From assembly GCA_015064355.1 (NCBI GenBank), contig SVSJ01000011.1:596-64595 (forward strand): a stretch of 64,000 nt of DNA, given 5' to 3'. The notes below the pieces were generated by a model. The model was not told the DNA's origin, did not search any database, and worked only from the letters and a program-made list of their open reading frames with translations. Position numbers and translations under genes: made by a program. The stretch comes from Oscillospiraceae bacterium. GTDB lineage: Bacteria > Bacillota > Clostridia > Oscillospirales > CAG-272. Below, piece by piece: positions 1-64,000 of this stretch; position 1 is the first letter of the stretch, and each line of letters begins with the position of its first letter.

Positions 1-474
1 CTCGACCCACGCGACGCGGTAGGAATATCTCGCGCCTGTCATATCGGTTACCGACACCGTATCACCGATTGAAATGGTTTTGGAAAAATCAAACTGCCCC
101 GCACCGTCACTTCCGCCAATAATAAGGCTTCCGTCGTATATGCTGCCCGTATATCTGCAGGGGAATCGGGACACTTTTCCGCCATCCCAGCTACTGTACA
201 CGGGAAGGTGCACAGAGTGCTTCGGCACTTCAATGATCCCCACAAAATTCATCCCGTCGATCTCAAGTGACGGCATATCCATATCAATTCTGTCGTCAAC
301 CGAGCCGGCTCTTACCTGTGGGATCAGTGAGTACATCTGCCCGAGAATTTCCGTGTTTTTTGATCTTGCGATCTTTTGGCTGATCATTGGAACGACGGTG
401 ATCAGCACAGCCGCCACTATGAAAGCCACACCGATCATCAAAAGGGCACGGGTTAATTTTGCGCTCCGCTTCAT
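1..474 (-). CDS. Sortase-fold protein, 5' part only (3' end lies beyond the left window edge)
   Basis: Absent from the ORF track because it is open at the edge. My minus-strand translation from ATG 474..472 gives MKRSAKLTRALLMIGVAFIVAAVLITVVPMISQK...LEIDGMNFVGIIEVPKHSVHLPVYSSWDGGKVSRFPCRYTGSIYDGSLIIGGSDGAGQFDFSKTISIGDTVSVTDMTGARYSYRVAWVE. It has an N-terminal TM anchor plus a sortase-like motif order. An ATGA overlap joins it to the stop of the upstream pilin gene. Confidence 0.45.
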   Translation of the reverse strand, partial: MKRSAKLTRALLMIGVAFIVAAVLITVVPMISQKIARSKNTEILGQMYSLIPQVRAGSVDDRIDMDMPSLEIDGMNFVGIIEVPKHSVHLPVYSSWDGGKVSRFPCRYTGSIYDGSLIIGGSDGAGQFDFSKTISIGDTVSVTDMTGARYSYRVAWVE

Positions 475-1388
475 TCTTCAGCCCTCTTTCGCCAGGTTGC
501 AAGAATGATCAGCCCACCGCCTGACAGGCACATAGCAACGGCGTATGGCCACAGCGCCATTGTGTCGCCGGTTTGCGGAGCCTCCGGGATCTCTTGAATT
601 ATCTTATTTACAATAATGAATGTGTTTCCCTCTCGGGTTACAGTCACCGTATAGTCCTCGGAAACCTCCCGCTCTACAATGTACCACACAGAACCGTCGT
701 CGGCTGTTTTCCAGGAGTATGACCAATTATTCTCCGGTGAGAGAACCTGTGTGAACTTTAGCTCCCCGTCCTCAAGAATATCAACAGTCACGTTTGCAGG
801 GCGTTTGTCTGTGCCACCCTCGTCCTTCCACAGCTTTATAACCTTATATTCAATGTCGCCACCCGTAGTGTATGAGTCGCTTTTGGGAATGGCTGTAACG
901 TCATAATCGTGATCTCCGTCCTCACTGGGGTGTGGCACAACTGTCAGAAAAGTCTCAAAGATCGTAACCGTCGCCCCGTCAACAGATGTCACGGAAACAG
1001 TCAGATACATACCCGGAAGAATATCGGTAAAGGAGACCATTCCCCATTCATCGGTGACACCGGTGCAGGTTGGCTCAATATCATCAGCCTCAGCGTATGC
1101 CGCAAGAGTCGTGGCAATGTTTCTCCATTCGCTCTGGGAGGTCACATCGTAGATCTTCACAGGATAAGAGGCAAAGTCTCCCGTAAGTGCGTAGGTTCCG
1201 TCAGCAAAAACCTCGGCAATTCTGTAGGTTCTTATGTTAAGTCCTTCAAAATACTTTCCGCCGTGGGTGTACTGCAGGGTAAGAGAAGAGGGTCTTTGGG
1301 TGTCAATGGGAGTTATGGCACACACTGACGGTGAAACCGCCGCCGCAAAAATCAGCACACACAGAAGAATTGACAGTGTTCTTTTCAT
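471..1388 (-). CDS. Cell-wall-anchored CnaB-domain minor/basal pilin (sorting signal PQTGD + TM + RKRAEE)
   Basis: Signal peptide MKRTLSILLCVLIFAAAVSPSVCA. CnaB-like block KVIKLWKDEGGTDKRPANVTVDILEDGELKFTQVLSPENNWSYSWK...YTVTVTREGNTFIIVNK. C-terminal APQTGDTMALWPYAVAMCLSGGGLIILATWRKRAEE. The start overlaps the srtC stop (TAATG). Confidence 0.7.
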   Translation of the reverse strand: MKRTLSILLCVLIFAAAVSPSVCAITPIDTQRPSSLTLQYTHGGKYFEGLNIRTYRIAEVFADGTYALTGDFASYPVKIYDVTSQSEWRNIATTLAAYAEADDIEPTCTGVTDEWGMVSFTDILPGMYLTVSVTSVDGATVTIFETFLTVVPHPSEDGDHDYDVTAIPKSDSYTTGGDIEYKVIKLWKDEGGTDKRPANVTVDILEDGELKFTQVLSPENNWSYSWKTADDGSVWYIVEREVSEDYTVTVTREGNTFIIVNKIIQEIPEAPQTGDTMALWPYAVAMCLSGGGLIILATWRKRAEE

Positions 1389-2221
1389 TACAAATCCTCC
1401 ATATCATCCTTCTTAACAGGGGTTACCAGAACGACCACCATAAGTATAAGAAGCATTGGAATAGCAATAACCGGCATTACGATGAGTGAATCTATCTGAT
1501 ATGCATCGGAAATGACGTAAATGTTCTTTTCGGATATAGTTTCAATACGGCATCCGCGAACCAAGAGTCTGTGGGTATTAATGCCGTAGGGGGTACAGGT
1601 GAGAAGGGTGCAATAGTCCTTGTCAGGCTCTATCTTTATATCATCAACAGTACTGGGTTCAATTATTTTTATTTGATCCACCTGATAGGTGAGCACACGG
1701 TCAAGGATCGTTATAGTGAAGGTGTCACCGATCTCCAAATGGTCGAGATGGGTAAACAAGGTTGCGGACGGAAGTCCTCTGTGTGCAGACAAGACCGAAT
1801 GTGTCCCGATCCCGCCCGAGGGCAAGCTTGTTCCTTCAAGATGACCTACAGCGGAGCTGAGAACAGAGTCATCGGTCGTATGGTATACAGGCAGCTCAAG
1901 GCCGATCTTTTCAATGGAGATGTAACCAAAAATACCGGTTCCGCTTACGTTGAGAATATCCATATATCCGTCAAGGGTCTTGTACTGAATAAGGGGAGCC
2001 TCCAGCTTTGCAAGTGCGCTGTTGTACTCGTCAGCACGCAGGAATTCCCCGGAATAGTCCTTGTCCGGTATAGCTTCAAGCATCTTTTCGTAGTCAATGA
2101 TCGCCTGCGACTGAGTACGGGAGTTCCAGTAGCTACTGAGAGAGGGATATAGCATCACGGAGAGGCCCACGAAAAAAACAGCCAGTAAAATTATGGTTGA
2201 CCATTTATGTTTTCTTTTCAT
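1388..2221 (-). CDS. srtC: Class C (pilin-polymerising) sortase
   Basis: N-terminal TM, catalytic His context HSVLSAHRG, TLLTCTPYGINTHRLLVRG (TLxTC + Arg), and the C-terminal TM helix typical of class C. It sits between two pilin genes. Confidence 0.85.
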   Translation of the reverse strand: MKRKHKWSTIILLAVFFVGLSVMLYPSLSSYWNSRTQSQAIIDYEKMLEAIPDKDYSGEFLRADEYNSALAKLEAPLIQYKTLDGYMDILNVSGTGIFGYISIEKIGLELPVYHTTDDSVLSSAVGHLEGTSLPSGGIGTHSVLSAHRGLPSATLFTHLDHLEIGDTFTITILDRVLTYQVDQIKIIEPSTVDDIKIEPDKDYCTLLTCTPYGINTHRLLVRGCRIETISEKNIYVISDAYQIDSLIVMPVIAIPMLLILMVVVLVTPVKKDDMEDL

Positions 2222-2295
2222 AAGCTTCTCCCTGATATTATATCATATCGGGTACAGGCTTCCCCATACCCGATATAATACACCAAATTCAAAAA

Positions 2296-3759
2296 TTATT
2301 CAGCAACCTGATCCATTCTCTTCTTTGCAAAGAGAACTACAGCTGCGCCGAGAACCATAATGCTACCGAGAGTGATGAACAGAGTTGTACCGAATCCACC
2401 TGTTTCGGGAAGCATGGAACCTGTCTTGTTTACAACGTGAACACCGGAACCTGTGGAGAATATGCCATCATTGAATACAGCATCGAGGTTGCCGTCTGAG
2501 ACAATGAACTTCTGACGAGCTGTGAGCTTGTTATAGCCTTCAGGAGAGATTGTTTCTTCAAGGTAGTATGTACCATTGTCAAAACCAACCACTCTAACCT
2601 GACCGTTCTTTACAACGATAGAAACGCCTGTTTCATCTGCTCTTGCGCGGCGATATGTTACACCGTCATCCATAAGAACAACTGCAACTTCGTTTCCGCC
2701 TTCATCAGCATCGTAGATCTTGAACTGAGCGCCGTCAATGAGAGTGTTCTGGGAGTCAGTCTTAACGATGTCAACACCGAATGTGTATGTTGTTACATAG
2801 TCTTCATTGGACTTGTGAGAAGAGCCTGTACCGAATGTGAGCCATGCGGTGTTAATGTTACCTGTACCTGCTATAACAGCATTTCTGTTAAGCATAGCTG
2901 TGTAGGAAACTACGATCTTGTCGTTTGTTTCAAGGTCATTGCAGAGATCTTCGGAGAATACGATCTCGAATGCGCAGTCAGAATCCTTGAGATCGGATGT
3001 TTTTACTGTGTACTCGGAAGGATCAACAGTAGTGGTAACAGAAGGTGTGCCGGGAACTACGTGTTCGATACCTGTAACTGCCTTGAATGTGATACCTTTA
3101 TCCATTTTATCGTGGAGGATGTAGTTCTGAGCACCTGCGTGAACATTAATGGTTACACGGTATTCAATAGTCTGGCCGATATCTGAAGTGTTGTTACCAC
3201 CCCACTGAGATGTGGAATCTTCGCAAACCTGCTTATCAATGGTAGGAATAGCGTTCTTTGCGTTGATGGATGCGTTAGGGTTTGTTGTTGTAAGACCACA
3301 GAGAGCACCCATTGTGGAGTCTACGAGGTAGTAACCAAGCGTAAGGTCTGTGAACTTACCTGCGTCGCCGGTAACAGTGAATTCGCCTGCGTTAGCGGAG
3401 GACTTAACAGCGCCGATGCCGTTAGCTTCTGCATAAGCGAGAGCAAGCTTTGCAAATGCAGCAACAGTGGAGTCAGCTTCATCAGTGATCCATGTTACAT
3501 AGCCTGCCTCGTCAATAGCAACGTATGTAAGTGCTTCGCTTGTTGCAAAGAAGCCTGTCCAGGAAGCATTTACCTTATAGGAGTACGCGCCGGATGTTGT
3601 GTTGTAGCTTTCAAGGTCAAGGAGTCTGTAAATTGAGTACACGTTACCATCGCTTACGCCATTGATCGTAATAGATCCGGTTTCCTCAGCCGCAAATACG
3701 GGGAGCGCAATTGTCAGGAGAAGCATTGCTGCTACTACTAAAGAAATCACTTTTTTCAT
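2296..3759 (-). CDS. Major (backbone) pilin, SpaH/EbpB-like, LPETG-anchored
   Basis: Signal peptide ending VFAAEE. E-box-like YYLEETISPEGYNKL. Candidate pilin-motif lysine in NAIPTIDKQV. C-terminal LPETGGFGTTLFITLGSIMVLGAAVVLFAKKR. Confidence 0.75.
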   Translation of the reverse strand: MKKVISLVVAAMLLLTIALPVFAAEETGSITINGVSDGNVYSIYRLLDLESYNTTSGAYSYKVNASWTGFFATSEALTYVAIDEAGYVTWITDEADSTVAAFAKLALAYAEANGIGAVKSSANAGEFTVTGDAGKFTDLTLGYYLVDSTMGALCGLTTTNPNASINAKNAIPTIDKQVCEDSTSQWGGNNTSDIGQTIEYRVTINVHAGAQNYILHDKMDKGITFKAVTGIEHVVPGTPSVTTTVDPSEYTVKTSDLKDSDCAFEIVFSEDLCNDLETNDKIVVSYTAMLNRNAVIAGTGNINTAWLTFGTGSSHKSNEDYVTTYTFGVDIVKTDSQNTLIDGAQFKIYDADEGGNEVAVVLMDDGVTYRRARADETGVSIVVKNGQVRVVGFDNGTYYLEETISPEGYNKLTARQKFIVSDGNLDAVFNDGIFSTGSGVHVVNKTGSMLPETGGFGTTLFITLGSIMVLGAAVVLFAKKRMDQVAE

Positions 3760-3828
3760 TTTTGTTTCCCTTTCTTGATGTAAATATAATAATGTTTTTT
3801 GTTTTTTTATATATATGCGTGCGCTATT

Positions 3829-6800
3829 TCAAGAAGACATTTTCATGTTCCTCCTCAAACAACGTCGTTTAAGTACATATATTGATACAAGTGAGCCGAC
3901 CATCATCGCCAGTCCACTGAGTATCCATGGTGCAGAGCCGAGTCCTCCTGTCGAGGGCAGCTCAAATCCGTGACCGTATTTATAGGAGTTTGTCACGGTT
4001 GTTTCGTAGGTGGGTATTCCCACTCCCACAGCTTTGATCTCGCCGTAGATAGGATCCCAGTCATCAGAGGTCCAAACCTCTTCTACAGAATAAGATATAA
4101 CCTCTTCGTCCTCATCCTCATAAGGAAGTCCTCTGAAAGTATCCGTCCAGTTGTTCTTCAGAGTGAGTGTAACGGTACGGCCGGTATCCTTTCCGTTTGC
4201 CAGCAACCTCACGGTTACAAGGGAGGTTTCGTAGGGCACGTTGACCGCGAGGCCCGTATCCCAGTACTTAGTTACTGTAAGTGATGTTTCAGCATCTAGG
4301 GGAGTATTCGTAATAGTGTACGCAATTCCCTCAACCTCTGTCTCGGTGGTTGTCACGTTGAGTATCATTGGCGTAAAGGTCAGCGTCGATGATGTGGCAC
4401 CGGAGAGATATCCGTTTGATGAATTCATCGTTGATACGTAATATGTTCTGTAGCTTGGTCTTACTGACAGTCTGTATCCCGAGCTGTAGTCGGAGTAAGT
4501 CAAGGTCTGATATGATGCGGAAGATTTCGTCAAGTAGAAATACCTGCTACTGCTGTTGTTACCGTTGTTGTAGGTCAGGGTCTGTCCGTTTTTGTTAGTT
4601 AACCTTACGGAAGTTCCTGACACAGACGCTACCCAGGTTGAGAGTGAGTAATCATCTCCGTAGCTTGCCTTTGCCTCTTCCTCTGTGATCCACTTCAAAG
4701 TCTGGGAGGAAGCATTTGCAGCGGACAAGTAGCCGTAGCTTGTTTTCAGCAGGTATTCTTTTCCGTTCTCAAAGTCGTATGACTCCCAGGTTTCATCGTT
4801 TATGACGATCTTGTCAACCCTTTCAACTGTTGACGAGTATCCGGGAGTGTAGGATTCTTCAGCACCATACTTGACTTCCGTCACCCCGTCCGCTGCGTAT
4901 TTCGGCAGGTTCGTCCAGGTGTACGTCCATTTGTTTTCTTCGCCAAGCACAGCCTCGCGGATCCGTCGAACAGTTCCGTCCGAATCAGTAACCGTCAAGT
5001 ACACGCTTACAAAGTCGGAGGAGTGATCCACCTTATCATCCCAGATCTTTGCGATCTGAACAGTGGTTGATTCCCTCACCCAGGTCTGGGCGTTGGTTAC
5101 GTTTATGTACGCCGCCTGATTTTCTGTATTGATATGGTAACCGTAGACGGTGTATCCCTTGGAGATATCCTCTCCCGAATCGTCCTCTACGATTTCTATA
5201 TCGAAGGTGGCTGTACCCTTTATATCGAATTCGAAACGAATTACGCCGTGTGCAAGCTCGTATCCGGGGTTGTCCGGTGCTTTCGTTTCTTTGATGTAGT
5301 AAGTCTTATTTGGGCTCATTCCCCACATTTCCGCCACACCGTCAACTACGGTAAAGGTGTTTGTCGGGGAAAGGTCTGCCTTGTAATCTGCTTCGGATTC
5401 CCAAAGGTCCACAGGCTCTGTGCATTCGGGATCAGCATATACAGAGAACTCTGCACCGTCAAGAAGCTCCTGAGTAAGGACGTCTTCCTTCTGGATAGTC
5501 AGGCTGTATCTCGGTGCGATGTTGAAGTACATAGCACAGTTAGACTGGGAGCTTCCGCGCTCGAGGTAATAAATTGTAAGGGTGTGGTCCCCTTCCTCAA
5601 GGTCATAAAGAGTGCCGGTCTGGGAGCCGTTTACAGTTACGATACCTGTTGAGAAGTTGATGGTTCCGGTAACAGCACCGTGAATACCACCTATGTCAAG
5701 TCTCACTTCCCCGTCAACCAGTACCCACAAGTCGTCGTCGCCGGAGAAGGTGTAGGACATCTGGTTTCCGTAAAGGTCCAGGTTACTGTAGTTTCCGTCA
5801 GCGTCCCGGGTTCCGGGAACATCAGCAAGGTAGAAATCCATCTCCATACTGATACCGAAGCTCATATCGGTGCTTACGCAGTCTGTCTGATTGTGACCAA
5901 CGTCATATTCGTAGTGAGGAACACCAACGTACTCTCCAAAATTACCGTCGTAATAATATGTATTTGGAGTTTTTCCGTTTGTGTTAGCGTAGGGTGAGTT
6001 CAGGGGCAAGAAGTCTGAGTATTTTCCGCTTCCGCTTCCTCCTCCCGAGTCTGTAGTACGGGAAAGGTAGTCGTAAACATAGAAGCGTTGCTCACTTCTG
6101 TTATAGGATGCCGCGTGAAGTTCGGAGTCGTAGTAGTAATATCCGTAATACTCACTATCCGGATTATCCATGTACTGGAACAGGTAGTCACCTTCTCCGA
6201 GATACGTCTTACCGATAACTCCCTCTCCGGTCTCGGCATCAAATCCGTTGTCAGTTCCGAACAGAATGTATCCAAGCTCATCGTTGTAGATGCCGGGCTT
6301 TACGGGAACATTTGCCGTATACACGTTGTTGTTATTACGGTTGTTACTCATGGTGAGTCTGCCGGAGTTGTCGTTATCAACAAACACGAAGTTTATGGCT
6401 TCGGAGTCGTTGTACTGCACCGTGCCATTTGAAACAAATGACCAGGTTTCAGAGTGTCCGGAAGAGTTCACCGTCACCGCTGCATTTGATGACATAACAT
6501 TGAAAAGGCTGTTATAGTCGAAAACGTTTACCTTGATTATGTCTCTTGAGCTTACGGTGTTTGATGTCGCGGCGTTATACCGTCCGATATCCATTGTGGC
6601 AGGTACCCAGTCGGCATAGAGGACCATGTTTCCTGTAACCGTGATCTCCTCGCCGGGGCGGTAATACACACCGTTTGTTACGTCGTACCATCCGCGGAGC
6701 GCGTAGCTGTACTTGGAAGAGGACTGCCACTCCGTGGGGAGCTGGACTGTTTCTCCAAGCTCTACCAGATAACGCTGATTTGGTGAGTCGCGGTAGATCT

Positions 6801-8628
6801 TCAGACCGCCGTTTGATCCGTCAAGCCACACAGCGCAGCTTGCTGATACACCAAACTGATATGCGGCGGCATCTGCAATACTCTGAGTCATCACGAACTC
6901 TCCGTCGCCAACGCTCAGTCTTGCATATTCGTTATTACTTCTGATCTTTACATCATTTCCGTATGACACAAGGGTACTTGTATATGCACCCGAGGTTGTA
7001 ACACCCGTTCCGTTATTGGGGTAGGCGTGCATATATCTTCCCGTTGACAGGTTCCTGATAAGATATGAGGTTTCTCCACCGGACTGTGTAAAGGTCCAGA
7101 GGATCAGGTTCGGGTCAACATCTGTCATTATATTGCCATCATCGTCAATATAGATCTGCACCGCATTTCCGTTTCCGTCGAATGCGTAATAAGATCCATT
7201 GCTTTCTGTATAAACAACGATGCTGTTTGTGTCAACGAACAAGTTGTGGTCAAAGTCCATGACCTTCGCGGCCTTTTGCAAAGCGTATGGGCTTATATCA
7301 TCCGATTCGAGTGCCGCGTTTGCTCCGATATCGGTTTTTATTTCATACTCAGGTTCCGTCTCAATTGGCGGCTCTGTCTCGATGGGCGGTTCCGTCTCAA
7401 TTGGCGGTTCCGTCTCGATTGGCGGTTCCGTCTCAATTGGCGGCTCCGTCTCAATTGGCGGTTCCGTTTCAATTGGCGGCTCTGTCTCAATTGGCGGCTC
7501 TGTCTCAATTGGCGGTTCCGTCTCGATTGGCGGTTCAGTTTCGATTGGCGGTTCAGTCTCAATTGGCGGCTCCGTTTCGATTGGCGGCTCCGTTTCGATT
7601 GGCGGCTCAGTCTCAATTGGCAGCTCTGTCTCAATTGGCGGCTCCGTCTCGATTGGCCGCTCCGTCTCGATTGGCGGCTCCGTTTCGATTGGCGGCTCCG
7701 ACTCAATTGGCGGCTCCGTTTCGATTGGCGGCTCCGTTTCGGGCTGCTCTTCAACAATTATCAAACTGTTTCCGGGAGATGACAATCCGTATCCAACGAT
7801 AAGCGGATCATCAAGTCCGTACTCAACTTCAGCGACCGCATCGTTGCAGTCACCTTCTATAACGGTAATTGCATCGTTTCCCACTTCGACAACGATTGCC
7901 GCAGAGTCGGGAGAGCCGTTTTCGTTCTTGTCGAGGAATACCACGTCTCCCGGGATGGGGGTATATGCGTTGCGGTCTTTATACCGTCCGTCTGATTCCC
8001 ACCGAACAAGCATTGCCTCAGCTCCGGCACTTAAATACACCTCATCAAGTCCGGCATATTTGAGGCAGAAGGAAACAAACATCACAGACCATTTGCCGTA
8101 TGGGTTTCCGTACCATTCGCCGTATCTGGTGTATCCCCGACGAACACCGTCAGAATCAATTTCAAAGTTCTGCTCACTTTCGGTATAACCAAGCTGGGAT
8201 CTTGCCACCTCAGTAACGCGCTGTGCCACCGAGAATTCTTCGGGAATACTTGGCAACGTTCCCTCCCAGACATCCGGTGTTTCAATGTCTGCCTTGATGT
8301 TTGAGTAACACAGGCTTTCGTGCACGTGCTCTTCCATACCGCAGGTGTACGTTATGCTGTAGCAGTCGTCTGTGTGTCGGTGGGAGTCTTCCTCCTCTGA
8401 CTCAGGCTCCGTGCAAACAAGCTCTGAGGCTATACATTCACTGCTGTGCGAATGCTCATCGTATCCGCAGAATGCCTCTCCTGCCATTGTGATTCCAGTC
8501 AGCTTCAGCGTCCAGAATACTGCAATAACCACGATCAAAGAAGCAAGAGGAAGCATAGCGCCAAGACGCTGTTTCCAGGTTTTTGATTGTTTTATTATTT
8601 CAAGATTACTTTTTATGTCTTTATCCAC
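3829..8628 (-). CDS. Giant LPXTG surface protein, probable pilus tip adhesin. Order: Cys/His cluster, CHAP-fold domain, ETEPPI stalk, PA14/fibro-slime-like domain, SpaA/CnaB-type domains
   Basis: GTG start at 8628 behind AAGGGGG. TM anchor LPLASLIVVIAVFWTL. CHAP-like YGEWYGNPYGKWSVMFVSFCLKYAGL...PGDVVFLD...ITVIEGD. FSGDDDLWVLVDGEVRLDIGGIHG. YYIKETKAPDNPGY. CnaB-like KIWDDKVDHSSDFVSVYLTV and VTKYWDTGLAV...VRLLANGKDTG. C-terminal LPSTGGLGSAPWILSGLAMMVGSLVSIYVLKRR. Confidence 0.7.
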   Translation of the reverse strand: MDKDIKSNLEIIKQSKTWKQRLGAMLPLASLIVVIAVFWTLKLTGITMAGEAFCGYDEHSHSSECIASELVCTEPESEEEDSHRHTDDCYSITYTCGMEEHVHESLCYSNIKADIETPDVWEGTLPSIPEEFSVAQRVTEVARSQLGYTESEQNFEIDSDGVRRGYTRYGEWYGNPYGKWSVMFVSFCLKYAGLDEVYLSAGAEAMLVRWESDGRYKDRNAYTPIPGDVVFLDKNENGSPDSAAIVVEVGNDAITVIEGDCNDAVAEVEYGLDDPLIVGYGLSSPGNSLIIVEEQPETEPPIETEPPIESEPPIETEPPIETERPIETEPPIETELPIETEPPIETEPPIETEPPIETEPPIETEPPIETEPPIETEPPIETEPPIETEPPIETEPPIETEPPIETEPPIETEPPIETEPPIETEPEYEIKTDIGANAALESDDISPYALQKAAKVMDFDHNLFVDTNSIVVYTESNGSYYAFDGNGNAVQIYIDDDGNIMTDVDPNLILWTFTQSGGETSYLIRNLSTGRYMHAYPNNGTGVTTSGAYTSTLVSYGNDVKIRSNNEYARLSVGDGEFVMTQSIADAAAYQFGVSASCAVWLDGSNGGLKIYRDSPNQRYLVELGETVQLPTEWQSSSKYSYALRGWYDVTNGVYYRPGEEITVTGNMVLYADWVPATMDIGRYNAATSNTVSSRDIIKVNVFDYNSLFNVMSSNAAVTVNSSGHSETWSFVSNGTVQYNDSEAINFVFVDNDNSGRLTMSNNRNNNNVYTANVPVKPGIYNDELGYILFGTDNGFDAETGEGVIGKTYLGEGDYLFQYMDNPDSEYYGYYYYDSELHAASYNRSEQRFYVYDYLSRTTDSGGGSGSGKYSDFLPLNSPYANTNGKTPNTYYYDGNFGEYVGVPHYEYDVGHNQTDCVSTDMSFGISMEMDFYLADVPGTRDADGNYSNLDLYGNQMSYTFSGDDDLWVLVDGEVRLDIGGIHGAVTGTINFSTGIVTVNGSQTGTLYDLEEGDHTLTIYYLERGSSQSNCAMYFNIAPRYSLTIQKEDVLTQELLDGAEFSVYADPECTEPVDLWESEADYKADLSPTNTFTVVDGVAEMWGMSPNKTYYIKETKAPDNPGYELAHGVIRFEFDIKGTATFDIEIVEDDSGEDISKGYTVYGYHINTENQAAYINVTNAQTWVRESTTVQIAKIWDDKVDHSSDFVSVYLTVTDSDGTVRRIREAVLGEENKWTYTWTNLPKYAADGVTEVKYGAEESYTPGYSSTVERVDKIVINDETWESYDFENGKEYLLKTSYGYLSAANASSQTLKWITEEEAKASYGDDYSLSTWVASVSGTSVRLTNKNGQTLTYNNGNNSSSRYFYLTKSSASYQTLTYSDYSSGYRLSVRPSYRTYYVSTMNSSNGYLSGATSSTLTFTPMILNVTTTETEVEGIAYTITNTPLDAETSLTVTKYWDTGLAVNVPYETSLVTVRLLANGKDTGRTVTLTLKNNWTDTFRGLPYEDEDEEVISYSVEEVWTSDDWDPIYGEIKAVGVGIPTYETTVTNSYKYGHGFELPSTGGLGSAPWILSGLAMMVGSLVSIYVLKRRCLRRNMKMSS
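7338..7745 (-). repeat. About 22 imperfect tandem 18-bp units encoding ETEPPI (variants ESEPPI, ETERPI, ETELPI)
   Basis: Direct reading of ggcgg(c/t)tc(c/t)gt(c/t)tc(a/g)att units. They are in frame within the tip adhesin ORF. Confidence 0.9.
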
Positions 8629-8663
8629 TATGCCACCCCCTTTCCTCAGGGATACATATTATA

Positions 8664-9251
8664 TCAGTTCAAAATTTCCATATCGGAAAGCGGCCAAACC
8701 TTAAAGAAAAGCTTGCCGACAATTTGCTCCGTTGGAATACATCCAATAACTGTGCTTCTGCTGTCGATTGATGTGGACCTGTGGTCTCCCATCAAAAAAT
8801 AAGTGTTTTCCGGAACTGTAAAGGGGAATTCGATATCGCACTCTCCCAGTCCCTTTTCGCTGATATAGGGCTCGTCAAGCATATATCCGTTGACATATAC
8901 GTTGCCGTCATGGTCGATGACGATAACGTCTCCCGGTAAGCCGATTACCCTCTTTATCAGTATTTTATTTGAGTATGAGAATCCGCACAGATCCCCATAT
9001 TTAAGTTTCGAGGTTTTCAGAAGGACCACAATATCCCCGTTGTCAAGGGTGGGCTCCATACTGGTACCCGCAATCTGCAAAACCGGGAGAATAAGGGTCG
9101 TGATCAGCACCGCTATTGCCGCAACTATTACAAGGGTGTAAACCGTGTTTTTCAGTATTCGCTTAAAGCGGATCTTGTTCCTCTCTCTTTTCAGCTCCGT
9201 CTTGATCTGATCGACGGAAAGAGTCGTTCTTTTATTCTCGTTCATAATCAT
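8664..9251 (-). CDS. Signal peptidase I (S26 family), pilus-operon-associated
   Basis: Box B GTSMEPTL (Ser), box D LIKRVIGLPGD (Lys), box E GDHRSTSIDSR, and an N-terminal TM helix. Confidence 0.85.
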   Translation of the reverse strand: MIMNENKRTTLSVDQIKTELKRERNKIRFKRILKNTVYTLVIVAAIAVLITTLILPVLQIAGTSMEPTLDNGDIVVLLKTSKLKYGDLCGFSYSNKILIKRVIGLPGDVIVIDHDGNVYVNGYMLDEPYISEKGLGECDIEFPFTVPENTYFLMGDHRSTSIDSRSTVIGCIPTEQIVGKLFFKVWPLSDMEILN

Positions 9252-9766
9252 CCGTGGTTTTTATTCTGATCAGAATTAGCTTTTTGAAGCTTTCTTTTTT
9301 CGTTTTTCACATATTTGTAAAGCCGTTCTATTTCGGCAAGCTTTTTGGCGGCTTCGGCCTCTGTTTCCCTGGCTTCTTTCTTTGCCTCGGCAATTATTGC
9401 CTTTGCCTTTTCCCGGCTTGAATTTTCACGCTCTTTGCAAAGACGAGTTGTTTCGGCAAGCATAGCCTTTGCTCTTTTCAAGCACTCTTCTTCAAAGCGT
9501 TTTTTCAGAGCTTCTTGATTATCATTGAACTTCTTGATGTTGTAGAGATATTGCTCTGCTGCATTTTCGGCAGCCTCAAAAACGCCGTTGAGCTTTAGGG
9601 CAGCCTCAGCGATCGAACCTGCTTCCGACTTGATTACAAGTCTGCTTTTCAGTTTTTCGTTTGCCTCGTGAAGCTGCCTCTGCAACTCCTCCGATTTCTC
9701 GGTAAGCTGCAAGAGAAGCTCAAGAAGCTGTTTCCTGCTTAATCGTCTTAAATCTCTGTCGTTCAT
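9248..9766 (-). CDS. Coiled-coil protein of unknown function, first gene of the pilus operon
   Basis: 172 aa, Lys/Glu/Ala-rich with heptad-like sequence (KQLLELLLQLTEKSEELQRQLHEANEKLK...). No TM or signal peptide. Its stop overlaps the signal peptidase start (ATGA). Confidence 0.5.
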   Translation of the reverse strand: MNDRDLRRLSRKQLLELLLQLTEKSEELQRQLHEANEKLKSRLVIKSEAGSIAEAALKLNGVFEAAENAAEQYLYNIKKFNDNQEALKKRFEEECLKRAKAMLAETTRLCKERENSSREKAKAIIAEAKKEARETEAEAAKKLAEIERLYKYVKNEKRKLQKANSDQNKNHG

Positions 9767-10072
9767 TGTTCCACTTCATCACTAAATAATCGAAATAAAG
9801 GCCTTTGTTATGCCGAATAAACGCTCATTTTATGCATTTGCCTATCAGCAAAATGATATAATTTGACTTATATGTTCTATTTTATCACTAACCCCACACA
9901 TTGTCAACATTATTACTAAAACTATTATGTATTTTTTGTGAAAAATTAATAATATTTGTTAACACAAAAACTAATTTGGAACTATGCCTGAAAAACCAAA
10001 ATTTTACTCTAAAAAAGCGTGTTTCTCACAAAATTACGTCAGCTTTGCGTCTTCAGAAATGCAATTTTAAGG

Positions 10073-10101
10073 TTGAAATACAAAAAGCTTTATGATATAA
10101 T
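10073..10101 (+). promoter_or_regulatory. Sigma-A-type promoter for the SGNH hydrolase gene
   Basis: TTGAAA (10073-10078), a 17-nt spacer ending in TGA, then TATAAT (10096-10101), giving an extended -10 TGATATAAT. It lies about 50 nt upstream of the AGGAGG + ATG at 10154. Confidence 0.55.
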
Positions 10102-10153
10102 GATTCAGTAAAAACATTTACGAATATCCCGTTCCACATAGGAGGAAAACAAA

Positions 10154-11413
10154 ATGAAAGAAAGCTTAAAAACATTTGCCGGAGACTCTTTTTTCACCCC
10201 GGGTGGAAAGCTTGATGTTTCTTCTACCGAGCCGCTGACGGTAGCATTCATAGGCGGTTCCCTCACAGAAGGGGAAGTGGACTATGAAGGAACTTCATTA
10301 TCCAACCCCAACTTGAAGTGGGCAAACGTCCTTGTAGGTTTCCTTTCAGGGCTATTCCCTTTCCGCCCCATCAAAGCTGTAAATGCCGGCCTTGGCGGAA
10401 CAGGCAGCCAATACGGTGCTGCCCGTTTTTCTCGTAATGTGCTTTCATATAATCCTGATCTTATCTTCATCGAATTCTCCTGCAACGATTCCCCCATGCT
10501 TGAGGAAGAATGCAACGAAGACGGAAAGAATGACAGGCAGATCTGGCTTGAAAGTATGATCCGTCAATGCATGGCGGCTGACAAAGTTCCTGCTGTTGTA
10601 TACGTACACGTTCCGGTTCCTTATGAAGAGAGTATTATGCGCCTTTTCAGAAAAGGTTGCCAGTTCAAGCAGGAGGTGCTGGATCATTACGAGATCGGCA
10701 CCATTGATGCAATGGCAGACGTAATGCATGAGTTTGAAACACTGCGCAGTTCTGACCCCACCTGGACACGGGAACGTTTCCTCAGTCAGTACTACGAGCA
10801 GTATGCTGACGGCACGTTCAACGTTCATCCCTTCGGAAGCGGTTATATGCTCTTCGCAATGTCCATCATAAACGCACTGACCAGAGATCCCGAGCGTTAT
10901 TTGCGTCCTTTCAAAATGCAGCCCGAGCCTTATTGCAAGGCATTCGACAGAGAGGTTAACCTGAGATATTCCAATATTCCCGCAGCTTCAGACCGAATCA
11001 CCTACCAAGGAAATTGGACCCTCTACACGTCGGAAGCTCCATTTATAACTGACAACCCTGGAGCAACGATCAATGCAGACAGATATACTCTGCCACACCA
11101 GTTCCCGGAAGGAATAATGCAGACTGAGATGCCCACGGGCGCATCCTTCTCCTTTGAAACCGAGGCTGACAGGATCTGTATGCCACACATATCTGCAAAA
11201 GCAGGACTCGATGCCAAGGTTTACGCAAACGGTCAACCCGTCGGCGTTACCACTTGCAGCTCTCCCTGGCACGGTATGAACTACACAGGCCCGTGGATCG
11301 ATCTGCCCAAGGGAAAGAAGCAGATCAAGTTCGAGATCGCAAACGCAACTGAAGACGCAACAGTCTTCCGCTTCGGATACATAATCGAAGCCTTTGAGAA
11401 AGATAATATTTAA
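10154..11413 (+). CDS. SGNH/GDSL-family hydrolase with a C-terminal beta-sandwich (CBM-like) domain, no signal peptide
   Basis: Block I VAFIGGSLTEGE, block II NAGLGGTGS, block III IFIEFSCNDS. The C-terminal ~140 aa are rich in beta-strand pattern. Confidence 0.7.
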   Translation: MKESLKTFAGDSFFTPGGKLDVSSTEPLTVAFIGGSLTEGEVDYEGTSLSNPNLKWANVLVGFLSGLFPFRPIKAVNAGLGGTGSQYGAARFSRNVLSYNPDLIFIEFSCNDSPMLEEECNEDGKNDRQIWLESMIRQCMAADKVPAVVYVHVPVPYEESIMRLFRKGCQFKQEVLDHYEIGTIDAMADVMHEFETLRSSDPTWTRERFLSQYYEQYADGTFNVHPFGSGYMLFAMSIINALTRDPERYLRPFKMQPEPYCKAFDREVNLRYSNIPAASDRITYQGNWTLYTSEAPFITDNPGATINADRYTLPHQFPEGIMQTEMPTGASFSFETEADRICMPHISAKAGLDAKVYANGQPVGVTTCSSPWHGMNYTGPWIDLPKGKKQIKFEIANATEDATVFRFGYIIEAFEKDNI

Positions 11414-11415
11414 AA

Positions 11416-11775
11416 CAAATATCCACTCGCATAGCGGGTGGTTTTTCATTTTCGGGCATAGCCCTATCTAAACTGGCTGCGTACAAGTACGCTGTTTTTG
11501 GACCTGTCAGTCATGCATTTTTTACTTGCTACCCGTAAACGGGCTGCTTTCTAAGCCTTCCTCCGGGAGGAAGGTGGCAGACGTAGTCTGACGGAAGGAG
11601 CAGGCGTTACTTTAGGTTTGGATTATTTTTATTGTTCCGCACTCTCCCTCAGTCACCTACGGTGACAGCTCCCTCCCGGATGGAGCCTTTTTCTGTCCAA
11701 ATTTGCTCGTCAATTTTCTGCTTACCGGCAATATCCCCCTCTGAACCACGCGACTATCCCGTGGTTTTCGTGATA
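11416..11775 (-). mobile_element. tnpA-deleted relic of the IS200-type element found intact at 26.6-27.3 kb
   Basis: The left end (11423-11465) matches 26596-26640: hairpin + TTTTT + gggcatagccct. Coordinates 11522-11551 match the last ~10 tnpA codons plus stop (ttacttgct.cccgt.aacgggctg). The right end 11743-11781 matches 27262-27300 (gaaccacgcgactatc.cgtggttttc..catacaacaaaa). No transposase ORF lies in between. Confidence 0.5.
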
Positions 11776-11784
11776 CAACAAAAA

Positions 11785-11811
11785 GCGGAAGATCAAACTT
11801 CCGCTTTTTTT
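11785..11811 (-). terminator. Bidirectional rho-independent terminator after beta-helix paralogue 1
   Basis: Hairpin gcggaag-atcaaa-cttccgc, flanked by an A-run and a T-run. Confidence 0.6.
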
Positions 11812-11847
11812 GTTGTATTCAGTTTACTCAGCTAACTTCTCAATCTG

Positions 11848-13701
11848 TTAAGATTTTGGCAAGTATTCCATAACTATATTGGAGTCTGAGATTTCCCATT
11901 CTGTGTCCGGGTAATCTCCTTCATTGAAGGAAAGGTAAGTGGGCTTTCCGGATTTTGTTCTGACGTTATTTGCGACAACCTTCTCGCAGAGAATGTAAGG
12001 CGAAACGTCTCCAATCGGTTCATCCTTAACGTAGTAGCAGAGAATACGAGGTCCTCCGTAGTTTTCGGGAGCTTCGTCATCGATAATGTAAAGGCCGTCT
12101 ATATACACGTTATGGGGCTGATAACAGGTGTATCCGAAATCGTGTGAACTGTCGTTTCGTGCGTAAATAACTGCAGGGGCGCTGCTATTGTAATGCCAGG
12201 TTACGTTTTCGACATAAATGTCACCGTCCCACGTTGCACCGTAGTCTGCACGAAGTATGAAAAGACAGTCATTGTAAACGGTTGAGTCTTTCAGAATGAA
12301 GTCTCCGTGGCCGATAAGGTTGACGCCATTTGTACCGATAATGGAGTTTTCAATAGTGCAGTTTGTTACACCCATATGTGAGTCGTAACGGTTGAGTCGG
12401 CAATTCTTAACCACAAAGTCCTTGCAGAAATTGGTGTTCATAATTCCCCATATGCTCTCGTCGAGAATATCGTTTGTCTGAACTACGTTATCCAGAGTTG
12501 TGTTTGCGCTGTAGTTGATCTGCATAGCATAAGTTCCCATTGTCCCGCCAAATGAATTGTACGCATCAAGCTGGAGATTTTTGAGATTTACGTATGCGGT
12601 TTCAATAACCATAAGGAATCCCATGTAAGGAGAACCAACGTCCCCTTCTTCAGCAACTTTCATTGTGAGATTCTGTACAGTAGTATTGGAACGAATGATC
12701 TTAATGTTACGGGAGAAATAGGACTGGCTGTCGTGACGGTTGACCATATGAAGGAATGTGCCGCCTTCAATTACGAGAGGCTCGCCAATTCTCTTAGCAG
12801 TCGTCTTTGTTATCTCGTCAAAGTTCCATATGATGTCGGAAAGAATGTTACCCTCTGCGTCAACAATAAACGTGTCAGACATTGCTGTGCTGGCGTCGTA
12901 ATCAACGTAGCGGCGGAAGTACTGACGAATGTTATCGTTTTCAACGGTAACAAGGAGCTTTTCTCCGGGAGCAAAGCCTAATTTCTTCTGTCCCTTTTTG
13001 AGGGTATCAATTTCAAAATCATCTACGTACTCGTCTCCGTCAACAAGGAAGAGTGTGTTAATATCACTCCTCCAGGGAATGAGGCTCCTGTCATCAATAA
13101 TAAAGGTAGCCCCGGTCCAGGTGGTATTCGTGCGAATTATTGCACACTTGTCGGATTCACCAATATAGTAAGTAGCTCCCTCGTCAGCAAAAACGGGAAG
13201 TCCCTGCTCGTTTGCATAAGCGTGAGCGGCAACGATAGCGTCATAGTCATCTGTTACGCCGTCACCTACTGCACCAAAATCGGAATAGCGAACGCAATTC
13301 ACCTCAGGCTCGGGCGCTTCTGTCGCAGGTGCTTCTGTTACAGGTGCTTCTGTTGTGGGAGCTTCTGTTACAGGCGCTTCTGTTGCAGGTGCTTCTGTTA
13401 CAGGCGCTTCTGTTACAGGCGCTTCTGTTGTGGGAGCTTCTGTTACAGGCGCTTCTGTCGCGGGCGCTTCTGTTGCAGGCGCTTCTGTCGCGGGCGCTTC
13501 TGTTGCAGGTGCTTCTGTTGCAGGTGCCTCTGTCGCGGGCGCTTCTGTTGCAGGTGCTTCTGTCGCGGGCGCTTCTGTCGCGGGCGCTTCTGTCTCAACT
13601 ACAGTATCGGTTGGGTTTGCCGGGTCTTCATCGTAATTCTGCTCACCCACACATGCTGTCAGCATAAGTGCGGCAAGGAGAATCGCAATTAACTTTTTCA
13701 T
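11848..13701 (-). CDS. Beta-helix (pectate-lyase-fold) surface protein, paralogue 1: lipoprotein with TEAPx linker
   Basis: ATG at 13701 behind GGAGG (the ORF-track start at 13719 is rejected). Lipobox LTAC, then 19x TEAP(A/V/T). The core starts CVRYSDFGAVGDGVTDDYDAIVAAHAYANEQGLPVF. It has beta-helix-like N/I/V-rich turns (NIKIIRSNTTVQNLTM, VVKNCRLNRYDSHMGVTNCTIENS). Confidence 0.7.
   Translation of the reverse strand: MKKLIAILLAALMLTACVGEQNYDEDPANPTDTVVETEAPATEAPATEAPATEAPATEAPATEAPATEAPATEAPATEAPATEAPVTEAPTTEAPVTEAPVTEAPATEAPVTEAPTTEAPVTEAPATEAPEPEVNCVRYSDFGAVGDGVTDDYDAIVAAHAYANEQGLPVFADEGATYYIGESDKCAIIRTNTTWTGATFIIDDRSLIPWRSDINTLFLVDGDEYVDDFEIDTLKKGQKKLGFAPGEKLLVTVENDNIRQYFRRYVDYDASTAMSDTFIVDAEGNILSDIIWNFDEITKTTAKRIGEPLVIEGGTFLHMVNRHDSQSYFSRNIKIIRSNTTVQNLTMKVAEEGDVGSPYMGFLMVIETAYVNLKNLQLDAYNSFGGTMGTYAMQINYSANTTLDNVVQTNDILDESIWGIMNTNFCKDFVVKNCRLNRYDSHMGVTNCTIENSIIGTNGVNLIGHGDFILKDSTVYNDCLFILRADYGATWDGDIYVENVTWHYNSSAPAVIYARNDSSHDFGYTCYQPHNVYIDGLYIIDDEAPENYGGPRILCYYVKDEPIGDVSPYILCEKVVANNVRTKSGKPTYLSFNEGDYPDTEWEISDSNIVMEYLPKS
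13311..13596 (-). repeat. 19 tandem 15-bp units encoding TEAP(A/V/T)
   Basis: Direct reading. The units are in frame in paralogue 1. Confidence 0.9.
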
Positions 13702-13741
13702 AATTCCTCCAAAAAACATAAACTAAAAATGATTCGCAAAT

Positions 13742-13770
13742 ATTATAACTCAATTTTTAGACTTTTTCAA
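13742..13770 (-). promoter_or_regulatory. Sigma-A-type promoter of paralogue 1
   Basis: On the minus strand: TTGAAA (13770-13765), 17 nt, TATAAT (13747-13742). The same architecture sits upstream of paralogues 3 and 4. Confidence 0.6.
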
Positions 13771-13809
13771 GGGTTAAAGGAATTACAAAGCTTTATTACT
13801 GCAACAAAA

Positions 13810-13840
13810 GCGGAAGTTTTACCTCCCGCTTTGTTTTGTT
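13810..13840 (-). terminator. Terminator after paralogue 2
   Basis: Imperfect hairpin gcggaag-tttta-cctcccgc with flanking A/T runs. Confidence 0.5.
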
Positions 13841-13872
13841 GTATTGGTTTTTGTCTGTCTACCGCCAAGCCA

Positions 13873-15999
13873 TTATGGACGAGGCAAGAATTCTCTGACG
13901 ATATTAGAGTCAACAATCTCCCATATTACGTCGGGATAATGGTCTGCATTAAAGGAAAGGCAGCCGGGGATTCCCGATTCTGACCAAACGTTTTTGGCAA
14001 CGACCCTCTCGCAAAGAACGTATGGGTACGATGCTCCGTCATTTTCCGCCAAGCTATAGTAGCTAAGGAGGCGAAGCCCGTTGTATTTCTCGGGGACGTC
14101 ATCGTTTTCAATTACGTGCAGTCCGTCTATATACACGTTGTGAGGCTGGTAGCAGGTATATCCGTAATTATGTGTACCGGTGTTACGCGCGTAAATAACC
14201 GAAGGACAGCTGCTGGAATGATACCAGTCAACGTTTTCGATATATACGTCACCGTCCCAGCTTGCACCGTAATCTGCGCGGAGAGATATGAGAATATCAT
14301 TATGTACGGCTGAATTTCTCAAAACAAAATCCCCGTGACCGATAAGGTTAATGCCGTGGTAGCCTATTACAGAATCCTCAATGGTGCAGTTTGTAATGCC
14401 CATGTGGGTGTCGAAGCGGTTGATTTTTGAGTTCTTGACCACAAAATCCTTGCAGAAGTTGGTACACATAATGCCCCACCTGGTGCGGTCGTGAATATCG
14501 TTTCCTTGAATCACGTTATCGAGGGTTATGTCAGCACAGTAGTTGAGCTGGAGGGCGTATGTACCGATATCACCCGAAAATGCATTATAGGCATCAAGGG
14601 TCAGGTTCTTGAGTTTTACGTGTGCAGTCTCGATGACGGTGATAAATCCCGAATAAGGAGACCCCGACTTACCCTCGTCGATGATCTTCATAGTTAGATT
14701 CTGCACGGTAGTATTGGAACGAATGATCTTGATGTTGCGGTAGAAATAAGCGCGGCTGGGATGACGGTTTACTTTACACAGGAAGGTTCCGCCGTCAATT
14801 ACGAGAGGCTTGTGTATCCTTTTAGCTTTGCAGGACGTGATCACATCAAAATCCCATATGATGTCAGAGAGAATGTTACCGTCTGCATCAACAATAAAGG
14901 TATCAGACATTGATGAGCCTTGGTTGGCGTTGTCGCCGCTTCTTATATACTGTTTGATATGCCTGTTCTCAATACTAACAAGGAGCTCTTCCCCCGGAGC
15001 GAAGCCCAGATGCTTCTGACCTTTCTCAAGGGAATCAATGTGAAAGCCTCTCACATATTCGTCTCCGTCAACAAGGAAAAGTATGTTGATCTTGCTTTGG
15101 TGAGGAACAAGGTTGCTGTCGTCTACAATAAACGTCGCACCTGTCCAGGTGGTGTTTGTGCGGATCACAGCACATTTACTTGATTCGCCGATATAGTATG
15201 TAGCTCCTTCGTCGGCAAAAACGGGAAGCCCACGTTCATTTGCATAAGCGTGAGTGGCAACGATGGCATCAAAGTCATCGGTAACGCCGTCACCAACTGC
15301 GCCAAAATCCGAATAGCGGACACAAGCCACATCCTCTCTTGAAACCATATCGCAGTAGCGCTTGAGCATTACAGCCACGTGAGAGCGGAGTGCTGCACCC
15401 AGAGGGTCAAGCCTGCCATCATTGTGGCCGATCATAATATCGTTTTTAACACACCAACCAAGTGCATCCCTTGCCCAAAAGCCTGCCTCATACTTATCCT
15501 CAAAATCAATGGGGGCTCCGTATGCCGGAATAAAATGTTTTTTTGATTGAGCGTATTTGTAAAGCACAGATGCAAGCTGTTCTCTTGTTACGCTTTCTTC
15601 CGGTGTAAAAATGTCACTTCCCGGGACAGACATAAAACCGGCATTTGCCGCCCAGGAAATAGCGGGGGCATACTTGCTGTTTGCGTCTACATCAGTAAAG
15701 GCGACTTTCGAGTCAGCTGCAGGCTTTCCCTCAAGGACCCAGAGGGCATAAGCGATCTCTTGCTTTGTGGCCTCGGATGTAGGATCAAAATTGTCCCCGT
15801 CCACACCCATCATGCCACCTTCAAGGCAAAAGTCGATTCCCTCATCGTACCATTCAGGCAAATTCTCTTCCTCCTCCGTGGAATCAGAGGGGGTGAGGAT
15901 TGGTTTTTCTTCATTTTTATTAGCTATAGCTCCGCTTACTATAAACACGATCAACAAAGCGGCCACTATAGCAATAATAAGTCCGATGATCTTTTTCAT
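13873..15999 (-). CDS. Beta-helix surface protein, paralogue 2: signal anchor + three SLH repeats
   Basis: ATG at 15999 (MKKIIGLIIAIV); the ORF-track start at 16059 would overlap the upstream gene. SLH-like FTDVDANSKYAPAISWAANAGFM...FTPEESVTREQLASVLYKYA plus two further repeats. The core starts CVRYSDFGAVGDGVTDDFDAIVATHAYANERGLPVF. Confidence 0.7.
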   Translation of the reverse strand: MKKIIGLIIAIVAALLIVFIVSGAIANKNEEKPILTPSDSTEEEENLPEWYDEGIDFCLEGGMMGVDGDNFDPTSEATKQEIAYALWVLEGKPAADSKVAFTDVDANSKYAPAISWAANAGFMSVPGSDIFTPEESVTREQLASVLYKYAQSKKHFIPAYGAPIDFEDKYEAGFWARDALGWCVKNDIMIGHNDGRLDPLGAALRSHVAVMLKRYCDMVSREDVACVRYSDFGAVGDGVTDDFDAIVATHAYANERGLPVFADEGATYYIGESSKCAVIRTNTTWTGATFIVDDSNLVPHQSKINILFLVDGDEYVRGFHIDSLEKGQKHLGFAPGEELLVSIENRHIKQYIRSGDNANQGSSMSDTFIVDADGNILSDIIWDFDVITSCKAKRIHKPLVIDGGTFLCKVNRHPSRAYFYRNIKIIRSNTTVQNLTMKIIDEGKSGSPYSGFITVIETAHVKLKNLTLDAYNAFSGDIGTYALQLNYCADITLDNVIQGNDIHDRTRWGIMCTNFCKDFVVKNSKINRFDTHMGITNCTIEDSVIGYHGINLIGHGDFVLRNSAVHNDILISLRADYGASWDGDVYIENVDWYHSSSCPSVIYARNTGTHNYGYTCYQPHNVYIDGLHVIENDDVPEKYNGLRLLSYYSLAENDGASYPYVLCERVVAKNVWSESGIPGCLSFNADHYPDVIWEIVDSNIVREFLPRP

Positions 16000-16019
16000 A
16001 ACCACTCCGATAATATTAA

Positions 16020-18188
16020 TTATGGGTCGCTTTCCATATAGCCTTCCTGCTCCAGCCATGCCTCTTGTTCGGGAATGGGCAGGAATTCTTCAACTATACC
16101 CGAATCCGAGATCTCCCATTTCACGTTGGGGTAATCCTTCTCAAAGAATGAAAGGTAAACGGGCTTTCCCGAATCTGTATAAACATTCTTCGCAACTACC
16201 CTTTCGCAAAGGATATACGGGGAAATCGTGCCATGCTTTCTCGCCAGACTGTAGTAGCTAAGGATTCGCGGGCCGTTATATTCGGGATCCTTGTTTTCAG
16301 TATCAACAATGCGAAGTCCGTCTATATACACGTTGTGAGGCATATAGCAGGTGTATCCGTAATCGTGAATACCGTTGTTTTCAACGCGGATGATCGAAGG
16401 GGCACGGCTTTCGGGATACCATTCCACGTTTTCGATATAAACGTCACCGTCCCAGGTGGAGCCGTAGTCTGAACGGAGGATTACGAGATTGTCCTGGTAT
16501 ACAGTGGAGTTTCTCAAAACGAATTTTCCGTGGCCGATTATGTTAACGCCGCTGCCGCCGATTGTGGAATTTTCAATGGTGCAATTTGCAACGCCCATGT
16601 GAGAATCGTAACGGTTGAGTCGGCAATTCTTCAAATAGAAGTCCTTGCAGAAGTTAGTGCACATTATACCCCATCTGTCGGTGTCGTGGATATCGTTTCC
16701 CTGCACTACGTTATCAAGAGTAATGTTCACACAGTAGTTGAGCTGCATGGCATATGTGCCGTAGCCGCCATTGAAGGGATTAAACGCATCGAGCTTCAGA
16801 TTCTCGAGCTTTACGTTTGCAGCGTTGGTTACAGTGATAAATCCCGCATAAGGAGAGCCGGTGTCGCCCTCGTCGATGATCTCCATAGTGAGATTACGGA
16901 TGGTGGTGTTGGAGCGGGAAACCTTGATATTACGGGAGAAATAGGAGTGACTTTGGTGACGGCTTACCATAATGTGGAAGGTACCACCCTCAATTACAAG
17001 GGGTTCAGCCAGTTTCTTTGCCCAGCACGACGAAATGTTGTCAAAGTTCCAGACTATATCAGTAAGGATGTTGCCCTCCGCATCAACGATGAAGGTGTCG
17101 GACATTGGTGTGCCGCTGTTTGCGTTTCGTCCGCTGCGGATGTAATGCGTAATTTTATTGTTTTCAACGGTAACAAGCAAATCTTCTCCGGGAGCAAAGC
17201 CTAAATGCTTTTGCCATTTTTTCAGGGAGGTGATCTCAGGAATGTTTACATACTGGTCGCCGGTGACCGAGAATAGTGTGTTGATACTGCTTCTGAAGGG
17301 GACAAGGTTTCTGTCGTCAATAATAAACGTCGCCCCGGTCCAGGTAGTGTTTGTGCGGATAGCCGCTGTACCACGCGCTTCGCCTATATAATATGTAGCA
17401 CCATCGTCAGCATAAACCGGGAGTCCGTGGGTGTTTGCGTAATTGTGAGCCATAACAATGGCGGAAAAGTCATCTGTAACCCCGTCACCAACAGCGCCGA
17501 AGTCGGAATAGCGGACGCAGATCGATTCGTTCATCAAGATCTGCTGGCAGTATCGCTGGAGCATTGCGGCAACGTGGGACCGGAGTGCTGTGCCCTGGGG
17601 ATCCAGCTTACCTCCACCCACGCCGTTCATAATTCCTTTTCTAACACACCAAGTAAGGGAGTCCCTCGCCCAAGTGCTGACTTTGTTATTGTCGGAAAAG
17701 TTAAGAGAGAATCCGTAAGCCGGGATATAAGACGGCTTTGTCTTTGCGAATCTGTAGAGCATAGTGGCAAGCTGCTCTCGGGTTACGTTGTCCTTTGGAG
17801 CAAAGGTGCCGTCTCCGTGACCTGTTACAACGTAAATGCTTGCCGCCCAGGAAATAGCCGGAGCGTATTTGCTGCTTTTGTCTACGTCGGTAAAGGTAAC
17901 TTCACGCTCTGCGGCGGGTTTTCCGGCAGCCACCCAAATTGCGTATACGATCTCCTCTCGTGTTGCCTCGGTATCGGGTTCAAACTTGTTGCCCTCCCCG
18001 ATCATCATACCCTCTTCAACACAAAAGTGGATACCGTCGTGATACCACCCTGATAAATTCAAGTCAGTGTAAAAGGCTGCCGGGCAGCCCGAATCTTTTT
18101 TACAATCGGCAACCGATGCGCCGTTTACAACAAGTACAAGGGATAAAAGGGTAACAACTGAAACAAGCAGTCCAATTAGCTTTTTCAT
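16020..18188 (-). CDS. Beta-helix surface protein, paralogue 3: signal peptide + three SLH repeats
   Basis: ATG at 18188 behind GGAGG. SLH-like FTDVDKSSKYAPAISWAASIYVVTGHGDGTFAPKDNVTREQLATMLYRFA. Same core as the other paralogues. It has a 17-aa C-terminal extension and ends 20 nt before the paralogue 2 start. Confidence 0.7.
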   Translation of the reverse strand: MKKLIGLLVSVVTLLSLVLVVNGASVADCKKDSGCPAAFYTDLNLSGWYHDGIHFCVEEGMMIGEGNKFEPDTEATREEIVYAIWVAAGKPAAEREVTFTDVDKSSKYAPAISWAASIYVVTGHGDGTFAPKDNVTREQLATMLYRFAKTKPSYIPAYGFSLNFSDNNKVSTWARDSLTWCVRKGIMNGVGGGKLDPQGTALRSHVAAMLQRYCQQILMNESICVRYSDFGAVGDGVTDDFSAIVMAHNYANTHGLPVYADDGATYYIGEARGTAAIRTNTTWTGATFIIDDRNLVPFRSSINTLFSVTGDQYVNIPEITSLKKWQKHLGFAPGEDLLVTVENNKITHYIRSGRNANSGTPMSDTFIVDAEGNILTDIVWNFDNISSCWAKKLAEPLVIEGGTFHIMVSRHQSHSYFSRNIKVSRSNTTIRNLTMEIIDEGDTGSPYAGFITVTNAANVKLENLKLDAFNPFNGGYGTYAMQLNYCVNITLDNVVQGNDIHDTDRWGIMCTNFCKDFYLKNCRLNRYDSHMGVANCTIENSTIGGSGVNIIGHGKFVLRNSTVYQDNLVILRSDYGSTWDGDVYIENVEWYPESRAPSIIRVENNGIHDYGYTCYMPHNVYIDGLRIVDTENKDPEYNGPRILSYYSLARKHGTISPYILCERVVAKNVYTDSGKPVYLSFFEKDYPNVKWEISDSGIVEEFLPIPEQEAWLEQEGYMESDP

Positions 18189-18234
18189 GATTCCTCCCAC
18201 AAATTATCACGCTTAATAGTAAACTATAACTATA

Positions 18235-18263
18235 TTATAGCTTTATTCAGCGTTATTTTCAAG
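18235..18263 (-). promoter_or_regulatory. Sigma-A-type promoter of paralogues 3+2
   Basis: On the minus strand: TTGAAA (18263-18258), 17 nt, TATAAT (18240-18235), followed by atagtt, as at paralogue 4. Confidence 0.6.
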
Positions 18264-18310
18264 GGGGGTATATACTATTGTGAAGAAAATTATTGACAGG
18301 ACAACAAAAA

Positions 18311-18340
18311 GCGAAGGTTTTATCCTCCGCTTTGTTTTTT
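18311..18340 (-). terminator. Terminator after paralogue 4
   Basis: Hairpin gcgaagg-ttttat-cctccgc flanked by A/T runs. Confidence 0.5.
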
Positions 18341-18359
18341 TATTTGGTTTATTCACAAG

Positions 18360-20393
18360 TTAATCTGCTCGAGGCAGGTATCCTTTTACTATATTAGAGT
18401 CTGAGATCTCCCATTTTGTATTGGGGTAATCTCCTTTATTGAAGGAAAGATAGGTGGGGATTCCGGATTCTGTGTAAACACCTTTTGCAACAACTCTCTC
18501 GCAGAGAACGTAAGGCGACAGGGTGCCGATAGTTTCACCCCTTACGTAGTAACAGAGAATTCTCGGGTAGTTATTACCGGCGGGAGCGTTGTATTCGTAA
18601 ATATTCAGTCCGTCTATATACACGTTATGGGGCTGATAGCAGGTGTAACCGAAATCATGCTGGCTGTCGTTGCGGGCGTAAATAATTGAAGGACAGCTAC
18701 TTGAATGATACCAGTCTACGTTTTCGACATAAATGTCACCGTCCCATGTAGCACCGTAGTCTGCACGGAGAATGAAAAGACAGTCATTGTAAACAGTTGA
18801 GTCTTTCAGAATGAAGTCTCCGTGACCGATAAGGTTAACACCGTTTCGGCCGATGGTGGAGTTTTCAATAGTGCAGTTTGTAACGCCCATGTGTGAGTCG
18901 TAACGGTTGAGCCGACAATTCTTAACCACAAAGTCCTTGCAGAAGTTGGTGTTCATGATACCCCATCTGCTCTCGTCAAGAATATCGTTTGTTTGAATTA
19001 CATTATCCAGAGTTGTGTTTGCGCTGTAGTTGATCTGCATACCGTATGTACCCATTGTACCGCCAAATGAATTGTATGCATCAAGCTTAAGGTTCTTGAG
19101 ATTTACGTATGCAGTTTCAATAACAGTAATGAATCCGGAATAAGGAGAGCCTTTACTACCCTCACTGGTGATTTTCATTGTGAGATTCTGTACGGTAGTA
19201 TTGGAACGAACGATCTTAATGTTACGGTAGAAATAGCCCTGGCTGTCATAACGGTTGACCTTGTGAAGGAATGTGCCGCCTTCAATTACCAGGGGATCGT
19301 TTATCTCCTTTGCTTTGCAGGAGGTTATCTCGTCAAAGTTCCATATGATATCGGAAAGAATGTTTCCCTCTGCGTCAACAATAAACGTGTCAGACATTGG
19401 CGTGCTGGCGTCGTAATTAACGTAGCGGCGGAAGTACTGACGAATGTTATCGTTTTCAACGGTAACGAGAAGATCCTGACCCGGAGCGAAGCCCAAGTGC
19501 TTCTGCCCCTTTCTAAGGGAAGTGATCTCAAAATCATCTACGTACTCGTCTCCGTCAACAAGGAAGAGAATATTGTTGTTCTGCCAGGGATTAAGATTTT
19601 TGTCATCTATAATAAAGGTTGCACCTGTCCATGTTGTATCTGTGCGGATCACTGCACAATTTTCTGTTTTGCCAATATAATAAGTAGCACCTTCGTCGGC
19701 AAACACGGGAAGTCCATTAGCGTTTGCATAAGCGTGAGCGGCAATGATGGCGTCAAAGTCATTTGTTACACCGTCACCTACAGCACCAAAGTCGGAATAG
19801 CGAACACAAGGCACTTCTTCCTGCTCATACACAACGGTCTTTTTGCCCTTATTGTAGTTCAGATCAGATGTAACTATAATCAGATCCTTAATCTCGAAGC
19901 ATTTATCCCCGTTAACATCCGCGGATTTCGTCAGGACTTCTTCATATCCCTTGCCGTAAACCGTGTCAGAAGTAAGGATGATCACGTCTTTCACATCCAC
20001 GCTGCCATCGTTGTTGATGTCTCCGGAAATAAGGCGGATATCGGATATCTCTTCGTTGCTGTGTTCGCGCAGATCAACCTTTGTTCTGCCCACCACAACG
20101 TCTTCAATCGTGTACTTGAGATGGCCTGCCTTTGTCACCACAAGGTCATACGTGCCGGCAGCCACATTCTTAATCTCAAACTGCTGTGTTACAAGGTTGT
20201 CGCCCTCTTCCGCGGGGATAGTAGCCGTATACTTTACCAAATCCCCCTCTTTGAGCTCGATTGTCACAGGGTTCCCCGGATTGTAGCTTGTTACACTTCC
20301 GAGAATGCTTACACCTGACGCCGCTCCGCTTACAACAAGCGCAAGGGACAAAACAGTCGCGACCGCAATAAGCAATCCAATAATCTTTTTCAT
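18360..20393 (-). CDS. Beta-helix surface protein, paralogue 4: signal peptide + Ig-like (carboxypeptidase-regulatory-like) domain + dockerin
   Basis: Dockerin Ca-loop pairs GDINNDGSVDVKDVIILTS and ADVNGDKCFEIKDLIIVTS. The preceding segment VTSYNPGNPVTIELK...AGTYDLVVTKAGHLKY is the same cassette as in the ORF at 35250-37259. Same beta-helix core. Confidence 0.7.
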   Translation of the reverse strand: MKKIIGLLIAVATVLSLALVVSGAASGVSILGSVTSYNPGNPVTIELKEGDLVKYTATIPAEEGDNLVTQQFEIKNVAAGTYDLVVTKAGHLKYTIEDVVVGRTKVDLREHSNEEISDIRLISGDINNDGSVDVKDVIILTSDTVYGKGYEEVLTKSADVNGDKCFEIKDLIIVTSDLNYNKGKKTVVYEQEEVPCVRYSDFGAVGDGVTNDFDAIIAAHAYANANGLPVFADEGATYYIGKTENCAVIRTDTTWTGATFIIDDKNLNPWQNNNILFLVDGDEYVDDFEITSLRKGQKHLGFAPGQDLLVTVENDNIRQYFRRYVNYDASTPMSDTFIVDAEGNILSDIIWNFDEITSCKAKEINDPLVIEGGTFLHKVNRYDSQGYFYRNIKIVRSNTTVQNLTMKITSEGSKGSPYSGFITVIETAYVNLKNLKLDAYNSFGGTMGTYGMQINYSANTTLDNVIQTNDILDESRWGIMNTNFCKDFVVKNCRLNRYDSHMGVTNCTIENSTIGRNGVNLIGHGDFILKDSTVYNDCLFILRADYGATWDGDIYVENVDWYHSSSCPSIIYARNDSQHDFGYTCYQPHNVYIDGLNIYEYNAPAGNNYPRILCYYVRGETIGTLSPYVLCERVVAKGVYTESGIPTYLSFNKGDYPNTKWEISDSNIVKGYLPRAD

Positions 20394-20430
20394 AACTCCT
20401 CCGATAATTAACTGATGACACTACAACTAT

Positions 20431-20459
20431 ATTATAGCTATGCCGGAACAATTTTTCAA
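20431..20459 (-). promoter_or_regulatory. Sigma-A-type promoter of paralogue 4
   Basis: On the minus strand: TTGAAA (20459-20454), 17 nt, TATAAT (20436-20431). Confidence 0.6.
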
Positions 20460-20500
20460 GTAGTGAAACAATATTATTGCAATTTTTTCTACTTCAAAAA

Positions 20501-20541
20501 ATCCCCTCCTACGGCTCGGTCGTCTTACCATAGGAGGGGAT
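20501..20541 (-). terminator. Terminator after the cohesin-anchor gene
   Basis: 11-bp stem atcccctccta / taggaggggat, followed on the minus strand by TTTTTT. Confidence 0.65.
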
Positions 20542-20583
20542 GTTATTGGTATTTATTGACTGCGCGTTGTCAAATAGTAAATA

Positions 20584-22362
20584 TTATCTCTTTTTCTTCG
20601 CTACGGTCAGAATGGCAACTATGCCAATGACAGCCACACCAATTATGATTATCAGTGCGAGAGCCCATTTGGGCAAAGAAGTTGAATCATCATTGGGTTC
20701 TGTTGGCTTGTCTGTGGGACCCTTTGCCGGATCGTCAGTGGGTTTGTCTGTAGGATCCTTTGCCGGGTCGTCTGCGGGTTTATCCGTAGGATCCTTTGCC
20801 GGATCGTCCGCGGGATTGTCTGTGTGATCCTTTGCCGGGTCGTCCGCGGGTTTGTCTGTGGGATCCTTCGCCGGGTCGTCTGCGGGTTTATCCGTAGGAT
20901 CCTTTGCCGGATCGTCCGCGGGTTTGTCTGTGGGATCCTTCGTCGGATCATCCGCAGGCTTGTCCGTAGGATCCTTTGCCGGATCGTCTGTGGGTTTGTC
21001 CGTTGGATACTCTACAGGTCTTTCGGTTTCCGGGATGAGCTTATCTATAGCTTCGGTTTTACTCTTATAACAAACTCTGCAAATATATTCTATCAATCCA
21101 TAGTCAGCAGTTGTCGCTTCTTTAATAACAGTTCCGGAGTCCCAATTGTGTTCCTCTGAATTAAAGATTTTTTCGCAAGAGCAAGTATTCCAGTGATGGG
21201 TGGAATCGCTGTCCCACTTATCTGCAGAATAGTTGTGCGTATGTCCAAGAGGAGCTTCCATCACATAGGCACACACAAGACAGACTTGAGCGTTATTTTC
21301 GTCAGCTGCAGGGCCGGGAACGTGTCTCTCCTCTTCAGCCTTCTCGTTACATCTGATGCAGGATCTCCAATGATAATCGTCATCAACTTTCCATTCTCGA
21401 TCAAAACTGTGTCCGATGGGATATCCGTCGGTGAATGTTTCGCTTCCTGCTGCCCCGCATTCACATGACAAATAGTAGGTTGCCTTTTCTGTGCAGGTTG
21501 CGTCAGAAGCCTTGTATCTGTTGGATTTTACCTCTCTGGTGAAATCATGGCCTCGTGCCGTACCGTATTCTTCCCCGCATTTGTCGCAAATTGCCGGAGT
21601 TGTACAGGTTGCGCTTCCGCCTCTGTGCCCGGTCGGATTTCCGTACATAAATGTATCTGTTCCTTTTTCACCGCATTCGCAGGAGAAATAGTACTCCGCA
21701 GGTTCTTCGCAACCGCCGTCGCTCACAAGGTACTCAGGCTCTGCTACTCTTTCGCTGTAGCGGTGGCCGTTAGCCTCACCATAGGTGAAGGTTTCGGTTG
21801 CACTGGCACCACCGCAGCATTTACACGAATAGTAATATTCCGCAGGGCGGGTGCACGTTGCGTCGCTTTTCTTGTATATGTCAGACACTACTTGCTCTGT
21901 GTAGCTGTGCTCGATTACATCACCTCTACCAACGTATACTGTAGCGGATGATGTAGAGATAATATATCCCACGCTAACAGTACCGTCGATCGTGTATGAA
22001 CCCGAGCCAGCTCCGTCTTTTACTTTCAGGATAAAGGAATAAACCGGTCCGTTTACTGTTTCTTTTCCTCTGAAAGCCAAAAGAGCTGCTCCGTTTTTTG
22101 TAACGTCCGGTTCTTCAAGCGCACCGGAAATCAGCCACTGCCCGGTTACGTATTCAAATACATTTTTATCATAAGAAGGAATGATTCCGATGTTTTCTAT
22201 ATCTTCCCCGCCGATTATGCTTACAAGCACCTCAAAAGTTGCTCCAACGTCAACATTTTCTTCTTTCAAGCTAAATGTTCCGTGCTCTGCAGCAAAAACC
22301 GGAAGAGTCAAAATGCCTATCGTTGCGATCAAACACGTCAAAACAAGCAGAGTCTTTTTCAC
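20584..22362 (-). CDS. Membrane-anchored cohesin-domain protein with Cys-rich CCCH modules and a PTDKPADDPAKD stalk
   Basis: GTG at 22362 behind AAGGAG (the ORF-track start at 22398 is rejected). Signal peptide. Cohesin-like FSLKEENVDVGATFEVLVSI...YDKNVFEYVTG...PVYSFILKVKDGAGSGSYTI. At least four modules of type ATCT.PAEYY.SC.CG...GH. About 8.5x a 12-aa repeat. C-terminal TM WALALIIIIGVAVIGIVAILTVAKKKR with no LPXTG. Confidence 0.6.
   Translation of the reverse strand: MKKTLLVLTCLIATIGILTLPVFAAEHGTFSLKEENVDVGATFEVLVSIIGGEDIENIGIIPSYDKNVFEYVTGQWLISGALEEPDVTKNGAALLAFRGKETVNGPVYSFILKVKDGAGSGSYTIDGTVSVGYIISTSSATVYVGRGDVIEHSYTEQVVSDIYKKSDATCTRPAEYYYSCKCCGGASATETFTYGEANGHRYSERVAEPEYLVSDGGCEEPAEYYFSCECGEKGTDTFMYGNPTGHRGGSATCTTPAICDKCGEEYGTARGHDFTREVKSNRYKASDATCTEKATYYLSCECGAAGSETFTDGYPIGHSFDREWKVDDDYHWRSCIRCNEKAEEERHVPGPAADENNAQVCLVCAYVMEAPLGHTHNYSADKWDSDSTHHWNTCSCEKIFNSEEHNWDSGTVIKEATTADYGLIEYICRVCYKSKTEAIDKLIPETERPVEYPTDKPTDDPAKDPTDKPADDPTKDPTDKPADDPAKDPTDKPADDPAKDPTDKPADDPAKDHTDNPADDPAKDPTDKPADDPAKDPTDKPTDDPAKGPTDKPTEPNDDSTSLPKWALALIIIIGVAVIGIVAILTVAKKKR
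20700..21008 (-). repeat. About 8.5 tandem 36-bp units encoding PTDKP(A/T)DDP(A/T)KD
   Basis: Direct reading. The units are in frame. Confidence 0.9.
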
Positions 22363-22500
22363 AATCTTTCTCCTTGGGATAAATATAGTAATACACAATT
22401 ATACTACCTCTTGTCAAACTTTTTTGCAAATGCATTTTATGTCTAAACTGTAAACAAACTGTGTACCGGTGTTATGAGAATATTAATTTTTCGTTTCAAA
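22328..22500 (-). repeat. Duplicated 5' region (leader + first 12 codons), copy 1; copy 2 is at 37225-37397
   Basis: 103 bp are identical (22328-22430 versus 37225-37327). About 70 bp further upstream are looser homology, including tgtaaacaaactgtgta and aatattaatttttcgttt. Confidence 0.85.
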
Positions 22501-22613
22501 AACCTCCGAATCAACCTTTATCCACTAAACATCACATAATAAAGCAATCGTTTTTATTTTCCCCGTCCACTTTCTAATGGTCAAGATAACAGCGTGAAAA
22601 TAGGCTTTTTATC

Positions 22614-22642
22614 TTGACTTTAGAGGGATAATATTATATAAT
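22614..22642 (+). promoter_or_regulatory. Sigma-A-type promoter of the decarboxylase operon
   Basis: TTGACT (22614-22619), 17 nt, TATAAT (22637-22642). It lies about 105 nt upstream of the ATG at 22748. Confidence 0.55.
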
Positions 22643-22747
22643 GATATTTGGTGAGTTTTGGCATAATCTTGATTATTTTGCCTCGCCAAATCTTCAAAAA
22701 AAATATATATTATCATACATCAAAAAACAGCAAAAGGAGATAATGCT

Positions 22748-23074
22748 ATGAATATTTTAGCTTCCGCGGCAGTTGATACAGCCAAGCAACCTGACTACAT
22801 TGCACTCGCATTAGTAGCCCTTATGCTGATCGTTGTTGTGGTCATGGTCATTCGTAAGCATCTCGCATCAAAAAAGCCCGCAGATGCCTTTGTCGTAGAA
22901 GAAAAAGCCTCTGAACAGGCAGCCCCCATTGAACTGGCTCCCGGTTCCGCAGGCTCTCTGAAGCTGAATGACGTGTCCCCCAAGACAGCAGCGCTTCTTA
23001 TGGCTATCGTAGCTAACAAGCTTGACAAGCCCCTCAACGAGCTTCGCTTTATTTCCGTTAAGGAGATCAAATAA
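22748..23074 (+). CDS. OadG-family small membrane subunit of a Na+-translocating decarboxylase
   Basis: A single N-terminal TM (LALVALMLIVVVVMVIRK) and the C-terminal AALLMAIVANKLDKPLNELRFISVKEI typical of OadG-like proteins. It is positioned before the BCCP and beta subunits. Confidence 0.6.
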   Translation: MNILASAAVDTAKQPDYIALALVALMLIVVVVMVIRKHLASKKPADAFVVEEKASEQAAPIELAPGSAGSLKLNDVSPKTAALLMAIVANKLDKPLNELRFISVKEIK

Positions 23075-23076
23075 CC

Positions 23077-23484
23077 ATGAAATTCAAAATCACATTAAAC
23101 GGTAAGAATTACGAAATTGAAGTTGAGACCATAGAGCCTATGACTCTCAGCGAATACACAGCTGAAGTCCCCGTCGTTGAAGCCGCTCCCGTAAACGCCC
23201 CTGCACCTGTCGCAGAAGCAACTGCACCTGCTGCACCTCAAGCAAGCGCAGCTCCCGCAGTATCCGGCGACGGCGAACCTATCAAAGCGCCCATGCCCGG
23301 AACTATCGTGAATGTTAACGTAACCGTCGGACAGGCTGTAAAAGAAGGCGATGTCCTCGTTGTTATTGAGGCAATGAAGATGGAAAACGAAGTAACCTCT
23401 CCTAAGTCCGGCACCGTAACTCAGATCGTTGCTCAAAAGGGCTCGTCTGTTGAGACTGACGCCGTACTGGTTGTTATTAAATAA
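23077..23484 (+). CDS. Biotin carboxyl carrier subunit (biotinyl domain)
   Basis: Ala/Pro linker followed by the VIEAMKMENEV biotinyl-lysine motif. Confidence 0.85.
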   Translation: MKFKITLNGKNYEIEVETIEPMTLSEYTAEVPVVEAAPVNAPAPVAEATAPAAPQASAAPAVSGDGEPIKAPMPGTIVNVNVTVGQAVKEGDVLVVIEAMKMENEVTSPKSGTVTQIVAQKGSSVETDAVLVVIK

Positions 23485-23504
23485 GCGAAAGGACATTTTC
23501 AGTT

Positions 23505-24596
23505 ATGGATATACTCTACAAAAACTTACTGGAGTTCTCGTGGCAAGACATTGTAATGATTGCCATAGGTTGTCTCCTTATATATCTTGCTATCGGCAAG
23601 GAGATGGAGCCCTCACTCCTCCTCCCTATGGGATTTGGTACCATTCTGGTAAATATCCCTTTCTCCGATGCACTGGTTGGTCCCATCTCCGAGCTCTATC
23701 ACGCAGGTATTGCAAATGAGCTCTTCCCCCTCCTTTTGTTCATCGGTATCGGTGCAATGATCGACTTCGGTCCCCTGCTTACCAACCCTAAGCTGATGCT
23801 ATTCGGCGCGGCGGCACAGTTCGGTATCTTCTTTACCCTGTGTATGGCAAGTATGTTCTTCCCTGAAATCGACGCAGCCTCCATCGCTATCATCGGTGCG
23901 GCAGACGGTCCTACCTCCATTGCTGTTGCAAACACCCTCGGTTCCCAGTATGTTGGTGCTATCACCGTTGCGGCTTACTCCTATATGGCTCTCGTACCTA
24001 TTATTCAGCCGCCGGTTATCAAGCTTCTCACAACAAAGGCAGAACGCAAGATCCGTATGCCCTACGAGCAGAAGTCTGTAAGCAAGCTTACAAGAATCAT
24101 GTTCCCCATTATCATCACCATCGTTGCCTCCGCTGTTATTCCTCAGGCAACAGCCCTTATCGGATTCCTTATGTTCGGTAACCTTATCCGTGAGTGCGGT
24201 GTGCTTGATTCTCTCTCCGACACAGCTCAGAAGGTGCTGGCAAACCTTATTACCATTTTCCTCGGTATCTCCGTTGCCTTCAACATGACATCCGAGCAGT
24301 TCCTTAAGCTTGACACCCTTCTCATTCTCGGTCTCGGCCTCGTCGCATTTGTAGTAGACACTGCAGGCGGTGTGCTGTTTGCAAAGCTCATCAACCTGTT
24401 CGCAAAGAAGAAGATCAACCCCATGATCGGTGCCGCAGGTATTTCCGCGTTCCCTATGTCCGGACGTATCGTTCACAAAATGGGACTTGAAGAAGACCCC
24501 CAGAACTTCCTGCTTATGCACTCTATCGGCGTTAACGTTTCAGGTCAGATCGCCTCTGTTATTGCAGGCGGTATCATCCTCAACCTGTTCTCATAA
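23505..24596 (+). CDS. Na+-translocating decarboxylase beta subunit (OadB/MmdB/GcdB family)
   Basis: Polytopic membrane protein. N-terminal IVMIAIGCLLIYLAIGKEMEPSLLLPMGFGTILVNIP matches the family signature as I recall it. Confidence 0.85.
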   Translation: MDILYKNLLEFSWQDIVMIAIGCLLIYLAIGKEMEPSLLLPMGFGTILVNIPFSDALVGPISELYHAGIANELFPLLLFIGIGAMIDFGPLLTNPKLMLFGAAAQFGIFFTLCMASMFFPEIDAASIAIIGAADGPTSIAVANTLGSQYVGAITVAAYSYMALVPIIQPPVIKLLTTKAERKIRMPYEQKSVSKLTRIMFPIIITIVASAVIPQATALIGFLMFGNLIRECGVLDSLSDTAQKVLANLITIFLGISVAFNMTSEQFLKLDTLLILGLGLVAFVVDTAGGVLFAKLINLFAKKKINPMIGAAGISAFPMSGRIVHKMGLEEDPQNFLLMHSIGVNVSGQIASVIAGGIILNLFS

Positions 24597-24623
24597 TTTA
24601 TCGGAAAGTGAGAGTGTAAACAT

Positions 24624-24806
24624 ATGAATTTCTTATATAATATTTTACTTTCTGCAACAAACGAAGTCCTCCCTGACATTACCTTTGATCCGGGCAACTT
24701 CATCTATAACCTGAAATATATGGGAATCGGTATGCTGGTTATCTTCACAGTAATCAGCATCATCATCCTGGCAATCAGCCTGATAAACTACCTGTTCTCC
24801 AAATAA
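24624..24806 (+). CDS. Small single-TM protein, second OadG-like/delta-type subunit candidate
   Basis: 60 aa with one TM (MGIGMLVIFTVISIIILAISLI). It follows the beta subunit directly. Confidence 0.4.
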   Translation: MNFLYNILLSATNEVLPDITFDPGNFIYNLKYMGIGMLVIFTVISIIILAISLINYLFSK

Positions 24807-24864
24807 TTATCGAAGGGGAAATCCCCACCTCATAGTATAAATTGATTTTCAGGGAAGGTTTTAT

Positions 24865-25914
24865 ATGGATATCTTATCTTTTTGGAATCAAATGACAGCA
24901 AATCCCCTCCTGTTTATCGCAGTAATGCTGACCCTCGGCGTTATTCTCGTAAACGGTTGGACAGATGCACCAAACGCCATTGCGACCTGCGTTGTTACAA
25001 GATGTATGTCACCAAGAGCGGCAATTCTTATGGCAGCTCTGTTCAATTTCCTCGGCGTTTTTGTAATGACAATGCTAAACGCAACAGTTGCCGAAACGAT
25101 CACAAAAATGGTTGACTTCGGTGATGACCCGGATCTGGCTGTTATCGCCCTCAGCGCCGCCCTCTTTGCAATCGTACTTTGGGCAACCCTCGCTTGGGTG
25201 TTCGGTATCCCCACCAGTGAAAGCCACGCTCTTATCGCAGGCCTCACCGGTAGTGCAATCGCAATAAACAGCAGCTTACAGGGTGTAAACCCCGCCGAAT
25301 GGGTCAAGGTAGTTTACGGAATCGTGATTTCCGTAGTACTTGGCTTCGGCCTTGGTTGGATCACCTGCAAGCTGACAACACTTCTCTTCAGAAATGCAAA
25401 CCGCCCGAAGACAGAACCTTTCTTCCGCGGTGCACAGATCGCAGGTGCTGCTTATTCCGCATTTATGCACGGTGCCCAGGACGGTCAGAAGTTTATGGGT
25501 ATCATCATTCTCTGTCTGTATATGTCAAATGGCGAACCTCTCCCCCAGAATATGCAGCCCGCTTATTGGATCATGATCCTTTGCTCAGTCGTTATGGCCG
25601 CCGGCACAGCAATGGGTGGTAAGAAGATCATCAAGTCGGTTGGTATGGACATGGTTAAGCTGGAAAAATATCAGGGCTTCTCCGCTGACCTTGCCGCGTC
25701 CACATCCCTCCTTATTTGTTCTCTGCTCAGCCTTCCCGTTTCCACCACACACGCCAAGACTACATCCATCATGGGCGTTGGCGCGGTAAAGCGCGTTTCC
25801 GCAATCAATTTCGGCGTGGTAAAAGAAATGGTACTCACTTGGGTGCTGACCTTCCCCGGCTGCGGTTTGATAGGCTTCTTAATGACAAAGCTGTTTATAC
25901 TCATATTTGCTTAA
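24865..25914 (+). CDS. Inorganic phosphate transporter, PiT family
   Basis: GWTDAPNAIATCV and HGAQDGQKFMG signature motifs in a polytopic protein. Confidence 0.85.
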   Translation: MDILSFWNQMTANPLLFIAVMLTLGVILVNGWTDAPNAIATCVVTRCMSPRAAILMAALFNFLGVFVMTMLNATVAETITKMVDFGDDPDLAVIALSAALFAIVLWATLAWVFGIPTSESHALIAGLTGSAIAINSSLQGVNPAEWVKVVYGIVISVVLGFGLGWITCKLTTLLFRNANRPKTEPFFRGAQIAGAAYSAFMHGAQDGQKFMGIIILCLYMSNGEPLPQNMQPAYWIMILCSVVMAAGTAMGGKKIIKSVGMDMVKLEKYQGFSADLAASTSLLICSLLSLPVSTTHAKTTSIMGVGAVKRVSAINFGVVKEMVLTWVLTFPGCGLIGFLMTKLFILIFA

Positions 25915-25945
25915 ATATACTATATAACGGAAAGGAATACTAACA

Positions 25946-26566
25946 ATGGCTAAAGGCGATAAGTTCTATTTTGATAATTTTATGGAGTGTGCATCTCTTT
26001 CAAAGCAGGCTGCGGAATACCTTGTTTCCTGCCTCGAAAACTTCGATGCAGACAAGATCGAAGAAATGCTTGACACAATGCATTCCTTTGAGCACAGCGC
26101 AGACAAGAAGAAGCACGAGATGAGCGAAGCTCTTGCTAAAGCTTTTGTAACCCCCGTTGACCGCGAAGACCTTGACTTGATGAGCCACCAGCTTGACAAT
26201 GTTCTCGATATTATGGAGGAAGTTCTCCAGAAGCTGTACATCTACGACATCAAGACTATCGAAGCTTCCGCAGTTGAGTATGCCAAGAATCTTGTTCGCA
26301 GCTGTGACCTCCTTTGCTCCATTATGGGCGAGTTTGAAAACTTCAAGAAGTCCAAGAAGATCCACGCTCTCATCGTTGAATGTAACGACGTTGAAGAAGA
26401 ATGTGACAAGCTTTATCTCTCTACTGTACGTGCGATCACCAAGAACTCCTCTGACACACTTGAGAAGCTGAGCTGGTACAAGATCTTCGACTGCTTCGAA
26501 GAATGTGCTGACGCTTGCGAGCACGTTAGTGACTGCGTAGGCTCCATTATTATGAAGAACACCTAA
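25946..26566 (+). CDS. DUF47/PhoU-like phosphate transport regulator partner of PiT
   Basis: 206-aa helical protein with the usual PiT adjacency. HSFEHSADKKKHEM and FVTPVDREDL are typical of the family. Confidence 0.75.
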   Translation: MAKGDKFYFDNFMECASLSKQAAEYLVSCLENFDADKIEEMLDTMHSFEHSADKKKHEMSEALAKAFVTPVDREDLDLMSHQLDNVLDIMEEVLQKLYIYDIKTIEASAVEYAKNLVRSCDLLCSIMGEFENFKKSKKIHALIVECNDVEEECDKLYLSTVRAITKNSSDTLEKLSWYKIFDCFEECADACEHVSDCVGSIIMKNT

Positions 26567-26589
26567 TCAGAAAACATTATACAATAAAA

Positions 26590-27300
26590 AAGAATCCACC
26601 CGTAAAACGGGTGGTTTTTCTTATGCGGGCATAGCCCTCTGTTCCTCGCGTGTGTGTAAACACACTTACACGTTCTGCCAACTGCGTAGGATTGTTACTT
26701 GCTGCCCGTGAACGGGCTGTTTTCATTTATTGCGAGCTGCTCGCCCAGCTTATCCTCTTTTAATTGGTTGGCGATGTACTCCGCAATTCGGCTCGTATTC
26801 TTTCCAGCTGTATCTACATAGTACCCTTTGCACCAAAATTCTCTGCTTCGATATTTATACTTCAACTCGCCGAATTGCTCATACAGCATCGTGCTGCTTT
26901 TCCCCTTTAGATATCCCATGAAACTTGACACACTGATTTTCGGCGGTATTTCTAACAACATATGCACGTGATCCGGACATACTTCCGCTTCTACTATCTT
27001 TACTCCTTTCCACTCGCACAGTTGTCTTAATATCTTTCCTACTTCTTTCCGCTTTTCTCCATAGAATACTTTGCGTCTATATTTCGGCGCAAACACTATA
27101 TGATACTTGCAATTCCACTTCGTGTGTGATAAACTGTTTATGTCATTTATACTCATTCCCAAATGACCTCCTTTGTTGTATTTCTCGTGCAGTTGGCCGA
27201 CCGCACTTACATTATACTACAAAGGAGTTTTTATTTCTTCCTTATCGGCTAAGCCTTGACCGAACCACGCGACTATCGCGTGGTTTTCTGCATACAACAA
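26590..27300 (-). mobile_element. IS200-type insertion sequence (IS200/IS605 family, tnpA only), about 0.7 kb
   Basis: A Y1 transposase ORF flanked by subterminal hairpins (26596-26614 ccacccg-taaaa-cgggtgg; 27265-27283 ccacgcga-cta-tcgcgtgg). The size matches classical IS200. Confidence 0.8.
26695..27156 (-). CDS. tnpA: IS200/IS605-family Y1 transposase
   Basis: LSHTKWNCKYHIVFAPKYRRKVFYG, CPDHVHMLLEIPPK (HUH-type HxH) and the catalytic Tyr region YIANQ. ATG at 27156 is 10 nt after GGAGG (the ORF-track TTG at 27162 is rejected). Confidence 0.9.
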   Translation of the reverse strand: MSINDINSLSHTKWNCKYHIVFAPKYRRKVFYGEKRKEVGKILRQLCEWKGVKIVEAEVCPDHVHMLLEIPPKISVSSFMGYLKGKSSTMLYEQFGELKYKYRSREFWCKGYYVDTAGKNTSRIAEYIANQLKEDKLGEQLAINENSPFTGSK

Positions 27301-27328
27301 AAGCCTTACTTTGTAGTAAGGCTTTTTT
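27301..27328 (-). terminator. Terminator after the giant Cys-rich gene
   Basis: Hairpin aagccttac-tttgta-gtaaggctt flanked by A/T runs. The same hairpin family occurs at 44158 and 47716. Confidence 0.6.
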
Positions 27329-27346
27329 GTTATTGGTTTTTCCGGA

Positions 27347-30300
27347 TCATTCAATGGTCTCGCCGGTAGAGATGATCTGCTTGTACGAATACTGCTCGCC
27401 GCTCTTAAGTGTTACATTAATAATCACAATGTCGTTCTCGAAGTCGTACTCGTATGTTTGCGTGTATTCGTCGCAACTGTACATTTCAGTATAACTGTTG
27501 CCGTCGTGCCAAATATAGCTCTCTTCATGCCACAAACCATCGGCGCTCACGAACTTCTCATACAGTAACAGATCTGTGGTAATGGTTCTCTTTTCTATTC
27601 TTGTATAAGAACCATAACATTCCTCAGTGGTCACGCGAATATCCGCCTCGAAATCATATTCGTAGGTTTCAATACCGTATTTAGTTGCCAAGCTTGTCTC
27701 ATAACGCACATCTCCGCGCCAAATATATGTTCTGCTGTACAGATCTCCGTCAATATTGTAGAAGTCACTTGCGATCATGTATCCCTCGGGAGAGTAGGTG
27801 TAAACCTCTGTAAGATTGTAGCTGTGGCCGCAATTCTCACACTCATCTGTGGTAGCAAGGGTAACAATTGTGTTGCCGTCTTCATCTACGAACTTTTCTA
27901 CTCCCACATCATTCCTGGAATAATTGTGTTCATAATAGTTCGCACTACGACTGTCTCCGCAGAATACGCAGGTGTGAACGATTGTCACGCCGTCATTGTT
28001 CCGGCAACCATCCTCGGGAATCACGCTGTTATTCTCATCGTAGAGATAGATGTGAGAGTCCATAGCGATGTAGTATACCAGGGTTGTTTCACCGGTGGGG
28101 ATGAATTCGACTCTGAGCTTGTATGTGCAAGCGTCAAGGCCAAGTTCTTTTGCTACTGCAGCTACTCCTGCTGCGTCGATGTAAAGTCTGTAATTATCCC
28201 GGTCTTCTGTGATAAGGGAATTATCAAGCTTTACAGGAGCCTCAAGGCTGTCTGCTGCAAGGCTGATACTATGAACATAGTCAACATCATAATAGTTGTA
28301 ATAGTTTACAATGTAGCTTGTTCCGTCGCCTTCATAGCTTACGTCAGTGAGTACCAGATTGCCGTTGGCACCGGTTTCGTTTTCAACATGGCACTTGTTA
28401 CAAACGTAAACGCCCTTGGTGCTGTCGAAGTAGAAGCTGTGACCGTCATAATTGGCTGAGCGATTGATTTCTGTCGTACCGCAAGCCATGCAGACCGAGG
28501 TCCATATGCTCTCAGCACAAGTGTAGGAAGAAGTGGTTGAATACAAAGTGATGTGTTCAGTATATTCTCCTGTCACTGTACCGCCGTTGCTGTTTGCGGT
28601 AACATGTATTACGTGGCAGTAGTCGCCGGATTCAGCACCGGGATATGTGAACTCATGCTTTTCCCAGTAGTATGCGTTTCCGTCTTTGTCGTAATCTTCA
28701 TAATAGAAGGAAATGGGAGCGAGTTCTTCAATTCCCAGAACAGCATAGTAAGTGCGCACTTCCTTGTCGGTGCAATATGTGCCGGTCATGTTGTCGTATT
28801 GCATCCATGTTTCTGTGACATAGCGATTTTCGACAGCATACTCATGAGTATATATCAACTGTCCGCAGTTTTCACAAGTGAGGGTTTCGGTGTATCCGGA
28901 CTCGCTGTAAACCTTCTCAGATTTCTCGATATGCTGCTTTCTGCCGCTATCCAAAGCGAAAGAATACTGTTTCTTATAGGTTTTTGCTTCTACGTCAACA
29001 CCGAAATAGAAGTTCTTGTATGTAACGCTGTTGCAGTTATCGTCTATAGCGCTGTATACTTCTTCTACCCAAACGAATCCGCATGCAGGATCGGTAACAG
29101 CACAGGTGCGTACTCTGTATTCGCGATCGTTCTCATAGAACCAACGTGTCTGGTAGTCGGAATTTTCGGGCCAATTGAATTCCATAATTCCGCCGCAAGG
29201 ACAGGTATAAAGCTCAAGCTTTTCTTCGCATACGGAACCGTATTCGGTCAGGTCGATTACCTGCTCAGGTCTGGAGTTTCTGTGATGTCCTGTACCTGCA
29301 AATGTTCTTTTGGTCTCTTCGCCACAGAGTGCGCAGTACCAGATTATGTCAACGCCGTCGTAGCAGGTTTCGCTGCCCTCGCTGAGAACATACTCGCTGG
29401 TGAACTTAGGATGCTGAGTATAAGTTTCCGTTGAAGCAGACGAGTTTTGTGCCACGCGCTCTGCCGTTACAAGGCAGGGATCTTCTTCGTCATAGGTGTA
29501 AGTGTATTCTTCCCAGTGCTCAACCTCGCCGTTATAATTCAGGTGCTCGTTATATCTGTACTTAACTCGTGTGATGGGCTCATCAAAGCCGTCAAGCTCG
29601 AAATAACAGTATTCCTCAACGGAGGTGAAAGTAAGTACCACTTTGGTTTCTTCCAGGTCTTCAACAACGTACTCGTATTCCTTTGCTTCCTCGCTAATAA
29701 GAAGTCCTGTTGCATCATACTTGGAAATTGTCTGACGCTTTCCGAATACTCTGAAGCAGTCCGCGCAGCTTACTTCGCTTGTTTCAACAACTGTGCGTGT
29801 GCCGTCAGCTTCGGTTACATCACTGCACTCATCGGGAATACGCTTCAATTCATTGGGATGTGACTCGTTAACCTTTACAAGTGACTCTTCACAAATAAAC
29901 TCTTCTCCAAAGTAAACCTTGTAGGTGGTTGTATTGGTATAACAGCAGTTTTCGTCCTTTTCGCCCCGTGTATATGTTCGTTCAATTCTCAGGTCACATT
30001 CAGTACATGTGTAAATGTCTTTGTCATTTTCATACTCTGCGTCGAATGTGCCATAGTCAAAACTTACACCGCCGGATTCGCCGCAAGCACATGAGCCGTA
30101 GCGTACGTTGTGGTCAGCACAGCCTTCCGTTACGTATTCTTCAACTTGTACGTGATAGCTGACCTGATATGTCTTGCTTACACCGCAAACAGAACAAACT
30201 CTGGTGTAAACAACACCGTCTTCGCAGGTTTCAGATCCCTCCATGAGGGCTGTGGAAACTATTACTTCATTGTGTCTTGTTCCTTGGGTTTCGCTTGACA

Positions 30301-33300
30301 TAGACTTGATTTCTTCCCCATTGTAGTAGAGAACATAGCTGTTGATAATCTTGACATTACAGTTTTCGTCTCTTTCGCCAACTATCTGAGTTATCTCAAT
30401 TCTCATGCTACATTCGGAGCAAGAGTAGATTTCTTTGTCGTTTTCTTTGCTCCAGTCGAATGTGCCATAGTCAAAACTTACACCGCCGTATTCACCGCAA
30501 GCGCATGAGCCGTAGCGTACGTTGTGGTCAGCACAGCCTTCCGTTACGTATTCTTCAACACGAGCGTGATATCTATCCTGATATGTTGAGGTTTTGCCGC
30601 ATTCGGAGCAAGCTCTGGTAACAACAACACCGTCCTCGCAGCTTGTTGCACCGTCAATAAGCACTGCCTCGGTGATCACATATTTGTGACTCGTCTGAAT
30701 GGTCTTTGTTGTCTTGTCGAGAACAACCTCTCCGTCAAATGTTGCAACATAGCGCCATTCGACTTCTTTTTTACAGTCTCCTATATCCGTTTCGGAAATA
30801 CGGCTCTCTTCAAGTACGATACCGCACTCGGAGCAGGAGTATGTCCATTTATTCTTTTCGTAGGTCTCTGTAAATGTGTCATAGTCAAACCATACGCCGC
30901 TCTCTGCACCGCAAGCGCACGCGCCGTAGCTTATGTTGTGGTCCTCGCAGCCGACTGTTACAGGCTCGGTGGTAGTAAGGTGGTAATATGCCTCATATGT
31001 TCCCACGTGTCCGCAGTCCACACAAGTCTCTGTAAAGGAGATACCGTCCACACAGGTTTCAGAGCCTTCCATAAGGGATACGGATGTTACTAATGCGTCG
31101 TGAAGTTCCTGAACACTCTTGAACTCCAGATATTCAATAAGCTCTTCACCGTAGCTGATTTGATAGCACAGGTCTACTGTAGCGTAGCAGTTTTCATCCT
31201 TTTCGCCTACGCTCTCCATCTGCCATATCTTCAAGTCACACTCGAGACAAGAATATGTGCGAGCACCCATAATGGAAGAAACATTAAACGTACTTCTGTC
31301 AAACCATATTCCACCAGCTTCTCCGCAAGCACATGAGCCATAGCGTACGTTGTGGTCAGCACAGCCTTTGGTTATGTATGTTTCAACACGGGCGTGATAG
31401 TATGAAGTATATGTTTCTTCTACTCCGCAGTCAGGGCAGGTTCTGGTGATGATAACACCGTCAAGGCAGCTCTTGGATCCATCCGCAAGAACCGCAGAGG
31501 TTGTGATAGCATTATGGTTTGTGCCGGTAGTATTGAATGTCAGCTCTTTGATGATCTCTCCGTTCAAGCTGATTACATAATCAAGGATAACGTCAACCGA
31601 ACAGTCTTCGTGCTTTTCGCCTTGAGTGTATCCCTCTTCAATTCTCAGACCACATTCATCACAGGTGTATACCCACTTATCGTTTACTCGGGTCTCTTCA
31701 AATGTCTCGTATTCATACCACAGTCCGCTGTTCTTACCGCAAGCACATGCGCCGTAATATATATTGTGGTCGGCACAGCCTTCGGTTATGTATTCCTCAA
31801 CACGAGCGTGATAGTAGAAAGTTGCTGTTTCCACATATCCGCAGTCGGTGCAGTTTCTGGTAACAATTACACCGTCAAGGCAGCTTTCGGAACCTTCCGC
31901 AAGAACCGTAGAGGTTACGCAATAGTTGTGTTCTGCGTCAGTGGATGTCTTTGTTATTCTGTCAACCAGTTCTTCTTCAAAGTAAACATCGCAATACCAT
32001 GTTTCTGTTACGGTGCAGTTTTCGTCCTTTTCGCTTGTTACCGTGTATATTTCAACACAGATGTCGCATACGGGACAGGAGTACGTCTCCTTGCCTTCCA
32101 CTTCGTCGTATGAATGATCAAATGTGGAATCATTGACATCAACACCGGCAGCTCCGCAATGGCATTCGGACAGTATGATATCGTGGTCAGCGCAGCCTAC
32201 GGCTATCTCGCGCTTTTCGATGTCATGCTCCGTGCGAGTATATGTATCAACATATTCTCTTACAATCTCAGAGCCCCAGAAAAGATTTATGTATTCAGTT
32301 ATTTCAACTTTGCAGTTTTCGTCCTTTTCGCCGGATTCGCTGGTAGCTTCAATGAATACGTCACAGTCGGGGCAGGACAGTTCTATTCTATCACCATCTT
32401 CAACAGCGTCGAAAGAATCGTAGACAAAGAGGAGAGTGGTGAATTCCTCGCACAAGCATCCTTGCTGAGCGAGATGGTGTTTCTCGCATCCCAAGTCCAT
32501 CGGAGTGCTGAGGAGATAGTGATATCTGCCGGATTCTGTTTCCACTCTGCCGCAGTCGGAGCAAGTAATTGTAAGGATTACGCCGTCCTTACAGCTCTGT
32601 GCATCTTCTGTCGCATACTCAGCAGTAATAACATCGTCGTGGCGTATTTCGGTTTCGTTCAATTCAGTCTCAACAAGGAGAGTATCGAGCAAATACAGCT
32701 TAGAAGTCCAAGTGCATGTAATTACACAGTTTTCGTCCTTTTCGCTCTCTGTGTAATATTCGTGAATCTGGATATCGCACATTGGGCAGGTGTATGTATA
32801 GTGACCGTCACCAAAGACGTCTGTGAATGAGGAGTAATCCGCAAAGAATTCCTCATTTGAAATCGCGCCGCAGTCACACTTGAAAATGAGTACGTTGTGA
32901 TGGTCGCAGCCATCAACGGTTACTCTGTTGTATTCGTGCTCGTGATCTTCGGGGATATCAGGCTCTACGGGAACGTCAGGCTCTACGGGAACGTTGCTCT
33001 TCTTCTCTTCGCCGCAAATTCTGCATTCGCCATAGTAGAAATCGTGTTCGCATTCGTGTTCGCATCTTGTACACTTGCCGCCCTCGTAGTTATGTCCGAG
33101 AGGCAGAGTGCTGTCAGTTACGCGCTCGCTTTCGCAAACCTTACAGATATACTTGGTGTATCCACCGGTTACGCAATCGGGCTCTACAACAGTTATTTCG
33201 TCATCGTGTTCTGTGCTGGGAAGCTCCTCAAAGTACTCGTTTCCGCACTTGGAGCAAACCATATATTCTTTACCGACTTCTGCACAAGTAGGCGCCTTAT

Positions 33301-35083
33301 AGCGGGTCTCGTCACTCTTATAATCATGGCCGAGAGCAGCCTTTGTTGTAGTATATGTGTTACGGCAAAGGTCACAGGAATACTGAGACTCGCCGGGAGC
33401 ATCACAAGTGGGAGCTGTTTCGGAGATCAATTCCCAATTGTGGCCAAGAGCCTCAATCTTTTCGGTGATCTGCTCGTATCCGCATCTGGAGCAACGGATT
33501 CCAACGTATCCACCGCTCATACAAGTTGCGGGAGCAGAGCTGTCGATGTAATTGTGGCCGTATGCTTCGCAGATTTCAGCCACAGTCATACGGATCACGC
33601 CGTAATCAGAGAAGTGATTTGTCTTAAATACAATATATCCGTCACGGTATTCAACGTCTTCAATTACGGTAACGTTGCCTTCTTCATCAATGTACCATAC
33701 CATGATCGTGTCAGGGTCCTCACCGTTTGCGAGAGCGTAAGGAATGGACACGGTTACCATGCCGTCGAAGTTTGTGATCTCGTCCTGGTTTTCATCTTTG
33801 ATAGTCAGGCTGTAAACTTCTGATTCGCTGAGTCTTTCCGCGATCTCATCGCTGATATTATCCATGTCGTCAACGTCGCGCATATCAGCGGAAACATAAA
33901 TATCCAAGCCGGAAAGCTGCTCTGATGTGATAGCATCGGGAGCGATCGTAATGTCATTTACGAGAATCTCGTCAGCATCTCCAAGAGAAGTCAGCTCGCC
34001 GGATACGGTTGCTGTGGTCTTCTTTGTTGTTTCGCAAAGGGAGCAAACATAGGTTGTTGTGTTACCTTCAGTAGCGCCCTCTGTCCAAGCGTGAGCGTCG
34101 GGATTTACGGGGATCTCGGTTTCTGACAGCACTTCGGAGCAGGTCCGGCAGGTTACTGTCTTTGCACCGGGCGCGCTGCAGGTTGCCTCAGTAACTGTAA
34201 CGTACTCGGCGTGATGCTCAAACTCGTCGGATACTCTTTCCATAGCCGCACCGCAAGTTTCACAAGCTGCAGTTTCCACCCAAACGTACACGCAGGTCTT
34301 GTCCGCCACTGCCTCCATTTCAGGTTCAGACCATGCAGAGTCAAGAGCTGTATGACCGGTCGCGGGAGCGGTGATCTCGGTGTATGTATAGTCACAGTAT
34401 TCGCAGCTGTATACAGTGTAGCCGTCCTCGGTACAAGTTGCCTCGAATACTTCAGTCTTTTCTTCGTCAAATGAGTGGCCCTTTGCAGGAATTACTGTTC
34501 CGCAAACAAAGCATACTCCGTCCTCGGTACAAGAAACTTCGTACTCGTGGCCGAACGCCAGGTCTTCACGGGTTTCTTCCAAGCCGCACACGTCGCAGGC
34601 CATTACTACAAATCCGTTTTCAAGACAGGTTGCTGCGTTTGTGTCATCCTTGACTTTCCACTCGTGCAGATCTGTATTTATAGGTGTGTAGTCAACTATA
34701 TCTGTCTCGCCGCATTCGCAGGCAATAATTGTGTATCCCTGCTCGCCGCAAGTGGGTTCTACTACTTCAAGCACTCCCCACTTCTCATCTTCGTGCTGAC
34801 ATATATAATACATGTCAGAGAAAAGGGTGTGTCCAAGCAGATAGATTGCGTCGTCCTTATCTATTTTCCCGTCCTTGTTGTAGTCGCAAGGCTGGTCTAC
34901 GGGATAAAGCTCTGAGAAAATTGTGTTTCCCAGCAGGTGAATGGCGTCATCCTTGTTGATAAATCCGTTTCCGTCCAAGTCGCCAACAGCATCTCTGGCA
35001 GCAAAAATGCCCGTGCTGAGTTGAAGTGTCAGACAAACAGCAAAAAACAAAGCAAAAATTATCTTTATGCCTGCTTTCTTCAT
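27347..35083 (-). CDS. 2578-aa secreted protein: N-terminal dockerin followed almost entirely by Cys-rich zinc-ribbon-like modules
   Basis: Signal peptide MKKAGIKIIFALFFAVCLTLQLSTGIFA. Dockerin loops GDLDGNGFINKDDAIHLLG and CDYNKDGKIDKDDAIYLLG. About 8 modules of type (A/P)TC...G.....C..C...GH. Eight ~138-aa repeats are each marked by (G/S)EKDENC. No LPXTG or C-terminal TM. Confidence 0.65.
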   Translation of the reverse strand: MKKAGIKIIFALFFAVCLTLQLSTGIFAARDAVGDLDGNGFINKDDAIHLLGNTIFSELYPVDQPCDYNKDGKIDKDDAIYLLGHTLFSDMYYICQHEDEKWGVLEVVEPTCGEQGYTIIACECGETDIVDYTPINTDLHEWKVKDDTNAATCLENGFVVMACDVCGLEETREDLAFGHEYEVSCTEDGVCFVCGTVIPAKGHSFDEEKTEVFEATCTEDGYTVYSCEYCDYTYTEITAPATGHTALDSAWSEPEMEAVADKTCVYVWVETAACETCGAAMERVSDEFEHHAEYVTVTEATCSAPGAKTVTCRTCSEVLSETEIPVNPDAHAWTEGATEGNTTTYVCSLCETTKKTTATVSGELTSLGDADEILVNDITIAPDAITSEQLSGLDIYVSADMRDVDDMDNISDEIAERLSESEVYSLTIKDENQDEITNFDGMVTVSIPYALANGEDPDTIMVWYIDEEGNVTVIEDVEYRDGYIVFKTNHFSDYGVIRMTVAEICEAYGHNYIDSSAPATCMSGGYVGIRCSRCGYEQITEKIEALGHNWELISETAPTCDAPGESQYSCDLCRNTYTTTKAALGHDYKSDETRYKAPTCAEVGKEYMVCSKCGNEYFEELPSTEHDDEITVVEPDCVTGGYTKYICKVCESERVTDSTLPLGHNYEGGKCTRCEHECEHDFYYGECRICGEEKKSNVPVEPDVPVEPDIPEDHEHEYNRVTVDGCDHHNVLIFKCDCGAISNEEFFADYSSFTDVFGDGHYTYTCPMCDIQIHEYYTESEKDENCVITCTWTSKLYLLDTLLVETELNETEIRHDDVITAEYATEDAQSCKDGVILTITCSDCGRVETESGRYHYLLSTPMDLGCEKHHLAQQGCLCEEFTTLLFVYDSFDAVEDGDRIELSCPDCDVFIEATSESGEKDENCKVEITEYINLFWGSEIVREYVDTYTRTEHDIEKREIAVGCADHDIILSECHCGAAGVDVNDSTFDHSYDEVEGKETYSCPVCDICVEIYTVTSEKDENCTVTETWYCDVYFEEELVDRITKTSTDAEHNYCVTSTVLAEGSESCLDGVIVTRNCTDCGYVETATFYYHARVEEYITEGCADHNIYYGACACGKNSGLWYEYETFEETRVNDKWVYTCDECGLRIEEGYTQGEKHEDCSVDVILDYVISLNGEIIKELTFNTTGTNHNAITTSAVLADGSKSCLDGVIITRTCPDCGVEETYTSYYHARVETYITKGCADHNVRYGSCACGEAGGIWFDRSTFNVSSIMGARTYSCLECDLKIWQMESVGEKDENCYATVDLCYQISYGEELIEYLEFKSVQELHDALVTSVSLMEGSETCVDGISFTETCVDCGHVGTYEAYYHLTTTEPVTVGCEDHNISYGACACGAESGVWFDYDTFTETYEKNKWTYSCSECGIVLEESRISETDIGDCKKEVEWRYVATFDGEVVLDKTTKTIQTSHKYVITEAVLIDGATSCEDGVVVTRACSECGKTSTYQDRYHARVEEYVTEGCADHNVRYGSCACGEYGGVSFDYGTFDWSKENDKEIYSCSECSMRIEITQIVGERDENCNVKIINSYVLYYNGEEIKSMSSETQGTRHNEVIVSTALMEGSETCEDGVVYTRVCSVCGVSKTYQVSYHVQVEEYVTEGCADHNVRYGSCACGESGGVSFDYGTFDAEYENDKDIYTCTECDLRIERTYTRGEKDENCCYTNTTTYKVYFGEEFICEESLVKVNESHPNELKRIPDECSDVTEADGTRTVVETSEVSCADCFRVFGKRQTISKYDATGLLISEEAKEYEYVVEDLEETKVVLTFTSVEEYCYFELDGFDEPITRVKYRYNEHLNYNGEVEHWEEYTYTYDEEDPCLVTAERVAQNSSASTETYTQHPKFTSEYVLSEGSETCYDGVDIIWYCALCGEETKRTFAGTGHHRNSRPEQVIDLTEYGSVCEEKLELYTCPCGGIMEFNWPENSDYQTRWFYENDREYRVRTCAVTDPACGFVWVEEVYSAIDDNCNSVTYKNFYFGVDVEAKTYKKQYSFALDSGRKQHIEKSEKVYSESGYTETLTCENCGQLIYTHEYAVENRYVTETWMQYDNMTGTYCTDKEVRTYYAVLGIEELAPISFYYEDYDKDGNAYYWEKHEFTYPGAESGDYCHVIHVTANSNGGTVTGEYTEHITLYSTTSSYTCAESIWTSVCMACGTTEINRSANYDGHSFYFDSTKGVYVCNKCHVENETGANGNLVLTDVSYEGDGTSYIVNYYNYYDVDYVHSISLAADSLEAPVKLDNSLITEDRDNYRLYIDAAGVAAVAKELGLDACTYKLRVEFIPTGETTLVYYIAMDSHIYLYDENNSVIPEDGCRNNDGVTIVHTCVFCGDSRSANYYEHNYSRNDVGVEKFVDEDGNTIVTLATTDECENCGHSYNLTEVYTYSPEGYMIASDFYNIDGDLYSRTYIWRGDVRYETSLATKYGIETYEYDFEADIRVTTEECYGSYTRIEKRTITTDLLLYEKFVSADGLWHEESYIWHDGNSYTEMYSCDEYTQTYEYDFENDIVIINVTLKSGEQYSYKQIISTGETIE
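29800..32900 (-). repeat. Eight divergent tandem coding repeats of ~414 bp (one of ~297 bp)
   Basis: The marker cagttttcgtccttttc (EKDENC) or a variant recurs at about 29947, 30361, 30775, 31190, 31600, 32015, 32312 and 32727. Confidence 0.8.
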
Positions 35084-35174
35084 AGTTCACTTGTCTCCTT
35101 TGTTGTTTTTATCATATTGTTCGTACTTATCTCTTTTTCTTCGCTACGGTCAGGTGCCGATTAATTCATCTTTA

Positions 35175-35249
35175 TCAATATTCCTTGACAACAGAACCCT
35201 TGTTGTAGTTCACATCAGAGGTAATGATCACAAGGTCCTTGATGTCAAA
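35175..35249 (-). pseudogene. In-frame continuation of a half-dockerin beyond a TGA that replaces a Cys codon
   Basis: After ...AADVNGDK the codon is TGA (35252-35250). The next 24 codons read FDIKDLVIITSDVNYNKGSVVKEY*. The internal dockerin of the same gene reads ADINGDKCFDIKDLVIITSDVNYNKG, with TGC at that position. Confidence 0.6.
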
Positions 35250-37259
35250 TCATTTGTCGCCGTTAACATCCGCTGCTGATACGCTAATAACTACAAACTT
35301 ATGTCCGTTCTTATTTGCATAAGTTTCAGCAGTAGAGCCTGCGTAGCCATGGATTTCAAAAGCAGATCCGGTGTCATCAAACACATTCACGCTGAAATTT
35401 GCGTTTGTAGCGTGAACAACAATTTTGCTTAAGCCGCTGCACCCAGAGAATGCTTGGGTGTCAATTCGAGCTACGTTGTCAGAGATTATTAAGTCGCCCG
35501 TAAAGCCACTGCAGTCGGCGAATGCACGCGCACCAATTTCTGTTACGCTGTCGGGAATAACAAGCTCGCCTGTGAGCCCGCTGCAAAAATTGAATGTACC
35601 GCCCTTAATCCTTGTTACGTTATTGCTTATTACAAGTTTTCCTGTAAATCCGCTACAGTGATCGAATGCACCGCCACCAATCGATGTTACGCTATCGGGG
35701 ATTATAAGGTCGCCTGAAAATGCTTCGCACGATGAGAATGCACGATCACCAATCGTTGTAACACTATCCGGGATTACAAGGTTGCCTGTGAAGCCACTGC
35801 AGCTGGCGAATGCGCACTCACCAATCTCTTTTACGCTCTCCGAAATCATAAGGTTACCTACAAAACCGCTACAACCAAAGAATGCATATTGACTAATCGT
35901 AGTTATGCCATTGCCTATTACAAGATTCCCTGTAAAACCGGTGCAGAATTCGAAAGCATTTTCACCAATAGTCGTTAAGCTGTCAGGAATTACAAGGTCG
36001 CCTGAAAATGCTTCGCACGATGAGAATGCACGATCACCAATCGTTGTAACACTATCCGGGATTACAAGGTTGCCTGTGAAACCACTGCAGCTGATGAATG
36101 CAGCGTTACCGATCGATGTTACGCCTTCTGCAATCGTAAGTTTTGTCACAACACTATAATATTTGCCCCAAGGTGCAGTTGTGACAAATTGGTACAGTTT
36201 GGAATCATATTCCCAATTATAATCCCACATTTCACCAGTACCGCCGATAGCAAGCTCACCGTCTTCATACAAGGTCCAGGTGAGGTTGTCACCGCACTCA
36301 CCGGAATCAATCGGCACTTTGTTCGGTACGTATGCAACAGTCTTTTTTCCCTTGTTGTAGTTCACATCGGAGGTAATGATCACAAGGTCCTTGATGTCAA
36401 AGCATTTGTCACCGTTAATATCCGCTGTCTTTGTTTCTCCGTCTTCATATGACTGAGAATATGTAAGAGATGATGTGAGAAGGATTACGTCCTTGATGTC
36501 GATAACCAGGTCTCCGTTCACATTCCCCGCAAGAAGTGTGATGTTCGCGATCTCGGGATCATCGTTTTGGGTAAGGTCCAAAATCCCGCTCTCAACCACA
36601 ACTCCGGTAATAAGGTATTCAAGATGACAGTCCTTTGTTATCTTGAGATCATACGTTCCGGGGGCAATGTCGGAGATCACAAAGGGTTGTGTTACAGCAC
36701 CTTCTCCCTCAGCCGCAGGGATTGTAGTGCTTGCTACTGTCACGCCGTCCAGACAAAGCTCAACAAGTGTATCATTTGTGGGGTTATATGAGGTAACTTT
36801 TCCGGCAACAGCTGTTCCCTCAGACACAACCATAACACCCGCAGATGTTACAGGGATCGATTCACCGGTGTTAACCGTTCCACCGATCTCGTATGAGCCA
36901 ACAGCCGCTGTATCTTTAACCTTTAATGTGAATGAGTAAACAGCTCCGTCAACAGTTTCTGTTCCCTCAAATGCCAGAAGCGCCGCTCCCGTCTTTGAGA
37001 TGTCCGCATCACTGAGAGCTCCATCAACGAGCCAACAGCCACTTACAAATTCAAAGGTATTTTTGTCAAAAGTAGGAATGATACCTATTCTTCCAACGTT
37101 TTCTGTGCGGCTGATACTTACTGTTACGTCAAAAGTATCTCCCACAGTCACAGCCGAATCTGATACGCTGAATGAGCTGGATTCGCTGGCTATAACAGGA
37201 ATCATCAAAAGGCTGATCGTCAAAATCAAACACGTCAAAACAAGCAGAGTCTTTTTCAC
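35250..37259 (-). CDS. Adaptor-type protein: cohesin + Ig-like domain + dockerin + BspA-type leucine-rich repeats + truncated half-dockerin
   Basis: GTG at 37259 behind AAGGAG. Cohesin-like FSVSDSAVTVGDTFDVTVSI...FDKNTFEFVSG...AVYSFTLKVKDTAAVGSYEI. Dockerin GNVNGDLVIDIKDVILLTS + ADINGDKCFDIKDLVIITS. About 11 LRR units of type IGxxAFxxCSGFTGxLVIPDSVTx. Confidence 0.65.
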   Translation of the reverse strand: MKKTLLVLTCLILTISLLMIPVIASESSSFSVSDSAVTVGDTFDVTVSISRTENVGRIGIIPTFDKNTFEFVSGCWLVDGALSDADISKTGAALLAFEGTETVDGAVYSFTLKVKDTAAVGSYEIGGTVNTGESIPVTSAGVMVVSEGTAVAGKVTSYNPTNDTLVELCLDGVTVASTTIPAAEGEGAVTQPFVISDIAPGTYDLKITKDCHLEYLITGVVVESGILDLTQNDDPEIANITLLAGNVNGDLVIDIKDVILLTSSLTYSQSYEDGETKTADINGDKCFDIKDLVIITSDVNYNKGKKTVAYVPNKVPIDSGECGDNLTWTLYEDGELAIGGTGEMWDYNWEYDSKLYQFVTTAPWGKYYSVVTKLTIAEGVTSIGNAAFISCSGFTGNLVIPDSVTTIGDRAFSSCEAFSGDLVIPDSLTTIGENAFEFCTGFTGNLVIGNGITTISQYAFFGCSGFVGNLMISESVKEIGECAFASCSGFTGNLVIPDSVTTIGDRAFSSCEAFSGDLIIPDSVTSIGGGAFDHCSGFTGKLVISNNVTRIKGGTFNFCSGLTGELVIPDSVTEIGARAFADCSGFTGDLIISDNVARIDTQAFSGCSGLSKIVVHATNANFSVNVFDDTGSAFEIHGYAGSTAETYANKNGHKFVVISVSAADVNGDK
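35706..36093 (-). repeat. Recent internal duplication within the LRR region (100 bp with one mismatch, offset 288 bp = 4 LRR units)
   Basis: 35706-35805 versus 35994-36093. 87 bp are identical, then one g/a mismatch, then 12 more identical bases. Confidence 0.85.
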
Positions 37260-37397
37260 AATCTTTCTCCTTGGGATAAATATAGTAATACACAATTATA
37301 CTACCTCTTGTCAAACTTTTTTGCAAACGTTTTTTGTTTCCAAATTGTAAACAAACTGTGTATTAAATTCCAAAAATATTAATTTTTCGTTTTAAAA
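37225..37397 (-). repeat. Duplicated 5' region, copy 2 (see 22328-22500)
   Basis: 103 bp are identical to 22328-22430. It contains TATAAT (minus strand, 37300-37295). Confidence 0.85.
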
Positions 37398-37516
37398 ATC
37401 AGTAAGAACTGTTTTTCGCGCAAAAAAGCCCTACTGTGGTAAGGGTGATGTCCTTATCGGAGAAATTACAGTATGGGCATAGCTCTGTGCATTTGTTAAA
37501 CAAATGCGAAACTTGC

Positions 37517-37587
37517 AAAAAAAAAACAGAAAGAGAGAACAATGTGGAGTAGAAACCACTTAGTTCTCTCTGTTTTTCTGCTTTTTT
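37517..37587. terminator. Bidirectional terminator-like hairpin
   Basis: A-run, then a 9-bp perfect stem agagagaac / gttctctct (37532-37540 / 37563-37571) with an inner gtgg/ccac pair, then gtttttctgctttttt. Confidence 0.45.
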
Positions 37588-37790
37588 AGTGATATTCTTT
37601 GCTTTCGCAAAGAGTGATATTATTGCTGTTGCAATAGTGATATTGAAGCCTTACGGCTTCAGTGGTATTCTATTCGCCTATAACTTGCGTAGCAAATATC
37701 ACTCGGCGTAAGCTGAATATCACTGCGAAGCAATACCACTCGCCACAGGCGAATAGAACTGGCGTGATACTCCGTTAAGAGTATCACGCC
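37588..37790. repeat. MITE-like 203-bp array of AGTGATATT-type 9-mers (4 direct, 3 inverted, plus a terminal palindromic pair) interleaved with mini-hairpins
   Basis: Forward copies at 37588, 37613, 37636 and 37661 (agtgGtatt). Inverted aatatcact at 37695 and 37716, and aataCcact at 37732. Palindrome ggcgtgatactc-cgttaa-gagtatcacgcc at 37761-37790. The outer ends form an imperfect TIR, GTGATA(T/C)TC. Confidence 0.7.
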
Positions 37791-37808
37791 TAGCAGGGCT
37801 TTTTGTTT

Positions 37809-39779
37809 TTATTCTTCTCTTATGTGATAATACATTGTGGGGAACGACTTACCTACAGTGAATCGGAGGACACCGTCCTCGTATGTTGTGGGAAGCGCAC
37901 CTATGTAGAAGCCCTCCGCGCTCACAGCCCACACCTTCATTGTGGGGCAGGATGTGCGAAGCTCAATGTCCGCTTCGATCACTTCAATAGTAATGGGAGC
38001 TGTGCCGTATTCCAGCATCAGGTCTCCGTCGAACTTGGCTCCTGTGTTCTTTGCGCGTCCTACAGTTGTAAGGAGAATGTTGTCGCACTTGTCAAGGGGC
38101 TCGTCAGAAAGAGAGGACAGAGCAACTACCGCAAAGTCAGTCTTACCCTCGACTGCAAGTCCGTCGATTTCGATCTTGCCGTTTTTCTCAAGGAAGCCGT
38201 AAATGCACTTGGAACGAGGGGTATAGATGGTGCCGTAATTCTTATCCCAGTTGCGGTATAGCTCGCCTGTATCGGAACGAACCTCCTTCTTTGAAAGATC
38301 CACAAGAGCGGTCTTTTCGTCGATCACACGGTCAGCAGTAGAGGGGCCATCGTCGTATTCCATACCGATCTTGGTGTACTCGGAAACTGCAGCAAGCTCG
38401 TCAAAGGGGCAAGTGTTCATAGTCAGCGCCTTCATTGCAGTGGTGTTCGGGGATTCCTTTACGTCGCCACGGCGGGTCATAAGTGCCGCATGGTAGAAGA
38501 GGCCGAACTTTGCAGGGTCGTTCCAGGTGGAGAAAATACCCTCTCTGTATGCTGTGCCGCCGATGGATTCCGCGCTGATCTCCTTGCCGAGCATTTTCAT
38601 ATTCTCAAGATGAGAGGAATATGCGTAGGTGTGGATCGCAAATCCCGACCAGCCCTGGAGAAGTCCCGCCGCCGCAAAGAGAATCGGGGATTCCGCTCTG
38701 TATTCGTTAGGCCATGGCATATCCCACTCGGAGCAGAACATAGGTCTGCCGAAGGAGCGAGCCGCCGCCATATGGTGCAAAAATCCGTCAGGCGCCTGAG
38801 TCAAGGCTGTGTTGAGGAATCGCTGATCTCCCGGATTCCAACGCCAATCGTAGAAGTAGAAGTGGCTGTCGTTGAAATCACACACGTTGTTGGGCTTTCT
38901 CTGCTCGTTGGTAACTGCCCAGTTTGTGCCGCAGATGGGTATCTTCACTCCGATCTCACGGAGGCAGTTTATCATATCAATATAGTGATCCTCCTGGAGC
39001 TTGACACGGAACGCGGACTGCACGGGATCGTCGAAATCGTTGATATTGCAGGTATAGGGATCAAGCTCCGCTCCCGTTTCCTTCACCCAATCTGCAAGCA
39101 GGTCGCGGTAAATGGTAACGTAGGGCTCGATGTCGATCTTGTAAATTGAGAAGTCGCTTTCGTTGACGATCTCCGCCATAACGATCGCGGGCTCGTCCTT
39201 GTATGCAACTCCGGTGAACTCGTTAACGTGATTCCACAGGTCTCTGGCAAGCTGCTTCTGAAGCTCCACGATTCTGGGTGCGAAATAGTTGTAGGGCTTT
39301 GCGCCGTCCTTGAGAATAAACGCGTTCTCTACCCCGTCACCTGTCTTGAACTTACGGTAGGTATACATATCCATGTAAGTATAGATACCCTCTTCCTTGA
39401 GACAGTAGATAAGGTAGTCAAGGCGTCTCATGCTTTCCGGGTCAAAGGACTGGGTGTTCTTCTGGTGAGGGCCTTTGGTGAACTGAAAAATGTTCGGCGT
39501 TGCCCACTCCGCGTCAAGCTGGTGGAGTCTGACAATGTTGCATCCGATCTTAGAGAGGCGCTTTGCGAAGTTTTCCGCGTAATCGTAGTCGGGGAAATTG
39601 TGGCCGCTGTTTACGTTAGTACCCCAGAAGCGAGCCACGGTTCCGTCCTCGAAAACCAGCTTATCACCGACAGCCTTAAGGAAGCCGTGCTTACCTGCGG
39701 GCTTTTCACCGTCGAAAATAAAGCTTATATCAAAGGGCGCGTCATTTGGGTTTGCTGGAAATGGAATATATCTTGACAT
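37809..39779 (-). CDS. Clan GH-A TIM-barrel glycoside hydrolase, GH5-like, no signal peptide
   Basis: ARFWGTNVNSGHNF, CNIVRLHQLD and the candidate acid/base motif MAEIVNESD. 656 aa. Family assignment is from memory only. Confidence 0.45.
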   Translation of the reverse strand: MSRYIPFPANPNDAPFDISFIFDGEKPAGKHGFLKAVGDKLVFEDGTVARFWGTNVNSGHNFPDYDYAENFAKRLSKIGCNIVRLHQLDAEWATPNIFQFTKGPHQKNTQSFDPESMRRLDYLIYCLKEEGIYTYMDMYTYRKFKTGDGVENAFILKDGAKPYNYFAPRIVELQKQLARDLWNHVNEFTGVAYKDEPAIVMAEIVNESDFSIYKIDIEPYVTIYRDLLADWVKETGAELDPYTCNINDFDDPVQSAFRVKLQEDHYIDMINCLREIGVKIPICGTNWAVTNEQRKPNNVCDFNDSHFYFYDWRWNPGDQRFLNTALTQAPDGFLHHMAAARSFGRPMFCSEWDMPWPNEYRAESPILFAAAGLLQGWSGFAIHTYAYSSHLENMKMLGKEISAESIGGTAYREGIFSTWNDPAKFGLFYHAALMTRRGDVKESPNTTAMKALTMNTCPFDELAAVSEYTKIGMEYDDGPSTADRVIDEKTALVDLSKKEVRSDTGELYRNWDKNYGTIYTPRSKCIYGFLEKNGKIEIDGLAVEGKTDFAVVALSSLSDEPLDKCDNILLTTVGRAKNTGAKFDGDLMLEYGTAPITIEVIEADIELRTSCPTMKVWAVSAEGFYIGALPTTYEDGVLRFTVGKSFPTMYYHIREE

Positions 39780-39797
39780 AGCAGTTCTCCTTATGGG

Positions 39798-41195
39798 TTA
39801 TTTCTTAATTATCTCACGCACGAGGTCAATGCTCTCTCGCACAAGTACTTCTCCCGCATCTGCGGCGCACTGGCAAGCGAATATCACCGCGCTGTAACCG
39901 CCTCGCTCCATTGCCTCGGGAGTGGGGAGATAGTTTAAGTCATCGTTTGTCATCTGCACGTCGAAAATGTGGGCGTCGGGACAAGCGGCTTTGATCCTGT
40001 CAGCGTACTCAACAAACAGCTCGTATGGATTTGAAATAAGAACTGTCTGACCAAGCCTCAAAAGATGTATTTGTCCGTCAACGGTTTCGCGACCACGTCT
40101 CCGTCTGCCGATTATGGTATCCGCACTGCAAAGCTCGAACACATCGGTGCCGTCAGTCTCCTCGAAGATTATGATCTCGCCTTCTTCCTTGGAGTACTTC
40201 TTCATAAAGCCGGCCATATCTCGCTTTGCTTTTTCGTGTTCCTCGTCCGTTGGATTCCAGATTGGCAGGGGCACGTGCTTAACCATATGCTGCGCTTCGC
40301 CCTCGTGGCGGTAGAGGGGCTTGTCCAGGTGGGCGATGATCTCCGCGCCGATCTTCTCGCCAAGATCACGGCAGCCGGATTCCTCCCACATACTGATCTC
40401 ACCGGGGGCGTTGCGGAAAAGGTCACGGGGGGAGAGATCTCCCGCACATCCCGCAAGGGATAACAGGGGCACGTCGCCGAGATTTGCCTTTATGTAATCA
40501 CGGGTGTATCCCCAATAGTCCGAGGAGACAACGCACATGTTTTCGATAACCTGGGCGGGACATGGAACGTTTGCAACGATTCCGACAAGTCCACCGTCGC
40601 TGACCCGTCTCGCGTATAGGAAATTTGAGGGGCCGCCGTCGTGATTTTCCATCTTGAGGAAGTTTTCCTCCCGGGTGGAGCCGTACATTACCGCGTATCC
40701 CTCTTTGTAAACGGTACGGCGGGAGTAGGAGGTCATCATTCGGGATACCGCCACCTCGGTGTAGCATTCTTCCATTGAAAGAGCCGCAGAAATTGCCGCT
40801 TCAGCGATCCTGTCCGCAACAAAATCAGCGTATTCTTCAGGGGTGGTCAGGTCGTTATACAGCTTTTCTTCTGCCTTGAATGAGCAAAGCATGCACTCCT
40901 GCTCACGCCCAACGTAGGGAGCGGTGTGGGTGTGGGTTGCGGAGATTGCAAGGTCGTCTGACGTAAATCCGGGGATCTTTTCAGCTATTCTCCCAGCAGC
41001 CATATCAGGCACAGGGGGCATAATGTGGAGCAGATCCACGGACGCCCACACGGTGATCCTGCCCTCTGTTTCCACTGCCATTGCCGCCACATATAATCTT
41101 GAGTGAATTCCGTCAGCGATGCGCACGTTAAACTGTCCCTGGAGGGCTACCTTGCCCGCAGGGGTTATATCTGCTGTGCCAAATCCGATCCTCAT
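39798..41195 (-). CDS. Neutral/alkaline ceramidase N-terminal-domain-like hydrolase, no signal peptide
   Basis: MRIGFGTADITPAGKVALQGQF...GIHSRLYVAAMAVE...WASVDLLHI resembles the start of that family. Confidence 0.4.
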   Translation of the reverse strand: MRIGFGTADITPAGKVALQGQFNVRIADGIHSRLYVAAMAVETEGRITVWASVDLLHIMPPVPDMAAGRIAEKIPGFTSDDLAISATHTHTAPYVGREQECMLCSFKAEEKLYNDLTTPEEYADFVADRIAEAAISAALSMEECYTEVAVSRMMTSYSRRTVYKEGYAVMYGSTREENFLKMENHDGGPSNFLYARRVSDGGLVGIVANVPCPAQVIENMCVVSSDYWGYTRDYIKANLGDVPLLSLAGCAGDLSPRDLFRNAPGEISMWEESGCRDLGEKIGAEIIAHLDKPLYRHEGEAQHMVKHVPLPIWNPTDEEHEKAKRDMAGFMKKYSKEEGEIIIFEETDGTDVFELCSADTIIGRRRRGRETVDGQIHLLRLGQTVLISNPYELFVEYADRIKAACPDAHIFDVQMTNDDLNYLPTPEAMERGGYSAVIFACQCAADAGEVLVRESIDLVREIIKK

Positions 41196-41386
41196 AGTTT
41201 TCTCCTATCTGAAGCCATCTGAACTAACTATTTAAACTATACTACAATCATCGTCGCAAAGTCAAGGGGATTTGGAGAAATGAGGGGTTTTTTCTCCTCC
41301 ACCTTTCCGCTTTCCACTTGCATTTACCGCTTTACCGTGATATAATACAAGCGACAATAAAACCAAAAAATCAGCGGAGGTTTGCT

Positions 41387-43258
41387 ATGGCGCGCTGGAT
41401 GATTGAAAAAGCAAAGGAACAGATCAAGTGGATTCCAACTCCGGGTGAGGCTCACGTTGACGATGTCGAATTTTCCGGATACGGCTGCTCTGACATTGTC
41501 ACTTACGGTACAGACGAAGCCGGCGAGCTGATACTCACTCATCACCCGGTATTCCCCACCCTGCGCCGCCGTCCCAACGATACACACGCATCCTTCCAGC
41601 TTGATATACCCGCCCTGTCTGTTTACGTTGACGGAGAAGAGGCTCCCGAGACTGTGGATAAAGTGACGATAGGCGGCGGTTTTCTGACTATTTACACAAA
41701 GAGTGGCAACCTCTCCATCACTCGCCGTTTCTTCCCCTCCGCTAAAAAAAGAGCATCATACGAGCAGATCACTGTAGATCACCCGTCCGGATGCAAGGTC
41801 ACTGTTCACCACCCTGCTCTCGGCAAGGTTGACGAGCTTATGGGCCCTATGGGTGTGTGCATTGCTGAGCTGAGCTTTGAAGCCGAGCCCGGCGACACCA
41901 CGTCAAAGTTCAACGTAATGTACAGCGGCAGATACGCAAACGAGCCGACCCCCGAAAACACAGCCGACGCGGATCTTGAAGCCCGAATCGCACGGTACAA
42001 AGAACTTACCGCGCCTATGACAATGAGCACAGGTGACCGGGTTTACGATACCCTATTCCATTTTGCAAAGCTGAGAGCAGGCGAGTCTGTGTTTGACACA
42101 AAATTCGGCAAGGTCCACTCCCCCGGCGGATATTCATACTACGCGGCAACCTGGTGCAACGACCAAGTTGAATACGCAGGACCGTACTTCGCTTACACAG
42201 GCGACCCGGCATTACTTGAAGCAAGCATGAACGCGTACCGTATGTACATCCCCTTTATGAGCGATTCCTACTCTCCCATTCCCAGCTCCGTTATTGCGGA
42301 AGGTCTGGACTACTGGAACGGAGTTGGCGACCGAGGAGACGCAGCAATGTACCTCTACGGCGCATCCCGTTTCGTCCTCACCTGTGGCAGAGAAGACTGG
42401 GCGCGTGAACTGCTTCCTGCAATTCAGTGGTGCGCTGAATACTGCCGCAGAAAAAAGAACGAGCTTGGAGTTATCGAATCTGACACAGACGAGCTTGAAA
42501 ATCGCTTCTCCAGCGGTAAGATGAATCTGAACACCTCCTGCCTGGCTCTGGCGGGCTACCGTTATGCATCAATTCTCTGCCGCGAGCTTGGTCTTTGCGA
42601 CTGTGCTGACGAATACAAAGCCGCAGCGGACGACCTTGCCATTGCCATTGATCAGGTCTTTGGCAAGAATATCCACGGCTACGACACTTACGCATACCAC
42701 GAGGGCTGCGAGGTGCTTCGCTCCTGGATCTGTATGCCCCTTTGCGCAGGACTTACAAATCGTGCAGAGGGAACGGCGGCAGCGCTGACATCCGGCTACC
42801 TGTTCCGCCCCGAAGGAATGCTGACCACTGAAGAAAACAACACCATCTGGGACAGATCCACCCTGTACGCTCTCCGCGGTCTTTACATAGCAGGCGAGAG
42901 TACAAAAGCCTCGGAATGCCTGCACATTTACAGCGAAAACCGACTTCTCGGCGAGAGAGTTCCCTATCCGGTTGAAGCATATCCCGAGGGAGGCCGCCGT
43001 CATTTGTCCGGCGAATCCGCCCTCTACTGCAAGATATTCACAGAAGGTCTCCTCAAGCTTGAGCCTACAGGACTCCGTTCATTTACCCTATGCCCGACCC
43101 TTCCCGACGGTGTGGATCATCTCTATATGACGGGCATTCACGCACACGGCGGCGTCTTTGACGTTCTCGTAGAAAAGGACAGCTACACCGTGCGCCTGTC
43201 CGACGGAACTGTAGTTGCCGGGGGTACTGTTGGTGAAGCATCTGCTGTTACTCTGTAA
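41387..43258 (+). CDS. Hypothetical protein, possibly an (alpha/alpha)6-barrel glycosidase-like enzyme
   Basis: ATG at 41387 behind GGAGG (the ORF-track start at 41318 is rejected). Helix-rich C-terminal half with acidic motifs (ESDTDELENRF). I recall no firm family match. Confidence 0.3.
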   Translation: MARWMIEKAKEQIKWIPTPGEAHVDDVEFSGYGCSDIVTYGTDEAGELILTHHPVFPTLRRRPNDTHASFQLDIPALSVYVDGEEAPETVDKVTIGGGFLTIYTKSGNLSITRRFFPSAKKRASYEQITVDHPSGCKVTVHHPALGKVDELMGPMGVCIAELSFEAEPGDTTSKFNVMYSGRYANEPTPENTADADLEARIARYKELTAPMTMSTGDRVYDTLFHFAKLRAGESVFDTKFGKVHSPGGYSYYAATWCNDQVEYAGPYFAYTGDPALLEASMNAYRMYIPFMSDSYSPIPSSVIAEGLDYWNGVGDRGDAAMYLYGASRFVLTCGREDWARELLPAIQWCAEYCRRKKNELGVIESDTDELENRFSSGKMNLNTSCLALAGYRYASILCRELGLCDCADEYKAAADDLAIAIDQVFGKNIHGYDTYAYHEGCEVLRSWICMPLCAGLTNRAEGTAAALTSGYLFRPEGMLTTEENNTIWDRSTLYALRGLYIAGESTKASECLHIYSENRLLGERVPYPVEAYPEGGRRHLSGESALYCKIFTEGLLKLEPTGLRSFTLCPTLPDGVDHLYMTGIHAHGGVFDVLVEKDSYTVRLSDGTVVAGGTVGEASAVTL

Positions 43259-43306
43259 GAGCAATTTATTGGTTAAAAATTACATTAATATAAGAGGTAC
43301 ACTATT

Positions 43307-44143
43307 ATGATGAACAACAGAATCGGCGTACAGGTTAACTACAATAAAGGTGTTGACCTTGTAGCAGCCTTCAAAAACGCGTTGGATATGGACATCTGCT
43401 CCTGCCAGCTTTGCATCTGGAATGAATCAATGTTCACAGCTGACTATGCCAAGGCAGTAAACGATGCGGTTGCGGCTACGGGATTTGAGATCACTACCCT
43501 TTGGGCAGGCTGGGACGGTCCCTGCGAATGGAACTTCACAGGTGGCCCCGCAACGATCGGCCTTGTTCCTCCCGCATACAGATTCGCACGTCTGAATGCA
43601 CTGAAGAGAGCCTCCGAATTTGCAGAAATGATCGGAGTTAACAAGGTGGTAACACACGTCGGATTCATTCCGGAAAACCCGGACGATCCCAACTTCACAG
43701 GCACCGTTGCGGCACTTCGCGATCTTTGCCGCTTTATGGGTGCGAAAGGCCAGCATTTCCTTCTTGAAACCGGCCAGGAAACACCTGTTACAATGCTCCG
43801 CACCATCCAGGCTATCGGCACAGGCAACGTGGGTATCAACTTCGACACTGCAAACTTGATCCTCTACGGAAAGGCAAACACCCTTGACGCACTTGACGTT
43901 TTCGGCCAGTATGTTATGGAAACTCACATCAAGGACGGCCTCTATCCCACAGACGGATTAGAGCTTGGTGCCGAGACTCCCGCAGGTCAGGGCAAGGCCA
44001 ATCTTCCCGCTGTTATCAAAAAGCTTGGGGAGCTTGGCTACACCGGTACTCTTACAATCGAGCGCGAGATCTCAGGGGAGCAGCAGAAAGCTGATATCGC
44101 CATGGCAAGAGACCTTCTCAAAAAGTGGATGGCAGAAGCGTAA
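43307..44143 (+). CDS. Sugar phosphate isomerase/epimerase (xylose-isomerase-like TIM barrel)
   Basis: VVTHVGFIPENPDD, FLLETGQETP, INFDTANLILYG and THIKDG metal-ligand-type motifs. Confidence 0.7.
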   Translation: MMNNRIGVQVNYNKGVDLVAAFKNALDMDICSCQLCIWNESMFTADYAKAVNDAVAATGFEITTLWAGWDGPCEWNFTGGPATIGLVPPAYRFARLNALKRASEFAEMIGVNKVVTHVGFIPENPDDPNFTGTVAALRDLCRFMGAKGQHFLLETGQETPVTMLRTIQAIGTGNVGINFDTANLILYGKANTLDALDVFGQYVMETHIKDGLYPTDGLELGAETPAGQGKANLPAVIKKLGELGYTGTLTIEREISGEQQKADIAMARDLLKKWMAEA

Positions 44144-44157
44144 ATCACAAAACAAAA

Positions 44158-44187
44158 AGCCTTACTTCATCGGTAAGGCTTTTTTTG
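44158..44187 (+). terminator. Rho-independent terminator
   Basis: agccttac-ttcatcg-gtaaggct followed by TTTTTTT. Confidence 0.7.
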
Positions 44188-44314
44188 ATTGTAGGTTTAG
44201 TGATAAAACCCCTGTTCGAAGTAGCAGGATCAAATGATCTGGCTTAAAGGCCCCTTTGTGTAAAGGGGGCTCCGCCATTGGCGGTGGGGGATTGTTTTAG
44301 TCATTTGCCACACC

Positions 44315-44611
44315 TTATTTCTTGTTTGCAATCTCAAGATCTCTGACAAGCATAGAAACGTGAGCGAATTGTTCGTCGGTCAGCCCGGTTGCATTTATTA
44401 TTTTCTCTTTTTCGAGCCCTAAAAGATAATCGGTAGAAACTCTGAAATACTCCGCAAGTTTTAATAGCATATCAACAGACGGAACAACATTGTCGTTTTC
44501 CCAGTTTGACACACATTGCTTTGTAACATTCATTATTCTCGCGAATTCAACTTGGTTTAGGCCGTTTTGCTGTCTTAACATTCTTATGTTATCATTTAAT
44601 GCATTTGTCAT
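44315..44611 (-). CDS. XRE-family helix-turn-helix regulator
   Basis: LRQQNGLNQVEFARIMNVTKQCVSNWENDNVVPSVDMLLKLAEYFRVSTDYLLG. ATG at 44611 chosen. Confidence 0.8.
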   Translation of the reverse strand: MTNALNDNIRMLRQQNGLNQVEFARIMNVTKQCVSNWENDNVVPSVDMLLKLAEYFRVSTDYLLGLEKEKIINATGLTDEQFAHVSMLVRDLEIANKK

Positions 44612-44915
44612 AAGTCCACCACACAATAATTATTTATATATTATTGTATATTTAATATTGACAAATTAAAAATACTTTAGTATACTTGTGGTGGACTATT
44701 TTGTTTGATAACCATAAATGGGCGGTTTGCGAAGCCTTCCTCCCTCCGTTTTCTTCTAAAACAACAAGGAGGCTTTTTTCAACCGGACTTTCATTGGCAA
44801 AGCATTTGAAATTTTTTCATTTTTTGCGGAACAAATGCTATTCTTTTTTCGTCTAATAATATATAATGATACTATAAGTTAACCACCCTGCGACGTTTTT
44901 CAGAAAGGATCAGCT

Positions 44916-47705
44916 ATGCGTAAATATTTTGCCCTCTTTATTGCTGTTATTATTTCCCTCACTCTCCTTGTGGGCTGTAACAACGAAACGCCGAAAGTTG
45001 ATTTACCGGAGACTTTGGACACAGTCGGTAACATTGACACCGCCCCGCCCGCAACAGAGGCTGAGGAGACAGTCGGTAGCGTTGACACCACCCCGCCCGT
45101 CATAGATCCCCTCCCCATCATCCTCGAGGAGGAAGTAGACGGTCTGCCCAACAGTGTCGGAGAGGCGCTGTTCGTAGCGTGGCGTTCCACTTATTACCCT
45201 ACAAGAGGAGCTGACACCCTTGACTTCTACCGCATGGATCGTTCCGGGGAAACTTACGCCTACTACAAGCTTACTCTCACCCTGCCCAGCGGCTATTCAA
45301 ACGGCAGGATACACAAGACGGAAATCATCCCCCGCGGTGCTCTGGAAAGTGAGAACATACGGTTTGTCGTTGAGGCCACACGTGATGGAGAAGACGTGTA
45401 TCTCGAGTACATTCTGGGTGCAGACTTTGACCTCGAGTTGTACGTTCTCGAGTCCGTCACGGAGATCACAGAGGAAGACTTGCCACCGATCCTCGTGGAA
45501 AGACCCCTTGAGTTTGTGAATCACACTTTTACGATGGGTGTTGGCACCACCGTATCCTTTGAAGTGCCGTATTGGTGGGAATTGAGCTACACGGACAACT
45601 CAAACGCCTATCTCGACGAGGAGGATATCCTAAACGTTCTCCCGTATGACAAGTATCTGAAGCGAGTTCTCGTCATCAAAACGGATACTGACTTTGACAA
45701 GATGATCGGGGAGCTTAAAGGTGGCAGCAACCCATATAACTTTGATTCGGTCATCTCGGGAACCACCTCCGCAGGTCACGAATATGCAGGCGTGCGCGGA
45801 GATTTCAGAGATGCGTTCAGATACATTTTCTGTGTGACAACCGAGCACGAGAGCTATATTTTTGAAGTCTGGGAGTGGCGTAAGTACGACACTGACCTAA
45901 ACTTCCTTGATGACGTGGTTATCCCCGTGGTTGAGTCCTTCTCCGTAGAATATGACACCACCCCGCCCGTCATAGATACACTCCCCATCATCCTCGAGGA
46001 GGAAGTAGACGGTCTGCCCGACAGTATCGGAGCAGCAATGATCAAGGCGTGGTTTTCCGGCGCCCGTGGCGATTATTACTACTTCCCAAGCGGAGCGGAC
46101 ACCCTTGAATTCTACCGCGTCGATTATTCCGGAGAAACTACGGCGAACTACAAACTCACCCTAACTCTGCCAGACGGCTATTCAAACGGTAAGATCCACA
46201 AGGCGGAAACCACAAGCGGCGGTGCGACAAGCGACGGCTTACGGTTTATCGTCGAAGCGGAATATTTTGGCAAAAAGTTCTTCCTTGATTATACAATGAC
46301 AGCCAACAAGGGCAGTGGACTTTACGTTTTAAGCTCTGTAAGGAGAACCACGGAAGAAGAATTCACCCGCGTCCTCGGTGACAGAACCCTTGAGTTTGTT
46401 ACCCACGGCCTTTATTTGCAAGTGGGAGTGAATGTGTCACTCGCTCTCCCCTCATACTGGGAGTTAGATTACCACGGAAATGGCAACGCATATTTTTATG
46501 AGGAAGATATTCTCAACATTTATCCTCGCTCCCTCAACATGAAGCGCGCCCTGTTTTTCAAAACAGATCGGGATTTTGATACAATACTGGCAGACCTGGC
46601 AGGTGACACCAACCCAATTGGAGACGCGGTTTTCTTGGGAACAACTGTAGGCGGGCACGAGTACAAGGGTATTTGCCAAACGGTTGATGGCTGCGATCGG
46701 TATATATTCAGCGTAGTCACTGAACGCGAGATGTATATCCTTGAGGTCTGGAGCCAGCCGGAGTACGACGTTGGAGTTGACTTCTTCAATGACGTGGTTA
46801 TCCCCGTGGTCGAATCTTTCTCAGTTGAATATCACGAAAAAGTAACAATTACCGACATTGCAGACTGGGACACCCTGCCGTGGGTGGAAAAACCCTACGA
46901 TTACAGAAAGCGCGCGCAGTCTGCGTATAATTTCATTTACGATATGGTGAGCGGAGAAGACCTGGTGATCGGAGATTCATCCTATTCCGAGCTAAAGGAC
47001 CTTGGAATTGAGGATTATTCAATCACTCTCCTTAGTAACGACTCAAGCGAGGCCACCCTGCGCTTCACCTTTACGGTAACAGGTAATTCTCTCCCCGAAA
47101 CTCTGCCGCCCGGAACGTATACGAAGATCCTTCAAGACGGTGTGGGCTTGAGTATGTACGATGAAAAAATACCCGATTCATATCTTGAAAGCTATAATGA
47201 AAATCGCGGTCTCGACAAATTCGGCGACTATACTGCTGTTCAGGCTATACACGAGTATCTGTGTCACTATAATTACTCGGAGCCCTACTCCTTTGGTGAA
47301 TGGCCTGACGACATTCCCTACCCTTACATCTGCACGTACTACGGAAACAACTCCGCGATAAGCTTCGATGAAATGCAGAAACTTCTGTCCGAGAAATTCG
47401 GTATCACTATAGAGAAGCCCGATGAAAGCTGTTCAACGCATCGCTGGGAGTACAACGCAGACACAGGTATGGTTTACTACACTGACACGCGGGCATTCCC
47501 TGCAATATACCGCTTCATTGACGTAAAGGAAGACGGCGGCACGACCTACGTAACCGTTCAGTTCTACGCGGACTACCTCTTTCTTATCCCCTCCCACAAG
47601 ATCGTTTACCGACTCGGCGAGGGAGAGGTATTCCTTGGTTGCGAGGTCATTGACAACGGTCACTACCATTCACGCAGCATCAACTGGGAAAATATTATAA
47701 GATGA
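44916..47705 (+). CDS. 929-aa lipoprotein of unknown function with a twofold ~290-aa internal duplication
   Basis: Lipobox LLVGC. TTPPVID.LPIILEEEVDGLP and VVIPVVESFSVEY each occur twice. Confidence 0.6.
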   Translation: MRKYFALFIAVIISLTLLVGCNNETPKVDLPETLDTVGNIDTAPPATEAEETVGSVDTTPPVIDPLPIILEEEVDGLPNSVGEALFVAWRSTYYPTRGADTLDFYRMDRSGETYAYYKLTLTLPSGYSNGRIHKTEIIPRGALESENIRFVVEATRDGEDVYLEYILGADFDLELYVLESVTEITEEDLPPILVERPLEFVNHTFTMGVGTTVSFEVPYWWELSYTDNSNAYLDEEDILNVLPYDKYLKRVLVIKTDTDFDKMIGELKGGSNPYNFDSVISGTTSAGHEYAGVRGDFRDAFRYIFCVTTEHESYIFEVWEWRKYDTDLNFLDDVVIPVVESFSVEYDTTPPVIDTLPIILEEEVDGLPDSIGAAMIKAWFSGARGDYYYFPSGADTLEFYRVDYSGETTANYKLTLTLPDGYSNGKIHKAETTSGGATSDGLRFIVEAEYFGKKFFLDYTMTANKGSGLYVLSSVRRTTEEEFTRVLGDRTLEFVTHGLYLQVGVNVSLALPSYWELDYHGNGNAYFYEEDILNIYPRSLNMKRALFFKTDRDFDTILADLAGDTNPIGDAVFLGTTVGGHEYKGICQTVDGCDRYIFSVVTEREMYILEVWSQPEYDVGVDFFNDVVIPVVESFSVEYHEKVTITDIADWDTLPWVEKPYDYRKRAQSAYNFIYDMVSGEDLVIGDSSYSELKDLGIEDYSITLLSNDSSEATLRFTFTVTGNSLPETLPPGTYTKILQDGVGLSMYDEKIPDSYLESYNENRGLDKFGDYTAVQAIHEYLCHYNYSEPYSFGEWPDDIPYPYICTYYGNNSAISFDEMQKLLSEKFGITIEKPDESCSTHRWEYNADTGMVYYTDTRAFPAIYRFIDVKEDGGTTYVTVQFYADYLFLIPSHKIVYRLGEGEVFLGCEVIDNGHYHSRSINWENIIR
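45084..46830 (+). repeat. Two tandem ~870-bp coding repeats
   Basis: About 75-bp near-identical stretches begin at 45084 and 45954. A second conserved stretch lies at about 45911 and 46791. Confidence 0.75.
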
Positions 47706-47715
47706 GTAAAAGAAA

Positions 47716-47742
47716 AGCCTTACTTAATTGTAAGGCTTTTTT
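47716..47742. terminator. Bidirectional terminator between convergent genes
   Basis: agccttac-ttaatt-gtaaggct flanked by A-run and T-run. Confidence 0.7.
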
Positions 47743-47745
47743 GAT

Positions 47746-48450
47746 TTATTTCTTTTTCTTTTCGGAAATGATAAAGGGCAGGTGGAATAAAAACACTATT
47801 GCGCTGCCGAGAGCCACCAGACGCAGGAAGTAAACGTACCATCCACCATTCAGATTAAGGTATGGCAGGTCTTCCATCGGGGGTCTTACGAGATACATAA
47901 AGTTAGTGTTGTACTCAGACAAAACGCTGTTTACGTAGATCATAATAAGCACCAGGGAAACAAGGATCGCCAGATTTTTCACAAATGCCTTTACACCAAG
48001 CTTTGCATGCTTTGCAGCTATCAGATAAAAGGCAAACCACATGAGTCCCGCGTGGTAAACGAAGCACTGATAGGAAAGGATGTTTCCGAAGTCAACTCCG
48101 TTTGTGGGAATAAGCAGGGCAAAGAAGCTGCCTATGGTTCCTCCTACTGCCAAAAAGTCCATAACAGTCTGCTTGAGAGGCCCGTCCTTGCCGAAGGTGA
48201 TAAACAGCACTCCAAACAGCATCAGACTGCACAAATGAAACGGAAGTGCCGTAGGATCAAGGTGCATTCCGCCTTTTTCGCTTTCAACCATTTCGCACAT
48301 CATTTTGCTTATCTCGCTGAAAGCGCAAATGGCTGTCATAATGTATCCTGCGTGCTTGAGGGAAAGCTTCTTTTTTACACTGAAAACAAGCATTCCCGCA
48401 ACGAAAACGGCACAAATGCCCAACCAAATAAAATGTTCCAAACTAAACAT
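47746..48450 (-). CDS. Integral membrane protein, YwaF/TIGR02206-like
   Basis: About 7 TM helices. The N-terminal MFSLEHFIWLGICAVFVAGMLVF pattern is recalled for that family. Confidence 0.45.
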   Translation of the reverse strand: MFSLEHFIWLGICAVFVAGMLVFSVKKKLSLKHAGYIMTAICAFSEISKMMCEMVESEKGGMHLDPTALPFHLCSLMLFGVLFITFGKDGPLKQTVMDFLAVGGTIGSFFALLIPTNGVDFGNILSYQCFVYHAGLMWFAFYLIAAKHAKLGVKAFVKNLAILVSLVLIMIYVNSVLSEYNTNFMYLVRPPMEDLPYLNLNGGWYVYFLRLVALGSAIVFLFHLPFIISEKKKK

Positions 48451-48465
48451 GGGGTTCTCCTGAAG

Positions 48466-49842
48466 TTACGCTTCTGTTTCTCCTGCAATACTTCTTGCAA
48501 CGTGAACACCGCTGGCAGATGCGTGGGACAGGGAGTGAGTAATGCCGCTTCCGTCTCCGATTATGTAAAGTCCCTTGTATCTGGACTGGAGATTTTCGTC
48601 AACCTCCACCTCCATATTATAGAACTTGACCTCAACGCCATAGAGGAGTGTATCGTCGTTTGCTGTGCCTGGGGCGATCTTGTCAAGAGCGTAGATCATC
48701 TCAATAATTCCGTCGAGGATTCTCTTGGGAAGTACAAGGCTGAGGTCGCCGGGGGTCGCCTTAAGTGTGGGGGTGATATAAGCCTCGTCAATGCGGCTCT
48801 GTGTGGAACGACGTCCGCGGATCAAGTCCCCGAAGCGCTGTACGATAACGCCGCCGCCAAGCATATTGCTGAGTCTTGCTATTGATTCGCCGTATCCGTT
48901 TGAATCCTTGAAGGGCTCGGAGAAATGCTTTGCCACAAGGAGGGCGAAGTTGGTGTTTTCCGTCTGCTTTGCAGGATCTTCATAGCTGTGTCCGTTTACT
49001 GTGATGATACCGTTTGTATTTTCGTTAACAACAGCCCCCTTGGGGTTCATACAGAATGTTCTCACTCTGTCGCCGTAGGTCTCGGTGCGGTAAACGATCT
49101 TGCTTTCGTAAAGCTCGTCTGTAAGGTGGGAGAACACCTCCATGGGAAGTTCAACGCGCACGCCGATGTCAACACGGTTTGAACTTGTGGGAATGTCCAG
49201 CTCCTTGCAAACGGATTCCATCCACTTACTGCCGATTCGGCCTACGGAAATAATGCAGTTCTTGCAGGTATAGCTGCCGTCCTTGGTCTGTATTTCGTAT
49301 CCGCCGTCGGTCACGCCAACCTTGTCAACCGGTGTATCAAAGAAAAACTCAACCTTATCCTTGAGATAGTCGTAAATGTTCTCAAGAACAACATAGTTTA
49401 TGTCAGTACCGAGGTGGCGTACAGATGCGTCAAGAAGATGCAGGTCGTTCTGGATGCACTCTTTCTTGAATTTGGAGCCGGTGGTTGTGTAAAGCTTTGT
49501 TCCCTCTCCACCGTAGCGCATGTTGATCTCGTCAACGTAGTGCATAAGGTCAAGGGCTTCCTTTTTGCCGATGTATTCGTGAAGGGTACCGCCGAAATCG
49601 TTGGTAATATTATACTTACCGTCAGAGAATGCGCCGGCACCGCCGAATCCGCTCATAATGGAGCAGCTCTTGCACTTGATGCAGGATTTCACCTTTACTC
49701 CGTCGATGGGGCAGTGACGCTTGTCGAGAGCGTGTCCCGCTTCAAACACCGCGATCTTAAATTCCGGCTTGTTCTGAATCAGCTCATAAGCGGAGAATAT
49801 TCCTCCCGGGCCTGCGCCGATTATTATAACGTCATAGTTCAT
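48466..49842 (-). CDS. FAD-dependent oxidoreductase (COG2509-like)
   Basis: YDVIIIGAGPGGIFSAYEL dinucleotide-binding motif. ATG at 49842 behind GAGGAA. Confidence 0.7.
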   Translation of the reverse strand: MNYDVIIIGAGPGGIFSAYELIQNKPEFKIAVFEAGHALDKRHCPIDGVKVKSCIKCKSCSIMSGFGGAGAFSDGKYNITNDFGGTLHEYIGKKEALDLMHYVDEINMRYGGEGTKLYTTTGSKFKKECIQNDLHLLDASVRHLGTDINYVVLENIYDYLKDKVEFFFDTPVDKVGVTDGGYEIQTKDGSYTCKNCIISVGRIGSKWMESVCKELDIPTSSNRVDIGVRVELPMEVFSHLTDELYESKIVYRTETYGDRVRTFCMNPKGAVVNENTNGIITVNGHSYEDPAKQTENTNFALLVAKHFSEPFKDSNGYGESIARLSNMLGGGVIVQRFGDLIRGRRSTQSRIDEAYITPTLKATPGDLSLVLPKRILDGIIEMIYALDKIAPGTANDDTLLYGVEVKFYNMEVEVDENLQSRYKGLYIIGDGSGITHSLSHASASGVHVARSIAGETEA

Positions 49843-49985
49843 ATATATTCCTCGTTTATCTTTATTTTTCGATTTCACCACTTTGTATTATACCTCATAT
49901 ATATTTTTTTGTCAACTGAAGTGGGCGGTAGCAAAACAAAAGCACCCCAAATGATCATTCAGGGTGCGTTTTTTTCAATTATGTG

Positions 49986-51425
49986 TCATTCCTCGGTTTC
50001 CTCTGACCAGACGACCGGAGGGGTGTCCTTGTACTTTTTTTTGAAGATGCGTCTTCGGAAGAGGAAAGTGGTGTAAGCCAGCCACAGCACGAAGAAAAGT
50101 GCGCAGGCGATAATTGCATTTGTCAGAGAGCTGCCCGCAAAGTTAAGGAAGAGGAGCAGGGGAGCGATCATAACCATAGCCGGGAAATTCGAGAGGATAT
50201 ACAGGCTGGAGGTAGGTGTTCTGAGACCTGGGTCGATCTCTTTCATAAGGATCATACCGTTTGACGCAGTACCTGTGAGAGTACCGAAGCTCATAAGGAA
50301 GAACTCGTGTTCAAAGCCCTTGAAGCATTCCTTTGAAACCTTGCGGATGTAAACGAATGTGATCGCCGCGCCCACAACGCTCAGGATAACTATGGGGAGA
50401 ATGTAATTCTTGATGTCGTTGATCTCAATAGCCGCAACACCAGCAACGATCATAAGGTCGAATGAGAAGCCGGAGATTCTGTCCATCTGATAATTGTTGA
50501 TGTAATCTCTGTGCATGATATTGCGCTTGCGAAGCTGCTTTACCACAAACTTGATCAGCATTGCCGCCAGAGATGCCCGCAGGAAGTTGAATCCCCAGGC
50601 GATACTGTTTGTGAAGTCGGAGATGGCACCGAGGAGGCACATAAATCCGAAGGAGAGCGCGTATGTAAGAGCTACAAATCCAACCTGGAGGGAGAACTTG
50701 TCAACAGATTCGTTGTCGGGGATCTCCTCGCCGCCTGTCTGGCTTGCAGATTCAGCGGCAGGGGTTCCTTTGCGGATATAAAGGTTGCTGCGCTTCTTGT
50801 TGATATTGATATACAGCACACCGAACACAGACGCAACCACAAATCCGATAGATGCGAGAGAAAGACCAAAGCTGCCATTGCCGGCAAACTGGGTCGCGGC
50901 AGTATTGGTGAAATTAATATCCCAGCTCAGGGCGTTTCCGGGGCCCTGACCGAAAGCCAGAGGCAGGATCAAGCCACAGATATAGGAAATAATCTTCGGG
51001 CCGTTCTTTGTAAGGAAGAACATAAGGATCGTAATACCAAGGCCAACGAAAGCCTGGAGCATATAAGTACCGCCCTGGAGCGCACCGAACTCAACCACCT
51101 GTGCGGGATTAGTCTTGTGGTTACTCTTTTCGGTTTTAAGGGTCATTGAAGCAAAACCGACAGCCAGGCAGTGATATGTAATAACCTGCATCAGTCTGTT
51201 ATCAACAAGGACAAAGCCAAACTGCTTGCAGACAATATTAGCAATAAGGAGAAGTGTACCACCCAGAAGTGCTGACGGGATCAGGCATCTTCTGAAAAGG
51301 GGAATAACTCTTCTGAGAATGTTGCCGAGCATCAAAAACATAAGAAGCAGACCAAGCTGTACTAAAAATCCCCAAACGGCATCATAGTTGGATAGGGTAA
51401 AATCCCAACTTGCTGTAGTATCCAT
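49986..51425 (-). CDS. Sodium/glutamate symporter family (GltS-like) transporter
   Basis: Polytopic. LGNILRRVIPLFRRCLIPSALLGGTLLL resembles the GltS N-terminus. Confidence 0.55.
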   Translation of the reverse strand: MDTTASWDFTLSNYDAVWGFLVQLGLLLMFLMLGNILRRVIPLFRRCLIPSALLGGTLLLIANIVCKQFGFVLVDNRLMQVITYHCLAVGFASMTLKTEKSNHKTNPAQVVEFGALQGGTYMLQAFVGLGITILMFFLTKNGPKIISYICGLILPLAFGQGPGNALSWDINFTNTAATQFAGNGSFGLSLASIGFVVASVFGVLYININKKRSNLYIRKGTPAAESASQTGGEEIPDNESVDKFSLQVGFVALTYALSFGFMCLLGAISDFTNSIAWGFNFLRASLAAMLIKFVVKQLRKRNIMHRDYINNYQMDRISGFSFDLMIVAGVAAIEINDIKNYILPIVILSVVGAAITFVYIRKVSKECFKGFEHEFFLMSFGTLTGTASNGMILMKEIDPGLRTPTSSLYILSNFPAMVMIAPLLLFLNFAGSSLTNAIIACALFFVLWLAYTTFLFRRRIFKKKYKDTPPVVWSEETEE

Positions 51426-51470
51426 AAAATTTTGAACTCCTTTTCTGTGAAGTCAACTATCGAGATAGGT

Positions 51471-52685
51471 TTACAGACCCAAGAATTCAGCGTTTTCGTC
51501 TCCGCTCATAATATTCTTGTATCTGTAATAGAAGTGCACGTATTTCAGCGCGTTAAATCTCTTTGAGCCTTTGACCTGGTAAAGCTTGCCGCAGTGGTAA
51601 ATATTCAGCTTGTTCTTGCCGAGAACCACCACCGCCGTTACGTCGTCAAAGTGAAGATCCAGCACCTCGTCTCCCATTTCGGCAGTAATGCGGTCGCCGT
51701 AAAGGGACAGTCCCACTCCGTCAGCCAGGTGTATCTTCTTTTCAAACACGATAACCTCGGACAAGGACACCGTTTCCTTATACAAGGGTTCATCCTTGTG
51801 CTGGGTCAGATCATAGCCGCGTATATACTTGCTCTGATAATCGTACCAGTCGTTTACAAAGCGGAAGGGGAAATCAAATCCCACGCCGCAAAGCTCTTTT
51901 TTGGTTGTGTATCTGATCTTTTTGCCGCACTTTTTGCACGTGATTATGTCGCAGTTACTTTCAAACTCCGAAAGGCCGCAATCCGGGCAAACGTACATTG
52001 CTCTCTCAAGGTATTCCGCCAGCTTCTTGTGCTTGAATTCCCCGTCGGCAACTGCTTCGTTGACGTAAAGCCCTTTCTCGATCCGTTCAAACAAAGCCTC
52101 GTCGGTCATATCCTTGTATTCAAGGGGCTCGATGACCTCGGACACATATCCTCTCATCTTACCACGGCGCACAACGTCACTCCATCGTGGGTGAACACCG
52201 TAGCCACCTTCAATACGGAACAAAGCGATGGGCAAGCCAAGCTTCTTCGCAAGGGGAACGATAGAGGGACTCATATACTCGGTCTTTCCGCTGTATGTAC
52301 GGTTTCCCTCGGGAGCGATTGCAATAGTGCCCCCCTCCTTGGCAACACGGATACAGTTGAGCACCGCTTTTACGTCAGTTGTCTGCTTTCTTATAGGAAT
52401 GGGCGCAACCAAGTATTTGATCACCGCAGAGGTCCAGCCGTTTGAAAACAAGTCCTCGCTGGCAAGGTAGTACACGGCGCCGCGGAAGGCAAGTCCAACG
52501 TAGAACTGGTCAAAGCCTGTCTGGTGATTCATGAGAATAAGGTACTGACGGTCTCCCTGCTCTCGGAATCGTTCGATCTTTATGTTATATCTGATTCTTG
52601 TATAAACCCCAAGGGTTGCTGCAAGAAGGTTTCTCGCAAACCTGTGACGTGGGAGTATCCATTTTTTCTTGTTTTTCCTGCTCAC
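51471..52685 (-). CDS. Lysophospholipid (PlsC-type) acyltransferase with a C-terminal zinc-ribbon domain
   Basis: NHQTGFD (HX4D), APEGNRT, and CPDCG...CKKCGK. Confidence 0.7.
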   Translation of the reverse strand: MSRKNKKKWILPRHRFARNLLAATLGVYTRIRYNIKIERFREQGDRQYLILMNHQTGFDQFYVGLAFRGAVYYLASEDLFSNGWTSAVIKYLVAPIPIRKQTTDVKAVLNCIRVAKEGGTIAIAPEGNRTYSGKTEYMSPSIVPLAKKLGLPIALFRIEGGYGVHPRWSDVVRRGKMRGYVSEVIEPLEYKDMTDEALFERIEKGLYVNEAVADGEFKHKKLAEYLERAMYVCPDCGLSEFESNCDIITCKKCGKKIRYTTKKELCGVGFDFPFRFVNDWYDYQSKYIRGYDLTQHKDEPLYKETVSLSEVIVFEKKIHLADGVGLSLYGDRITAEMGDEVLDLHFDDVTAVVVLGKNKLNIYHCGKLYQVKGSKRFNALKYVHFYYRYKNIMSGDENAEFLGL

Positions 52686-52886
52686 TCAATCACCGCCTTA
52701 CCTATGTGATCCCGGCCCGAAATAATGCGAATTTTCGAACTATTTTTATTATTATATCATACTCTGCCCCACAGCGCTATATCTTTTCGAAAATTTTTGA
52801 GTTTTTTCGCAAAAAACACGCCCCGTCTATAATAAATATGAAAAAACAGACAAGAGTATTACCTCTGCCTGCTTTGAGTTGTTTGT

Positions 52887-53702
52887 TTATTCTTCTTTGT
52901 CGTCGGTCTTTTTCAGTCTTTCCTTTGCCTCTTCAACGGTCTCACCGTCGCGAGTAAGATATTTCTCGACGAATTTGTCCTCAAGCTTTGTGTATCCGTC
53001 AACAACTCCACGTTCAATTTTCTTGTAGCCGTCGACTACGCCACGCTCGATCTTCTTATATCCACTGACAACGCCGTCAGCAATTTTTTCGTTTGTCCGG
53101 ACAATTTTTGATTTTGCCATTTCTATTTTCTTACCTCCTATAAGGTCGATTCCAAGGATCGCCACGATCAAATATACTCCCGTGCCGGTCAGCAGGTTCA
53201 TAAGCTGTATCCCGCCTGCGCTCATTCCTTCAAAGGAAACAAGCATTGATCTCTGCAGGGAGAATATTGACACAAGGCCGTCAGCAAGGGATATGCTTCG
53301 CAGGGTCTTTATTACAGGTGCGTTAAGTCTGCCCGCTTTGACCAGTTTGATTATTGCAAGGGTTATCTTCGTGAAAGCATAAGCCGCCATGGTTATCATA
53401 ACGATCTCCCCGTGGCGTATGCCCTCCTCAACCTCAACTGCCAGATAAGCAGTGCCCGCAAGTACAATCGCAAGGAAGAGAAACATCCCACCGGTGAATC
53501 TCATTACCCACCTGCCGTCTTTCCCGCGGTTTGCAGTTTTCAGCACCGCAAATCGCATAACGCTGAGAACGGTATAATAGGCGCAGGCCGTAACAAACCA
53601 CCAGGATCCGTTTGCCAAGCCGATATACCCGTTATACAAAGCGTACGCAAGATTCGCAAGAAAGCTGCCGAGGGCAACCTTCAGCGTTCTGTTTTGTTTC
53701 AT
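52887..53702 (-). CDS. Membrane protein of unknown function with a C-terminal GVV.GYKKIERGVVDGY repeat
   Basis: About 6 TM helices. Its start abuts the stop of the upstream ORF. Confidence 0.5.
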   Translation of the reverse strand: MKQNRTLKVALGSFLANLAYALYNGYIGLANGSWWFVTACAYYTVLSVMRFAVLKTANRGKDGRWVMRFTGGMFLFLAIVLAGTAYLAVEVEEGIRHGEIVMITMAAYAFTKITLAIIKLVKAGRLNAPVIKTLRSISLADGLVSIFSLQRSMLVSFEGMSAGGIQLMNLLTGTGVYLIVAILGIDLIGGKKIEMAKSKIVRTNEKIADGVVSGYKKIERGVVDGYKKIERGVVDGYTKLEDKFVEKYLTRDGETVEEAKERLKKTDDKEE

Positions 53703-54071
53703 TTATTTGATTCCCTTGATGAGAGGAATGAGAGACATGAGCATAATAATGCCGACAAGTCCGATCACTACACCGAGGATCATATTGGACCAAACCATGC
53801 AGAAGCACATTCCAACACCGAGAGCAAGGGCGCCAACTACACCAAACAAAGTGAACAGCACGTTTTTCAGCTTGAACTTAATGGGAGCCTTGTTCTCCAT
53901 CTTTCTCCACACGAGAACGGTGATAAGACCGAGCACGATACCAACTGCACCGAAGATAACACCCTCCATAAATGCGTTCCACTCGGGAAGAAGGGCCATA
54001 CACATACCGAGAGCTAAGAGAACTCCGCTTACTGTTCCGAGAGTCATTGCTACAAAGCTGCTTTTTTTCAT
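53703..54071 (-). CDS. Small membrane protein (4 TM), unknown function
   Basis: Hydrophobic 122-aa ORF, divergent from the TetR gene. Confidence 0.5.
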   Translation of the reverse strand: MKKSSFVAMTLGTVSGVLLALGMCMALLPEWNAFMEGVIFGAVGIVLGLITVLVWRKMENKAPIKFKLKNVLFTLFGVVGALALGVGMCFCMVWSNMILGVVIGLVGIIMLMSLIPLIKGIK

Positions 54072-54234
54072 AATTATCTCCTTTCATTATCGCAACACTT
54101 GTTTTTTTATTGCAAATATAGTATAATATTTTTCGAGGACAAAAACAATAATCAATTTCGCAACAAGTGTTGGAATAATGTGTTTTTGATACCATCAATT
54201 TCGGAACAAGTGTTGGGATAAAGGAAGGATACGT

Positions 54235-54747
54235 ATGAACACAAAAAACAACAGGCGCCGCCGTGATTCCGTGGAAAAGATCGAACGGGCATTTATTGAG
54301 CTGCTTCAGACAAAGGAACTCAAGGACATTTCCGTAACCGATATTTGCAAAGAGACGGGGCTGAACCGCAGCACGTTTTACTCAAATTATCTGGACGTAT
54401 ACGATCTTGCCGACAAGGTTATAGAAAAGATCGAAGGGGAGTTCTTTGAGCTGTTCGACCACAAGCCCAACGAAAAGGACGGGGCTGTGATCATGTTCAC
54501 TCATATAAAGGAGAACCAGCTGTTCTTCAAGACATATTTCAAGCTGAATTACGATGAAAAGCACACGATCTACAACTATGACACAGAACGTGCAAGACGT
54601 GACTTCGGCGACAAGAATATAAAATATCACATTGAATTTTTCCGCAACGGCCTTAACGCTATAATCAAGCTGTGGCTTGCAGGCGGATGCGAGGAATCTC
54701 CCGAGGAGATCGCGGAAATTCTTAAGCAGGAATACCGCGGACGATAA
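54235..54747 (+). CDS. TetR/AcrR-family transcriptional regulator
   Basis: ISVTDICKETGLNRSTFYSNYLDVYDL helix-turn-helix. Confidence 0.8.
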   Translation: MNTKNNRRRRDSVEKIERAFIELLQTKELKDISVTDICKETGLNRSTFYSNYLDVYDLADKVIEKIEGEFFELFDHKPNEKDGAVIMFTHIKENQLFFKTYFKLNYDEKHTIYNYDTERARRDFGDKNIKYHIEFFRNGLNAIIKLWLAGGCEESPEEIAEILKQEYRGR

Positions 54748-54796
54748 TAAAAAACTCCCGATGAAGCAGGCTTCGCGTCGGGAGTCTTTGTTTTTA

Positions 54797-55357
54797 TCAG
54801 AGTAAATATCCGCCGGCAATTCCTATTACTGCGGAGAGGCAGATTATAAGAATGGGATGCACCTTCTTGAATGCAAGTACAGTTGAAAGTGCAAGGATTC
54901 CGGCAGACAGGTACAGGGACACGTCCTTGAAGATCTCAAGTGTTGGGCCGTTTGGAACGAACACCGTTGCCGCCATTGAGAGAAGTGCAGCGGCGATAAG
55001 CCCAACAACCGCCGGCTTGAGTCCGGACATGCAGCCCTTGACCCACTTGTTTTCCTTGAATTTTTCGTAGCACTTTGCCACGATCAGAATTATTACGAAT
55101 GAAGGGAGAACCACACCGAGGGTCGCGCAGAATGAGCCGAAAACACCGCCCATTTCAGAGCCGATATAGGTTGCGATGTTTATGGCAAAGGGACCCGGGG
55201 TAGACTCACTAACCGCAACGAAGTCAATGATCTGAGCCTCGCTCATCCAACCCTTTGAGATAACCGCATCTATAATGAGAGGCAGCATTGCATATCCGCC
55301 CCCAAAGGTGAAGGCGCCGATTTTCAGGAATGTGAAAAACAGTTCAAGATAAATCAT
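54797..55357 (-). CDS. chrA: Chromate transporter family protein (half-size)
   Basis: FTFGGGYAMLPLI motif. Paired with the upstream half (4-nt overlap). Confidence 0.8.
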   Translation of the reverse strand: MIYLELFFTFLKIGAFTFGGGYAMLPLIIDAVISKGWMSEAQIIDFVAVSESTPGPFAINIATYIGSEMGGVFGSFCATLGVVLPSFVIILIVAKCYEKFKENKWVKGCMSGLKPAVVGLIAAALLSMAATVFVPNGPTLEIFKDVSLYLSAGILALSTVLAFKKVHPILIICLSAVIGIAGGYLL

Positions 55358-55926
55358 TTGCTCTCTCCTTTCTTCTCGCGATCAGATACAACAAGAGAGG
55401 ACACAAGTCCGATTACAGCGCACAGAATAATAACGTAAAGTACGTTAATATCAAAGAACGCGGTGATTACGAATGCGAGAGCCATAATAATATACGCCAC
55501 AAGCCCTTTAGGAGCTTTTTTATACATTGTAACAAGGGCTTTCAGCACCAAGGCAAGGACACCTGCGCGGATGCCGTTGAATGCGTAGCGGACTACAGCG
55601 ATATGGTTAAACTCACGGAGCAAGTAAGAGATGGCAAGGATGATGCAGAATGACGGAACAACAACGCCCAGAGTTGCACAAAACGCGCCGAAGAATCCGG
55701 CTGTGCGGTATCCGACGAAGGTAGCGGAATTTATAGCGATAGGGCCGGGGGTAGATTCAGCGATAGCAATGATCTCGAGAATATCGTCGTCTGTTATCCA
55801 CTTTTTGTTTTCAACAGTTTCCTTCTGGATCAGGGAGATCATTGCGTATCCGCCACCAAAGGTGAACGCACCGATCTTGAAAAACGTAATAAAAAGCTGC
55901 CAACACAGCTTTAGCTTTTGTTTCAT
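55354..55926 (-). CDS. chrA: Chromate transporter family protein (half-size)
   Basis: FTFGGGYAMISLI motif. Confidence 0.8.
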   Translation of the reverse strand: MKQKLKLCWQLFITFFKIGAFTFGGGYAMISLIQKETVENKKWITDDDILEIIAIAESTPGPIAINSATFVGYRTAGFFGAFCATLGVVVPSFCIILAISYLLREFNHIAVVRYAFNGIRAGVLALVLKALVTMYKKAPKGLVAYIIMALAFVITAFFDINVLYVIILCAVIGLVSSLVVSDREKKGESK

Positions 55927-56038
55927 TTTTATTCCTTTCGATGGGTATTTTCCTTATTATACACCACCCGCGGCAGAATTTCAACCAATAACAAAAAACT
56001 CCCCGAAGGGAGTTTTGTTTATATGTTTCAGTTAAGCT

Positions 56039-57694
56039 TTACGCGGTCTTCTTGTTTGTAATTGCCTTGATAACGAAGAGGGTCGCGATCGTGAGCACGA
56101 TACCGAGGGGCAGGCAGATCCAGATGTTCTGAACAAATCCGGAGATTGCGAACATTACGAAAGAAATTCCTGCAACGGTAATCGCGTAAGGCATCTGTGT
56201 AGATACGTGGTTGAGGTGGTTGCACTGGCCGCCGGCAGAGGACATAATGGTCGTGTCGGAGATGGGGGAGCAGTGGTCACCGCAAACAGCACCTGCGAGG
56301 CACGCGGACATACCGATAATGAGAAGCTCGCTGCCTACGGGGAAGATAGCTGTAACGATGGGGATAAGAATACCGAATGTACCCCAGGATGTACCTGTTG
56401 CAAATGCGAGAACGCAAGCAACCAGGAAGATGATTGCGGGGAGGAATGCGCCGAGAGTTTCAGCGTTACCTGCCATAAGGTCACCAACGTAGTACTTCGC
56501 ACCGAGAAGAGATGTCATATTCTTAAGAGATGTTGCGAATGTAAGGATAAGGATCGCGGGAACCATTGCGATAAAGCCCTGGGGAACGCATTCCATAGCT
56601 TCCTTAAGAGAAACAACACCACGGATGAGCAAATAAACGATAATAAGAGCGAGAGCGATAAGGCAGCCCCAAGGGAGACCAACAGTTGCGTCGGTGTTAG
56701 CGAAAGCGTCAACGAAGTTAGCACCGTCGAAGATACCGCCAACGTAAACGAGGCCGAGGAGGCAGAAGCCGATAAGGAGAATGATCGGGATAACAAGGTC
56801 GATAACTCTGCCCTTTGTGGAAGGAATAACCTGAGCAGCTTCGTTCTTGTCGCCGCTTGTGTAAAGGTCACCGTTCTGGAGCGCGTTGAGCTCGTGAAGC
56901 TTCATGGGGCCGTAGTCGAACTTCATAAGGCAGATAGCAACGATGAATACGAGTGTCAGAAGGGAGTAGAAATTGTAAGGAATAGCCTTAATAAAGAGAG
57001 CAAGACCCTGACCGTCTTCAGCATAGCTTGCAACTGCAGCAGCCCAAGAGGAAATGGGAGCGATCATACAAACAGGAGCAGCGGTTGCGTCGATTATGTA
57101 AGCGAGCTTTGCACGGGAGATCTTCTTGGAGTCTGTTACCGGACGCATAACGGAGCCTACTGTGAGACAGTTGAAATAGTCGTCAACGAAGATCAGAACA
57201 CCAAGAAGGAATGTAGCGAGCATTGCGCCAACACGGGACTTGATGTGAGTCTTTGCCCAGTTACCGAATGCAGCGGATCCGCCGGCCTTATTGATAAGAG
57301 CAACGATGATACCAAGCTCAACGAGGAAGATGAAAATACCTGCTGTGCCGGATACAGCGGAAATGAGACCGTCGTTAATAACGCTGTCTATGGTTCCTGT
57401 AAAGGAGAAGCTTGCGCTCATAAGACCACCGGCAAGAATACCGATGAAGAGAGAGCTGTAAACTTCCTTTGTAATAAGAGCCAAGCCGATAGCGATAACA
57501 GGCGGAAGAATAGCCCAGAGAGTACCGCGAACAACACCTTCGCCGCCGCAGGTTTCACAAGAGAGATCAGCAGCCGTGCCGCAGTCGGGACAGGTAACTG
57601 TGCCGTTTGCCGCACCTGTTACACCGGCGTAAACCATGGCTGCAATTATGATCACTATTGCAACAGCAAGGGTGATCTTCTTTGTTTTTGTCAT
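56039..57694 (-). CDS. NhaC-family Na+/H+ antiporter with an N-terminal TM + zinc-ribbon extension
   Basis: ATG at 57694 behind GGAGG. CPDCGTAADLSCETCGGEG after the first TM. The polytopic remainder is NhaC-like. Confidence 0.65.
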   Translation of the reverse strand: MTKTKKITLAVAIVIIIAAMVYAGVTGAANGTVTCPDCGTAADLSCETCGGEGVVRGTLWAILPPVIAIGLALITKEVYSSLFIGILAGGLMSASFSFTGTIDSVINDGLISAVSGTAGIFIFLVELGIIVALINKAGGSAAFGNWAKTHIKSRVGAMLATFLLGVLIFVDDYFNCLTVGSVMRPVTDSKKISRAKLAYIIDATAAPVCMIAPISSWAAAVASYAEDGQGLALFIKAIPYNFYSLLTLVFIVAICLMKFDYGPMKLHELNALQNGDLYTSGDKNEAAQVIPSTKGRVIDLVIPIILLIGFCLLGLVYVGGIFDGANFVDAFANTDATVGLPWGCLIALALIIVYLLIRGVVSLKEAMECVPQGFIAMVPAILILTFATSLKNMTSLLGAKYYVGDLMAGNAETLGAFLPAIIFLVACVLAFATGTSWGTFGILIPIVTAIFPVGSELLIIGMSACLAGAVCGDHCSPISDTTIMSSAGGQCNHLNHVSTQMPYAITVAGISFVMFAISGFVQNIWICLPLGIVLTIATLFVIKAITNKKTA

Positions 57695-57805
57695 AATGTC
57701 CTCCAAAAATTTGTAAGAGTTGGAATAATTATAACACCGTTTGATTAATTATGCAATAGATAATTGAAAAAACTTGAATATTTCGCGCATTTTCTGTGTA
57801 TTTTT

Positions 57806-57852
57806 GCAAAAAACAAAACCCCGGAGCGATCCGAGGTTTTTTGATTTCGTTT
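57806..57852 (-). terminator. 47-bp terminator-like repeat, copy 1
   Basis: gcaaaaaacaaaaccccggagcgatccgaggttttttgatttcgttt is identical to 59875-59921. It has a short GNRA-looped stem with flanking A/T runs. Confidence 0.5.
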
Positions 57853-58687
57853 ATTTCTTACGGTTGGATATAAGCACTGTCGCGATAAGAATTATTATCA
57901 GCACTACGCCAACGCCCAATATATTATACTCTGCTGTTCCCGCATTATCACCGGCAGACTTAAAAATCAAGAAGGTTGCAAGAATGCAAAGGGATTCGGC
58001 TGCAACCAAAACACTATAAAGCAGCTCTCCGCTGATCTGAAGAAAACCTTTAAAGAATTTACCACTGCAATTTCTAAGCCTACCATCTATCAAAGCAAGC
58101 ACAGCAGATATTCCGATAAGTATAGCTATGTATACAATGAAATTCAGCCATGACGGAAGCCCCGCTGTAAGAATGCTAACTCTTCTTGTAAGGCCGGCTG
58201 CCGACAAAACGCCACAAAATGCTATTAATGCTACAGCAATTATGTCTATTAACCAACTAAAACCTTTTCCAAATATCCCTGAGACTTTTCTGTTCATATT
58301 TCTGGCCATTGCCAAATACAATTTCATCGGTACGGAAACGGATATAGATGCCATCACGGCGGTCAATATCAGGTTTACTGCAACCGCACTTGTGAACATA
58401 TCAGGGGAATACTCTACAGAACTGATCTTGCAGATCAATTCCATACCTACACTGAATATCGTGCCAAAAATGCCCCAGCCGCTAACGACTTCAATTCCAT
58501 AATAACCATAATCTGCACCAAGTACATTATTAACCAGCGTTTCAAAGCTTCCCGCACCCAGTGCCAATTCGGGAGCATCATAATATCCTATTAAACTGCA
58601 TCCCCATAATACAAGAAGCATTATCATTACTGTTAATGTCAGTTTTACAAATCCCGATAAAAACACACCTACAGTACCTTTATACAT
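57851..58687 (-). CDS. Polytopic membrane protein, unknown function
   Basis: 278 aa with about 7 hydrophobic segments. Confidence 0.5.
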   Translation of the reverse strand: MYKGTVGVFLSGFVKLTLTVMIMLLVLWGCSLIGYYDAPELALGAGSFETLVNNVLGADYGYYGIEVVSGWGIFGTIFSVGMELICKISSVEYSPDMFTSAVAVNLILTAVMASISVSVPMKLYLAMARNMNRKVSGIFGKGFSWLIDIIAVALIAFCGVLSAAGLTRRVSILTAGLPSWLNFIVYIAILIGISAVLALIDGRLRNCSGKFFKGFLQISGELLYSVLVAAESLCILATFLIFKSAGDNAGTAEYNILGVGVVLIIILIATVLISNRKK

Positions 58688-58716
58688 AGATATATCTCCT
58701 GTTGTGAAAATAATTT

Positions 58717-59388
58717 TTAGTTTACTGAAAGGAGCTCATCGGCCTTTCTCTTAAGCTCATCCAGTCTGTTCGTTATTGCTCTCTCGGCAGGATCATACTT
58801 TTCAGTTTTCCATTCTTTCCAAACAGCATAGTCCTTTTCGTAATCCTTGTTCTTTTTCTCCATATGCTTTTTGTTTGTAAATTTTGCCAATGGATTGAGC
58901 GCATACGCAATATTTACAACAGATTCAGGCAAGAATTCGGTGTTGTAATCCACGGGTTTCTTAGGTTTCTTGGGCCCTCCCGACGGTACCCAAGACTTTG
59001 ATTTATACCTTTTATACAGGGTAAAGTATTCATCCTCAAGTTTAGTGATTTCATCATAATGTGCAATGTTTTTATTTCGGCGAAAAGCCAGCTTAACATA
59101 ATTGGTTGTTTCTGTAATGCTAACAAGATCACCAAAACCGCCGAACTCTCTCTCGAGATGAGAATCGGCTGTATCGATTGTTTGAGATGAAACAAACTCC
59201 CATCCAAACGCCTCATAGTTATCTATAGTAGCCTGCTCTTCATCCGGGTGGATCTTCAGAGAAGTAGACTCCCATCTTTCCGATTTTTGAACCTGCACCG
59301 GTGCAGGAACATCGTCTTGAGAAGCTCCACATGACGGGCAAAATCTTGCCCCATCCCCAATATTTGCGCCGCACTGTCTGCAAAACAT
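58717..59388 (-). CDS. Zinc-ribbon protein of unknown function
   Basis: N-terminal FCRQCGANIGDGARFCPSCGA. The rest is Lys/Glu-rich and unassigned. Confidence 0.55.
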   Translation of the reverse strand: MFCRQCGANIGDGARFCPSCGASQDDVPAPVQVQKSERWESTSLKIHPDEEQATIDNYEAFGWEFVSSQTIDTADSHLEREFGGFGDLVSITETTNYVKLAFRRNKNIAHYDEITKLEDEYFTLYKRYKSKSWVPSGGPKKPKKPVDYNTEFLPESVVNIAYALNPLAKFTNKKHMEKKNKDYEKDYAVWKEWKTEKYDPAERAITNRLDELKRKADELLSVN

Positions 59389-59531
59389 ATTATTACTCCT
59401 CCATAATAATGCTTTAGTTTATGTAAACCTTGTAAGGTCCCAAACTATTTTAACCTATTTCAGGTTAAAAGTCAATACCCTGATACAGATTAATCTATAA
59501 TATTTACATAACGAATGGGGGAAAATCATAT

Positions 59532-59744
59532 ATGTACCGCAGAATAAGAGACTTGCGCGAAGATCGGGATCTTAACCAAACACAAGTGGCAAAAATGCTT
59601 GGAATGTCGCAAACCGGGTACTCAAAATATGAAACAGGGGAAAACGATATTCCCACAGCAATTCTTATCAAATTAGCACGTTTTTATGACACCAGCATCG
59701 ACTATCTCCTGGGCGAAACAAATGAGAAAAAACGTTACAAATAA
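59532..59744 (+). CDS. Small XRE-family helix-turn-helix regulator
   Basis: LREDRDLNQTQVAKMLGMSQTGYSKYETGENDIPTAILIKLARFYDTSIDYLLG. Confidence 0.8.
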   Translation: MYRRIRDLREDRDLNQTQVAKMLGMSQTGYSKYETGENDIPTAILIKLARFYDTSIDYLLGETNEKKRYK

Positions 59745-59874
59745 CACAAATTCTGTATGTAACTAGAGATCGACCGCTTTATTTGTTCAGTCATTATGGA
59801 TTGCAAAAAAACCCAGACCCTATAAGTTTATCTTTTCACAAAGCAAACAAAATAATTATTTATACTCATTTGGC

Positions 59875-59921
59875 GCAAAAAACAAAACCCCGGAGCGATC
59901 CGAGGTTTTTTGATTTCGTTT
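59875..59921 (-). terminator. 47-bp terminator-like repeat, copy 2
   Basis: Identical to 57806-57852. It lies immediately after the SDR gene stop. Confidence 0.5.
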
Positions 59922-59924
59922 CAG

Positions 59925-60776
59925 TTATACACCGGAGTAAGCAGAGAAGCCGCCGTCGATGGGAAGAACCACGCCGGTGATAAAGCTTGCCGCTTCGTTG
60001 TTGATAAGGAAGAGAAGTCCTCCGTCAAGCTCTGTGGATTCGCCAAATCTGCCCATGGGAGTTGCAGCCAGGATCTTGCCTGTACGTGCTGTGGGTGTGC
60101 CGTCATCGTTCCAGAGAAGCTTTGCGTTCTGCTTGGTGGAGAAGAAGCCGGGAGCGATTGCGTTAACGCGGATACCCACCTTGGAGAAGTGAACTGCCAG
60201 CCACTGTGTGAAGTTGGAGATAGCAGCCTTAGCACCGGAGTACGCAGGGATCTTTGTAAGGGGAGTATATGCGTTCATTGAGGAGATGTTTATTATGTTG
60301 CATCCCTCTCTGCCAACCATCTGGCGGGCAAATGCCTGTGTGGGGATCAGTGTGCCGAGGAAGTTAAGGTTGAACACGAAGCCAACGCCGGATGCGTCAA
60401 GGTCAAAGAAGGACTTTGTGTCAGCGTCGATATCACCGATCTCGAAGTATTCCTTATCGGTTGTTGCCTTGGGGTTGTTGCCGCCTGCACCGTTAATGAG
60501 AATATCGCAGGGACCCAGATCAAAACGCACCTGTTCAGCTACAGCATAGCAGATCTCCTTGTCAAGGACGTTGCAAGCGTATGCCTTTGCGATGCCGCCC
60601 TCTGCGGTGATCTGATCTGCGTAAATCTTTGCTGCTTCTTCGTTAAGGTCGAGAAGCGCTACCTTTGCGCCCGCTCTTGCAAGAGTTGCGGCAAATGCAG
60701 AGCAAAGCACTCCGCCCGCACCTGTTACGACTGCAACCTTACCTGTAAGATCTGTATTCAAAACATTCTTGTTCAT
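59925..60776 (-). CDS. SDR-family oxidoreductase, probably the mannonate/fructuronate reductase partner of UxuA
   Basis: VAVVTGAGGVLC (TGxxxGxG-type), YSGAKAA (YxxxK), adjacent to uxuA. Confidence 0.7.
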   Translation of the reverse strand: MNKNVLNTDLTGKVAVVTGAGGVLCSAFAATLARAGAKVALLDLNEEAAKIYADQITAEGGIAKAYACNVLDKEICYAVAEQVRFDLGPCDILINGAGGNNPKATTDKEYFEIGDIDADTKSFFDLDASGVGFVFNLNFLGTLIPTQAFARQMVGREGCNIINISSMNAYTPLTKIPAYSGAKAAISNFTQWLAVHFSKVGIRVNAIAPGFFSTKQNAKLLWNDDGTPTARTGKILAATPMGRFGESTELDGGLLFLINNEAASFITGVVLPIDGGFSAYSGV

Positions 60777-60797
60777 AATTTTTCTCTCCTTATTGTA

Positions 60798-61853
60798 TTA
60801 TTTCTTTGCTGCCTTTTCGCAAGCCTCGAACATACCGTTGATGTATGTTGCGCCAAGCGCTCTGTCGAACAGCCCATAGCCGGGCTTACCGGTTTCGCCC
60901 CAGATCATTCTGCCGTGGTCAGGACGAACATATCCGTCGAATCCGTTGTCAACCAGTGCCTTTACGATGTCGTATACATCGAGGGAGCCGCAGGAAGAAA
61001 GATGTGCTCTTTCTTCAAAGGAGCCGTCTTCCATGATCTTTACGTTACGGATGTGCATAAACGCGATGCGATCCCATTCAGCGTACTTGCGTACCATTGC
61101 GGGAATATCGTTGCTTGCCGCGCAGCCAAGGCTACCTGTGCAGAGGCAGAGGCTGTTTGCGGGGGAATCGTAAAGCTTAAGGAATCTGTCAAGATTCTCT
61201 TCGCAAGTGATAATGCGGGGGAGACCGAAAATGGGGTACGGCGGATCATCGGGGTGGATCGCCATTCTTACACCGCACTCTTCAGCAACGGGAATAACCT
61301 TCTTAAGGAACTTTTCAAGATTTGCCCAAAGTCCCTCTTCACCGATCTCGCCGTAAGCAGTGATCAGCTCGCGTACTTCTTCCTGTGTATAGCTGGAGTC
61401 CCAACCGGGAAGGTGGATATCGTCCTTGAGGGGGTCGAGGCCGCGCATCTGATCCCAGTACATTACAAGGCTGGTGGATCCGTCGGGTGCCTTTTTGTCA
61501 AGCTGTGTACGGGTCCAGTCGAAAACGGGCATGAAGTTGTATGTCACGCACTTTACACCGCACTTTGCGCAGCGGCGGATGTTCTCGCAGTACACTTCAA
61601 GGAGCTCGTCTACATTGTTTCTGCCAAGCTTGATATCCTCGTGAACGGGGATAGACTCAACGATATCGAAGATGAGACCGTGTTCCTCACACTGCTTCTT
61701 CATTTTTGCCAGGCTTTCTTCGGGCCATACCTCACCGGGCTTTACGTCATAAACCGCAGATACCACGGAACGCATACCGGGAATCTGGGAAATGTATTCG
61801 AGAGAAACGGGGTCCCCCTCTCCATACCAGCGAAATGAAAGTTTGATACTCAT
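60798..61853 (-). CDS. uxuA: Mannonate dehydratase
   Basis: N-terminal MSIKLSFRWYGEGDPVSLEYISQIPGM is characteristic of the family. About 350 aa. Confidence 0.85.
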   Translation of the reverse strand: MSIKLSFRWYGEGDPVSLEYISQIPGMRSVVSAVYDVKPGEVWPEESLAKMKKQCEEHGLIFDIVESIPVHEDIKLGRNNVDELLEVYCENIRRCAKCGVKCVTYNFMPVFDWTRTQLDKKAPDGSTSLVMYWDQMRGLDPLKDDIHLPGWDSSYTQEEVRELITAYGEIGEEGLWANLEKFLKKVIPVAEECGVRMAIHPDDPPYPIFGLPRIITCEENLDRFLKLYDSPANSLCLCTGSLGCAASNDIPAMVRKYAEWDRIAFMHIRNVKIMEDGSFEERAHLSSCGSLDVYDIVKALVDNGFDGYVRPDHGRMIWGETGKPGYGLFDRALGATYINGMFEACEKAAKK

Positions 61854-61899
61854 ACATTTATCCTCCGATTATTATCATAATTAGTTTTCGTTGTGGAAT

Positions 61900-63129
61900 T
61901 TATCGCTCAAAAAATGATTCTCTGTATTCCTTGGGGGTCATGCCCGTGGTCTTCTTAAATATTTTCGAGAAATAGTGCACGTCCAGTATGCCGCAATTCT
62001 GGGCAATGGTCTGCACCTGCATTTTTGTGGTTTCCAGAAGCTGCATAGCCCTCTTGATCCTCTTGCCGTTAACGTATTCAGTCAAGGTCTCGCCCACTTC
62101 CTGCTTAAACAAAGCCGAAAGATAGCTGGGGCTGATGTTCTGCATTGTTGCCAAGGCACTCAGAGTAAGGTTTGCCGTAAGGTCAAAGTCAATAGTGGCG
62201 ATCACCTTCTGAATGGGCGGCGAATAATTCTTCATTGAATGCTTCCGCACCAGTCTGCAGTAGGAACGGAACATTTCACCCATTAGCTCCTCCGCCTCCG
62301 CAAGGGTTGTGAGAGCCTCGATCTTGAACGCAAATCCCGAGGAGATGCTGTCAAGGTACACCGGGTGAACGCCACCGCTTTCCGCTGCCTTGCGAAGAAG
62401 CGTGTTCATTATTATACTGTAATTCTTTGCGTTGCGAACAGGGTCGGCAGTTCTTTCTTCAAAATGCATTGAAGAGAATGTGGACATAATAAGCTCCGTC
62501 TTTTGAAGCTGACCCTGGGCAACTGCCTGCATCAGCTCGTTTTCAAAAGCGTATCTCTGCTCCATTATCTTCATGTTGAGAGTTGCTTTTTCCTGGTCGG
62601 TTGGGTCTCTCCTGATCTGTATCGGGCTGAATCCGCCGGACATCTCATAGTTAAGATCAACCGTCGAAAAGTTCCCCTCACCCCAGATCCGCTCAGCCAG
62701 CGTCTCAAGCATTGCATAAATATGGCTTCCCACCTGAACATACGGAACGCTCAAAAGCAGATTCTCGATTTCCCGCCGGCTTTTGTCTCCGGTGTATTTT
62801 CTCGATATCTCGCTGATCGTCTTGTCGGTCATCTCCCTTTGTGAATACGGTCCGACAACAAGTATCTTCTTTTCGTCGGACTCCACATCCCCGGGAAGAA
62901 CCATGAACACAAATGACAGAGAAAGGGAGTCTGTGAGCTTATAGATCGTGTTTCCTTTAAAATTTTGAGAGTAGCTTTGCAAGAACACCACGTCTCTTTT
63001 GGTGAGAAGCTCTTTCCCGAAATCCCCAATGGGGTCTTCAATAGTACCGACTGAATTAATAAGCATAGTATTGATTCTGCACTTCTTCAGAACAGCTCTG
63101 AAAATATCGAGCTCTGCCTCGTAAAACAC
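61900..63129 (-). CDS. AraC-family transcriptional regulator
   Basis: C-terminal double HTH: ISPSYLSALFKQEVGETLTEYVNGKRIKRAMQLLETTKMQVQTIAQNCGILDVHYFSKIFKKTTGMTPKEYR. GTG start behind GGAGG. Confidence 0.8.
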   Translation of the reverse strand: MFYEAELDIFRAVLKKCRINTMLINSVGTIEDPIGDFGKELLTKRDVVFLQSYSQNFKGNTIYKLTDSLSLSFVFMVLPGDVESDEKKILVVGPYSQREMTDKTISEISRKYTGDKSRREIENLLLSVPYVQVGSHIYAMLETLAERIWGEGNFSTVDLNYEMSGGFSPIQIRRDPTDQEKATLNMKIMEQRYAFENELMQAVAQGQLQKTELIMSTFSSMHFEERTADPVRNAKNYSIIMNTLLRKAAESGGVHPVYLDSISSGFAFKIEALTTLAEAEELMGEMFRSYCRLVRKHSMKNYSPPIQKVIATIDFDLTANLTLSALATMQNISPSYLSALFKQEVGETLTEYVNGKRIKRAMQLLETTKMQVQTIAQNCGILDVHYFSKIFKKTTGMTPKEYRESFFER

Positions 63130-63452
63130 GCCCGCACCTCCACCTTAAAATTTTACCAAAAAAATCAATCATTTTGTAACATTTTGACTCGAAATTTGTG
63201 TTAATTCACAAAATATTCTACCAAACAAGTGATGATTTATTACCATTATAATACACAATTATATATATTTCAACGGTATGGAGGTGTTTTTATAAAAATT
63301 TTACAAAAACAACTTAAAATATTCCTCACGAAAAAAACAAAAATCCTTTATACTTAATTTGTAGATTCGACATTTTAACGGTCTTTTAATTACCCAGCGC
63401 GGTAATTTTATAAAATTTACATAAATTTCAAGAAAAGAGGTAAACACGCATC

Positions 63453-64000
63453 ATGGCAAAAGAAATCAAACTCGATGCAAATGGCAAGCGCAAGTTCGGT
63501 ATGATGGACAAGCTTGCATATGCTGCAGGCGACATCGGCTGCAACATGAGCTTCGGCCTCAAGGGCACTGTTCAGACCTTCTGGCTTATCTACATGACAA
63601 TTGAGACCGGTCTCCTTTCCGCTCTCCTTCTTCTCGTTCAGATCTGGGACGCTGTTAACGACCCGATCATCGGCGCAATAATCGACGCTGACAAGAGAAA
63701 ATACAAGATGGGTAAATTCAAGACCTACATCTTCATCGGTGCTCTCGGTCTTATTATTGGCGGCGCGGCAGTATTCCTTCCTTTCCCGAACGCATCCGTT
63801 GTTGTTAAGGCTATCCTCTTTATCCTCGGCTATGTAATTTGGGACGCAGCATATACAATGGCAAACGTTCCTTACGGCTCCATGCTTTCTCTCGTAACTG
63901 ACAATCCCTCCGAAAGAGCACAGCTCTCCACATGGAGATCCATCGGCTCTATGGTTGGTAATATGCTCCCCAGCATCATTCTCCCCTTCCTTATTTGGGA
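63453..64000 (+). CDS. GPH-family glycoside/hexuronide:cation symporter, 5' part (runs off the right edge)
   Basis: My translation gives MAKEIKLDANGKRKFGMMDKLAYAAGDIGCNMSFGLKGTVQTFWLIYMT...VQIWDAVNDPIIGAIID. The DxxNDP motif is typical of GPH/MelB-like transporters. Confidence 0.7.
   Translation, partial: MAKEIKLDANGKRKFGMMDKLAYAAGDIGCNMSFGLKGTVQTFWLIYMTIETGLLSALLLLVQIWDAVNDPIIGAIIDADKRKYKMGKFKTYIFIGALGLIIGGAAVFLPFPNASVVVKAILFILGYVIWDAAYTMANVPYGSMLSLVTDNPSERAQLSTWRSIGSMVGNMLPSIILPFLIW

Follow-up and report, generated by a model that had tools for sequence, protein, structure and literature searches.

The window analyzed here, a stretch of 64,000 nucleotides from an Oscillospiraceae bacterium, carries next to a GH5-like gene a non-coding segment filled with short repeats and small hairpins. 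This study was concerned with what that segment is, how it came to lie there and what it may do. A first-pass annotation had described it as a non-autonomous, transposon-like element inserted into a terminator, with an operator array or a structured RNA as alternatives, and had proposed as checks a search for homologues, empty sites and a cognate transposase, a comparison with Rfam and a covariation analysis. All sequence features that it listed are real. The 9-mer AGTGATATT starts at 37588, 37613 and 37636 on the plus strand and AGTGGTATT at 37661, and reverse-complement 9-mers start at 37695, 37716 and 37732. The arms of the terminal palindrome (37761-37772 and 37779-37790) are 100% complementary 12-mers, three mini-hairpins of differing sequence can be read directly in the window, and the bracketing sequences AAAAAGCCCTACT (37423-37435) and AGCAGGGCTTTTT (37792-37804) show 92% complementarity. 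The segment is non-coding; the ORFs that overlap it are only mechanical ones of 40-47 amino acids. The sequence AGTGRTATT occurs eight times in the 64-kb window, against 0.9 expected and with none of 100 shuffles attaining eight; seven of these occurrences are inside the element, leaving a single one elsewhere in the 64 kb. On both strands the whole segment folds much more stably than its shuffles (z = -11.4 and -14.0). Three features beyond the earlier list were also noted: a 12-bp long-range stem, the long hairpin T1 and a conserved tail (Table 1).

Table 1. Features of the inserted element and of its host terminator, in window coordinates.
Feature	Position	Strand	Description or basis
Outer stem, 5' half AAAAAGCCCTGCTA	37792..37806	-	Left half of host terminator, parted from its partner by the insertion
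Outer stem, 3' half CAGUAGGGC plus U-run	37421..37435	-	Right half of host terminator; aligned to the empty allele
P0, perfect 12-bp hairpin GGCGTGATACTC-TTAACG-GAGTATCACGCC	37761..37790	-	Left end of the inserted unit
Conserved 174-nt core (Gut-1 arm plus second arm)	37588..37761	-	Model R1; collinear with Gut-1 seeds
5' arm, the portion modelled by Rfam as Gut-1	37680..37760	-	RF01706 match; stem covariation
Closing stem, 3' strand AGGCGAAUAGAA	37668..37679	-	12 bp with 37747-37758; encloses the 5' arm
3' arm, AAUACCACU then three AAUAUCACU with hairpins H1-H3 between	37588..37669	-	Loops GUAA, AACA, GAAA
Promoter-like site TTGAAG, 17 nt, TGgTATTCT	37643..37671	+	Faces P0 and the upstream gene; consensus match
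T1, long hairpin CAGAAAAACAGAGAGAAC...GUUCUCUCUUUCUG then U10	37517..37587	-	Inverted repeats and fold
Tail: hairpin GCAUUUGU-UUAA-CAAAUGC, GCUAUGCCC, right-end motif UUUCUCCGAUAAGGACAUCACCC	37436..37516	-	Right-end motif at ~37442-37466

The origin of the segment is indicated by an empty allele. At locus L246, where the flanking protein has 97% identity, the terminator, a member of the same family, is intact and the element is missing; the two terminator halves are adjacent and the flanks are homologous on both sides. Because that strain has the intact terminator without the element, the ~355 nt at ~37437-37792 (sense strand = minus strand of the window) are almost certainly one insertion in a terminator loop. 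Thus, the proposed insertion into a terminator was borne out and the empty site was found, while the unit size of 203 bp given in the first-pass annotation has to be replaced by ~355 nt. The host is evidently the intrinsic terminator of the upstream GH5-like gene. Three further intact terminators of its family, AAAGCCTTAC-loop-GTAAGGCTTT, lie at 27300, 44156 and 47714 of the window, whereas none is expected by chance. The L246 site shows no clear target duplication, and a 9-bp target duplication considered for the window site was rejected, as other copies do not reproduce it. A first metagenome scan with the GH5-like protein found no empty site, and candidate empty sites reached through distant GH5-like homologues of 69% and 61% identity were discarded as not syntenic.

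Other copies have similar surroundings. An equivalent outer stem of at least 10 nt, an A-run/stem/T-run bracket, is present in about 19 of 62 homologues and its sequence is different in each. Elements lie ~45 nt after a co-directional stop codon, by 46 cases to 10, and in 12 cases ~35 nt behind the final tRNA of an operon, with the same direction every time. The host terminators are those of protein-coding genes and tRNA operons. A polarity is also visible in the terminators that come after the AUAUCAC arm. At the junctions of ten long forms, AT-rich 3-mers are identical on both sides in five and match at two of three positions in the other five; chance matches are likely there because the loops are AT-rich. 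By direct reading, the left end GGCGTGATACTCTTAACGGAG agrees with the reverse complement of the right end GGGTGATGTCCTTATCGGAG at ~16 of 20 positions, and P0 has ~80% similarity to the right-end motif in inverted orientation (a weak profile match, E = 0.1, plus direct reading). In other copies the P0 loop is flipped, so that the ends become direct repeats.

Comparison with Rfam gave the inserted sequence a family. The RF01706 (Gut-1) model matches the minus strand at 37691-37761 over its full length with 48.4 bits and E = 2e-8; the score is below the gathering score of 50 and the match is absent from the list at that threshold. The homologous arm exceeds the gathering score in 9 of 20 sister loci (51.3-63 bits). 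In addition, the window is collinear with the Gut-1 seeds BAAZ01000095 and BAAZ01025322 through P0, the 5' arm, the closing stem and the 3' arm, and the outer stem is also visible in one Gut-1 seed sequence. On this evidence it is very likely that the core of the window element belongs to the Gut-1 family. The Rfam model covers one arm of a two-armed core, 77 nt of ~175 nt. No other Rfam family accounts for any part of the segment, T1 and tail included. The Gut-1 motif was described as a non-coding RNA class known from human-gut sequences and from no sequenced organism (Weinberg et al. 2010, PMC2864571). The structured-RNA alternative therefore stands insofar as the core is the Gut-1 motif, but the match leaves the structure unexplained, because Gut-1 is a family without known function.

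A model of the whole core (R1), built in this study, scores 189.7 bits on the minus strand of the window and 55.8 bits on the plus strand, and finds one copy in the 64 kb. Homologues are numerous: 77 full-length cores from gut Clostridia score 124-202 bits, and the motif could be placed in MAGs of Oscillospiraceae, Acutalibacteraceae, Ruminococcus, Christensenellaceae and Lachnospiraceae. Two simpler searches were discarded; a loose pattern of three GTGAWAT matched viral contigs mostly as noise, and the Bacteroidales matches to a tighter pattern were plain tandem repeats rather than family members. The family core of ~175 nt contains seven to eight copies of one 9-mer, first as AGUGAUAUU and then as its complement AAUAUCACU, each followed by a hairpin whose sequence is free and whose pairing is kept. 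For example, the 5' arm of the window reads GUUCUAU, hairpin P1 (CGCC-UGU-GGCG), AGUGGUAUU, AGUGAUAUU and AGUGAUAUU, with the mini-hairpins h1-h3 between the 9-mers. The 9-mers are much better conserved than the spacers, and forward sites precede reverse sites in nearly all copies. Spacing between 9-mers is variable (16 to 27 nt) and allows for apical insertions of 20-30 nt, and large insertions are confined to hairpin tips (L192, L230, L209, L234). The 3' arm occurs alone in other taxa.

The proposed covariation analysis bore the hairpins out. In an alignment of the 77 homologues, fitted to the structure of the model, pairing holds in 95.2% of cells and both partners vary in 32 of 43 pairs; the covariation score of 0.529 compares with 0.04-0.08 for slid controls. 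In h1-h3, 11 of 12 pairs change on both sides with 96-99% of cells paired, and in H1-H3 all 20 pairs are supported, 19 changing on both sides and one being invariant. One pair of the closing stem covaries (AU 34, CG 20, UA 19 in the 77 sequences), and the 3' strand of this stem includes an invariant -10-like TAnAAT. Pairs of copies from the same MAG locus (L240, L151, L209) have diverged with compensatory changes. The spacers are thus not neutral, being under strong selection for hairpins with apical insertions tolerated. This argues against a row of transposase sites, because double-strand transposase sites would not need hairpins.

Two other ideas about the core were dropped. Complementarity between the arms was no higher for cognate than for non-cognate ones, with duplexfold energies of -42.64 and -42.69 kcal/mol, respectively (p = 0.51). 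Mimicry of an anti-Shine-Dalgarno sequence was also rejected: AUCAC is all that the 9-mer has in common with the 16S 3' end, and no enrichment of its complement was seen in the window. Between the arms of the core, only the conserved 9-mers could pair.

Outside the core, T1 looks like the element's own intrinsic terminator, apparently a bidirectional one, and other long forms without a protein keep it in the corresponding place. The tail is conserved among 14 long forms, and its profile matches the window at E = 3e-17. The promoter-like configuration on the opposite strand recurs at this core position among 36 of 57 homologues; no other high-scoring site is recurrent within the core.

The relation of this copy to larger elements was then apparent from full-length relatives. 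These are 0.8-1.25 kb long, are found in gut Clostridia in terminator loops or directly after tRNA terminators, are always co-oriented with the upstream gene, and share a left end (hairpin P0) and a right end, UCUCCGAUAAGRACAUCAC. Immediately downstream of the core they carry a gene of the PF05635 four-helix-bundle family (23S-rRNA-IVS protein / Avd family). In L181, L134 and L339 the order is P0, core, promoter, PF05635 gene and right end, all inside the outer stem. Their protein, 118 aa long in L339 and L181, matches PF05635 at E = 3.7e-28, TIGR02436 at E = 9e-32 and the bAvd Pfam family at E = 9e-4, and its closest solved relative is 2RLD, an entry with five chains. Other ORFs in these relatives are small and have no Pfam matches. 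P0 also opens many homologues as well as L181 and L339. Over P0 plus core the window copy has 90.6% identity to full-length elements, its right-end motif is 87-93% identical to the right ends of L339 and L181, and its tail hairpin segment matches the post-IVSP leader of both in inverted orientation. On these matches, the window copy is evidently an internally deleted, rearranged and partly inverted derivative of the 0.8-1.25-kb elements. The 64-kb window contains no PF05635 gene. The element is a protein-less copy of a small, strongly folded insertion element of gut Clostridia, and the earlier description of it as non-coding and non-autonomous agrees with gene-bearing relatives that share both its ends.

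The association of the core with the PF05635 gene was assessed in several ways. First, when loci were retrieved by the PF05635 protein alone, a core was found to end ~50 nt upstream in 75 of 76 assessable metagenomic loci. Secondly, 795 kb of element-flanking DNA contained six PF05635 genes or remnants, all directly downstream of a core. Third, every distinct PF05635 locus examined has a near-consensus promoter whose -35 box is in contact with the last 9-mer, as is also seen in copies that precede other small genes, and the PF05635 gene of full-length members is presumably expressed from this promoter. Only ~6% of cores have an adjacent PF05635 gene. To judge from these loci, the core lies almost invariably upstream of one abundant clade of PF05635 genes, and we hold the linkage of the Gut-1 core to the PF05635 gene to be highly probable. 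No description of such a link was found in the literature.

No gene was found that would move these elements. Transposase, recombinase and reverse transcriptase genes are absent from the full-length copies and from the surroundings of 120 loci, and the cognate transposase sought by the first-pass annotation was thus not found there. Near the 120 loci no Y1 transposase homologue was seen; besides PF05635 only ordinary metabolic genes recur as neighbors, with no recurrent transposase cluster. Reverse transcriptase, template repeat and variable repeat are absent near any element. A link to the IS200-like Y1 transposase of the window (26695-27156) was rejected: it shares CCGATAAGGA and GGGCTATGCCC with the tail, yet the tail profile misses its flanks. 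All 24 contigs read have this tnpA at the same, fixed locus. Also, there is no sign of recent spread, since every occurrence of the identical PF05635 protein P0178 maps to the same locus.

We propose that the core acts as a folded single strand, with RNA as the likeliest form; on RNA rather than DNA as the working form our opinion is evenly divided. This RNA would be a 3' extension of the upstream transcript, ended by T1. The 9-mers, shown as single-stranded linkers between hairpins, could offer a multivalent platform for an oligomeric PF05635 protein, which full-length copies would encode in cis and copies such as that of the window would receive in trans. Masking and unmasking of the 3'-arm sites could come from the complementary 5' arm and from the mutually exclusive P1 and closing stems. 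Taken as a whole, the package of family, insertion, PF05635 linkage and folded single-strand platform has in our judgment about an even chance of being correct. That the PF05635 protein binds the core is a more tentative proposal, to which we would give somewhat less than that. Counting against the package are the lack of a PF05635 gene in the window, the small share of cores (~6%) with the gene beside them and the fixed locus of P0178.

The evidence on strand bears on a different proposal, in which the hairpins act as single-stranded DNA. The element would then be mobile DNA whose intermediate, or lagging-strand template, folds, and the 9-mers and hairpins would be signals read by an enzyme whose gene lies elsewhere. 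Folded ssDNA intermediates have precedents in integron attC sites and IS200/IS605 ends. The stems change almost solely from one Watson-Crick pair to another, G-U making up 1.4% of cells and A-C 1.0%, as would be expected of DNA; the wobble counts, 47 G-U against 34 A-C, give no strand decision overall or per helix. Such near-Watson-Crick-only change is unlike that of most RNA families and fits DNA or selection on both strands. In addition, the loops of the two arms favor opposite strands. The 3'-arm hairpins have GNRA loops 36 times on the sense (minus) strand and never on the opposite one, and the 5'-arm loops are UUC or UAC on the sense strand and GAA or GUA on the opposite one. Outward from the core centre, a 9-mer in each arm thus precedes a stem capped by a GNA triloop or GNRA loop, and the strand that shows this differs between the arms. 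In 62 of 77 copies h1 reads GCGAAGC or GCGTAGC on its reverse strand, and GCGAAGC is a hyper-stable mini-hairpin as DNA and a weak one as RNA. The empty site without a clear target duplication and the use of a hairpin loop as target in fixed orientation also agree with an ssDNA route. Against it, no HUH, tyrosine or serine recombinase gene is found in full-length elements or near the 120 loci, and the IS200-like tnpA of the window, fixed at its locus, has flanks that do not match the tail profile. The element also has its own terminator and promoter and sits at a 3'UTR position, and an RNA would account equally well for the GNRA loops and for the terminators beyond the AUAUCAC arm. Action as ssDNA is thus considered unlikely.

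The core could instead be a double-strand operator or upstream-activating array for the abutting promoter, for example in PF05635 autoregulation, with the window copy as a decayed, functionless remnant. The contact of the last 9-mer with the -35 box, found at PF05635 loci and before other small genes alike, is what such an array would show, as is the conservation of the 9-mers far above the spacers, and the scarcity of G-U pairs fits DNA. However, hairpin covariation and apical insertions are left unexplained, and variable spacing is ill-suited to phased binding. The window copy and ~20 others end the array with a terminator rather than a promoter, and the window core is still intact at 189.7 bits. 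An operator role is therefore judged improbable.

Slightly less probable again is an independent trans-acting sRNA, a sponge for an RNA-binding protein or an anti-RBS regulator, that is unrelated to PF05635 and merely carried on the indel. Protein-sponge sRNAs have repeated single-stranded motifs among hairpins, and the array resembles these. AAUAUCACU is complementary to GGUGAUAUU at some ribosome-binding sites, for example that of the PF05635 gene in L181. Gut-1 is also classed as a non-coding RNA gene by Rfam and by Weinberg et al. 2010 (PMC2864571). However, the PF05635 linkage is too tight for coincidence, and no conserved sense-strand promoter was found upstream of the core. Nor is there a target pool in the window, since AGTGRTATT occurs only once elsewhere in the 64 kb.

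Lastly, the classical MITE, with the 9-mers as double-strand sites of a Tn7-, Mu- or IS21-type DDE transposase and the arms as fused left and right ends, is the least probable reading, for although the forward-then-reverse arrays of nearly all copies, the imperfect ~20-nt inverted repeat at the unit ends, the weak 3-nt AT-rich junction matches in 5 of 10 long forms and the L246 empty site speak for it, the arrays are internal both in the 355-nt unit, where they take up 37588-37760, and in full-length elements of 1.2 kb (both arrays of L339 fall in the leftmost 200 nt of its 1.15-kb unit), the spacers are selected as hairpins, the spacing is variable (16 to 27 nt) and allows for apical insertions of 20-30 nt, one arm can stand alone and no full-length copy has a transposase gene.

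The folded-platform reading has consequences for two orphans. Gut-1 has been one since 2010, being abundant in the human gut and having no host organism, partner or function assigned. PF05635, the family of the 23S-rRNA-IVS protein and homologous to the DGR protein Avd, is among the commonest uncharacterized small proteins of bacteria. From the alignments, the Rfam Gut-1 motif is evidently half of a larger two-armed core, and this core rides an insertion that lands in terminator loops. If the core and the PF05635 protein bind each other, both orphans acquire a function, and the origin of rRNA intervening sequences, which are hairpin-loop insertions sometimes with PF05635, becomes open to experiment. 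In practice, annotation pipelines will label such a region as nothing or as a sub-threshold Gut-1, and the Rfam model could be extended. A wider proposal, which we regard as speculative and less probable than binding itself, is that the Gut-1 core and the PF05635 protein are two halves of one hairpin-loop-seeking system, an oligomer on a 9-mer/hairpin array of RNA or folded ssDNA. The terminator-loop insertions would then follow the same biology as 23S rRNA intervening sequences, and the window copy would be a passenger served in trans.

Several known systems resemble the element in part. ToxI-like RNAs of type III toxin-antitoxin systems are tandem near-identical repeats adjoining an endoribonuclease toxin gene, whereas the units here differ in every hairpin and no neighbor besides PF05635 is conserved. 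In integron attC sites, conservation is limited to the folded ssDNA structure and a few short boxes, with sequence and length otherwise variable, a precedent for Watson-Crick-only covariation in a mobile element; the present element has another architecture, without integrase, R/L box consensus or cassette array. MITEs and intergenic repeats (Correia, ERIC, BOX, RUP; REP/BIME) are likewise small, non-coding and strongly structured, are found at gene 3' ends and have empty alleles. They are co-transcribed with their neighbors, and some have outward promoters or terminators. The window element, ~355 nt long, without a transposase gene and with presence/absence alleles, resembles them in these respects. 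It differs in that no cognate transposase or RAYT is known for it, larger relatives carry PF05635, and copies in the same genome (L240) differ by compensatory changes rather than being near-identical. Also, its hairpins are free in sequence and its linkers conserved, which is the opposite of REP.

Avd, the RNA- and RT-binding accessory protein of diversity-generating retroelements, is a basic helical oligomer of small size whose partner is a structured RNA adjoining the avd gene. The PF05635 protein belongs to the same neighborhood of fold and family. The present elements differ in having no reverse transcriptase, template repeat or variable repeat nearby, and the DGR RNA has no 9-mer/hairpin array. 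The homology of Avd and PF05635 is discussed in PMC10053308. Gut-1 (RF01706) itself corresponds to the 5' arm, with GUGAnAU between its three to four hairpins; its description does not extend to the 3' arm, the closing stem, P0, T1, the tail, the insertion polymorphism or the PF05635 linkage. The hosts of the 23S rRNA intervening sequences are helix 25 or 45 of 23S rRNA rather than mRNA or tRNA terminators, and we know of no Gut-1-type repeat-hairpin core in the classical ones. In both, a host RNA hairpin receives the insert in its apical loop and closes it with its helix, some members encode a PF05635 'S23p' four-helix-bundle protein, and many copies are protein-less.

The element is an insertion into a transcription terminator, and the evidence is a comparison of a filled and an empty allele. 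The upstream GH5-like protein has exact copies on five metagenome contigs, all with the identical element. Its 97% identical homologue P0001 lies on Logan contig L246, where aaaaataaaGCCTTACTAtctaTAGTAGGGCtttttt, a simple terminator without the element, comes after the stop codon, and the DNA past this terminator is homologous to window 37300-37420. The filled allele reads aaaaaGCCCTGCTA / GGCGTGATAC ... GGACATCACCCTTACCA / CAGTAGGGCtttttt. Thus, about 355 nt sit in the terminator loop. The first-pass annotation had proposed this insertion and had named empty sites as a check; L246, with its intact terminator, bears it out, and all of the sequence features listed there were confirmed at their coordinates. 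The split terminator belongs to a family with three further intact copies in the window (27300-27325, 44156-44182 and 47714-47739; 0 expected by chance), which have almost the same stem, AAAGCCTTAC-loop-GTAAGGCTTT. Such near-identical recurrent stems are repeat-like themselves. A bracket of A-run, 10-17-nt stem and T-run surrounds 19 of 62 other copies versus 17 of 185 controls, with a different sequence in each. A weak indication of target duplication is a 3-nt AT-rich match at the junctions in 5 of 10 long forms.

The motif AGTGRTATT occurs eight times in the window versus 0.9 expected (none of 100 shuffles reached eight), and seven of these copies lie within 37588-37740. Folding of the segment is much stronger than that of shuffled sequence on both strands (z = -11.4 and -14.0). 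UUCGCC is contested by hairpin P1 and the closing stem as alternative pairings.

Features of the element, its relatives (L-numbers are homologous loci) and the window; anatomy is in sense-strand order
Feature	Position	Strand	Remark
Anatomy 1			outer stem, 5' half
Anatomy 2			P0, perfect hairpin, 12 bp
Anatomy 3			GUUCUAUUCGCC + hairpin P1
Anatomy 4			AGUGRUAUU + mini-hairpin, three times
Anatomy 5			closing stem: AGGCGAAUAGAA pairs with earlier UUCUAUUCGCCU, enclosing 5' arm
Anatomy 6			AAUAYCACU four times; 6-7-bp hairpin (H1-H3) after each of first three
Anatomy 7			T1, long hairpin, then U10
Anatomy 8			conserved tail
Anatomy 9			outer stem, 3' half, then U-run
Bracket (outer stem halves)	37423-37435 / 37792-37804		repeat finder
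Long-range pair, 12 bp	37668-37679 / 37747-37758		repeat finder
Palindrome	37761-37790		repeat finder
Promoter-like site	37643-37671	+ (antisense)	TTGAAA/G, 16-17 nt, TGnTATTNT
GH5-like gene	37809-39779	-	upstream of segment in sense direction
BspA-type LRR gene	35250-37295	-	downstream of segment in sense direction
Second module, window	37470-37516		inverted
Second module, other loci	L339 2357-2422; L181 past IVSP stop; L199, L159 past core promoter
T-arm fragments	L129 1727-1775; L165 downstream of core; L225 4990-5030
Large ORFs	27347-35083; 3829-8628	-
Large ORFs	41318-43258; 44916-47705	+

Several other observations concern the window. A 19-nt exact copy of the 9-mer plus hairpin H2 (ATCACTATTGCAACAGCAA) lies at 57651-57669 (+) (blastn E = 8e-5), in the signal-peptide coding part of ORF 56039-57706 (-), and could be a captured fragment or a chance match. 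The right-end motif includes the 10-mer CCGATAAGGA, which has four exact copies (27239-27248 (-), 37451-37460 (-), 56769-56778 (+) and 60451-60460 (-)) and, with at most one mismatch, 14 matches in the window versus 3.2 expected. One copy is in the left flank of an IS200-like Y1 transposase gene (26695-27156 (-); Pfam Y1_Tnp, E = 1e-40), which lies just past the terminator of the 2578-aa gene and whose flanks (26560-27340) hold the hairpins CCACGCGA..TCGCGTGG and CCACCCG..CGGGTGG. Identical copies of the IS200-like protein occupy one and the same locus in all places shown (24 contigs); the gene looks fixed, not hopping. The 2578-aa ORF is located between the BspA-LRR and IS200-like genes. A Pfam scan of the 2578-, 646- and 929-aa ORFs, with the 1599-aa ORF left out, gave no match.

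Homologues were sought in one-genome-per-species contigs with a pattern of three GTGATAT(T) motifs, which returned at least 120 loci against a roughly estimated chance expectation of about 1. Hosts of the matches listed were nearly all gut or rumen MAGs, in Oscillospiraceae, Acutalibacteraceae, Ruminococcus, Christensenellaceae and Lachnospiraceae. The few non-Clostridia matches inspected, both from Bacteroidales, were simple tandem repeats and were rejected as family members. The elements have a common asymmetric anatomy, with forward motifs always preceding reverse ones and a very uniform length of 167-180 nt. A covariance model built from 53 homologues, R1, found a single copy in the window (37588-37761 (-), 189.7 bits; 55.8 bits on the other strand) and 77 full-length copies elsewhere. 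Across these 77 sequences 95.2% of cells are paired, and at 32 of 43 pairs both sides change; in the closing stem one pair alternates between AU, CG and UA (34/20/19). The covariation score, from an alignment of the 77 sequences fitted to the model, was 0.529 versus 0.04-0.08 with partners slid. Large insertions are confined to hairpin tips. This covariation, together with the tip-only insertions, indicates that the stems are selected as stems. Beyond the 9-mers, no co-evolution was found between the two arms. Versions with one arm, made up of AUAUCAC units alone, are frequent in Christensenellales and other taxa; they run in the direction of the upstream gene, often with a terminator directly after. 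At L185 1900-2200, from Butyrivibrio crossotus, a single-arm unit (GGAATATTCCATAACT, then 5-6 ATATCAC motifs separated by hairpins) forms a tandem duplication, with a period of about 154 nt.

The 5' arm is the part represented in Rfam. At gathering scores Rfam gave no family in the window. A permissive scan matched Gut-1 (RF01706) over the whole model length at 37691-37761 (-), with 48.4 bits against a gathering score of 50 (E = 2e-8), and more weakly over the other arm (28 bits, plus strand). Of 20 sister loci, 9 have a 5' arm that exceeds the threshold; given this and the R1 match, the window element is a Gut-1 member just below threshold, in agreement with the alternative first offered, a structured RNA family. 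Weinberg et al. 2010 (PMC2864571), who described Gut-1, say only that it is present in human-gut sequences and absent from sequenced organisms; our literature search brought up no later paper on the motif. In their alignment with flanks, two seed members share the layout of the window: a strong hairpin, GUGAUAU with hairpins, a long-range stem, and AUAUCAC with hairpins. Direct alignment confirmed the collinearity, and one of the two seeds has an outer stem around the entire layout. From the R1 results, the Rfam model leaves more than half of the conserved unit uncovered. A second, diverged copy at L162 1655-1831 (-), 1.7 kb from a tRNA-linked copy at the same locus, gave the best Rfam Gut-1 score seen (74 bits); thus a genome can contain several diverged copies.

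The core begins about 45 nt past a co-directional stop codon in 46 cases versus 10 opposite, and no such bias was found for the downstream gene (30 versus 22). At 12 loci, all co-directional, it begins about 35 nt past the last tRNA of an operon, and one copy comes after an rRNA operon. At L129, L165 and L225, tRNA-like T-arm fragments (GGATTCGAACG, GGGGTTCGAAC) that ARAGORN did not call lie just past tRNA-linked elements and may be remnants of integration sites. What follows the last 9-mer 3' is either a terminator, the form present in the window, or a near-consensus promoter with its -35 box touching the 9-mer. A candidate antisense promoter, by consensus match, is at the equal position in 36 of 57 cores.

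Neighbouring genes are of ordinary and varied kinds and include no transposase. The sole recurrent exception is a 118-aa protein of the PF05635 family directly downstream of the core (L126, L127, L134, L181 and L183; L237 keeps a 24-aa remnant). Its closest solved relative is 2RLD, an entry with five chains, and the literature treats its family as uncharacterised and as a homologue of the DGR protein Avd (PMC10053308). In L181, L134 and L339 the outer terminator stem encloses, in order, P0, core, promoter, PF05635 gene, 0-1 further small ORF (without Pfam matches) and a right-end motif that is that of the window. In the reverse test, an alignment of four 118-aa-type proteins fetched 80 metagenomic loci, mostly human gut. 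Upstream DNA was long enough at 76 loci: in 75 of them the core is on the same strand and ends about 50 nt ahead of the start codon, and the 76th keeps the last 9-mers. Many of these loci are species that recur in different samples, yet about 25 promoter-region sequences are distinct, and one of these is the Gut-1 seed locus BAAZ01025322. Compared with L339 and L181, the window copy has 90.6% identity over P0 plus core and 87-93% at the right end, and contains their post-IVSP leader inverted. Thus, it is a deleted, rearranged, protein-less derivative, and the proposal that it is non-autonomous holds. A second conserved non-coding module (GGGTATGGGC..GCCC, GCATTTGT-loop-ACAAATGC, then GAAACTGG) forms a 5' leader before cargo ORFs; it is found both alongside the PF05635 gene and in its absence, and Rfam gave no match to it.

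There is about an even chance that the core acts as RNA rather than DNA. The Rfam classification, the 3'UTR-like position and polarity, the element's own terminators and the GNRA loops of the 3' arm (36 on the sense strand versus 0 on the other) point to RNA. The core may instead act as folded DNA: G-U makes up 1.4% of paired cells, no commoner than A-C (1.0%), the 5'-arm loops are UUC/UAC on the sense strand and GAA/GUA on the other, and h1 on that other strand is GCGAAGC or GCGTAGC in 62 of 77 copies. These are classic hyper-stable DNA mini-hairpins and are weak as RNA hairpins. A plain row of double-strand protein sites is opposed by the selection of stems as stems, and the suggested fused Tn7, Mu or IS21 ends are likewise unsupported, with no cognate transposase among neighbouring genes.

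Four things are new compared with the available literature: that the core has two arms, which taxa host it, that its insertion is polymorphic, and that it is tightly associated with PF05635. The core would serve as a multivalent single-stranded platform for a four-helix-bundle oligomer, and the element would seek hairpin loops. In seeking hairpin loops, we propose, it resembles rRNA intervening sequences.
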